Shown: piece by piece, positions 1 through 38,721 of the stretch
How the letters are laid out: the number at the start of each line of letters is the position of its first letter
Position numbering within the stretch: position 1 is the stretch's first letter
Sequence record: SRR20825006_2882
Length of the DNA stretch: 38,721 bases
Direction: 5' to 3' (one strand)
Program-made: the position numbers and the translations under genes
Notes under the pieces: model-generated
What the model was told of the DNA's origin: nothing
What the model saw: only the letters and a program-made list of their open reading frames with translations
Database searches by the model: none

Positions 1-1287
1 AGCGGGCATGCCCGCTCCCCTCGCCGCATCGAGGACGACGTTTGCCCACTCACCGATAAGAAACAATCCATCGAGGTTGCTCGTGGCGAGCAGCGCGCCG
101 AGCTCATGGTGCGCGCCTTCAGCGCGCACGCCGAGGTCGAGCATATCCCCCAGGATGGCGATCTTGCGTTGCGCGCCTGCGTGCTGGCGAAGGGTTGTCA
201 GCGCCGCTCTGGCGCTGACTGGATCTGCATTGTAGGCGTCGTTGATCAGCGTGATGCCCGAAGGCGTGGTGTGAATCTCGAGGCGCATCGGCGCGACCTC
301 GTGGATCGCCAGGCCGCGTTGGATCTCTTCTACCGAGACGCCCAGTTCCCACGCCGCGGTGATTGTCGCGGCGGCGTTTGTGAGGTTGTGTTCGCCAGGG
401 GCGTGGAGCTCGAATGCGTGTGATTGCCCATCGGGGAAGGTGGCCTGAAAATGCCATCTCCCCTCTGTAAAATGCGCTCCCCATAGACGAACGCCTTCTT
501 CATCGGCGTGGGCATCCTCTCGATCGGTGTGCACAGAAAACATGCGGCGAGGCGGGAGGTGTGTCGGGTCGCTCTCGCCGAGGGTGTGGTCCTGAGATGG
601 CCACACCAACCATTGCATCTGCTCGCCAGCGAAGAGCTGTAACTTCTCGTTGGCGGTGTTCTCCAACGTCCCGAGCCCTGCGGCGTGCGCCATTCCGATG
701 TTGCTGATGATGCCGAAGTCCGGGCGGATCATCGCTTCGAGGCGTTGCATTTCGCCAACCTCGCTGATGCCCGCTTCGATGATGGCGATCTCGTGTTCGG
801 GGCGAAGGCCCAGCAGCGAGAGCGCTACGCCGACCTGCGAGTTGTAGCTCCCAGGGCTTCGATGCAACGTGAACCGGCGCGAGAGCACCGCGGCGAGCAT
901 CTCCTTGATGATCGTCTTTCCGTTGGAGCCCGTGATGCCGATCACGCGCGTGCCGAGCCGTGCTCGCCATGCGCTGGCGATCCGCTGGAGCGCTTCGAGA
1001 GTGTCGTCGACGCGTATCACTGGCAGGTCGCTTGGAACCTGCCGCCCTCGCTCGACGAGGGCGGCCACGACGCCGCGTGCTTTGGCCTCGGCGAGGAACG
1101 CGTGGCCATCGAACCTCTCGCCGCGCAAGGCGACGAAAAGAGTGGGGAGGCTCGCGTGGATAAACGTGCGTGAGTCGAGGACGACATCCTCGATCGAGAT
1201 GGCTGCGGATGCAATGGTGTCAGAAGACTCGAGCGTGCCCTGGCACGCGCGCGCCATCCAACCGAGCGTCAACCTCGGCTCAATCAC
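1..1287 (-). CDS. murF: MurF-like Mur ligase, 3' end outside window; motifs resemble the N-terminal part of bifunctional MurF/alanine racemase proteins
   Basis: Not in the ORF track because it has no stop in the window. Manual translation from GTG 1287 is open to base 1: DSR..LFVALRGERFDGHAF, GITGSNGKTIIKEML (P-loop), RSPGSYNSQVGVALSL, IIEAGISEVGEM, ISNIGMAH, MRLE..LINDAYNADP, KIAILGDMLDLG. The start overlaps the thiD stop by 8 nt. Confidence 0.88.
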   Translation of the reverse strand, partial: MIEPRLTLGWMARACQGTLESSDTIASAAISIEDVVLDSRTFIHASLPTLFVALRGERFDGHAFLAEAKARGVVAALVERGRQVPSDLPVIRVDDTLEALQRIASAWRARLGTRVIGITGSNGKTIIKEMLAAVLSRRFTLHRSPGSYNSQVGVALSLLGLRPEHEIAIIEAGISEVGEMQRLEAMIRPDFGIISNIGMAHAAGLGTLENTANEKLQLFAGEQMQWLVWPSQDHTLGESDPTHLPPRRMFSVHTDREDAHADEEGVRLWGAHFTEGRWHFQATFPDGQSHAFELHAPGEHNLTNAAATITAAWELGVSVEEIQRGLAIHEVAPMRLEIHTTPSGITLINDAYNADPVSARAALTTLRQHAGAQRKIAILGDMLDLGVRAEGAHHELGALLATSNLDGLFLIGEWANVVLDAARGAGMPA

Positions 1288-2125
1288 CCCAGAGCTCGTG
1301 CAGTGGATGGACTGGAGAGATGCCCTCTCCGATCTTTGGCGCGGTCTCGATGGCGCGCGAGATGAACTCGCGCGTGCGCTCGATCGCTTCGAGGAGTTCG
1401 TCCCCATGAGCCAAGCGCGCTGTGATCGATGCAGACATCACACAGCCTGAACCATGGAGGTGCTTGCGGTCGATGCGGTCAGCCCCAAACTCGACAAACC
1501 CCGTGCCGTCATAGAAGAAGTCGCGCACGATGCGATCGAGGTGGCTCCCCTTGATAAGGACGTTCTTGGCGCCCATGTCGAAGATGCGTTTGGCGGCGTC
1601 CTTTATGGAGTTGATGCCTTCGACCGAGCGTCCGGTGAGCGCCTCTGCCTCGTGCCGGTTTGGCGTGAGCAGCAGGGCGTGTTCGATCAGGTTGTTGGCC
1701 ATAAACCGCTGCGCCGATTCTGCCATCAATGGCTCGCCATGCTTGCTCACCATCACAGGATCGATCACCAGGTTGTCGATGGGATGATCCTGGAGCAGCT
1801 CGATGACTGTGCCGATCATTGCCTCGCTCCCGAGCGCGCCAGTCTTGGCGGCGACAGGAGGCAAATCACTCCAGATCGAGTTGAACTGCGCGCGCACGAC
1901 CTCGGTCGGCAGCATATGGACATGTTGGACGCCAACGGTGTTTTGCGCCGTGACCAGCGTCAAGACGCTGGTGCCGTGAACGCGGTGCGCGGCAAACGTC
2001 TTCAGGTCCGCCTGCGCGCCTGCACCGCCGCCGCTATCAGAGCCAGCGATGGTGAGCGCCAGAGGTGGGGTAGGGTGGGCTTTTTGGGGAGGGATGCCGA
2101 GCATCTCCTCGAGAAAGCTGCTCAT
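1280..2125 (-). CDS. thiD: Hydroxymethylpyrimidine/phosphomethylpyrimidine kinase
   Basis: ALTIAGSDSGGGAGAQADLKTF, VTAQNT, KTGAL, VIDPVMVSK, LLTPNRHEA, HGSGC motifs. Confidence 0.95.
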   Translation of the reverse strand: MSSFLEEMLGIPPQKAHPTPPLALTIAGSDSGGGAGAQADLKTFAAHRVHGTSVLTLVTAQNTVGVQHVHMLPTEVVRAQFNSIWSDLPPVAAKTGALGSEAMIGTVIELLQDHPIDNLVIDPVMVSKHGEPLMAESAQRFMANNLIEHALLLTPNRHEAEALTGRSVEGINSIKDAAKRIFDMGAKNVLIKGSHLDRIVRDFFYDGTGFVEFGADRIDRKHLHGSGCVMSASITARLAHGDELLEAIERTREFISRAIETAPKIGEGISPVHPLHELWGD

Positions 2126-2128
2126 GGA

Positions 2129-2950
2129 CTATTCCGAGTCGGAGGGCTCTTCCTGGACTTGCTCGCCGGTCAGGCCAAAACGCCGCTCGCGCGAGCCAAA
2201 CGAGTTAAACGCGGTGACGAGCTGTGCCTCGTCGAAGTCTGGCCAGAGCACATCGGTGACGTAAATCTCCGAGTAGGCCAGCTGCCAGAGCAGGAAGTTC
2301 GAGATGCGAACCTCACCGCTGGTGCGAATCATGAGGTCGGGATCGGGGCATCCGGTCGTGTAGAGGAACCGCTCGAAGTCATCCTCGGTGATAGCGTCCG
2401 GGTCGATCTTTCCTTCCTTGGCGGCGCGCGCGAGCTCGCGGCTCGCCCGCAAAATCTCCTCGCGTCCGCCATAACTGACGGCGACCTGGAGGTACATCTT
2501 TGGATCTTGTGAGGTCGCCTCTTCGAGCGCCGCGATCGAGCGCTGGAGCTTTGGCGAGAGCTTGCTGCGATCTCCAATGACTTTGAGGCCGACCTGGTTT
2601 TGAATCAGGCGCTTGCGCTCGCGGCGAATGTAGATATCGAACAGCGTCATCAGACCAGAGACCTCATCTCTGGGGCGGCTCCAGTTCTGGGCGCTGAACG
2701 CGTAGAGGGTGAGCACCTCGACGCCAAAGTAACGGCAAGACTCGACCACGCGACGCACGGCGTGTGCGCCCTCGTGGTGGCCGCGAATGCGTTTCATCCC
2801 TCGCGACTTTGCCCAACGCCCGTTACCGTCCATGATGATGGCCACGTGCTTCGGGATCGGCCCGGTGTAGGACGCGAGGATCTCTTCGTTCACCGAAAGA
2901 TCGAGCGATTCGTTCTCGCTCGCTGTGCTGTCATTGACCTGTGCTGCCAT
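2129..2950 (-). CDS. uppS: Undecaprenyl diphosphate synthase (cis-prenyltransferase)
   Basis: PKHVAIIMDGNGRWA, LYAFSAQNWSRP, YGGREEI, PDPDLMIRTSGEVRISNFLLWQLAYSE, RERRFG. Start moved to ATG 2950 (MAAQV) from the ORF-track start at 2995. Confidence 0.96.
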   Translation of the reverse strand: MAAQVNDSTASENESLDLSVNEEILASYTGPIPKHVAIIMDGNGRWAKSRGMKRIRGHHEGAHAVRRVVESCRYFGVEVLTLYAFSAQNWSRPRDEVSGLMTLFDIYIRRERKRLIQNQVGLKVIGDRSKLSPKLQRSIAALEEATSQDPKMYLQVAVSYGGREEILRASRELARAAKEGKIDPDAITEDDFERFLYTTGCPDPDLMIRTSGEVRISNFLLWQLAYSEIYVTDVLWPDFDEAQLVTAFNSFGSRERRFGLTGEQVQEEPSDSE

Positions 2951-3191
2951 CTCGCGTCTGCTCCCTGTGGGGCCATCTTCCCTGCTCCCGCGCATCGTGC
3001 CATCGCATCAGAAATTCGCGCGGAGTCAGGTGTTGTGTTTTCATCTCGACAAGGTGTGTCTATCACTACCTTGAACGTCAGGCGAGGGAGCACCCGAGAG
3101 GTCCTGCTCTCGCCGCAGACATTTCTCTATTTAAAGAAATGTCCTTTGACTGGGCACCATAATCTGTTTGTCGATCCATTGCGAGGCAACC

Positions 3192-4301
3192 TTGATCCTA
3201 CGAACGGAAGAATATCGAGCACGACTGGTCGAGCAGCGCGCAGAGTGGTCGACCCACCGCGGCGCCGAGATCGTCGACCGCTTTGGCGATCCGCTAAACG
3301 AGTACTGGGCAGTGCGCGATGGCGGACTCGGACTGGCCGATAGAAGCGAGCGCGCCACGGTCGTGATCCAGGGGAAGGACACGATCAACTGGCTCCAGGG
3401 TTTGGTCACCAATGACCTGATGGAGCTCGAGAAACCTGGCAGCGGGCAGCGCTCCATGGCCGTCAATCAGATCGGGCGCGCCATCACTGATATGGTGTTG
3501 CTGCATGTGCCCGAGATGTTGTTGATGGACCTCGAGCCGGGTGTCCCGGAGGTGCTCCTCCCGCACCTGCGTCACCATATTATTATGGAGAATGTCAGGG
3601 CCGAAGATCGCTCCGAGCAGACGGCGAGGATGACCTTGCTCGGCGCGCGCTCGCCGCAGCTTTTGAACAAGGTTGCCTTCCTGCAACACCGCGTCGACAA
3701 GCTGACGGAAGACCTCCAGGGATCCTGGGGCGAGATCGCGGGCAGGGATGTCGTCGTGCAGCGCACGCCCTGGATCGGGGAGCCCGCTTTCGATATCTCG
3801 TGCGCGAGAGAGGACGCGCATCTTATCTGGGACGAGCTGATGGGGGCATCGGATATGCTCCGCCCGGTGGGACACCAGGCGTTGGAGATCATGCGCCAGG
3901 AGGCTGGATACGTGCGCTTTGGCGTCGACTTCACCGAGAAGAACATCCCCGTCGAAGCCGACCTCAATCACACCATCAACTACGATAAAGGATGTTATCT
4001 GGGGCAGGAGATCATTCACCGCCTCGACACGCGCGGGACGCCAGCGAAGATGCTCCGCGTATTGGTCCCCGAGCAACCTGATGACAGCGTCGAGGCAGGT
4101 CAGGCGATCGAGGATGACAATGGCAAGAAGGTCGGTGAGGTGCAGCAGATCTTTGTCTCGCCGCAGCTCGATGACCAGCTCTTCGCGTTGGCTTACCTCA
4201 AGCGAGGCGCCTATACGCCCGGCGCGAGGGTCTTTGCTGCGGGGCATCCTGTCAGCGTCGCGCCGCTCGGTGCGCCGTTGCAAATGAGTCAGGCGAAATG
4301 A
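3192..4301 (+). CDS. ygfZ: Folate-binding YgfZ/GcvT-fold protein (Fe-S cluster maturation/repair)
   Basis: YgfZ signature KGCYLGQEII and WLQGLVTND. Probable TTG start at 3192 after GAGG; the ORF track starts at 3168. Confidence 0.85.
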   Translation: MILRTEEYRARLVEQRAEWSTHRGAEIVDRFGDPLNEYWAVRDGGLGLADRSERATVVIQGKDTINWLQGLVTNDLMELEKPGSGQRSMAVNQIGRAITDMVLLHVPEMLLMDLEPGVPEVLLPHLRHHIIMENVRAEDRSEQTARMTLLGARSPQLLNKVAFLQHRVDKLTEDLQGSWGEIAGRDVVVQRTPWIGEPAFDISCAREDAHLIWDELMGASDMLRPVGHQALEIMRQEAGYVRFGVDFTEKNIPVEADLNHTINYDKGCYLGQEIIHRLDTRGTPAKMLRVLVPEQPDDSVEAGQAIEDDNGKKVGEVQQIFVSPQLDDQLFALAYLKRGAYTPGARVFAAGHPVSVAPLGAPLQMSQAK

Positions 4302-4494
4302 CCCAGAGAGATGCATCATGCGCAGACCATGCGGCTCGGGCTTGTCATCGAGGTCCGAAAGCACTACATTCGCGGCCAGAGCGTCGATGATTCGACCTCG
4401 AGCAATCGCCACGCACCGTGACCCACGAAGAAGGTGTCGGATCGATACCTTCGACTGGCGGCATGCCCTGTCGCCGCAGCCCTGACAAGGAGCC

Positions 4495-5460
4495 ATGACC
4501 AGCCTCTACGACCGTCGTATGGTGCTCTTTTCGGGCAAAGGTGGTGTTGGGAAGACGACGCTCGCCAGCGCCTTTGCGCTAAGCTGTGCCCGGAAAGGCC
4601 AGCGCACCCTCCTTATCGAACTCAACGTCAAGGATCGCCTCAACGCCATCTTCGGCTCTGTCGAGGTTGGCCCCGAGATCGTCGAGATCGAGCAAAACCT
4701 CTTCGCCGTCAACATCTCTCCGCGCGTCGCGATGGAGGAGTACGGGTTGATGAAACTGCGCGTCAAGGTCGTCTACAAGGCGGTCTTCGAGAATCGCGTG
4801 GTGCAGTCCTTCTTGCGCGTGGTGCCAGGTCTGAACGACCTGTTGATGCTCGGCAAGTCGCACTTCCACGCGATGGAGGTCGACAGCTCGGGCAAGTTCA
4901 TCTGGGACAAGATCGTCATCGACGCGCCCGCGACAGGTCACGGGATCTTCTTCTTGAAGATCCCCAGCGTGATCACCTCCATCCTCGAATCGGGCCCGAT
5001 GTTCTCGGACGCCAAGAAGATCGAGGAGTTCTTGCGTGATCCCAAGATGACGGCGATCAACCTCGTGACGCTCCCCGAAGAGATGCCTGTCAACGAGACG
5101 CTCGAGCTGCGGCAGACGCTCGTCGACGAGCTGAAGATGCCGATCGGGATGATCGTGGCGAACTCGGTGTATGAACCTGTCTTCGATGAGCAGGAGTTAC
5201 AATGGGTGCTCGACGCCGACCCCGATAAGTTCGAGGACACGCAAACGCAAGGGTTCGTGGACGCGGCGAAGTTTCGCGCGCAACGCGTCGAGATGCAGGC
5301 CGAGTACCTCGAGCGGCTCGAGAACACCTTGAGCGAACCGTTTGTCCGCGTGCCTTATTACTTCACCGAGCGCTTCGACTTTCAGACCATCGCCAAGATC
5401 GCCGACGAGATCGACGAACAGCTCGGCGAGGAGAGCGGTTCTCAACGTTCCGCGGGTTGA
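4495..5460 (+). CDS. ArsA/Get3-family ATPase, subunit 1
   Basis: Deviant Walker A FSGKGGVGKTT, VPGLNDL, IVIDAPATGH, VTLPEEMPVNET. Confidence 0.9.
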   Translation: MTSLYDRRMVLFSGKGGVGKTTLASAFALSCARKGQRTLLIELNVKDRLNAIFGSVEVGPEIVEIEQNLFAVNISPRVAMEEYGLMKLRVKVVYKAVFENRVVQSFLRVVPGLNDLLMLGKSHFHAMEVDSSGKFIWDKIVIDAPATGHGIFFLKIPSVITSILESGPMFSDAKKIEEFLRDPKMTAINLVTLPEEMPVNETLELRQTLVDELKMPIGMIVANSVYEPVFDEQELQWVLDADPDKFEDTQTQGFVDAAKFRAQRVEMQAEYLERLENTLSEPFVRVPYYFTERFDFQTIAKIADEIDEQLGEESGSQRSAG

Positions 5461-5489
5461 TCCGGTAGCACTTTTCGAGCGAGACGATC

Positions 5490-6653
5490 ATGGCTTCCAC
5501 AGATGCAAGCAACCAGTTCGCCGACCTTATCTCGCGCCGTGAGGTCGTGGTGTGCGTCGGCTCTGGCGGGGTCGGCAAGACGACCACGAGCGCCGTGATC
5601 GCGTTGCACGCCGCGCTCGAAGGGCGCAAGGCGCTCGTGCTCACGATCGATCCTGCCAAGCGCCTTGCAAACTCGCTCGGCGTGGACGCGCTCGATAACG
5701 AGCCCACGCGCATCCCCATCGACCGCTTCGAAGAGGTCGGGCTCGAACCCAAGGGCGAGCTCTGGGCGATGATGTTGGACATGAAGAAGTCCTTCGATCA
5801 CCTGGTCGACAGGCACGCGCCAGACGAAAAGTCGCGTCAGGCGATCCTCAACAACAAGCTCTATCAGTACTTCTCGACAAGCCTCGCGGGGACACAGGAA
5901 TACGCCGCCGCCGAGCGACTTTACGAGATCTACACCAACGGCGAGTACGACCTGATCGTGCTCGATACGCCGCCGACAAGTCACGCGCTCGATTTCCTGG
6001 AGGCGCCCAACAGGCTCGTCGACGCGATCAACTCGCGCGCGATGCAGTTCCTCTACAGGCCAACCTCGGGCCTGCTCAGCGTGGGCACCAACTACGTGAT
6101 CAAGACGCTCTCGCGCTTCACTGGCGGCGAGATGCTCTCCGAGCTCGGCACCTTCCTCAAGGCGTTCTCGACGCTGTTCGCGGGATTTCAGGAGCGCGCG
6201 GGCAAGGTGCGCGAGCTGATGACCAGCGACGTGACCACGTTCACCGTGATCACGGCGCCGACGGCGGGGAACATCGACGAGGCGATTTACTTCCACAAGA
6301 AGCTCGGCGCAGATCACGCGCGCGTCGGTGGTTTTGTCACCAACCGCGTGCACCCTGCCTGGGTGCCGCGCGCCGAGTTGAGCCGTCCTTCCGGGCAGCT
6401 CTCTCGCGAGTTGTCAGGATTGAGCCAGGCGTATGACGCGCTCGATCGCGACGCTCAGAAAGAGTTCGCGCGTAAAATCCGCAGCAACGCTACAGACTTT
6501 CAGGTCCTGGCGGACCTCGACGCAGAGGCAATAGAGCTGCTCCGCGATACCATCCCGCGCAAGATCCCGATCTTGCGCGTGCCTTACTTCGCGCACGATA
6601 TCCACAGCCTCGCTGGCCTGGATCACGTGCGACGTTCACTGTTTGTCGCCTGA
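5490..6653 (+). CDS. ArsA/Get3-family ATPase, subunit 2
   Basis: VCVGSGGVGKTT, LTIDPAKRLA, LAGTQEYAAAE, LIVLDTPPTSHALDFL; 29 nt downstream of subunit 1. Confidence 0.9.
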   Translation: MASTDASNQFADLISRREVVVCVGSGGVGKTTTSAVIALHAALEGRKALVLTIDPAKRLANSLGVDALDNEPTRIPIDRFEEVGLEPKGELWAMMLDMKKSFDHLVDRHAPDEKSRQAILNNKLYQYFSTSLAGTQEYAAAERLYEIYTNGEYDLIVLDTPPTSHALDFLEAPNRLVDAINSRAMQFLYRPTSGLLSVGTNYVIKTLSRFTGGEMLSELGTFLKAFSTLFAGFQERAGKVRELMTSDVTTFTVITAPTAGNIDEAIYFHKKLGADHARVGGFVTNRVHPAWVPRAELSRPSGQLSRELSGLSQAYDALDRDAQKEFARKIRSNATDFQVLADLDAEAIELLRDTIPRKIPILRVPYFAHDIHSLAGLDHVRRSLFVA

Positions 6654-6690
6654 AAAATCAGACGACAAACAGCGAATCGAAGAGGCAGAA

Positions 6691-6972
6691 TCACTCCTGC
6701 AATGTCCAGCTGAATTCGCTCTCGTCGCTCGTGATCGTGGCCGTGCCCTGGGCACGATCCAACTGCAACGTGAGTTGCTCGGTTTCGAGCTCTGGTGCGC
6801 CAGTCCACTCATACGAGTAGGTCGAGGATGCCGGAGACACGTAGGTCCCTGACTCCAGGGACACCGGGGTTGGTGTGGGGCAGTTGAGGTGGAGGCCGCA
6901 AGCGCTCACGACGAGGGAGAGCGCGGCGCCAATGATAAAGAACAGCGTGGTTTTGAGGTGTTTCACGGTCAT
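6691..6972 (-). CDS. Small putative lipoprotein (93 aa), unknown function
   Basis: Basic N-terminus, hydrophobic stretch and lipobox-like VSAC. ATG overlaps the upstream stop (TAATG) and follows AGGAGGTGAG. Confidence 0.75.
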   Translation of the reverse strand: MTVKHLKTTLFFIIGAALSLVVSACGLHLNCPTPTPVSLESGTYVSPASSTYSYEWTGAPELETEQLTLQLDRAQGTATITSDESEFSWTLQE

Positions 6973-7223
6973 TACTCACCTCCTGTCGGCGCGCCCTTCT
7001 GGAAGGTGCGCTCCACCGAGCCTGAGCCAGAGTTGCATCTGATAAAAAGGCTCACTTCGTCGATGGCGATGACATCGCACGCGTCGCCATTTGTGTCTGT
7101 GACGGACATGACCTCGGGGTCGGTGTCTGCACAATCTGCGGATGCGTTCGCGGCTACAAAGCTCACCGCGCCAAACAAAATCCCTGCCGCCAACGCGAGC
7201 AGGGATGTCTTCTCCAGTTTCAT
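6972..7223 (-). CDS. Small secreted Cys-containing protein (83 aa), unknown function
   Basis: MKLEKTSLLALAAGILFGAVSFVAANASA|DC is a Sec signal with an AxA cleavage site. RBS AGGAGG lies 6 nt before ATG 7223. The mature part has 3 Cys. Confidence 0.75.
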   Translation of the reverse strand: MKLEKTSLLALAAGILFGAVSFVAANASADCADTDPEVMSVTDTNGDACDVIAIDEVSLFIRCNSGSGSVERTFQKGAPTGGE

Positions 7224-7296
7224 CGTAAACCTCCTGTAAACAACATACATAAAGGTGAGAACCACCCATGAAAATGGTGGCATCACCTCATTCATC

Positions 7297-7487
7297 CTAA
7301 CGAGATCGCGAGCGTGATTGAAGCTTTTCTTTCAGGCTGGCGGCGTAGTCACTCTCGCTGCTCTTGATCACGACGGCTTTGCCCGCGCGGTCGACCTCGA
7401 TGACCAGCCGTTCGCGGCGGTGAAGCTCACCGCGCCAAACAACATACCTACGAGAAGCGTCAGTAAGGACGCTCGATCCAACTTCAT
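7297..7487 (-). pseudogene. Deleted, out-of-frame fusion relic of a paralogous copy of the 7223-6691 two-gene module
   Basis: ATG 7487 with GGAGG RBS gives MKLDRASLLTLLVGMLFGAVSFTAAN, a paralog of the 7223 signal peptide (20 nt identical, 7423-7442 vs 7159-7178). After ~7408 another frame reads LVIEVDRAGKAVVIKSSESDYAASLKE, colinear with the lipoprotein C-terminus LTLQLDRAQGTATITSDESEFSWTLQE. Confidence 0.75.
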
Positions 7488-7610
7488 CGTGAACCTCCAT
7501 CTGTGGTGATGCCACCCAGGGTAATCGGTCGTGCTGTGAATAACGATCCTGAAAACCCCTGCCAGCTCTCGTTGTTCCTTGTTTTCGTGCTCACGCCAAC
7601 GCTGGCGCGA

Positions 7611-7691
7611 GGACCGTTTGGGGGTGACTTTTTTGCCGCCAAGCGTCGGTCGAAAAAACCGGGTATCAAAAAAGTCACCCCCAAACGGTCC
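7611..7691. repeat. Perfect 25-bp inverted repeat with 31-nt spacer
   Basis: GGACCGTTTGGGGGTGACTTTTTTG (7611-7635) is the exact reverse complement of CAAAAAAGTCACCCCCAAACGGTCC (7667-7691). Confidence 0.95.
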
Positions 7692-7873
7692 GAGCCGATG
7701 CGACCCGCTGTGCAGGCCAGGATTCGTATGCTCGATGTGCGGCGAGTGGAGGAAACCCGTGTTGTCTCTCGCCGATCTTGGCGGTACAAGAGCCCTTTCC
7801 TCTGGCCGGGGATATCGAGTCCCCGGCACGGAGCGTAGGAAAGAGAACCGCTTAGACAAAGAGAAGGGCAAGG

Positions 7874-9430
7874 ATGCAAATCGGGCACCGCGATCTCACG
7901 TTCCAGGACATCGAACGCGTTGTTTTTCAACGCGAACAGATCTTACTCGCACCCGAGGCCAGGGAGGCGGTCAAAAGATCCGCTGCCTTCGTGCGCGAGC
8001 GGGCCATGAGCGGCGACGCGATCTATGGCGTCACCACTGGTTTTGGCGCGAACCGCGACCGCGTGATTCGACCCGAGGACGCGGAGACCTTGCAGGAGCG
8101 CCTGTTGATGAGTCACGCCTGCGGCGTGGGTAATCCGCTGCCGACACCGGTGGTGCGCGCGATGATGTTGCTGCGTATCAACGCACTGGCGCGCGGCAAT
8201 TCGGGCATTCGCCTCGAGACACTGGAGCTACTGGCGAGCATGCTCAACGCCAACCTCCATCCCATCATCCCGGAGATCGGGAGCGTGGGCGCGAGCGGTG
8301 ATCTTTGCCCGCTCGCCCACATGTGCTTGCCCATCATCGGCCTGGGCGAGGCGGAGGTCGGCGGCGAGGTGCTCGCCGGCGGTGACGCGATGCACAGGGT
8401 GGGGCTAAACCCCACCAACCTCACGTACAAAGAGGGTCTGGCGCTCCTCAATGGCACCCAGGCGATGACCGCGCTCGGGGTCGTGGTGATTCATATCGCG
8501 GACCGCGTGCTCGACTGCGCGGATGCCATCGGAGCGATGAGCCTGGAGGCCGTTGCTGGCCGCCTGGCGGCCATGGATGCGCGCATCCACACCTTGCGTG
8601 GCAGGACCGGACAGAAGCAAAGCGCGGCCAATGTACGCGCGATCCTGGAGGGGTCCGAGCTCGCTGGCGCACAGCCCGGGCAAGTCCCCGGCAAGGTCGA
8701 CTACGTGCAGGATTCCTACTGTTTGCGTTGCATGCCACAGGTTCATGGCGCATGCCGCGATGTGGTCGAATACGTGCGCGGTGTCCTCGTGATCGAGGCC
8801 AACGCCGTGACCGATAACCCGCTCGTGTTCCTTCCTACCGATGAAGAGCCAGAAGGGGCGGTGCTCTCGGGCGGAAACTTCCACGGCGAACCTGTGGCGA
8901 TGGCGCTCGATTACCTCAAGATCGCGCTCGCGGAGCTCGGCAACATCTCCGAGCGTCGCTCGGCAAAGCTCGTCGACAAGTACTTCTCCGAAGGGCTCCC
9001 CGCGTTCCTCGTGAGCAACCCCGGGCTCAACTCCGGGATGATGATTCCACAGTATGTGGCCGCCGCGCTCGCCAGCGAGAACAAGGTCCAGGCGACGCCC
9101 GCGTCGACCGACTCGATCCCTACCAGTGCGAACATGGAGGACCACGTCTCGATGGGGTCTCATGCGGGTTTGCACGCATGGAAGGTGCTTCGCAACACCG
9201 AGAAGATCCTCGGGATCGAGTACCTGACGGCGTCTCAGGCGCTCGACTTGCGCGAAGGCTTCAAGCTCGCGCCAGGCACGAAAAAAGCGCACGAGTTGCT
9301 TCGCGCGCGCGTGTCCTTCATGGAGGAAGATCGCGTCCTCTACCCTGACATCGATCAGGCCACCGCGCTGATCCATGATGGATCGCTGGCGGCGTGCGTG
9401 TCGTCGTCACTGGCGGAACGTGTGGAGTGA
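7874..9430 (+). CDS. hutH: Histidine ammonia-lyase (MIO-dependent aromatic amino acid lyase family)
   Basis: IYGVTTGFG, LLMSHACGVG (HAL-type SH), GSVGASGDL (MIO tripeptide ASG), KEGLALLNGT, QDSYCLRC, GGNFHG, EDHVSMG. Confidence 0.9.
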   Translation: MQIGHRDLTFQDIERVVFQREQILLAPEAREAVKRSAAFVRERAMSGDAIYGVTTGFGANRDRVIRPEDAETLQERLLMSHACGVGNPLPTPVVRAMMLLRINALARGNSGIRLETLELLASMLNANLHPIIPEIGSVGASGDLCPLAHMCLPIIGLGEAEVGGEVLAGGDAMHRVGLNPTNLTYKEGLALLNGTQAMTALGVVVIHIADRVLDCADAIGAMSLEAVAGRLAAMDARIHTLRGRTGQKQSAANVRAILEGSELAGAQPGQVPGKVDYVQDSYCLRCMPQVHGACRDVVEYVRGVLVIEANAVTDNPLVFLPTDEEPEGAVLSGGNFHGEPVAMALDYLKIALAELGNISERRSAKLVDKYFSEGLPAFLVSNPGLNSGMMIPQYVAAALASENKVQATPASTDSIPTSANMEDHVSMGSHAGLHAWKVLRNTEKILGIEYLTASQALDLREGFKLAPGTKKAHELLRARVSFMEEDRVLYPDIDQATALIHDGSLAACVSSSLAERVE

Positions 9431-9446
9431 GGTGTGGGAGGGCTCG

Positions 9447-9824
9447 TCAGGAGACGAGCCCTTCGAGCATGGGGCCGAGCTGGGTCATCATCCCTGGCAA
9501 CCCGGCGTCCTTGCTGATGGCCCCTTGAGCACCGCGAGCGCGCGCGATCTCGTCGAGATCTCCCTGCGGCATCCCCGACACCAAAATGATCGGCGTCTGC
9601 GAGAGGTGCGGGATCGTGCGAAGGCCCTGAACGGGGTCATTTTGAGGCGCGTCGGGCATGTTGAGGTCGGTCAACACCACCGATGGCGCCTCCTCGGAGA
9701 CGAGTGTGTCGACCTGAGAGAACGCGAGCGCGCTCGTGGTCCTGTAACCGAGCTGGCCACAAATCATCTCGAGCATACTCACGATCAGTTCGCTATCGTC
9801 GAGAATCAAAACCAACTTGGACAT
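9447..9824 (-). CDS. Single-domain response regulator (CheY-like receiver)
   Basis: VLILDD, LTDLNMP (phospho-acceptor Asp), ILVSG, AISK. Start set at MSKLV (9824). Confidence 0.88.
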   Translation of the reverse strand: MSKLVLILDDSELIVSMLEMICGQLGYRTTSALAFSQVDTLVSEEAPSVVLTDLNMPDAPQNDPVQGLRTIPHLSQTPIILVSGMPQGDLDEIARARGAQGAISKDAGLPGMMTQLGPMLEGLVS

Positions 9825-9877
9825 CTGCCGTCCTGTTGCTTGTCTGTTGTGTGTGAACGGGGCGTGCGTCGAGCAAC

Positions 9878-11533
9878 TCAATCCTTTTCGATGAGCTCTT
9901 CGACGACTTCGAGCAAGAGGCCGCCGCCGATCTCGCCCTTCACGAGGAAGCGGTTGGCGCCAGCATCGAAGGCATCCTGGCGTACCTTATCGGAGTCAAG
10001 GCTTGTCAGCAAGACGATCGGGATCTGAGCGATGTGTGCGCTGACACGCACTGCTCTCGTCAACTCGTAGCCAGACATCGAGGGCATCTGCCAGTCCGAA
10101 ATCAGCAGGTCGAAGCGCTCGCGCTCGAGCTTGGTGAGCGCCTCGTGGCCATTGCTCGCGAGCACGATGTCGTAGTCCCCCTCCGAGAGCACGAAGGCGA
10201 TGGACGCCGCGACGGTCTCGGTGTCCTCGGCGACGAGGATGCGTCTGCGCGAGGCGCGATGTACTGCCTCCGTGGGCACGAAGGGCGCGATCTTGAGCAG
10301 CTCGCGCACGCGATGTACCAACTCTCCGCCGCCGATCGAGCCCTTGATGATGTAGTCATTGGCGCCAGCGTCAAAGCCCGCGTCGCGCTCGTTCGGGTGG
10401 TCGAGCGAGGTCAGCAGAATCACCGGGATGTCGCTCAGGTAGTCGTCATCGCGGATCATGCGCGTGAGCGCGATCCCGTCCAACCTGGGCATCGCGATAT
10501 CACTGATAATCAGCGAATAGGGCCGCTCGCGCAGCATCCTGAGCGCTTCCTCGCCATTGCTCGCGATGTCGAGCGGCAGGTCCAGCTCGCCCAACACGAA
10601 CCCGATCGACGCCGCGATGGTGTCGACATCATCGACGATCAGGATACGTTGCTCCATCCCGTCGAGCGATATGGTTTGCTCGAGCTCGATGGGCGGCTTC
10701 TTTGGCTTGGGCTGCTTCTTGCGGTGTTGCGGAGGCGCGCTCGGTGTGTTCTGCGTCGGCACCTCAGGAGGACGCTTCCTTCCCTTCGCCGATGGCGTCT
10801 CGGCCTGTGTCTCTTCCTCGAGAGGTCGCGAGAGCTCCTCGAGCGTGGTGTGACTGAGCAAATCATCGAAGCATTCCTGCAACGACGAGAGCACCTGCGC
10901 AGCTTCCTGCGCGTCCACGTGAACATCCGAGGCGTGAATCGCGGTCTCGAGCAACCTGTACCCATTCATCAACGGCTTGGTTGGCCACACGCGCTCTTCT
11001 GGTGGGAGCTTGCGCATGGTGACGAGCACCTGCTCCATCAACCCCGAGATATCCGCCAGCTCCTTGAGCCCCAACATCGCCGCGCCGCCGCGGATCGCGT
11101 GCAGGTGCTGCGCGCTCTTGTCGAGCGCCTGGTTCGAGCCCTGGTGGTTAAACAACCCCATCATCGAGAGCGAGAGCCCCGAGAGCCGCTTCTGTGCTTC
11201 GTTTTGAAACGCCGAGATAAACTGCTTGAGGCCTTCCTCGACCGAGGATGTTCGCCCCGTCGGTTCGGGCTCGGGTGGTTCTTCTCGGGTGCGTGGGACG
11301 AAGAAGTCGGCGACTGCCTTGAGACCCTGGAGCAACACCTCGAGCTGGGTCGAGGTCGCCTCGTCATCGATCTGCGTCGAGCCGAGCTGCTCGAGTAACT
11401 TATCGAGCCCACGCGTGATCTCTTCGACACCTTCCAACGCATGAGTGCCTTCCCCTTCCAACAGGGAGGAAAGACGTGTGCGTGTCTCCTCGATCTCCTG
11501 CGTGAGATCGGTTGTCGGGGAGGATTCTGACAT
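9878..11533 (-). CDS. Hpt + two receiver domains phosphorelay protein (no kinase domain)
   Basis: Hpt motif AQHLHAIRGGAAMLG; Pro/Lys-rich linker; REC1 ILIVDD..ISDIAMP..LLTS..YIIKG; REC2 ILVAED..ISDWQMP..LLTS..FLVKG. Confidence 0.88.
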   Translation of the reverse strand: MSESSPTTDLTQEIEETRTRLSSLLEGEGTHALEGVEEITRGLDKLLEQLGSTQIDDEATSTQLEVLLQGLKAVADFFVPRTREEPPEPEPTGRTSSVEEGLKQFISAFQNEAQKRLSGLSLSMMGLFNHQGSNQALDKSAQHLHAIRGGAAMLGLKELADISGLMEQVLVTMRKLPPEERVWPTKPLMNGYRLLETAIHASDVHVDAQEAAQVLSSLQECFDDLLSHTTLEELSRPLEEETQAETPSAKGRKRPPEVPTQNTPSAPPQHRKKQPKPKKPPIELEQTISLDGMEQRILIVDDVDTIAASIGFVLGELDLPLDIASNGEEALRMLRERPYSLIISDIAMPRLDGIALTRMIRDDDYLSDIPVILLTSLDHPNERDAGFDAGANDYIIKGSIGGGELVHRVRELLKIAPFVPTEAVHRASRRRILVAEDTETVAASIAFVLSEGDYDIVLASNGHEALTKLERERFDLLISDWQMPSMSGYELTRAVRVSAHIAQIPIVLLTSLDSDKVRQDAFDAGANRFLVKGEIGGGLLLEVVEELIEKD

Positions 11534-11652
11534 GAGTGATCGGCGGGTAGAGAAATTCTATGTTTTGATCGTGCTCCGATGATGCGCCAACGAAGGCCAG
11601 AACACAAGAACCCAGAAGATATCTCAAAGCAGTCACGCTGGCGCAAGCACTT

Positions 11653-12027
11653 TCATCGAGACATCAGCGCGCGTGCACGCGCGATCGCTGATGAATCCTC
11701 ACCATGCGCGATCACGTAGGCGAGGGCGCCGCGCGCCTCGGCGTGCTCGCCGGCAAGCAGCAGCACCTCGCCGAGCCCGAGTCGAACCTCCGTGTTGGTC
11801 GGCTCGAGCTGCTGCGCGTGCTTGAAGCATCCGATGGCGCGTCCCAGGTCACCGCGCCTCCGTGCGATCAACCCCAACGCCTGCCATGGATACCCCATCT
11901 TTGGCGCCAACACCGTCAGCCCCGCGAAGATCTTCTGCGCTTCGTCCAGACGTCCTCGCTCCAGATACGTCCAGCCAAGGTGTGCCAGACTCCAGAGTTC
12001 ATCTTCTCGCCAGGTCGCGTTCGTCAT
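11653..12027 (-). CDS. Small TPR protein, SycD/LcrH (class II T3SS chaperone)-like
   Basis: Three TPR-like helical pairs (LGWTYLERGRLDEAQKIFAGL, ALGLIARRRGDLGRAIGCF, LGEVLLLAGEHAEARGAL); 23 nt downstream of sctU. Confidence 0.75.
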   Translation of the reverse strand: MTNATWREDELWSLAHLGWTYLERGRLDEAQKIFAGLTVLAPKMGYPWQALGLIARRRGDLGRAIGCFKHAQQLEPTNTEVRLGLGEVLLLAGEHAEARGALAYVIAHGEDSSAIARARALMSR

Positions 12028-12050
12028 CTCGTTCCTCCTCTTCTCGGGTC

Positions 12051-13097
12051 TCAGTTGGTGCGCGCCAGCGCGTAGACTTGTCGCAAGATGACCGCGACGG
12101 ATTCATAAAACTGTTCGGGGATTTCGACCTCGACGCCGACCTCGACCAGCGCCCTCGCAAGCGGCACGTCGCGCACGATCGGGACGTTGTGCTTGCGGGC
12201 GAGGCGGCGGATTTGCGCGGCCACCTCGCCGCGTCCCGCGGCGATAATCATCGGCGCGCCGCCCTCGTCCTCGCGATAGCGAAGCGCCACGGCCACGTGC
12301 GTCGGGTTGACGACCACAGCGTCCGCGTCCTTCACGCGCTGGACGCCAGGATCGTTGATCAGTTCGTGGTGGAGCTGCTGGCGCTTTCCCTTGAGCATCG
12401 GGTCTCCCTCGCTCTCCTTGTACTCGCGCTGCACCTCGTCCTTGCCCATCATCAGCTTCTTGTTGTGCCGATGGCGCTGCCACAGCAAATCCGCCACGCC
12501 AAACAGAAGCAGCGCCGAGAGCATCGTCACCGACAATCGCAACGCGCTATCCCCCAACGCGGTCAGGCCGTGAACGAGTCGCCCGCGAGGTGTGGTCGCC
12601 AACCTCGGGATCTCGTCGGCCAGGATCGAGACCCCGATCACGCCCATCAAAGAGAGCTTGAGCAAGTTCTTCACCAGCTCGACGAGCTTGTCCTTGTTCA
12701 CCAGATTCTTGGCGTTGTTCGCCATGTTCAGGCGGTTCGCGTCCGGTATCAATGGCTTCATCGTGAACAGCGCGCCGATCTGGATGTAGGTGAAGAACGC
12801 CGCCGCCACGAACGCCACGCCGAGCATCGGTCCGATGCATTCGGCCAGCGTGAGCAACCCATCGAGCATGAAGCGCTCGACGACCTCGGGGCCGATCGAC
12901 TCGCGGCTCACCAGCGTGATCGTGTGGCGCATGAAGTCGAGCAGGCGCGTGAAAATCATCGTCGAGCTCGCCAGCAGCGTCCCGAACGCAGCGAACATCA
13001 CCATCACACCGGAGAACTCGCCGCTCTTGGCGACGTCTCCATCCATGCGCGCTTTGCGCTTGCGTTTGGGTGTGGCTTCTTCGGTCTTCTCGCTCAT
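12051..13097 (-). CDS. sctU: Type III export switch protein SctU (YscU/FlhB family)
   Basis: MSEKTEEATPKR..ARMDGDVAKS, LMMGKDEVQREYKESEGDP, intact autocleavage motif VVNPTHVAVAL, VPLARAL. Confidence 0.95.
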   Translation of the reverse strand: MSEKTEEATPKRKRKARMDGDVAKSGEFSGVMVMFAAFGTLLASSTMIFTRLLDFMRHTITLVSRESIGPEVVERFMLDGLLTLAECIGPMLGVAFVAAAFFTYIQIGALFTMKPLIPDANRLNMANNAKNLVNKDKLVELVKNLLKLSLMGVIGVSILADEIPRLATTPRGRLVHGLTALGDSALRLSVTMLSALLLFGVADLLWQRHRHNKKLMMGKDEVQREYKESEGDPMLKGKRQQLHHELINDPGVQRVKDADAVVVNPTHVAVALRYREDEGGAPMIIAAGRGEVAAQIRRLARKHNVPIVRDVPLARALVEVGVEVEIPEQFYESVAVILRQVYALARTN

Positions 13098-13101
13098 ACC
13101 G

Positions 13102-13929
13102 CTAGCCCCCCATCGCCAGAGATTGCATGACCGCTTCGATAAACTGGATGCCCGTGATCGCCTCGCGCATCGTGCGCTCGACCAGAGCTTGCAAGGTCAT
13201 CAGCACGACCACGATCCCCGCCAGCGCCTTGATTGGCATCCCCAGAAAGAAGACGTTGATTTGCGGCGCCGCGCGGTTGACCATCGCCAGGCAAAGATCC
13301 GTCAGCAAGATCGCCGCGATCACGGGGAACGCCATCACCACGCCGAGCGTGATCGCGTCTGTCGCCAACCGAGTGATTCCGAACGCCACCGCGCCCAGAT
13401 GATCTCCCAGTGGAGGCATCGTTTGTGGAGGGATCGCCGCGAATGAATTGACCAACGCGGCGATAAACAGGCGGTGTCCGCCAAGCAACAGAAAGACCAC
13501 CACGTTGAGCTGATACAGGTAGTCGCTCGTCACGCTCACGCGCTCCTTGAGCTGCGGAACAAACGCGGTGGCTTGCGTCTGGCCACGCGCGTTGTCGATG
13601 AGTTGACCTGCGATCCTGACGGCGTCGAACACCAGCGTGGCGACGAAGCCAAAGGTGAACCCGAGCAACAACTCCTTGCACAGCAACACCGTCAGCGCCA
13701 ACGCGCCATCAGGCAGCGCTGCCGCCGCGCCCGAACCCCACACCAGCGGATAAATCATCCCTGTCAGCGCGATCGTCAGCCCCATCTTCACGAGCTGTGG
13801 GACAGCCTTCCCGCCAAGGTAGGGCACCATCATCACGATCGGCGCGACGCGTGCGGCGACGAGCGCCCACAGCAAGATCGCGCGATCGAGCAAGGCCTGG
13901 GTGGCGGGGTCTGTGAAGAGGTCGAACAT
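13102..13929 (-). CDS. sctT: Type III export gate protein SctT (YscT/FliR family)
   Basis: Multi-TM protein; KELLLG, AGQLIDNARG (YscT-like IDNxRG), NRAAPQINVFFLGMPIK. Confidence 0.93.
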   Translation of the reverse strand: MFDLFTDPATQALLDRAILLWALVAARVAPIVMMVPYLGGKAVPQLVKMGLTIALTGMIYPLVWGSGAAAALPDGALALTVLLCKELLLGFTFGFVATLVFDAVRIAGQLIDNARGQTQATAFVPQLKERVSVTSDYLYQLNVVVFLLLGGHRLFIAALVNSFAAIPPQTMPPLGDHLGAVAFGITRLATDAITLGVVMAFPVIAAILLTDLCLAMVNRAAPQINVFFLGMPIKALAGIVVVLMTLQALVERTMREAITGIQFIEAVMQSLAMGG

Positions 13930-13953
13930 GAGGAGTTTATCAGCCTTTCAATA

Positions 13954-14208
13954 TCAGTGGATGCCGGAGAAGACGAGGTGCGTGAAGCGCACCAACTGCG
14001 CGCCGATCCAGGGCGCCGAGATGGCAAGGCTGACGAACACGGCCACCAACTTCGGGACAAACGTCAAGGTCTGCTCCTGAATCTGGGTCGTGGCCTGCAC
14101 GATGCTCACCAACAAGCCGACAAACAGGCTCGTGAGCACCGGCGGCGCCGACACGATGAGCGCGAGCAGTAGCCCTTCGCGGGCGATCTGGAGGATGAAG
14201 TCTTCCAT
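13954..14208 (-). CDS. sctS: Type III export gate protein SctS (YscS/FliQ family)
   Basis: VGLLVSIVQATTQIQEQTLTFVPKL. Start set at MEDFIL (14208). Confidence 0.95.
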   Translation of the reverse strand: MEDFILQIAREGLLLALIVSAPPVLTSLFVGLLVSIVQATTQIQEQTLTFVPKLVAVFVSLAISAPWIGAQLVRFTHLVFSGIH

Positions 14209-14218
14209 CGAATAACCC

Positions 14219-15016
14219 TCACACGTAGCCCAGGATGAGGCCCTTGACGACCAGGTACCAGCCATCGACGAGCACGAATAACAGCAGCTTGAACGGCAAA
14301 CTCACCGTCGTGGGGCTGAGCATATGCATCCCCAGACTGAGCAGGATGTTGGCCACCACCAAATCCACGATCAGGAAGGGGACAAAGAGCAGGAAGCCGA
14401 TGGTGAACGCCTCCTTTAACTCGGTCAGCACGAACGCCGGGATGGCGATGATGAGGTCATCGGCCTCGAGTGATTTTTGCTGCTCGGGCGTGCGCAGCTG
14501 AATCGCCAGCTCGTGCAAAAGCACGCGCTCTGCCGGGTCAGCGTGCTTGAGCAAGAAGCCCTTGAGCGGCTTGACCGCTTCCTTTGCCGTGCCCACCCAC
14601 TCCTTGTACTCGGGTTGCTCCTCGGTTTGTTCGATTTGCTGCACCACAGGTTCGATGACCTGGTAGGTGTCCATCGCCACGGGCGCCATGATGTAGACGC
14701 TGAGCACGATCGCCAGGCCGGTGATGACCTGGTTTGGAGGGACCTGCTGCGCGCCGATGGCGGTGCGAAGCAGCGAGAGCACCACGGCGACTTTGACAAA
14801 GCTCGTGACCATGATGAGCAGGAACGGCAAGAGCGCGAGCCCCGCCAGGACGGCGATCAACCCGAGCGGGTTGCCGCCGCTGGCGCCGGGAGCGCCCTGA
14901 GCAAACGCGCTCTGGGCCATCAGGAAGACGCCTGCGCCAGCGAGCGATGCCACAGCGAGCGGTGCGCGCCCTGGCCATCTCGAGGAGACGTTTGGATGTG
15001 TGGTGGAGTCGTTCAC
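14219..15016 (-). CDS. sctR: Type III export gate protein SctR (YscR/FliP family)
   Basis: PFLLIMVTSFVK, AIGAQQVPPNQV, FLLKHAD, IPAFVLTELKEAFTIGF, SLPFKLLLFVLVDGW. Probable GTG start at 15016 after AAAGAGG. Confidence 0.95.
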   Translation of the reverse strand: MNDSTTHPNVSSRWPGRAPLAVASLAGAGVFLMAQSAFAQGAPGASGGNPLGLIAVLAGLALLPFLLIMVTSFVKVAVVLSLLRTAIGAQQVPPNQVITGLAIVLSVYIMAPVAMDTYQVIEPVVQQIEQTEEQPEYKEWVGTAKEAVKPLKGFLLKHADPAERVLLHELAIQLRTPEQQKSLEADDLIIAIPAFVLTELKEAFTIGFLLFVPFLIVDLVVANILLSLGMHMLSPTTVSLPFKLLLFVLVDGWYLVVKGLILGYV

Positions 15017-15040
15017 GCGCAAGCCTCTTTGGTTCACGGA

Positions 15041-15055
15041 GCACGGGCGATGCCG
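15041..15055 (-). promoter_or_regulatory. Possible sigma54 (-24/-12) promoter for the sct operon
   Basis: Minus strand reads CGGCATCGCCCGTGC, a GG-N10-GC spacing just upstream of the sctR RBS. Imperfect match. Confidence 0.25.
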
Positions 15056-15378
15056 TCGTGGTTTGCATTCACTCTGGTTTTCGGCCTCGATCACTGCGAG
15101 GTTGCGTCGCGGCGAGAAAAAACTTTCTTCGACCGTCCTCGCCGCAACAGAGGTGTGATGATCGTGCTGGTAAAGGCGAATGATCCTGCGATCTCCCGCT
15201 ATCCCGCCCACAAATCGAGACCGTGACACTGTGATAGCCGATTCCTCGCGAGCCGTCACGAGACGAGCGGCGAGAGCGAAACCGGCGCGCTGCTCCTCGC
15301 CGCACTCGGGCAGCGGTGTTATGGTGTGCGAGGAATTGCACCCGCGATACTCCAGGCAAAAACAACAAAGAGTCGACG

Positions 15379-16140
15379 ATGACGATCACCAATGAAGAAG
15401 AGCTCGAGGGGATGCGTGCGGCTGGAAAGCTGGCGGCGGTGATCCTCGAAGAGATGCTCGAGCACGCCGAGGTCGGGATGACCACCGGCGAGCTCGACGC
15501 GTTCGGGGTCAAATTGATGGAAGAGCACGGCGCCAACTCCGCGCCGCAATCAGTAGGCTTCCCCGCGGCGACATGCATCAGCCTCAACGAGGAGGTCGCG
15601 CACGGCATCCCCGGAGATCGCGTGATCGAAGCTGGCGACGTGCTCAACGTCGACGTGTCGCTCGAGCTCGACGGTTTCTTCGCTGACAACGGCGCGACGA
15701 TCCCGATGGGCGAGGAGGCAGAACGATACCTTCCCCTTATCGACGCGGCGCGCGAGGCCAGGGATCACTCCATCAGGTTGTTGCGCGCGGGGGCGCCGTA
15801 CAACATCCTCGGTCGCGTCTTCGAGCAGCACGCCAAGCGCAACAAGTACAAGGTGATCCGCAACCTCTGCTCGCACGGCATCGGGCGCAGCCTGCACGAG
15901 GAACCCTCCGAGCTGCTCGGGTTCTACGATCGCTTCGATCGCCGCAAGTTCCATCATGGCCAGGTCATCACCGTCGAGCCCTTCATGAGCACGGCGACCA
16001 ACTGGGTCGAAGAGGCGAGCGATGGTTGGACGTTGCTCAATACGCCGGGAGGACGCTCGGCGCAGTTCGAGCACACGTTGGTGATCCTCAAGGGTCGGGA
16101 GCCCGAGATCCTGACGTTGCCCCCCTCGATGTCTGCCTGA
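15379..16140 (+). CDS. map: Type I methionine aminopeptidase
   Basis: GFPAATCISLNEEVAHGIPG, NVDVS..GFFADNG, SHGIGRSLHEEP, TVEPF, SAQFEHT. Start at MTITNEEE. Confidence 0.95.
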   Translation: MTITNEEELEGMRAAGKLAAVILEEMLEHAEVGMTTGELDAFGVKLMEEHGANSAPQSVGFPAATCISLNEEVAHGIPGDRVIEAGDVLNVDVSLELDGFFADNGATIPMGEEAERYLPLIDAAREARDHSIRLLRAGAPYNILGRVFEQHAKRNKYKVIRNLCSHGIGRSLHEEPSELLGFYDRFDRRKFHHGQVITVEPFMSTATNWVEEASDGWTLLNTPGGRSAQFEHTLVILKGREPEILTLPPSMSA

Positions 16141-16385
16141 ACGGGGTGACGTTCACGGCTCGGAATTTCTATCCGAGGTATCTCGGTTTGGGTTGAATCG
16201 ACGATCCCTGTGGATTAACTTCGAGGCTGAAGTCATTGATCAAGACAGGGACGCTCTCTCGACATGCCTCGTGCCAACGAGCGAGCTGTCGATTTAACTG
16301 GTGCCACGGAAGAGGTGACGCGTGTCGATGATATACGTGTTCCTCGAGGATTGAGGTTGGCATCCCTCACACCACCACATCCGTC

Positions 16386-17045
16386 ATGTTTCTCAACGTC
16401 TATCGCGATCTCGAAGACGGTGACCTGCTCGAAGCGCTCGGCTACGACATCGTCATCCAGCGTCGAACTCTGCCCGCCGTCTCTTTCCCGAGCGGAAAGT
16501 TGGTGGCGTGCGATCCGCTGACTCACCCAACGACAGAACCCTTCGACTTCGAACTCGAACCAGGGAACTACCCCGTAAGATTGATCATCGCGCAGCTACG
16601 CGATGAGGCGAGGTTGGCTCAGGCCATCCTCGAGGTCCGCCCCGAGCCAGCAAAGCGTTGGGAGGTTGCCACCGTCCCCGGTGAAGACACCTCATTGTTA
16701 TCAGAGGACGAGCACGGCTATTCGGTTGTCTCCTCGCTCGCATGTTTCATGGATGTGGAGACCGCCGCGCACATGATCCAGTATGGCGAGTTGGTCCTGG
16801 ATGATGACGATAACGAGGTCGAGAAACAGCTCAAGATCCAGCAACGCAAGGCGCTCACGCGGGGCCTCTGCTTTAACAAGGTCGCCCACCCAGCGCTCGG
16901 AGAGGGGCATATCGCGCTCTTCTCATCAGGTTATGGCGAGGGGCTCTACCGAACCTGGGTCGGACGCGACGTAGATGGCAACATCACGCGCGTCGTGACG
17001 GACTTCGAAGTGCTCGAGATGCGCTTCCCATCATTCAGTTTCTAG
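16386..17045 (+). CDS. DUF4241-like protein
   Basis: FPSGKLVACDPL, PGNYPV, GYSVVSSLACFMD, FSSGYGEGLY..VVTDF pattern. Confidence 0.7.
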   Translation: MFLNVYRDLEDGDLLEALGYDIVIQRRTLPAVSFPSGKLVACDPLTHPTTEPFDFELEPGNYPVRLIIAQLRDEARLAQAILEVRPEPAKRWEVATVPGEDTSLLSEDEHGYSVVSSLACFMDVETAAHMIQYGELVLDDDDNEVEKQLKIQQRKALTRGLCFNKVAHPALGEGHIALFSSGYGEGLYRTWVGRDVDGNITRVVTDFEVLEMRFPSFSF

Positions 17046-17253
17046 AGCGTGCTCGAGTTTGAATCATGCCTCTCCCCGGCGCGAATGAAGCGATCGAGGT
17101 GGGAGATGTGGAAATCTCTTGGCGATTTATCTCAATGTTTTTGAAAGAGGGCGCGTGGGCCTCGCTTTTTGACGCGCCCGGTGCTCGGGTAGTCGCGCTG
17201 TGCAACCCCTTTATCGGGTTGGATCATGTTTGCTTTTACCTGGCGAGGTGCTC

Positions 17254-18027
17254 TTGAGAGGTTCCCGTTTTCTGCTGCTCCCGTGTTTCTGCGTCCTGTG
17301 CCTTGTCTCCTGTGCTTCCCCTGAAACAAGCGTCAAACCTGAACCTGCGACGGCTCGGATAGAGGAGGCGCCGGTGGTGTTTCGCGAGCTCGTGCCAGGG
17401 GTGTGGTTGCACACGAGCGAGAAGGAGATCGCGCCGTGGGGGATGGTGCCGACCAATGGGCTCGTGATCGAGGACGGCGAGAGCTCGATCTTGGTCGACA
17501 CCGCCTGGGATGATTCGCAGACCGCCTATATCTTGCGTTGGGCCAGAGAGACGCTCGGGAAGCCGGTCACGCGCGCAGTGTTCACGCACGCGCACGAGGA
17601 TAAAATGGGCGGCGTCGCGGCTGTCCGAGAGAGCGGCGCGAAGACGTTTGCCGCCAGTGATTCCAACACGCTCGCTGCCGAGCGCGGCATGACTCCTGCG
17701 GAGACCGTTTTGGAGTTCGACGCGAGCGGTGTTTCCGTTCAACTCGCGCCGTTGGTGGTGTTCGATCCTGGCCCCGGACACACGGTCGATAACATCGTGG
17801 TCGGGTTACCAGAGGAGGGCGTGATTTTTGGCGGATGTCTGATTCGACCTGGAGAATCAGGGTCGCTCGGCAACGTGGCGGACGCGGATATCACCCATTG
17901 GGATCGGGCGGTCGAGCTTGTCTCGGGCCAGTTTCCCGACGCCAGGAGCGTGATTCCTAGCCATGGTCCACCAGCGGGTCGAGAGCTGCTCGAGCACACG
18001 GTCGAGCTGGTTCGCGAGGCTCGGTAA
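17254..18027 (+). CDS. Subclass B1 metallo-beta-lactamase, NDM-like, predicted lipoprotein
   Basis: THAHEDKMGG (HxHxD), GPGHTVDN, FGGCLI (Zn2 Cys), SLGN, IPSHG, plus NGL, VDTAW and lipobox-like LVSC. Start uncertain (GTG 17248 or TTG 17254; ORF track 17200). Confidence 0.9.
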   Translation: MRGSRFLLLPCFCVLCLVSCASPETSVKPEPATARIEEAPVVFRELVPGVWLHTSEKEIAPWGMVPTNGLVIEDGESSILVDTAWDDSQTAYILRWARETLGKPVTRAVFTHAHEDKMGGVAAVRESGAKTFAASDSNTLAAERGMTPAETVLEFDASGVSVQLAPLVVFDPGPGHTVDNIVVGLPEEGVIFGGCLIRPGESGSLGNVADADITHWDRAVELVSGQFPDARSVIPSHGPPAGRELLEHTVELVREAR

Positions 18028-18045
18028 GTCCTTGCCCTTGGAGGA

Positions 18046-18669
18046 TCACTCGTCGTGCGTGATCAATCCCTTGGCCAGCGTATCCACGGCCATCTTGATG
18101 AAGGGCTCGAGGTCATCGCCAAACGGGTCGAGCCCGAGCGCTTCCTGAGCCATCGGCGCGACGTTGAAGAAGTTGTGCGAGGCGCCAAGCACGTAGAAGA
18201 GCAGCAGCTCGGGGCGGATCGCTTTATCCAGCGTGCCCTGTTGCTGCCCGAGCTTGAAGATGGAAATCACGGCCTCGTATTGATCGCGCAGGTGAGTGTC
18301 GATCAGCCATGTGAGTCGCGGGGATGGCGAGGTCGCCTCGTGATTGACGAGGCGAGAGACGTGGGGATGTGCCGCGCTAAAGCGCAGGAACTTCTCGAAG
18401 CTCGCCAGCAGCGCTTCGTGTGGTGGGAGGTCAGGATCGAGCGCCGTCACCACGCGAATCTCACCGAAGACGCGGTTCATCGCGGCTTTCCAGAGGTCTT
18501 CTTTCGAGCCAAAGTGATGGTAAACCAGCGGCTGCGCGACCTTTGCCGCGCGCGCGAGCTTGGTGGTCGAGGTGCCGTCGTAGCCCACCGCCGAGAAGGA
18601 TTCGATCGCGGCCTGGAGCAAGCGCTCCTTGCCATCCTGGTCGCTCGTGCTCTTGGCTTTCGATGACAC
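18046..18669 (-). CDS. TetR/AcrR-family transcriptional regulator
   Basis: ERLLQAAIESFSAVGYDGTSTTKLARAAKVAQPLVYHHFGSKEDLW is a TetR HTH. Confidence 0.93.
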   Translation of the reverse strand: MSSKAKSTSDQDGKERLLQAAIESFSAVGYDGTSTTKLARAAKVAQPLVYHHFGSKEDLWKAAMNRVFGEIRVVTALDPDLPPHEALLASFEKFLRFSAAHPHVSRLVNHEATSPSPRLTWLIDTHLRDQYEAVISIFKLGQQQGTLDKAIRPELLLFYVLGASHNFFNVAPMAQEALGLDPFGDDLEPFIKMAVDTLAKGLITHDE

Positions 18670-18689
18670 CTTTGGAGTTCCTTTCGAGG

Positions 18690-21600
18690 TCAGGCGAAGA
18701 CGTCCGTCAGGTATCTGCCCTGTTGGACGAGCGCTTCGAGTTTCTCGACCCCGCTCGAGTCATCCTCATCATCTGATCCCGAGAGGATGCGCGCCAGGGT
18801 TTCGTAGACTGCGGGCTCCATGTGGCGCCCATCACCGCAGACGTATACCACAGCGCCTTCATCGACAAGAGCACGAACCCTCTCTCTGGCACGCCAAACG
18901 GCGTGTTGGACGAAGCGATGTTCCTCGTCTGGTCCTTCAGAGAAGGCGGGGAAGACTTCGAGCAAACCGTGTTCGACCATCGGCTCCCACTCCTGATGAT
19001 AGAGGAAGTCGACCTCGGGGTGGTCACACCCGAAGAAGAGCAGGGCGCGCCCCTCGCCGCGGTGCTCGAGCTCTTGCAGGAAGCCGCGAAACGGCGCGAT
19101 CCCCGAGCCAGCGCCGATGAGAATCATCGGCGTCGCGTGATCCTCTGGCGGATAGAAAGGCTTGGTGGGTCGCTCGAGCAGCAGGGTGAGTTTGTCGCCA
19201 GGTTCGGTCTTTGCCAGGTAGTTCGACGCGATCCCCTTGTGGCGACCTTCCCCAGACCACGCTGGCGCGTCGAGCACAGACACGGTCAAGCTACACTGCG
19301 AGGAGGACTGCGTTGGCGAGGACGCGATCGAATAGCGCCTTCGGCGCATGGCAGGCAGCATCGCGAGCGCGTTGGCGAATGAAACAGCGCTCGAGGGGAA
19401 TCTCTCCAGGAGCTCGACCAGTGATAATCGCTTCGAGAAGACCTCGTCTTGATAGGCTCGCTCATCATTGGCCAGACGATCGAGCTCGGCCTGGTGCGGC
19501 GGACATGCGTTGTTTTTTGCCAACCTGGCGACATCCGAGCGCGTCGCCGGTGCGGCGAGTTCGACATGTCTTGCCAGCAACTCGCCGACAGAAATTGGCT
19601 GCTCGGTGGGCAGCGATGCATCCGCCATCGGCGCGCGAACCACCACCACATCATTTTGTTTCACGTGAAGCACGCGCGCCGCTCTGGCGACGAGCTCGGG
19701 TGGATTCTCTGGCAAAACCGAAACGTAGTCACCGACGTGGTAGCGGCTGTTTTCAGGGAGCGCGATCTCGAGGTGGCGTTTGGAGCGCGCGAACGGGGCG
19801 TTCATATCGACGAGTTCGCGGTTTTCGAGCACTTCGCTCTCGAGCAGAGATCGCCTGGAGAGCCACTCGTCCCATTGCCGGGCGCCGACTGGTTCGACCT
19901 GATAGAGCGCCTCATGATCGTCTTTCGCGTCCAGTGAGAATGCGTCATTGGCGGCATCCCAGAATTGCTCGGACCATTGCTCGATTGTGCCAAAGAAGTC
20001 ACCAGCGGCGTCCGCTTCGCCTCGTGGTGTGATGCGCGTGGCGCCGCATCGCTCGAGCTCTGAATCGAGGAGTTTCGGGATCGCCTGATAGGTCGAAGCC
20101 CAGTCGCGATGCCCGCAGCCGAGGACGGCAAATCGAGTGTCCTCGAACGCGCCCTCGGGCTGTTGTTTTAGCCACGAGACAAAGGTTCGCGCGTTGTCTG
20201 GCGGGTTGCCGTTGTAGGAAGCCGAGACGAGGATGATGGCGCCCTGGTCCGGGAGTTCGCCGGTTTGGGCGTCGAGTGACTTTGCCGACGCGTTCCAACC
20301 CCGCGCTGCGCCTGTGGCGGCGAGCTTTCTGGCGACCGCTTCGGCCGATCCCGCGTTCGAACCGAAGAGCACCAGCAGCGGCGTTTGATGGGCATCAGTG
20401 ATTTCGGTTTCTTCACGCTTGTTCGCCTGGAGTGCGCTCGTCGAGACCGTGGTGTTTCTTTGCACGACGTCGCGGCGTTTTTTGGCGCGCACGTAGAGAT
20501 CGGCGGGTTTTGTCGTGAGCGCCTCTTTTTCGTGGAGTGTGTACGGGGCAGGGCGCTCGAGGTCAAAGCGTTGCACGAGCATCGAGAGCGCGAGCTTGGC
20601 CTCCTGCATGGCGAACTGCGAGCCGATGCATGCGCGAGGGCCGTTGCCAAAGGGCATCCAGGCGCGATCGGGGATCTTGCCGATGTTTTCTGGAGAGAAG
20701 CGCTCGGGGTCGAACACTTCAGGTTTGTGCCAGACCCTGGGATCTCGGTGGATTTCAGGGAGCAGGAGCAAGAATTTGCTCCCTGCGGGGACCTCCCATT
20801 TGCCGGCGAGCGTGGTGTCCTCGATCGCTTCTACGCCGAAGGCGGGAGCGGTCGGAGAGAGGCGCAAGGACTCGCGCAGGACCTGTTCTGTGTAGGTCAG
20901 CTTGGCGACATCCGAGAAGATGGGGATGCGGTCTTCGAGGATCTCGTCGACTTCATCGCGAAGCCTCTTCATCGCGACGGGGTTATCGAGCAGGTAGTGC
21001 GTGGCATAAGAGAGGAGGCCGCTCGTGGTTTCATGGCCAGCGATGAGGAAGGTCACGAGCTGGTGTCGGATGTTCTCATCGCTGAGCTTTTCGCCGGTCA
21101 CAGGATCAGCGCTCACGAGCATACGTTCGAGCAAGTCCTGTGGTGTTTGTTCGCCGCGTGCGTGCATCGCCTTACGCTTTTGGACGACCTCTTCGGTGGT
21201 GCGTTGGATCACATCGAGCGCTTCGTCGAGGGCTCGCTGCCTGTGAACCAGCGCGCTGTTGAGGACAGCCGGGCGCTTGGTTCTCGCCGAGGATTCGATG
21301 AGGCTCTCGAGCATGGCGTCGACGAATTCGTGCTGCCCCTCCTGATAAAACGAGTTGAAGCGGAAGTTGAACGCGCAGAGCGCGAGCGTGTCGAGCGTCA
21401 GACGCGTCCATTGATCGGGGACATCATGGATTTCTTCAGGACCGAAGCGCTCCCAACGCGTGAGCATTTGTTCGATGATGTCGAGCATCGGCTCGAAGTA
21501 GTCAGGGAGCGCCATGGTGCCAAAAGCGGGCATGAGCAGGCGGTGCGCCTTTGCCCAGTTTGGCTCGTGGTTGTAGGCGGTGAAGAGGCCATCGCCGCCG

Positions 21601-21851
21601 AGCATCCGAAGCTCCACCAGCGGCGCGCTCAACGCTTTTTGAAACCGCGTCGTATCAGAGAGTTCTTTTGCCAGAGCATGTGAGCTCACGATGTGAATGC
21701 GATCGCTGGGCAACGTGAGGCGGAAGATCGGGCCGTGAGCACGCGCCAACCTGCGAAAGCTCGCGACGACGTGTCCGGTATCGACCTCGAGCATGCTCCC
21801 GAGGATGGGCAGAGTGATCGGGCTGGGCAGGGTGTCGAGTGTGTAGAGCAT
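18690..21851 (-). CDS. Self-sufficient cytochrome P450 / diflavin reductase fusion (CYP102/P450 BM3-like)
   Basis: GDGLFT, TFLIAGHETTSG, ESLR, PERF, heme ligand PFGNGPRACIG; flavodoxin GSNAGSAE and SYNG; FNR RRYSIASS, GAGSGIAPFRGF, YVCGDG, C-terminal YLTDVFA. Start at 21851 or 21878. Confidence 0.95.
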   Translation of the reverse strand: MLYTLDTLPSPITLPILGSMLEVDTGHVVASFRRLARAHGPIFRLTLPSDRIHIVSSHALAKELSDTTRFQKALSAPLVELRMLGGDGLFTAYNHEPNWAKAHRLLMPAFGTMALPDYFEPMLDIIEQMLTRWERFGPEEIHDVPDQWTRLTLDTLALCAFNFRFNSFYQEGQHEFVDAMLESLIESSARTKRPAVLNSALVHRQRALDEALDVIQRTTEEVVQKRKAMHARGEQTPQDLLERMLVSADPVTGEKLSDENIRHQLVTFLIAGHETTSGLLSYATHYLLDNPVAMKRLRDEVDEILEDRIPIFSDVAKLTYTEQVLRESLRLSPTAPAFGVEAIEDTTLAGKWEVPAGSKFLLLLPEIHRDPRVWHKPEVFDPERFSPENIGKIPDRAWMPFGNGPRACIGSQFAMQEAKLALSMLVQRFDLERPAPYTLHEKEALTTKPADLYVRAKKRRDVVQRNTTVSTSALQANKREETEITDAHQTPLLVLFGSNAGSAEAVARKLAATGAARGWNASAKSLDAQTGELPDQGAIILVSASYNGNPPDNARTFVSWLKQQPEGAFEDTRFAVLGCGHRDWASTYQAIPKLLDSELERCGATRITPRGEADAAGDFFGTIEQWSEQFWDAANDAFSLDAKDDHEALYQVEPVGARQWDEWLSRRSLLESEVLENRELVDMNAPFARSKRHLEIALPENSRYHVGDYVSVLPENPPELVARAARVLHVKQNDVVVVRAPMADASLPTEQPISVGELLARHVELAAPATRSDVARLAKNNACPPHQAELDRLANDERAYQDEVFSKRLSLVELLERFPSSAVSFANALAMLPAMRRRRYSIASSPTQSSSQCSLTVSVLDAPAWSGEGRHKGIASNYLAKTEPGDKLTLLLERPTKPFYPPEDHATPMILIGAGSGIAPFRGFLQELEHRGEGRALLFFGCDHPEVDFLYHQEWEPMVEHGLLEVFPAFSEGPDEEHRFVQHAVWRARERVRALVDEGAVVYVCGDGRHMEPAVYETLARILSGSDDEDDSSGVEKLEALVQQGRYLTDVFA

Positions 21852-21875
21852 GGCGTTCCTCACGATTGATTCATT

Positions 21876-21919
21876 CACTTATAGTCTTATAAGTGCGTCT
21901 GCTTATAAAGCTATAAGTG
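21876..21919. promoter_or_regulatory. AT-rich imperfect inverted repeat, candidate TetR operator
   Basis: CACTTATAGTCTTATAAG (21876-21893) and CTTATAAAGCTATAAGTG (21902-21919) are 16/18 complementary, immediately upstream of the P450-tetR unit. Confidence 0.65.
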
Positions 21920-22013
21920 CTCGCGATGACGTGTCAACACTCGCGTGTTTGTTTTGTCGCGTGTGGTGTCTCGTGCGAGGAGGTGTGCAGCCGTGAACCA
22001 GCGGCGGTGGCCC

Positions 22014-22095
22014 GCGACCCGAGGGGCCGCGACATTTGCCGGGGGTGGTCGAACGCGCACCCCGCGGGGGCAAATGTCGCGGCCCCTCGGGTCGC
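22014..22095. repeat. Perfect 27-bp inverted repeat with 28-nt partly self-complementary spacer
   Basis: GCGACCCGAGGGGCCGCGACATTTGCC (22014-22040) pairs with GGCAAATGTCGCGGCCCCTCGGGTCGC (22069-22095). Confidence 0.95.
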
Positions 22096-22115
22096 TCGAC
22101 GCCAACACTTCGCGC

Positions 22116-22164
22116 AAAAAAGATGCGGCGAGGCGCTGATTTTTAATCAGCGCCTCGCCGCATC
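22116..22164 (-). terminator. Intrinsic terminator downstream of ndh
   Basis: 20-bp stem (22122-22141 / 22145-22164) followed on the minus strand by a 6-U tract (22121-22116), 30 nt after the ndh stop. Confidence 0.8.
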
Positions 22165-22193
22165 ATTCGAAGGTTATGTCTTTGTTAAAGCTC

Positions 22194-23543
22194 TCAGGCG
22201 GCCTCGGTGCCGAGTTGTCGTTTTTCGACCGCTTCGAGCTGTGCGGGGGTGCCTTCCATCAGGAGTTTTCTGCCAAAACCATCCGCGTCGGCGCCGACGA
22301 TAAGTCGGGTGCTGCGGCGGAAGGCGATATAGGAGTACGTCCAGTTGATCAGGACGCTGACCTTGTTTCGAAAGCCGACCAGGAAGATCAGGTGAATGAA
22401 CAGCCAGGCGAGCCAGGCGATAAAGCCCTTCATCTTGAAGTTGCCGACTTCGGCGACGGCGGAGGCGCGACCGATGGTGGCCATGGTGCCCTTGTCCAGG
22501 TAGGAGAAGGCTTCGCGCTTCTTGCCTGCGATGTGCGCCTTGATGTTCTTGGCGACGTGCTTGCCCTGTTGTGATGCCACAGGCGCCAGACCTGGCAGGA
22601 CGCCGTTGTCATCGTGATCGAAGTGCGCGATATCACCGATCGCGTAGACCCTGGGATCATCGGGGAGCGTGAGGTCTGCTTCGATGATGACGCGGCCCGC
22701 GCGGTCCTGCTCGGTGTCGAGCGTATCCGCGAGGCCCTCGGCTTTCATGCCCGCTGCCCAGACGATGTTGTGCGAGAAGATCAGCTCGCCCTTGGCGGTG
22801 ACGCCTTCCTCGGTGATGTCCTCGACGAAGGTCTCGAGCATGACCTCGACGCCGCGTGATTCGAGCTGCTTCTTGGCGTTCTTGCTGGATGCTTCGCTGA
22901 AGGCGCCGAGCAAGCGATCCTGCCCCTCGATGAGGATGATGCGGGTGTTGTCAGTCTTGATGTTGCGAAAGTCCGAGGCCATCACTTCCTTGGCGATCTC
23001 GGCGATGGCGCCCGCCATTTCGACGCCCGTGGGGCCACCGCCGACGACGACAAAGGTGAGGAGCTTTTGAAGCTCTACAGGATCGGTCTCGTACTCGGCG
23101 GCTTCGAATGACATCAGCATGGTCTTGCGGATGTCGAGCGCCTCGTCCACGCTTTTCAGGCCGATGGCGTGCTCGCTCCAGGTATCATTGCCAAAGAAGT
23201 TATTCTTCATCCCTGCGGCGAGGACGAGGAAATCGTAGTCCACCTCGCCGTCCTTGAGATAGACGCGACGCTTTTCACGATCGATGCGCTCGACTTCTCC
23301 GAGCAGGACGCGCGTATTCTTGTTGCGATGGAGGACAGCGCGGATCGGCGCGGCGATATCTGCGGGGCTCAGTCCTGCGGTCGCGACCTGGTAGAGCAGG
23401 GGTTGAAAGAGGTGATAATTGTGGCGATCGATCAAGACCACTTCGACGTCGGCCTTGCGCAGGTTCATGGCGACAGCGAGGCCGCCAAAGCCTCCACCGA
23501 TGATCACGACGCGCGGTTTTCGGTTCGAATGTGCGTTGGTCAT
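22194..23543 (-). CDS. ndh: Type II NADH:quinone oxidoreductase
   Basis: VVIIGGGFGG, HLFQPLLYQVAT, FVVVGGGPTGVEMAG, YAIGD, DKGTMATIGR, WLFIHLIFLVGFRNK. Start at MTNAH (23543) after GGAAGGAGG. Confidence 0.93.
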   Translation of the reverse strand: MTNAHSNRKPRVVIIGGGFGGLAVAMNLRKADVEVVLIDRHNYHLFQPLLYQVATAGLSPADIAAPIRAVLHRNKNTRVLLGEVERIDREKRRVYLKDGEVDYDFLVLAAGMKNNFFGNDTWSEHAIGLKSVDEALDIRKTMLMSFEAAEYETDPVELQKLLTFVVVGGGPTGVEMAGAIAEIAKEVMASDFRNIKTDNTRIILIEGQDRLLGAFSEASSKNAKKQLESRGVEVMLETFVEDITEEGVTAKGELIFSHNIVWAAGMKAEGLADTLDTEQDRAGRVIIEADLTLPDDPRVYAIGDIAHFDHDDNGVLPGLAPVASQQGKHVAKNIKAHIAGKKREAFSYLDKGTMATIGRASAVAEVGNFKMKGFIAWLAWLFIHLIFLVGFRNKVSVLINWTYSYIAFRRSTRLIVGADADGFGRKLLMEGTPAQLEAVEKRQLGTEAA

Positions 23544-23738
23544 TGGGGCGCCTCCTTCCTGTATTGAAAGCCAGGTCGCTCGACAGCACACTGTATGTGC
23601 GCGCGAAGGCCTGGATGAGAGGGCTGAATCGTGATTCAGTCCTCTTCGGGTCTCAACCTATTCACGCCCGGTGGTCTGGAAAGTGTAAGTCTGACACTTT
23701 CAGAGGCCGCAGCCACTTCCGAAACGAGCGAGTCATCG

Positions 23739-24233
23739 ATGGAGCCTGTTCAGCACCAGAAAACAGCATCTCGCGATCTCAGGCAAACGCCATTTCTCGC
23801 GGTCCACCTTTTTCTCACTCGCGGCGAGGAGATCCTGTGGTTGCTTCGTGAAGGGACAGGTTGGTTGGATGGTCATTACAGCGTCGTCGCTGGCCATGTC
23901 GATGCCAGAGAGTCGGCCAGCGCCGCGATGATTCGTGAGGCGAGAGAGGAGGTCGGGATCACGCTCTCGCCGCATGATCTCGAGCATGTGGTGACGGTGC
24001 ATCGTAACTCGGATACGGAGCGTATCGACCTCTTCTTTCTGGCGCGCGATTTCGAGGGGGAGGTTCGGAACATGGAGCCCGAGAAGTGCAGTGAGCTCGT
24101 GTGGGCCTCTTTCGATCACGCGCCGCAGCCACGCGTTCCTTACGTGGAGGCTGCATTCAGGGCATGGCGTGGCGGGATAGCCTATGTCGAGTTTGGCTGG
24201 GAGGAACAATCCTGCATGCCGCATGTCTCATAA
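23739..24233 (+). CDS. Nudix hydrolase
   Basis: Nudix box GHVDARESASAAMIREAREEVGI and NMEPEKC. Start at MEPVQ (approximate). Confidence 0.88.
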   Translation: MEPVQHQKTASRDLRQTPFLAVHLFLTRGEEILWLLREGTGWLDGHYSVVAGHVDARESASAAMIREAREEVGITLSPHDLEHVVTVHRNSDTERIDLFFLARDFEGEVRNMEPEKCSELVWASFDHAPQPRVPYVEAAFRAWRGGIAYVEFGWEEQSCMPHVS

Positions 24234-24283
24234 GAGGAGAGACCGAGACCAGCATCAACGCGATCCGCGAGAGGGTGAGGACG

Positions 24284-26614
24284 ATGGACATGAGTAAGGC
24301 GACAATCACAGCAGCGGGGTTGCTTCTGGTGTCATGTCTCGGGTGCACAGGCAGTGAGGCGAACAAACAGGAACCTGTTCTCACGACACACGAAACCCCC
24401 TCGATGATCTCCAATAACGATCGGTTGGAGGATCGTTTTCGAAGTACGCCCTGGCAGGCCATTTATCGAGAACTCGACAGGATCGATGATCCCTCCGAGC
24501 TCGCGAGCGCTTACGGAGAGTTGGAGGGTTCGCTCAGGTTGCACGGTCAAACGGAGCTCGCGGATGCGCTGGCTTCGAAGCATCGCGAGCTTCGCGCCGC
24601 AGAGGATGGGTCAGGCGAAAAACTCGAGCATATTCGAGGCACGCAGAGCGCGCTTTACCAGGTCTCGTGGCAGCGGCGAGAGCAGGAACACTTCGACAGT
24701 TGCTCGCCGCTGCAACAGACCTGTTTGTCGGCGTCGAGTGTTCCTCGCGAGGTTGGCAGCGCGCTGCTTTCGAAGGTCGAGGGGAGCGCGAGCGCGTACC
24801 AGCGCGCCCTGTTATCGAAGCGCTATCGTTATGCGAGATGGGCGATGTTCGAGGGCCTCCTCGGTGTGACCTCGGCGTTGGAGGCGCGCGCTGATCGCGT
24901 CGGTGGTTTGCTCGACGCGATCACGATCGCGCAGCGTCAGAAGAGACTGCACGATGTCGAGCTCCTTCTTCCATGGGTCCAGGCGCAGATCCTCGGAGAG
25001 AAGGACGCTCGCGCTCGCGCCAAGCTCTGGCAGCAATACACCTCCAGGATGTTCGCGTTGAGCCGCCGTGATGACGCGCGCTTTGGCTTGTACTATCTGG
25101 ATAGGATCGATTTCCCTGTCGAGGACGCAGCCCGCGTTCTCGATTTCGCGCTCTTTTCGTGCGAGTCGCATCAGAGGCTCGGGCAACGTGCGTTCGCCAG
25201 GGCTGCCTGCCGCAAGGCGTATCGCAGTTTCTTGGAGTCACGTGTCTATGACGAGCACGAGGCGAGTCTCTTCGAGCTGTCATTGGAGCTCGGGATGCAT
25301 CGCCAGACGTGGGAGCTCGCGAACCTGCATCCTGACATCCTGAGGTCGAGCAAGCGCGTCGAGTTGTTGGTCCGAGCGCATCTCGATGAACTCCCCGAAG
25401 ATATCGCCCGTGAGGTGAGTGATTTCCACGTCTCCAGGGAACTCGCATTGATCAGTTCGCTGGCAGAACTGCGCGCGGAGGTCGCCAGAGAGGGCAAAAT
25501 CTCTGGGCGTACAAAGGAGGCGTTCGCTGCTTCTCGCCGCGAGGTTCGAGCTTACCTGGACGACTTCGAGATTTACGAGGCGATGGAGCTGCGGTTCGAG
25601 CTGGCTCGAACCCGCGCAGTGTTCAAGGAGGGGAAGATGCCGACGTTGGCTTACGATCTGCTCGAGCCATTGCGCGAGGATGACATGGCCGAGCGCGCGC
25701 GTGGAGGCATGATGCAGCTCGCCAGTGCTTTCGCTGCGGCAGGCCAGGAGAAGGAAGCGCTCTTTGTGTTGGGCGAGGCGCTCGACACCATTCCTTTGCG
25801 CGAACCTTCCAAGACTTCAGACTTTGCCGAGACGTGGGAGTCGCTCGACATCGAATCCACCGTCGACGCGATCATGAAGATGGAGCGCCGCGCGTTGTTC
25901 CTCCCGATGTTGTTTGCGTCCACTCCACCCGCGGCAAAGAAGCGTTTGCTCGAGCTTATCACCGAATCCGACACGACCTGGACCGAGGAGGAACAGGCCG
26001 CGATCGAGACAATCATGAAAACGCTCGCGAGCTCACCTCATGGTTCTCAACACGTCCTGGGCTGGATGATGGTCGTGGCGAAGTCTTGTAAGACCTCTCC
26101 ATGTCTGGATGTGCTCGAACAACAGGCGGTGGGAGGTGCGAACGACAGGCAGTTTGGCGACGCGATGAAGCTGTTGATGGATGCTCGCATCGAGCGTGGC
26201 GAGGTCGCGCAGGCCTGGGACGTGGTCACGCGCATTCCGCTTCCTGCGCGCAGGCTCCAGAGCGGGATGATCTTGCTTCGTTCGATGAACCAGGTGGGTT
26301 TGATCACGCCCCGCCCCAGGATCGACGCCTACCGTAGCTGGCTCGACGCGAGCATCGACTCTACCTGGGGAGCCAGTGAGCCGCTGGTTACGGGGTTGCT
26401 CTTGCGCGGCGAGTGCGAGGAGGCGCTCGACATCCTCGCCGCATACGAGCGCATCGAGGGAGATGGCGAGGTCTTCGAGCGAGCCGTGGTGACCTGCTAC
26501 GACAGGGCTCCAGCGGTAAAAGTGAACGACGTGATCGCGCATATGGATTCGGCGCGCAAACGCGTTCACTACAAGCTCATGGTGCTCGAAGGTGGCGAGG
26601 TCAGAACTCCTTGA
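24284..26614 (+). CDS. Large putative lipoprotein, predicted alpha-helical/TPR-like, unknown function
   Basis: Long ORF (~776 aa from ATG 24284) with a GAGG RBS, signal MSKATITAAGLLLVSCLGC and Ala/Leu/Glu/Arg-rich helical composition. No catalytic motif recognised. Confidence 0.7.
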   Translation: MDMSKATITAAGLLLVSCLGCTGSEANKQEPVLTTHETPSMISNNDRLEDRFRSTPWQAIYRELDRIDDPSELASAYGELEGSLRLHGQTELADALASKHRELRAAEDGSGEKLEHIRGTQSALYQVSWQRREQEHFDSCSPLQQTCLSASSVPREVGSALLSKVEGSASAYQRALLSKRYRYARWAMFEGLLGVTSALEARADRVGGLLDAITIAQRQKRLHDVELLLPWVQAQILGEKDARARAKLWQQYTSRMFALSRRDDARFGLYYLDRIDFPVEDAARVLDFALFSCESHQRLGQRAFARAACRKAYRSFLESRVYDEHEASLFELSLELGMHRQTWELANLHPDILRSSKRVELLVRAHLDELPEDIAREVSDFHVSRELALISSLAELRAEVAREGKISGRTKEAFAASRREVRAYLDDFEIYEAMELRFELARTRAVFKEGKMPTLAYDLLEPLREDDMAERARGGMMQLASAFAAAGQEKEALFVLGEALDTIPLREPSKTSDFAETWESLDIESTVDAIMKMERRALFLPMLFASTPPAAKKRLLELITESDTTWTEEEQAAIETIMKTLASSPHGSQHVLGWMMVVAKSCKTSPCLDVLEQQAVGGANDRQFGDAMKLLMDARIERGEVAQAWDVVTRIPLPARRLQSGMILLRSMNQVGLITPRPRIDAYRSWLDASIDSTWGASEPLVTGLLLRGECEEALDILAAYERIEGDGEVFERAVVTCYDRAPAVKVNDVIAHMDSARKRVHYKLMVLEGGEVRTP

Positions 26615-26713
26615 GAAGTCTCATCCTGGACTTACATTCGTCGCGCTGTTCAAATGTGCTGGATGGGGGGCCACATCAGGCTCCGAGACCGTTCAATGAA
26701 TTGGAGGTGATGG

Positions 26714-27379
26714 ATGTCAGGAAACAAGTGGGCTCAGGGTTGGATCTTGGTCGCGATGCTCGTGCTCTTACCCTCGAGCGCGAGCGCGCTGGAGACCATG
26801 GAGCAGCTGACTTCGAAGGGGCGGGCGAACATTGGTTTTAACACGTCGCTCAGTTACACCTCCGCGACCAACGAGACGGTGGAAGGTGACCGGGCGCGCA
26901 ATGCGACGCTCTTCTTTCTGGCATCTCCAAAGTTTGGGTTCTTCTTCACCGACAGGCTCGAGCTCACGGTTCAGCCAGGTTTGTTGATGCGTCGTTTGCA
27001 GCGTGATGCGGAAACCCGTAGCACCGAGACCTCGGGGTTGCTCGACCTGGGGATCAACTTCCACCTGCCGATCAACAAGTATATGGCGATCGTGCCGGGT
27101 GGTGGCATCGGCGGTTATTATGGTGGGAGCTCTCGCCCGACGACGTTTGTCGACATGGATGGGAACGTCCAGGAGGTCGACGCTTCGACCACCGCGTTCG
27201 GGTTGGACGCGTTCGGCAACCTCAACCTGAACTACCGGGTCACCGATCACACGATGCTGTTGGCAGGCGTGACCTTCCACTACCTGTTCGGCACCGAACG
27301 CTCCGAAGATATCGACGGCGGTTTGCGCGTCTCTACGCTCAACACGAGCATCGGCGCTGGCATCAGCTACACCTTCTGA
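26714..27379 (+). CDS. Outer-membrane beta-barrel protein (OmpA-like/porin-like)
   Basis: Signal peptide ending ASA, alternating beta-strand pattern and C-terminal BAM signal GAGISYTF; RBS GGAGG. Confidence 0.8.
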   Translation: MSGNKWAQGWILVAMLVLLPSSASALETMEQLTSKGRANIGFNTSLSYTSATNETVEGDRARNATLFFLASPKFGFFFTDRLELTVQPGLLMRRLQRDAETRSTETSGLLDLGINFHLPINKYMAIVPGGGIGGYYGGSSRPTTFVDMDGNVQEVDASTTAFGLDAFGNLNLNYRVTDHTMLLAGVTFHYLFGTERSEDIDGGLRVSTLNTSIGAGISYTF

Positions 27380-27385
27380 GCGCGC

Positions 27386-28189
27386 TCAGTGGTTATCGTA
27401 GATATCACTGGCGAGCGCAGAGAGTGATTCGACAAATCGCGTCACATCGGCAGCGTAAAACCCACAGCTATTGATCCCGTTGAGTTCCACGATCTTGTAG
27501 GAACCATCGGCGAGCTTTGCGATGTCCATGACAAAAGCTCGATCAGGGCTCCACGTCTGGGCGCGCGCTTCGGCAAAGGCGATCAAATCTGCGGCGAGGG
27601 CGTCATCGAGTTCGCGCTCCTCGCCTCGTCTGTATTGGCTGCCAGTGACGACTTTTTCATCCACGAGAAACAGCCTCCATTCGCGCTCGAGCGGCTTGAC
27701 CGTGGCAAGAACCACGGGAGCATCGAGCGAGATCACGGTCTCGGCAGCTTCGAGTTTCGCGCGCCACGAGAGCAACTCTTCCGAGGTCATGACTCCACCG
27801 GCGAAGCTCTTGCCATCATGATCCGGGCGGATGAACCAGCGCTCCTGGTTCGCGAGGGTCGCGGCATCCATCTCCTGCAGAGTGGTCCAGATGGCGTCAG
27901 CGTTGAGCATGTGTTGACCATAAGCTCTGGCGTAGGCGGACGGTGTGAACATCGCCTCATCAAAGAAGACGCCGGGGGTCCACGGGGTGTCTGCTGCGAT
28001 AGCGACCGTCAACCTCGCGGAGCCGTAGAAAATCACAGGTCCATCATGCTCGAGCTGCGGGATGTCCTCGGTGAAGGGAGGGACGACGACGGGCGCGTAT
28101 CGATGTCCTCCAGCTTCGCAAGCCAGCTCGATCGCGCGCAAATCTTTGGGAGAGATCAGGTTATCTTGAACGATCCAGCACACCTGCAT
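27386..28189 (-). CDS. ATP-grasp protein, R2K/DUF4343-like
   Basis: WFIRP..KSFAGGV, REWRLFLVDEKVVTGSQYR, FVMDIA, KIVELNGINSCGFY (ExN). Confidence 0.75.
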   Translation of the reverse strand: MQVCWIVQDNLISPKDLRAIELACEAGGHRYAPVVVPPFTEDIPQLEHDGPVIFYGSARLTVAIAADTPWTPGVFFDEAMFTPSAYARAYGQHMLNADAIWTTLQEMDAATLANQERWFIRPDHDGKSFAGGVMTSEELLSWRAKLEAAETVISLDAPVVLATVKPLEREWRLFLVDEKVVTGSQYRRGEERELDDALAADLIAFAEARAQTWSPDRAFVMDIAKLADGSYKIVELNGINSCGFYAADVTRFVESLSALASDIYDNH

Positions 28190-28191
28190 CC

Positions 28192-28653
28192 TCAGAGCCC
28201 TCCTTCTTGCGTGAGCATCGACATCGGCATGACAGTCACGCCGCGTTGCACCTGCTCGAAGAGCCTGATGACTTCAGGGCTTCTCAGGCTGTATCCGAGG
28301 GTGTCGAGCTCCTCGATGGTGACCCAACGCGCCTCGAGTGATTCGTCATCAGGCTCTGACTTTGGAGGGGTGTCATCGATCGGACTGGCGAGAAAGATCA
28401 TGCGCATACGAGCGCTTCCATCGAGCCGCGGCGAGTGCTCGATGCGCAGGATGCCATCGAGAGAGATGGGCACGCCGGCCTCTTCGAGGACCTCTCGTTT
28501 GGCGGCTTCAGGGAAGGTTTCGCCGAACTCGACGCGACCGGCGGGGAGGTACCAGCGCTGGCCATGTTTGCGCTCGTGCACCAGGAGGAAGCGGTTACCC
28601 TTGCGTACCACGACGAGCGCGAACATCCACGATTCGATCGGTTTCTTTGCCAT
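28192..28653 (-). CDS. Nudix hydrolase (NUDT18/MutT-like)
   Basis: WYLPAGRVEFGETFPEAAKREVLEEAGV Nudix box. Start at MAKKP (28653). Confidence 0.88.
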   Translation of the reverse strand: MAKKPIESWMFALVVVRKGNRFLLVHERKHGQRWYLPAGRVEFGETFPEAAKREVLEEAGVPISLDGILRIEHSPRLDGSARMRMIFLASPIDDTPPKSEPDDESLEARWVTIEELDTLGYSLRSPEVIRLFEQVQRGVTVMPMSMLTQEGGL

Positions 28654-28767
28654 GAGTTCTTTGTCCTTTGGCGTGGTCAAGCCGTAGCGGTATCCATAGG
28701 TCGGTGCGGCGTCGAGTGTGGCCAGCACGCAGGTAAGTTTGTCGCGCTCTTTACACCCTGACAACGA

Positions 28768-28826
28768 GCGAATCATGTGCGGCGAGAGGACCGTTTGAAC
28801 ATGTCTCCTCGCCGCACATGATTCGC
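28768..28826. repeat. Perfect 19-bp inverted repeat (member of the GCGGCGAG/CTCGCCGC hairpin family)
   Basis: GCGAATCATGTGCGGCGAG (28768-28786) pairs with CTCGCCGCACATGATTCGC (28808-28826). Confidence 0.9.
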
Positions 28827-28936
28827 GTCGGTTCGAAAAGAAAACGTCAGCACCAAGCAAGTTGAATGCTCTTTCGGGCGAGTATCTTATCAAGGAGCGC
28901 ATGTCAGAGGTGCGCCATGATCTGAACAAATGATCA

Positions 28937-28951
28937 CGGCAGGCCCCTTGC
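28937..28951 (+). promoter_or_regulatory. Possible sigma54 promoter upstream of recC
   Basis: CGGCAGGCCCCTTGC fits GGCA-N6-TTGC with GG-N10-GC spacing, ~105 nt upstream of the recC ATG. Confidence 0.25.
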
Positions 28952-29056
28952 GTCCCTTTGATTTGTTATGTCAAATGAACCATGGATTCATCCCTCCTCG
29001 AGAAAGGAGGGGCGAGGCATGCGTCATGGAGGGCGCTAACTGGCGCAAGAAGGCCA

Positions 29057-32000
29057 ATGCTACAGGTATTTCTTTCCAACAAAACCGAGCGGTTGGTCGA
29101 TCGGCTCGCGTTGCAGCTCGACGTGCAGCGAAAGTTGGTCGATGGCCCATTCTCGGCAGCGCGGATTATCGTCCCAGATGATCGCGTGGCGGCGTATCTC
29201 AAGCTCGAGTTGACGCGTCGCGATGGTGTTCTGCGCCCGATCGAATGCCTTTCGTGGCTCGATGTTCTCGAAGAGCTCCTCGAAGCACACCCTGACCATC
29301 CGCTCCTGATAGAACGCCGCGCCTTGCGCGCGCGCCTGGTCGAGGTGCTCTCGGATACGAACTTGCTCGAACGCAGCGAGCTCGCGCCTGTGCGTCGTTA
29401 TTTGGGGGACAACAAGCAGCAGAGTTCGGGCGCCGAGGATGCGCTCGAGCGCCGTCGCTTTCAGCTCGCTGACCAGCTCTCGAACCTGTTCACCAACTAC
29501 GCCTTCACGCGTCCTTCCTTGCTCGATGCGTGGCTCGGAGAGGAGCGATGGTTTTCTCAAACCGTCGCGGCTGGCGCCGAAGCGTGGCAGGCGATCTTGT
29601 GGAAGAACGTGACGGCGAGGTTCACATCGCCGAGCGTGCTCACGCCTCGTCAGGTGAGTGGTTTGTTCGCCAACGAGGAGCTCTCGCTCGGGAAGATGGT
29701 CCACGTCTTCCCATTCGGTGAATATAGCCCGGTGATTTACGAGATCATCGAGGGCATTTCCCGACATGCGGTGATTTTTGGCTATGGACTGAACCCCTCA
29801 CAAGAGTTCTGGGGAGACATTCGATTCGGACGCCCGGAGGAAGAGGAGAAGCTCTTCTCCAGCGCTGGCGTGGCTGGTGGGCACCTCGAGTACGGCGGTG
29901 ATGATTCGTTCTGGAGCGAGACCGAAGCGCCATTCTTACTGCGCGCATGCGGTTTCGCTGGCGCGATTCATATGCGCGCGCTCGAGACGTTCCCCAACTG
30001 CGAAGTCCATCCGCTCTATGAGGACGAAGACGAACCGCTGACCCCGTGGGATGTTCCAGACAAGATGTTGCACAGGATGCAACACGACTTGCTCAACCTC
30101 ACGCGCACGCCGCTCGAGAATTTGCCCGGCGAAGAGGACCGCTCGATCGAGGTCCTCGCCGCGCCGAACATCAAGCGCGAGATCGAGGTTATCGCCAACG
30201 AAATCCTCGCGCTCGTCGACGGCGAGAGAGAGGATGGAGGAGCGCCCCTCGCCTTTCATGATATCGCCGTCTTGCTGCCCGCATCACAGCGCGAAGCTTA
30301 TCAAACGCACATTCGCGCGGTGTTTCCGACCACGCAGAACATCCCCTACAACATGATCGATATGCCCGCGCTCGAGTGGAGCCGGGGGATCGAGGCAGTG
30401 GGGATGTTGCTGGCGCTTCCATTCGGGCAGTTTCGTCGCCAGGAGCTCTTGCGTTTGCTCACGCACCCGAACGTGATCGCGCGTTTTCCACACATCGATC
30501 CGCGTGATTGGATGCGTTGGTGCGACGAACTCAGGATTTTGCACGGCGCCGATCGCACCGACCACGAGGACACCTACATTGAATCCGAACTCTTCCACTG
30601 GGAGCAGGGGTTTCGCAGGTTGGTACTCGGCGCGTTCATGACGGGCAAACCCGCTGGCGATCGGCGCGCGTTCGAACTCGGTGGTCATCACTATTTGCCG
30701 CACGAATATGGCCAGGAGGATCTTCCCTCGGCCGCGAGGCTCGTGTTGATGGCGCGCTCGATGATCGAGGACGCCAAGTTTTCGCGTCAGGCGAGGATGC
30801 CGATGCGCAAATGGGCGGAGTTCTTCTGTCGCATGGTTTCGACGTATATCGCGCCGCATGATCCGGGCGATGAGCTGCTCTTGCATAGCTGTCGTCAGCT
30901 CTTGGCGGGTATGGCTGATCGCGATCCCGGGACAAAAGAGGTCTCGTATCGCATCGCCTACGAGGTCGCGATCGACCTCCTCTCGGAGCTCGAGGTCAAG
31001 CGTGGCCAGACCTTCCTCGAGGGGGTCACGGTGATGGGGCTCGAGGCGAAACGCTCGGTTCCCTTCAAGGCGATCTTTATCGCGGGCCTCGGCGAGGGGC
31101 ACTACCCTCAAGCCGAGTCTCGCCGCCCTGAAGACCTTCAATTTGTCACCGACGCGCGCGGCGAGATCGTCAACGCGCCGGGCGCACAGCCTGATGTCGG
31201 CAAGCGCGATCGCCAGAAGTGGACGTTTCTCGAGACCTTGCTCTGTGCCAGAGAGCACCTGTTCTTATCCTACGTCGCGCGCGATCCTCGCACCGGTGAG
31301 CCCTGTTCTCCATCCGCCGTGATCAACGAACTCCTGTGGGCTTTCGAGCAGGACTATGTGCCGCTCTTGCCCGGCGAAACCGAGGATGAACGAAGCAGGC
31401 GGGTGGAGGCGCGATGGATCACGCGGCACGAACTGCGTCGTTTCCATCCTCGTTATTTCCCCGGTCTGCTCGGTGAGGAGACCACGTCGCTGACCTCGAG
31501 CCGTCAGCCCGAGGCAAAGCGCGAGGCGATGGCCAAGGCGTTGCGCGAGCAGCTCGACGAGATGCGCCAGCAAAAGGGGATGATTCACCCCACTCGCGAC
31601 GAGCTGCAATACGCCTTGCCCGCGACAGTGTGGAAACCGCTCGCGCGGCAACTCGGACAGCTCGAACCTCCGCCTCCAGAAGACCTCGAAGATGAGGAGG
31701 TCCTGCGTCTATCGACCTATGAGTTGCGCGCCTTCTTGGAGTGTCCGCTGCAAGGCTCTGCTCGCTTTCTGCTTCGCCTTGACGAGGATGACGACGACCT
31801 GTTGCTCAAGGAGTCCGAGCTCTTCGAGACCAGCGGCGCGCCTCGGATGAGTTTGTTGCGCGATGTGTTTCTGGAAAAGCTCGCGCGCGAACACACCGAG
31901 CGTCGCCCGCTCGATTTCGGCCCGGTTTACGATGACCGCGCGCGTTACTTCGAGCTCGAGGGGTTGGTTCCCACAGGGCCGTTCTATCGCGCCGCGAGGC

Positions 32001-32698
32001 AGCGAAACATCAAGGTCTTGATGACCTGGCAGGAGAACCTCCCCAAGCTTGGTCTGGGTCGTTCGCCGCGTATGGAGGTGCGCCGGTTCGGTCGTCGTCG
32101 CGAGCACGAGATGGTCGATGTCGCGATGCCCCCACTGGTTCTCGATGTTCCGCTGAAAGACAGGCGTCTCAAGGTCGAAATCTCTGGCAAGACCGAGTCG
32201 ATTTTGCCAGAGAGCGCGGCGACATTGATCACGCATCCCACCGAGAACGCTTACGGATTGTCACCCAAGTACTTCATGCGTGGCTTCCTCGATTACGTGA
32301 TCATGACGGCTCGTGGAGAGGAGCAGTCGAGGCCATGGACGGTGTTGATCAACCCGGCTGAAGAGGTCTTGAAGTACAAGCGCAAGAACTGCGAGCGAAG
32401 CTTCGAACCGATCGAGCCCGAGACCGCGCGAAGCTTCTTGCGCGATGTCATCACAGACATGGTCACGCGCGTCCATGCTTATTATCTTCCCATCGAGGTC
32501 GCCTTCCAGCACATCGAGAAGGAGATGCCGGTGGCTCAAATCGCCGAGACCGTGCGCCATAATCCGTGGAAACCGACGAGCGCAGACTTCGGCCCGATTC
32601 GCGATGCGGGCCGTTTCGAGCCGCCAGAAGACGCGCGCGAGATCATCTCCAAGCGCTATGGGCTCTATTTCGAGCGCGTGAGAAAGCGCGGAAAATAA
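29057..32698 (+). CDS. recC: Exodeoxyribonuclease V gamma subunit
   Basis: MLQVFLSNKTERL, QLSNLFTNYAFTRP, LNPSQEFWGD, LHRMQHDLL, REIEVI..DIAVL, RSVPFKAIFIAGL, FLETLLCAREHLFLSY, PSAVINEL. Confidence 0.93.
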   Translation: MLQVFLSNKTERLVDRLALQLDVQRKLVDGPFSAARIIVPDDRVAAYLKLELTRRDGVLRPIECLSWLDVLEELLEAHPDHPLLIERRALRARLVEVLSDTNLLERSELAPVRRYLGDNKQQSSGAEDALERRRFQLADQLSNLFTNYAFTRPSLLDAWLGEERWFSQTVAAGAEAWQAILWKNVTARFTSPSVLTPRQVSGLFANEELSLGKMVHVFPFGEYSPVIYEIIEGISRHAVIFGYGLNPSQEFWGDIRFGRPEEEEKLFSSAGVAGGHLEYGGDDSFWSETEAPFLLRACGFAGAIHMRALETFPNCEVHPLYEDEDEPLTPWDVPDKMLHRMQHDLLNLTRTPLENLPGEEDRSIEVLAAPNIKREIEVIANEILALVDGEREDGGAPLAFHDIAVLLPASQREAYQTHIRAVFPTTQNIPYNMIDMPALEWSRGIEAVGMLLALPFGQFRRQELLRLLTHPNVIARFPHIDPRDWMRWCDELRILHGADRTDHEDTYIESELFHWEQGFRRLVLGAFMTGKPAGDRRAFELGGHHYLPHEYGQEDLPSAARLVLMARSMIEDAKFSRQARMPMRKWAEFFCRMVSTYIAPHDPGDELLLHSCRQLLAGMADRDPGTKEVSYRIAYEVAIDLLSELEVKRGQTFLEGVTVMGLEAKRSVPFKAIFIAGLGEGHYPQAESRRPEDLQFVTDARGEIVNAPGAQPDVGKRDRQKWTFLETLLCAREHLFLSYVARDPRTGEPCSPSAVINELLWAFEQDYVPLLPGETEDERSRRVEARWITRHELRRFHPRYFPGLLGEETTSLTSSRQPEAKREAMAKALREQLDEMRQQKGMIHPTRDELQYALPATVWKPLARQLGQLEPPPPEDLEDEEVLRLSTYELRAFLECPLQGSARFLLRLDEDDDDLLLKESELFETSGAPRMSLLRDVFLEKLAREHTERRPLDFGPVYDDRARYFELEGLVPTGPFYRAARQRNIKVLMTWQENLPKLGLGRSPRMEVRRFGRRREHEMVDVAMPPLVLDVPLKDRRLKVEISGKTESILPESAATLITHPTENAYGLSPKYFMRGFLDYVIMTARGEEQSRPWTVLINPAEEVLKYKRKNCERSFEPIEPETARSFLRDVITDMVTRVHAYYLPIEVAFQHIEKEMPVAQIAETVRHNPWKPTSADFGPIRDAGRFEPPEDAREIISKRYGLYFERVRKRGK

Positions 32699-32855
32699 GT
32701 CCCTTTTCGGTTCTTTGATCGATTTGCGGCGACGCAAGACTCAGGCGTCACTGGACGATAACCTCTCGAGGGCCTCACAATAGCAGTGAGGCGAGGAGCG
32801 ATATCGAAACGCTCTGCTCGCCGCAAAGTTTACAGCACGGAGACCATTCAAGTTC

Positions 32856-35800
32856 ATGACGCGACGCTACCCGAGACCACAGATCTTGCGTGAGATTCCC
32901 TCCCGCGGCCACGCCATCATCGAGGCGAGCGCGGGCACAGGGAAGACGTATACGCTGGAGCATTTGATCATCGATCTGTTGTTGCGCCACCCCGAGGTCG
33001 AGCTCGAGAACATCCTCGTGGTGACCTTCACCGAGCGCGCCACGGCCGAGCTCAAACATCGCGTGCGTCGTCTCCTCGCCAACGTGGTCGCCTCGTCTCG
33101 CTCGGAAGGGCCGAGCGCTTCTCAACAAGGTCTGTTGACCGAGGAAGATGAGGAGGCTTACTGGCTGCTCGGTGATGCGGATCGCCGCAAGCTCGAGCGC
33201 GCGCTCTTCTCGTTCGATATCGCACCCATTTATACCATCCACGCGTTTTGTCAGCGCGTGCTCACCGAACATGCGTTCGCGAACCGCAGGTTCTTCGATC
33301 AACAACACGTCGACTTCTTCCCGCTCTTCGAGCGCGCGTTTACGGACGCGATGCGCCGCACGCTCGCTTGCCAGGACAGCACACGAGACTGGCTCGAGGC
33401 CTGGCTCGAAACAGGAACAGTGGAAGAGCTCCAGACGATGCTCTCGAAGACCCTGTTGGCGCGCGCCGAGCTCTGGCCAAAGTTCCATGATGAAGAGCTC
33501 GAGCGGGGTTTGAATCGTTTTGGCGAGAACTTCTGGGGACATTACCGAGCTCTCTACACTCGCTCCTGTCGTCGTCGTGAGAACGTTTTTCTGGAAGCGC
33601 AGAATGACTGGCGACAAAACAGGAGCGTGGCTCGTTTTCTGATGCTCGGTGATAGCCAGGTCGTCGACCTCAAGCAGTCACTCAAGGGGATCGGACCCGC
33701 CAATGACGAAGAGCTCGAGTTTTTGAAGCTCGTCAACGCGCTCTGTCGCTTCAAACCTGCCGTCGCGCAGAAGTTCCTCCCGATCATGCAGACCGCACTC
33801 GAAGAAGAGAAGCGACGCAGCGGTGGCTACACCTTCGATGATATGTTGACGATGGTGTGGGAAGGGCTCGAGCGTCCAGTGACCGGGGAGTGGTTGTCTC
33901 AAGCGTTGCGTCGTCGCTACCGTTTCGCGCTCATCGACGAGTTTCAGGACACGGACGAGATCCAGTGGAAGATCTTTCGCCGCCTGTTCGTCGAGACGCA
34001 AAACCAACAACACCGCCTCTTTGTTATCGGAGACCCCAAACAAGCGATTTACGGATTCCGTAACGCAGACGTCTACACATACCTCGAGGCGTGTGATGAA
34101 CTCCTCGAAGAGGATGGTCATCCTCCAGGGGAAAACGACGAATCGATCGAAGATGAATTGCTCGCGATGAGCGGCGAGAGCGCGGATGAAGAAGCTCCTC
34201 TCGCCGCAGAAATCGAGGTCGTTGAAGAGGAAGAAGAACCTACCGCTGTCAAGCTGCACCTGATGCAGAACTGGCGCTCGAGCGCTCCGTTGATCTCGGC
34301 TTATAACCACCTCCTCGATCAGCAACACGAGCGTCCCTTCTTCTCTGGCAATTCGATTCGCTATGATCACCCGGTGGTTTGTGGGAACCCTGCGCTCGAG
34401 CTGCGCGATGCGCGCGGCGAGATCGTCGAGCCCGTCGTGTTCGGCGCCATGCGACCTGGCGATCAGAGCGCTGGCGTGCGCATGAACGACATCTACGAGT
34501 GCTACGGACGCTGGATCGCCATGGAGATCAAGCGCCTGCTCAGTGAGCCGGGGAAGCTTTATTTTGGTCCAGAAGGCGAACTTCAGCCGATCACTGCGCG
34601 CGATATCTACGTCCTGACACGAACACACTCGGAAGAGCTCAAGCTCGAGAAGTTCTTGCGAGAAGAGGACATCCCTTACGCTTTTTACAAGCAGGATGGG
34701 TTGTTTCGAACCCCCGAAGCGCGCGAGTTCTACGAGCTGCTACGCGCGATCGAGCGACCTCACGAGCGAGGACGGAGGTTGCGCGCCTGGGCGACGCAGT
34801 TCTTTAGCATCGAGCTCGAAGAGCTGGTCAAATGCCGTGATGTCCCTGAAGGCAACCCGCTCTTCAAGCTGTTATTGGAGTGGAGCAACCTCGCGCACCG
34901 ACGGCGCTTCGAGGAGCTGTTCACGGACATCCTGCAACGCAGCGGTGTGATTCGTCGCGAGATCTTCTTTGGAGAGGACGAGCGCGCGCTGACCAACTAC
35001 ATCCACATCGCCGAAGTGTTGCTCGAGGAAGCCCACCTTGCGCGGCTGGATATCGGCGAGCTGGTGATGCGGTGTCGCTCCTTCCTCGATGGTGGGCGAA
35101 AACCACTGAGCGAAGATGGTGATATCAAGCGCGTCGAAGATGATCGAGACGCCGTCCAGATCATGACCATGCACAAGTCCAAGGGGCTCGAGGCCGCGGT
35201 GGTCTTTCTCTATCCCTTCGGCGGCGGCGGTGGCGAATACTGGCGCTTTCACTATCGGGATCGTCAGGGCAACCAGGTTCGCGCGATGCATATCCTCAAG
35301 CCGGAGGAGAAGATCAGCCCGAGGTTGCGCGAGCGCGTCGAGGAAGAGTCGCGAGAGGAGGACGAGCGCTTGCTTTACGTCGCGCTCACACGCGCCAAGG
35401 CAAGGCTCTACATCCCCTTCGTGCCCTATCAAGGCAATCAGCCTATCTGCAAATGGATCGCGCAGCGCTCTTACCATGTCCTCAATCAGAAGATCCGCGA
35501 GGTCTGGGAGGAGCGCGAGTTCGGGAAACACGCCGAGTGGTTCGCGCTCGAAGAGATCCCGTACTTTGGCATCAAGCTCCCATCCTCACGCGCGATCGAC
35601 ATCAACGCCCTCGGCGAGTGGCGACCTCAGGACTCGCTCCTCGCCGCTCTGGAGCAACCCGAGTGGTCCTTCGCCAAACGCGTTCATCCGACCTTGCGCG
35701 TCGAGTCTTACTCCTCGCTCAAGCGGCGCTCGGGTGGGTACAGCACGGCTTCGGGATCTATCGAGGATCAGGAGCTACGCGGCCAAGACGAACTGGGCAG

Positions 35801-36560
35801 CAGTGAAGATGCGGTCGGTCTCGATGAGCTTCCAGGCGGTGTTCGCACTGGCCTGTTCTTGCACGACATCCTCGAGAGGTTGGATTACAGCTCGCTGACG
35901 CGTTTTCAGGATGTCGAGGAGTGGGCCGAGGACGAGGATGTGCACGCGTTGTTCGAGCGCAGCATGCTCGAGCACGGCGTCGAACCCGAGTACCTCGCGC
36001 TCAGTCAGAAGGTGATCTGGCGCGCGCTGACGGGCGTGGTCGAGACCGATTATGGGGTGGTTTATGGCCTCGGTTACTGCACCCCCAATGTTCGCGAGCT
36101 CGAGTTCCTCTACCCGATCCCGGAGCACGGTGATCCTTTCCTGAACGAACTGCCCGAGGGCTCTTGGAAGCTCGAGCGTGGCTTCATCAAGGGTTACGTC
36201 GACTACGGCTTTGTCTGGAACAACCGCGTCTTCTTCGCGGACTGGAAGAGCGACGTGCTCGATCACTATGACGAGCGCTCGCTCGAGCTGCACTTCGAGC
36301 AAAACTACACCAAGCAAGCGCTGCTTTACTCGGTGGCGTTGTGCAAGGTCTTCGGGATTCACGATGAGGCGGATTACGAGAATCGCTTCGGTGGCGCGAT
36401 TTACTGCTTCCTGCGCGGGATGCAGGATGACAGCAGAAACGGCGTCTATCGCACGCGACCGACCTGGAAAGAGCTCCTCGACTTCGAGCGTCGCTTGCGC
36501 GAGCCTGATTTTGGCCAGGGACACCGTAACGATCCCGACAACATGCGCGCCGCCGAGTAA
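32856..36560 (+). CDS. recB: Exodeoxyribonuclease V beta subunit (3'-5' helicase + nuclease)
   Basis: IEASAGTGKTYT, VVTFTERAT, TIHAFCQR, LIDEFQDTD, IGDPKQAIYGFR, MTMHKSKGLE, RLLYVALTRA; nuclease GFIKGYVD..DWKS..Q..Y. Confidence 0.96.
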   Translation: MTRRYPRPQILREIPSRGHAIIEASAGTGKTYTLEHLIIDLLLRHPEVELENILVVTFTERATAELKHRVRRLLANVVASSRSEGPSASQQGLLTEEDEEAYWLLGDADRRKLERALFSFDIAPIYTIHAFCQRVLTEHAFANRRFFDQQHVDFFPLFERAFTDAMRRTLACQDSTRDWLEAWLETGTVEELQTMLSKTLLARAELWPKFHDEELERGLNRFGENFWGHYRALYTRSCRRRENVFLEAQNDWRQNRSVARFLMLGDSQVVDLKQSLKGIGPANDEELEFLKLVNALCRFKPAVAQKFLPIMQTALEEEKRRSGGYTFDDMLTMVWEGLERPVTGEWLSQALRRRYRFALIDEFQDTDEIQWKIFRRLFVETQNQQHRLFVIGDPKQAIYGFRNADVYTYLEACDELLEEDGHPPGENDESIEDELLAMSGESADEEAPLAAEIEVVEEEEEPTAVKLHLMQNWRSSAPLISAYNHLLDQQHERPFFSGNSIRYDHPVVCGNPALELRDARGEIVEPVVFGAMRPGDQSAGVRMNDIYECYGRWIAMEIKRLLSEPGKLYFGPEGELQPITARDIYVLTRTHSEELKLEKFLREEDIPYAFYKQDGLFRTPEAREFYELLRAIERPHERGRRLRAWATQFFSIELEELVKCRDVPEGNPLFKLLLEWSNLAHRRRFEELFTDILQRSGVIRREIFFGEDERALTNYIHIAEVLLEEAHLARLDIGELVMRCRSFLDGGRKPLSEDGDIKRVEDDRDAVQIMTMHKSKGLEAAVVFLYPFGGGGGEYWRFHYRDRQGNQVRAMHILKPEEKISPRLRERVEEESREEDERLLYVALTRAKARLYIPFVPYQGNQPICKWIAQRSYHVLNQKIREVWEEREFGKHAEWFALEEIPYFGIKLPSSRAIDINALGEWRPQDSLLAALEQPEWSFAKRVHPTLRVESYSSLKRRSGGYSTASGSIEDQELRGQDELGSSEDAVGLDELPGGVRTGLFLHDILERLDYSSLTRFQDVEEWAEDEDVHALFERSMLEHGVEPEYLALSQKVIWRALTGVVETDYGVVYGLGYCTPNVRELEFLYPIPEHGDPFLNELPEGSWKLERGFIKGYVDYGFVWNNRVFFADWKSDVLDHYDERSLELHFEQNYTKQALLYSVALCKVFGIHDEADYENRFGGAIYCFLRGMQDDSRNGVYRTRPTWKELLDFERRLREPDFGQGHRNDPDNMRAAE

Positions 36561-36572
36561 GAGAGCACTCCC

Positions 36573-38669
36573 ATGCACCAGAGCTTTGATCCCCAGGGAA
36601 CGATCAGTTCGCGCGAGGAGTTTCGCGAGTACGCGCGCTCGGCTCGCGTCGAGCGCGGTGGGGCGCGTCTGCTGCTAGACGAGCTCGGGCCGCTGGCGCG
36701 CTCGCTCGATCTGGATGACGCCGTCTTCTTCCTCGCCTGGGAACTCGTCTCGCTCCAACCAGGGCTGACCGACACGGAACAACGCGCCACGTTGATGCTG
36801 GTGCTCGCCACGCTTATCAACTCGCGCCAGGGGAGCACCTGTCTCCCGTTGGGTGAGCCGCTGCTCGATGTCTTGCAGACGATGCTCCCTGACGAATTGC
36901 GCGGCGAGACGGGTCTTCAACCCGACCTCCTCGCCGCACAAATCGAGCAGATGTTACGCCAGGACAGGCTATCTGCGCTGGTCGCCGAACGAGGCGATGA
37001 CCTCGCATACAAGCCATTGATTCTGGACGCGGGCAAGCTCTACCAACAACGCATGATGCACTACGAGGGCTTGCTCATCGACGCGCTCAACGAGCGCTTC
37101 GCGCGCCAGATCGCTTCTGTGCAGACCGATGGCATCTCACAGCATCTCGACGCGATCTGGGCTGGGTTGTCAGGTTATTCGCTGACCCCCGAGCAGCGTT
37201 ACGCCGTGTTGACCGCCGTGCACCTGCCGTTGACCATTATCACCGGTGGGCCTGGCACGGGGAAGACATCGATCGTGGTGTCGTTGCTCAGGTTACTCGC
37301 GCGTCAGGGTGTGGACCCGACGACCGTCGCATTGGCTGCGCCCACAGGCAAAGCAGCGCACCGCATGTTGGAGTCGATCACCTATCAATTGCGCGCGGCG
37401 ACCTCGCTCGAACAGGCTGATCAGAACCTCCTCGAGCGCTTGCCCAAACCTCAAACCTTGCACAGGTTACTCGGTTATTCTCGCTACACCGGCCAGTTTC
37501 ACCACCACGAACACAACCCGCTCGATGCGCGTGTCGTGATCGTCGATGAAGCCTCGATGATCGACATGTTCTTGATGGAACACCTCGTCAGAGCGACGCG
37601 CGACGAGACGCATGTGATCTTGCTTGGAGACGTCGACCAGCTCCCATCTGTGGATGCTGGCGCGGTGCTCAGAGATCTGGCCGCGCCCGAAGGGAACAAC
37701 CATATGCCGTGGCGTTTGCTCCTGGACGAGGATGCGCCAGAACACACCCTGGGTGATGCGCCGACCTCGCGATTCACCGTGAGGCTCACGCGGAGTCATC
37801 GCATGAGCGCAGATGACGCTCGTGGTCGTCAGATCCTCCTCTTCGCGCAGCGTGTTCGCGAGGGCAGAGCCGATGGTGTGATCGGCGAGGACGAGGATCA
37901 ACTCACGCCTCTCGCCGCAGAATTTAGCTTCGAAGATGGTGGTGCGCGTTGGCTCGATTGTGGTTCGTCCGATGATGAGGCGATGACACGCGAGCGCATC
38001 CGCCAGTTTACCGAGCAGTGGTACGAGCAGGTGATCGCCATCGATGGCGCGATAGAGCGCGTGAGCGCGCGCGTCGTCTCGGGGTTCGATGAAGAGCAGA
38101 TGATCGTCGAGGACGAGATCGCACATGTCCGCGCGTGCTTCGAGCATATGCAGAATGCTCGCTTGCTCGCGCTGACGCGGAGCTTCTTCACGGGAACACA
38201 GCCTTTGAACGACGCTCTGCTCGAGCGCCTGAGACGTGACCTCGGCGCCAGATCAGACCTCGACTTCATCCCGGGCACGCCCGTGATGATGACGCGCAAT
38301 GACTACGACAAGGAGATCTTCAACGGCGACCAGGGGATCGTCCTCCCGGCGATCAGCCTCGGCAAGGAAGAGCTCATGGCGTTCTTTCCGCAAGGAGATG
38401 GCTTTGTCGCTTACAGCGTCGAGGGGCTGCGCTCGAGCCTGGAGGTCTCCTTTGCCATGACCGTGCACAAGAGCCAGGGGTCGGAGTTCGAGCACATCGC
38501 ATTGATTCTGCCGCCTGACCCGATCCCGTTGCTCACCCGAGAGGTGGTCTATACTGCGGTGACGCGAAGTCGCACAGGTGCGCTGGTGGTCGGACATCGC
38601 GAGATTCTCGAAGAGGCGATTCGTCGAAAGATGATTCGCCACAGCTCGCTCGATGTGATCGTGGTTTGA
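36573..38669 (+). CDS. recD: Exodeoxyribonuclease V alpha subunit (5'-3' helicase)
   Basis: ITGGPGTGKT, AAPTGKAA, TLHRLLG, VDEASM, LGDVDQLPSV, NGDQG, AMTVHKSQGSEF, YTAVTR. Confidence 0.96.
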   Translation: MHQSFDPQGTISSREEFREYARSARVERGGARLLLDELGPLARSLDLDDAVFFLAWELVSLQPGLTDTEQRATLMLVLATLINSRQGSTCLPLGEPLLDVLQTMLPDELRGETGLQPDLLAAQIEQMLRQDRLSALVAERGDDLAYKPLILDAGKLYQQRMMHYEGLLIDALNERFARQIASVQTDGISQHLDAIWAGLSGYSLTPEQRYAVLTAVHLPLTIITGGPGTGKTSIVVSLLRLLARQGVDPTTVALAAPTGKAAHRMLESITYQLRAATSLEQADQNLLERLPKPQTLHRLLGYSRYTGQFHHHEHNPLDARVVIVDEASMIDMFLMEHLVRATRDETHVILLGDVDQLPSVDAGAVLRDLAAPEGNNHMPWRLLLDEDAPEHTLGDAPTSRFTVRLTRSHRMSADDARGRQILLFAQRVREGRADGVIGEDEDQLTPLAAEFSFEDGGARWLDCGSSDDEAMTRERIRQFTEQWYEQVIAIDGAIERVSARVVSGFDEEQMIVEDEIAHVRACFEHMQNARLLALTRSFFTGTQPLNDALLERLRRDLGARSDLDFIPGTPVMMTRNDYDKEIFNGDQGIVLPAISLGKEELMAFFPQGDGFVAYSVEGLRSSLEVSFAMTVHKSQGSEFEHIALILPPDPIPLLTREVVYTAVTRSRTGALVVGHREILEEAIRRKMIRHSSLDVIVV

Positions 38670-38721
38670 GCGCGAGGCTCGTTGCCGAGCGAAAAATGGG
38701 GCGCAGGATTTTCAAATCAGT

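Follow-up and report, generated by a model that had tools for sequence, protein, structure and literature searches.

Needle-less type III secretion has been described in Myxococcus xanthus, where the T3SS* encoded by MXAN_2434-2464 acts together with the Kil/Tad pilus to lyse prey on contact (accessible text of PMC10433427 and PMC12075869). According to the same text, it has a non-flagellar SctRSTUV/N/L/J/Q set encoded in a single cluster, includes LcrH-like TPR chaperone genes, and has no T3SS secretin or needle. Published work also covers the Bradymonadia, which carry a T3SS that is induced during predation (PMC7460792, PMC11509652). In the accessible part of PMC7460792 Table S4, Bradymonas sediminis has EscR with an adjacent 'FliQ', EscV, YscQ, and EscN under distant locus tags, and most of its T3SS genes are upregulated during predation.

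We analyzed a window of 38,721 nucleotides (sequence record SRR20825006_2882) containing sctR, sctS, sctT, and sctU, a TPR gene, and a pair of genes for an Hpt-REC-REC protein and a stand-alone REC protein (Table 1). The results support the assignment of sctRSTU and TPR to the export-gate operon of a non-flagellar, Myxococcota-type T3SS ("needle-less T3SS*") from a Bradymonadia-like marine bacterium. Like the M. xanthus system, this gate belongs to the Myxococcota, its SctU clade joining other Myxococcota gates; its operon includes an LcrH-like TPR gene, and neither a T3SS-type secretin above cut-off (0/5) nor a needle was found in the genomes of five relatives. In contrast to the single M. 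xanthus cluster, the Bradymonadia-type genes are distributed over at least four loci, with the gate standing alone. A FliO-like gene, which is a flagellar trait, is added upstream of sctR in 18/34 gate loci of relatives, and the accessible text on M. xanthus does not mention an Hpt/REC pair. The Bradymonabacteria reports concern the same clade, judged by homologue names, and the same dispersed genes with EscR beside 'FliQ'. In their accessible parts, they cover only apparatus genes, induced during predation, and mention neither the pair nor the TPR gene beside the gate. A full-text literature search for 'bradymona' with 'hpt' returned 0 papers. The pair beside the gate seems to be a new element.

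The initial annotation of the window had described seven co-oriented genes bounded by map and hutH, intact gate genes including the SctU NPTH site, and no other T3SS or flagellar genes, and all of this was confirmed. The ORF coordinates place the seven genes on the minus strand with the gaps given earlier, namely 10, 24, 4, and 23 nt successively between sctR, sctS, sctT, sctU, and TPR, then 119 nt to the Hpt-REC-REC gene and 53 nt to the REC gene. Pfam identified both flanking genes and assigned none of the remaining 18 large ORFs of the window to a T3SS or flagellar family. A tblastn search of the window with a relative's SctV/N/J/L/Q/P, FlhA/F, and FliF/G/H/I detected nothing beyond the four gate genes. 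The stretch is best explained as two units, an sctR-sctS-sctT-sctU-TPR operon and an Hpt-REC-REC/REC pair.

Table 1. Features of the gate locus and its flanks (window coordinates).
Feature	Position (nt)	Strand	Description and support
hutH	7874-9430	+	Pfam Lyase_aromatic; flanks cluster
REC	9447-9824	-	Stand-alone CheY-like receiver, 125 aa; Response_reg 43.7 bits; internal ATG start
Hpt-REC-REC	9878-11533	-	Kinase-less P1(Hpt)-REC-REC, 551 aa; Pfam Hpt 36.0 (cut-off 24.6) and two Response_reg
REC2 domain	9890-10243	-	aa 431-548; D480
REC1 domain	10289-10648	-	aa 296-415; D345
Hpt domain	10838-11236	-	CheA-P1-like, five-helix, aa ~100-232; phospho-His H145 in H-A-I-R-G-G
Gap, gate operon/pair	11534-11652	-	119 nt; RNA contig end at 11547
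TPR	11653-12027	-	Small 3.5-repeat protein, SycD/LcrH-like (class II chaperone-like); Pfam TPR families
sctU	12051-13097	-	Switch protein; Bac_export_2 345.0 bits
sctT	13102-13929	-	Export gate, FliR/SctT family; Bac_export_1 193.4 bits
sctS	13954-14208	-	Export gate, FliQ/SctS family; Bac_export_3 103.4 bits; internal ATG start
sctR	14219-15016	-	Export gate, FliP/SctR family; Pfam FliP 225.8 bits
map	15316-16140	+	Pfam Peptidase_M24; flanks cluster

The start of sctR is uncertain, the frame being open to 15259; in the 265-aa form, the Pfam domain begins at residue 57 and is preceded by a signal-like hydrophobic stretch. The autocleavage site of SctU is N264-P265-T266-H267. All 35 sequences compared share its N and P, and the alignment of solved cleaved fragments to SctU begins at residue 265. 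The motifs IDNARG (SctT) and FLLKHAD (SctR) are present; since a motif alone cannot separate injectisome from flagellum, HMM cut-offs and a tree were used instead. SctR scored above the cut-off of the NCBI model TIGR01102 yscR (234.8 > 208.6) and below that of TIGR01103 fliP (191.3 < 217.45). The scores of a relative's flagellar-locus SctR paralogue were reversed (fliP 250.2 > 217.45, yscR 192 < 208.6). SctS exceeded both cut-offs (fliQ 92.7, cut-off 88.9; SctS model 87.5, cut-off 76.5), SctT was under both (fliR 158.3 < 168.6; SctT model 146.6 < 163.05), and so was SctU (SctU model 329 < 358; FlhB 299 < 349).

In a 58-row SctU tree (support as SH-aLRT), the window was located inside a non-flagellar clade of Bradymonadia (95) that groups with four other Myxococcota gates, stand-alone or sctV-linked (90). 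The flagellar clade, with three named FlhB references and nine Bradymonadia flagellar paralogues, excludes it (96), and the classic injectisome references form a separate clade (98). The phylogeny proposed as a check thus places the gate outside both. Of the earlier view that the gate proteins look injectisome-like, the non-flagellar part holds by the SctR HMM and the SctU tree, and the classic injectisome part does not, SctU belonging to a third clade.

The remaining parts of the machine were found at distant loci in relatives, in agreement with the initial suggestion of a reduced, split T3SS. Relative G001, whose SctU is 97% identical, has the same map-sctRSTU-TPR-Hpt-REC-hutH order as the window. 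It carries SctN (609.1 > 604.75) with SctJ-like and SctL-like genes on one contig and SctQ-like and FliK/SctP-like genes on another, as well as flagellar loci (fliF-G-H-I and fliP-(Q)-R-flhB-flhA-flhF). In three complete relatives, the gate and an SctV-type FHIPEP gene (hrcV 787-794 > 692) are separated by 1.9-2.7 Mb, and SctQ is encoded at a third location. The rest of the machine would be encoded as a lone sctV, a putative sctI with sctJ-sctL-sctN, and a sigma-54 activator gene with a putative sctP and sctQ. The nearest relative has a genuine flagellar export set in addition to, and separate from, this gate.

The TPR protein is best explained as an SycD/LcrH-like chaperone and a member of the gate operon. 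Its size and 3.5-TPR fold are those of the class II T3S chaperones SycD, LcrH, IpgC, PcrH, and SicA, and its gene directly follows sctU as sicA follows spaS in SPI-1; TPR was downstream of sctU in 28/34 loci. The best natural full-length fold matches of its structure model (pLDDT 95.7) were IpgC, SycD, PcrH, and AcrH (TMq 0.84-0.87), designed consensus TPRs matching equally well, so that the fold alone is unspecific. In contrast to the class II chaperones, the protein scored below the NCBIfam cut-offs (LcrH_SycD, the best, 55.0 bits, cut-off 104.8; SctY 37.9, cut-off 70), and no translocator genes follow TPR.

In the Hpt-REC-REC protein, a variable N-terminus (aa 1-~95) precedes the Hpt domain, which is followed by a Pro/Lys-rich linker. 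H143, H145, D345, and D480 were invariant in 31 sequences, as were D10, D53, S83, and K105 of the REC protein (24-31 sequences). The pair is best explained as a kinase-less phosphotransfer pair with all phospho-accepting residues intact, for which phosphotransfer is predicted. A profile of the Hpt region matched six CheA P1 entries at E 5.7e-7 to 3.7e-5 and other Hpt proteins at E ~0.9 at best. The Hpt domain was modeled with five helices (pLDDT 90.7). CheA P1 domains took all of the top nine places among its fold matches, and it shares with them the five-helix P1 and H-x-I-[KR]-G-G; the Rhodobacter CheA3 P1-CheY6 structure (3kyi) was among the fold matches. This fits the initial guess of a chemosensory input. 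The stand-alone REC protein has no output domain; neither receiver protein has one, so output would have to be by protein-protein contact.

The Rhodobacter CheA3/CheA4 pathway and Myxococcus FrzE with FrzZ and FrzX have a P1 in trans, or CheA-CheY hybrids with receiver-only outputs. The pair resembles them in its receiver-only partner and in the presence of a CheA-REC hybrid kinase in its genomes. In contrast to these pathways, its P1 is fused to two receivers without P2-P5, its phosphotransfer is predicted, and its genes lie beside a secretion gate and apart from the Che cluster. The pair and an orthologue of the hybrid kinase were both present in 29 genomes and both absent from five, with one discordant genome each way (Fisher p 9e-5, uncorrected for kinship). 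All three independent tree contrasts had the same direction (sign test p 0.25, a test that cannot reach significance with three contrasts). Against a coupling of the pair to secretion, the kinase has its own P1, which resembles the pair's Hpt only distantly (19% identity, hhalign probability 84%). Most likely, the pair would be fed by this Frz/Chp-like kinase, encoded elsewhere in a CheW-MCP-CheA-REC cluster.

Orthologues of the pair bear names from Lujinxingia, Bradymonas, Persicimonas, and Microvenator. The REC gene accompanies the Hpt-REC-REC gene in 30/30 loci. The pair adjoins the gate in 23/34 gate loci in three arrangements (13 co-oriented downstream, seven convergent, three upstream of sctR), and the adjacency persists down to 42% SctU identity. 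In the other 11 gate loci, no pair adjoins. The pair is elsewhere in five genomes, twice still beside hutH, and five genomes have a gate for which no pair was detected. A search of 24 more distant relatives (G038-G061) yielded no full-length orthologue. Because the pair is missing from 11/34 gate loci and from five gate-bearing genomes, it is not obligatory, and the proposed dedicated, undescribed control module keeps only its second attribute, for the pair only, the T3SS being already in print. The hutH, uppS, thiD, and murF-alr neighborhood is partly conserved as well, so some of the adjacency is plain backbone synteny.

Our preferred reading, with a probability of roughly 0.55, is a needle-less T3SS gate operon beside a CheA-fed phosphotransfer pair that would signal to the T3SS*. 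The pair would carry a chemosensory or contact signal to it, or coordinate its use with movement, and may tell the secretion machine when to act. Such signaling would explain selection keeping the pair beside the gate through several rearrangements. It is possible, though we hold this only tentatively, that the pair is instead the output branch of a Frz- or Chp-like chemosensory pathway for motility or pili, its position being inherited synteny. The CheA P1 type of its Hpt fits this, as do its absence from the side of the gate in 11/34 loci (twice with hutH as neighbor instead) and the conservation of other housekeeping neighbors. The pair also tracks the CheA-REC kinase and not the gate, five genomes having a gate without the pair; such co-occurrence speaks for the chemosensory system rather than the T3SS. 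The dual-REC and single-REC outputs of Myxococcus FrzE (FrzZ, FrzX) are a parallel. However, the adjacency survives three arrangements and wide SctU divergence, the gate is a commoner neighbor (23/30 pair loci) than hutH (10/30) or map (2/30), and the pair was never beside the Che cluster among the loci read.

Transcriptional control of the scattered sct loci by the pair, with phosphate handed to an unlinked DNA-binding regulator (for example through the sigma-54 system) and no contact with the machine itself, is improbable. A sigma-54 activator gene lies in a relative's sctP-sctQ locus, the sigma-54 gene itself adjoins the Che cluster in one relative, and sct genes are induced in Bradymonas during predation. 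However, this activator has no receiver domain in Pfam, a DNA-binding receiver was linked in 0/30 pair loci, and neither the 119-nt gap nor the region upstream of sctR had a sigma-54-like match, the matches in the window being at chance level (41 versus 37.6 expected). Least probable by far is a flagellar identity of the gate (fliPQR-flhB) or its decay as an orphan copy without a working machine. SctS and SctT lean slightly to flagellar models, the best solved relatives are flagellar (SctR 158 versus 149 bits, SctU 149 versus 84 bits), and in the nearest relative's draft genome FlhA was found only as the flagellar type, with no SctV. This reading is already largely refuted: reciprocal HMM cut-offs and the SctU tree split the gate from the true flagellar paralogue of the same genome, none of the four genes is disrupted and NPTH is conserved, gate orthologues occur in 34/61 relatives, most with non-flagellar SctV and SctQ, and transcript fragments of sctR, sctS/T, and sctU were present in RNA libraries. 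A flagellar regulon, named initially together with flagellar clustering as evidence to the contrary, is present in the nearest relative, and the gate clusters apart from it.

The Hpt/REC genes had been expected to be syntenic and co-transcribed with sctU; the synteny was found, and no RNA contig spanned the TPR/Hpt-REC-REC junction, where one contig ends. The gap contains no terminator-like, sigma-70-like, or sigma-54-like site. As a weak hint only, a separate transcription unit for the pair probably begins here. DNA may be present in RNA libraries, and a contig over two genes does not prove a single transcript; within this limit, the Hpt-REC-REC/REC junction was bridged by RNA contigs from three marine metatranscriptome studies.

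The ORF listing of the window contains seven minus-strand ORFs between hutH and map. Together with their Pfam assignments, they confirm the seven co-oriented genes of the initial annotation and also its spacing, with gaps of 10, 24, 4, 23, 119, and 53 nt in order from sctR to the stand-alone receiver gene. The SctU NPTH site, claimed at the same time, is present, and its N and P are invariant in an alignment of 35 sequences. The statement that the window holds no further type III or flagellar parts was likewise borne out: Pfam searches of the ORFs found none, and tblastn queries taken from a relative (SctV/N/J/L/Q/P, FlhA/F, and FliF/G/H/I) returned the four gate genes only. No window ORF matched a HATPase or HisKA family in Pfam, and an Rfam and tRNA scan yielded nothing.

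Genes of the export gate, the signalling pair, and the flanks (window positions)
Gene or product	Position	Strand	Assignment and remarks
hutH	7874-9430	+	flank
Stand-alone receiver, 125 aa	9447-9824	-	Pfam Response_reg; internal ATG used
Hpt-REC-REC protein, 551 aa	9878-11533	-	Pfam Hpt and two Response_reg stretches
TPR protein, 124 aa	11653-12027	-	Pfam TPR
sctU	12051-13097	-	Pfam Bac_export_2; NPTH site
sctT	13102-13929	-	Pfam Bac_export_1
sctS	13954-14208	-	Pfam Bac_export_3; internal ATG used
sctR	14219-15016	-	Pfam FliP; start uncertain because the frame is open up to 15259
map	15316-16140	+	flank

The gate was compared with flagellar and nonflagellar NCBIfam models. SctR exceeded the cut-off of the injectisome model yscR (234.8; cut-off, 208.6) and stayed below that of flagellar fliP (191.3; cut-off, 217.45). 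SctS passed on flagellar and nonflagellar models alike. SctT and SctU were below both of their cut-offs: SctT (146.6 with the nonflagellar model; cut-off, 163.05) leans to fliR, and SctU (329 with the SctU model; cut-off, 358) leans to SctU, not to FlhB. The nearest match to the locus, a contig of a Myxococcota metagenome-assembled genome (locus L001, G001:C6), has the same map-to-hutH gene order and an SctU that is 97% identical. Because this genome has a second, flagellar-type gate, it served as an internal control. The second gate is located on a separate contig within fliP-(Q)-fliR-flhB-flhA-flhF. Its FliP showed the reverse of the window SctR scores (fliP, 250.2 with cut-off 217.45; yscR, 192 with cut-off 208.6), and its FHIPEP protein passed the FlhA model (819.6; cut-off, 772.1). 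On an additional contig are fliF-fliG-fliH-fliI and a rod gene. Contigs C143 and C237 (loci L005, L006, and L021) hold what looks like a full set for flagellar export and the basal body (fliF-G-H-I, fliN, fliP-R, and flhB-A-F). The reverse scores indicate that a flagellar regulon exists in the lineage and that the window gate lies outside it. Among the findings that the initial annotation had named as speaking against its reading, a flagellar regulon elsewhere is indeed found in this relative, but clustering of the window gate with the flagellar set was not seen, either by HMM cut-offs or in a tree.

The maximum-likelihood tree of SctU/FlhB (quick search, LG+G4, SH-aLRT support) had 58 rows: the window, 26 of the 34 gate orthologues of the relatives, nine Bradymonadia flagellar paralogues, 12 hits from more distant relatives, loci L002 and L003, and eight named references. 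The omitted gate orthologues were near-copies or truncated (L062, L063, L065, L069, L083, L084, L121, and L125). The classic injectisome proteins YscU, Spa40, SpaS, rhizobial SctU, and Pantoea SctU formed one group (support 98), and flagellar FlhB formed another (support 96) that includes all the Bradymonadia flagellar paralogues (present in nine of the 34 relatives with a gate). The window falls into a third group, in which the Bradymonadia gates (support 95) are joined by four other Myxococcota gates (support 90). Accordingly, the label "injectisome-like" in the initial annotation holds in that the gate is outside the flagellar clade, but not in the classic sense, since the gate is in a clade separate from the YscU-type references. 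Window SctU is 97% identical to that of G001, 42 to 59% identical to the other gate orthologues, 35 to 38% identical to Bradymonadia flagellar FlhB, and 25 to 34% identical to the named references. Neither the FliP equivalog cut-off, nor the flagellar clade, nor linkage to flhA/flhF, which marks the true flagellar set of G001, applies to the window gate. Judged by HMM cut-offs, tree, and pairwise identity, the gate is nonflagellar but outside the classic injectisomes as well, which agrees with the view, expressed in part of a 2023 review (PMC10433427), that the Myxococcus-type T3SS* (a type III secretion system without a needle) is an intermediate form.

A PDB sequence search gave flagellar proteins as the best solved-structure matches (SctR, 158 versus 149 bits; SctU, 149 versus 84 bits); we dropped it as uninformative for classification because flagellar and injectisome structures are about equally distant. 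Directly upstream of sctR, one relative has a FliO-like gene (L061:14724-15185, minus strand; 153 aa; PF04347, 33.1 bits with cut-off 22). Equivalents are present in 18 of the 34 gate loci of the relatives and absent from the window. FliO is usually regarded as flagellum specific, so its presence in a nonflagellar gate operon is another flagellar-like trait of the T3SS of this lineage.

The rest of the machine is dispersed in the relatives. In G001, one contig carries SctN (609.1; cut-off, 604.75), an SctJ-like protein (147.3; cut-off, 161.95), weak SctL/FliH-like and YscI-like matches, and a 317-aa protein of no known family. Another carries a sigma-54 activator, three proteins without a family, a FliK/SctP-like protein, and an SctQ-like protein (94.2; cut-off, 100.8). 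On the first contig (L019, G001:C74), the 317-aa protein (12533-13486) is encoded between the sctJ-like and sctL-like genes, and the weak YscI/inner-rod match (E = 0.0017) is a 180-aa protein (14293-14835); the two may be divergent SctD/K and SctI, respectively. The sctP?-sctQ locus (L026, G001:C80, 115-9979) begins with the sigma-54 activator, which has no recognizable receiver, and its three proteins of 426, 445, and 1,035 aa without Pfam or NCBIfam family are candidate missing T3SS* parts or substrates. No SctV-type FHIPEP was found in G001, a draft genome. Among the relatives, 29 of 30 have FHIPEP proteins, which fall into two score classes, with one of each in seven genomes; examples of the lower class pass hrcV/SctV (787 to 794; cut-off, 692) and stay under the FlhA cut-off. 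In three complete genomes, gate, sctV, and sctQ are at 4.59, 2.72, and 0.51 Mb in G017, at 3.53, 0.85, and 3.35 Mb in G020, and at 1.08, 3.51, and 0.92 Mb in G030. They are thus spaced by 0.16 to 4.1 Mb, and in G001 they are on separate contigs. In contrast, the Myxococcus T3SS* is encoded in one large contiguous gene cluster. A T3SS-type secretin above the yscC cut-off was found in none of five relatives (best score, 149; cut-off, 238.45), and needle-family searches were silent in the relatives and in the control genomes too.

According to the text and Table S4 of PMC7460792, Bradymonas sediminis has EscR with an adjacent "FliQ," EscV, YscQ, and EscN at locus tags far apart from one another, and most of these genes rose at the transcript level during predation. 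This transcript induction is the only published link there to the need for prey lysis and the recruitment to prey contacts that mark the Myxococcus type. A needle-less T3SS* is proposed for the Bradymonadia group in a section of a 2024 paper (PMC11509652). In the light of these data, the stand-alone gate belongs to a known, little-studied system: it is probably a further member of the published needle-less T3SS of Bradymonadia and Myxococcota, with a scattered layout. This layout is unusual, with one T3SS distributed over at least four loci and a gate that has flagellar-like traits (the FliO-like gene and the FliQ/FliR-like scores), and it bears on the origin of injectisomes from flagella.

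The small TPR protein shares the approximately 130-aa, 3.5-TPR fold of the SycD/LcrH class II chaperones, although its best NCBIfam match, LcrH_SycD, remained below the curated score (55.0 bits; cut-off, 104.8). Its model (pLDDT 95.7, seven helices) matched IpgC, SycD, PcrH, and AcrH over the full length (TMq, 0.84 to 0.87), as well as designed consensus TPRs. Its gene was located downstream of sctU in 28 of 34 gate loci, in 25 through tblastn and in three further ones through clustering, and this order of sctU and then a chaperone gene resembles spaS-sicA of SPI-1. Since it stays beside sctU even where the signalling pair is located elsewhere, the TPR gene is part of the gate operon.

The new element is a conserved phosphotransfer protein of the CheA P1 type and a CheY-like receiver, encoded next to the gate. 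H145 of the fused protein is located in H-A-I-R-G-G, which corresponds to the CheA P1 motif H-x-x-[KR]-G-G. A profile of residues 90 to 232 retrieved an engineered P1 repeat (E = 8e-9) and six CheA P1 entries (E = 5.7e-7 to 3.7e-5), whereas other Hpt proteins reached only about 0.9. The model of the region has five helices (pLDDT 90.7), and CheA P1 domains account for all of its nine best fold matches, with TMq values of 0.70 to 0.75 in eight and Foldseek E values of only 2.7e-3 to 5.8e-2. Motif, profile, and fold thus predict a P1-linker-REC-REC protein with a P1-type Hpt, without P2 to P5 and without another output domain. In 31 aligned sequences, H143, H145, D301/D302, D345, E436/D437, and D480 are invariant, as are D10, D53, S83, and K105 in the alignment of the single receiver. 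The acidic pocket, phospho-Asp, Thr/Ser, and Lys of CheY-like receivers are therefore conserved in both proteins. In the fused protein, the conserved Lys of each receiver is immediately followed by a terminal K-G-x-I-G-G-G-x-L (residues 396 to 405 and 532 to 541), an unusual motif in the alpha-5 region; the GGG of REC1 is invariant in 31 sequences. Homologues of the fused protein form at least 120 clusters at E ≤ 1e-93, and the named ones, from Lujinxingia, Bradymonas, Persicimonas, Microvenator, and unnamed Myxococcota, are labelled only "response regulator" or "CheY-like." We found no description of the pair in the literature on Bradymonadia Hpt proteins or a myxobacterial T3SS phosphorelay; Table S4 of PMC11509652, on T3SS genes, could list neighbours.

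To follow the pair, approximately 20 kb were fetched around every fused-protein and SctU match in 61 relatives (the 97%-identical G001 and 60 others), and neighbours were located by tblastn (the arrangement of L064, L066, L070, and L083 was set by hand from the coordinates). The fused protein matched in 37 genomes at E ≤ 1e-20, with 30 full-length orthologues (E ≤ 4e-81) and seven receiver-only hits, and SctU orthologues (at least 38% identity) were present in 34. In 30/30 loci, the single-receiver gene comes after the fused gene. The linkage of the Hpt-REC-REC gene to sctU described in the initial annotation recurs in relatives: of the 34 gate loci, 23 have the pair next to the gate (co-oriented and downstream of the TPR gene in 13, convergent in 7, and upstream of sctR in 3), and the remainder do not. 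Five of the 30 pair loci have no gate in the fetched stretch, with the gate being on another contig or 2.4 Mb off in the same genome; two contigs are too short to tell. The pair was not found in five gate-bearing genomes (G003, G010, G022, G026, and G027). In one of them, hutH abuts sctU directly (L119, G022:C17), with the TPR gene and the pair absent and no CheA-REC orthologue in the genome; the picture resembles either a clean joint loss or a pre-gain state.

We put the odds that the pair regulates the T3SS* at roughly one in three; the leading alternative is that it serves as an output for motility or chemosensing, its place beside the gate being incidental. As a control for plain synteny, hutH was found in 10/30 pair loci and map in 2/30, although other housekeeping neighbours (uppS, thiD, murF-alr, and infC) are kept in subsets of loci too. 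On the SctU tree, the arrangements need at least seven changes, and linked versus unlinked states at least five. Repeated rearrangement and the rarer hutH and map favour selection for adjacency, which is no proof of function. The kinase distribution points the other way. No conserved kinase neighbour was present in 41 loci, and the locus, having no kinase gene, is not a classic hybrid-kinase His-Asp-His-Asp phosphorelay. The relatives carry a CheW-(128 aa)-MCP-CheA-REC cluster, and we searched the CheA-REC kinase core in the 61 genomes (orthologue, at least 45% identity; partial contig-end hits in G007, G028, G031, and G036 counted, a 32% hit in G010 excluded). Among 36 genomes with gate or pair, 29 have pair and kinase and five have neither; G023 has the pair without the kinase, and G036 has the kinase without the pair. 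Fisher's test gave p = 9e-5, uncorrected for kinship; three independent contrasts on the tree were all concordant (p = 0.25, with n too small for significance). The five gate-only genomes are those without the CheA-REC kinase, which ties the pair more firmly to the chemosensory system than to the T3SS.

In one reading of how the pair could act on the T3SS*, the P1-REC-REC protein would receive phosphate from a CheA-type kinase, a putative step suggested by co-occurrence with the CheA-REC orthologue. The phosphorylated protein would charge the CheY-like receiver, which might then bind the T3SS* sorting platform at SctQ (a FliM/FliN homologue) or at SctL/N/U and so gate or localize secretion at prey contact. 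That a chemotaxis-style switch acts in this direct way, from kinase through pair to sorting platform, on a nonflagellar T3SS is improbable in our estimate; if true, it would be a CheY-to-C-ring link carried from a flagellar ancestor into a predatory secretion system. A passage of the 2023 review calls the prey-recognition mechanism of predatory Myxococcota unknown (PMC10433427). For the way in which these predators sense prey contact and switch on Kil/T3SS*, a conserved, kinase-less pair of the CheA P1 type beside the gate across Bradymonadia offers a concrete candidate, with four phospho-sites (H145, D345, D480, and D53) in cultivable, non-pathogenic marine predators. If adjacency is mere synteny, the result is an ordinary one, namely one more copy of a published system.

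The idea that the fused P1 serves a CheA without its own P1 was rejected because in one relative the CheA-REC kinase carries an Hpt of its own, which resembles the fused P1 only remotely. A recent duplication of that P1 was also rejected (no BLASTP alignment; hhalign, 19% identity, probability 84%). Insertions of 1.1 to 2.6 kb between the TPR and Hpt genes in four relatives hold lineage-specific ORFs without a shared kinase. As a CheA probe, H-kinase_dim (PF02895) missed CheA in 3/5 genomes, where the CheW domain and a protein query found it.

Part of the stretch was present in six RNA runs, and four marine metatranscriptome runs from four studies were compared. Contigs bridge the junction of the fused gene and the receiver gene in three runs (9470-9977, 9626-10272, and 9397-9960), and a contig at 10647-11547 ends 14 nt upstream of the Hpt-REC-REC start codon. 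Further, short contigs map to sctU, sctT, sctS/T, and sctR. No contig in the four runs covered 11548-12469 or bridged the 119-nt TPR-Hpt gap, and missing cover proves nothing. Since RNA contigs show neither levels nor single transcripts and the libraries may hold DNA, they hint only weakly that the pair is its own transcription unit. Scans for sigma-70 promoters, terminators, and a sigma-54-like pattern gave no match either upstream of sctR or within the 119-nt gap, with counts at chance level.

The remaining window genes encode, by Pfam, a Mur ligase, ArsA-like ATPases, a DUF4241 protein, a metallo-beta-lactamase fold protein, a TetR regulator, a P450-reductase fusion, NDH-2, and a RecBCD-like trio; five further ORFs match no family. 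The P450-flavodoxin-FAD/NAD reductase fusion (1,062 aa; BM3-like architecture; 18046-21878, minus strand) adjoins the TetR gene, and this pair of genes flanks the locus in L001 too. Three consecutive ORFs without Pfam family (837, 221, and 350 aa; 24101-28687, plus strand) precede the RecC/RecB/RecD-like trio (28982-38669). Between an ArsA-like gene and hutH, 1.2 kb (6654-7873) have a lower G+C content (0.566) and no confident gene. Two minus-strand ORFs in this region have near-identical signal-peptide-like starts, …TMKLEKTSLLALAAGILFGAVSF… and …TMKLDRASLLTLLVGMLFGAVSF…, and are perhaps tandem small secreted proteins.
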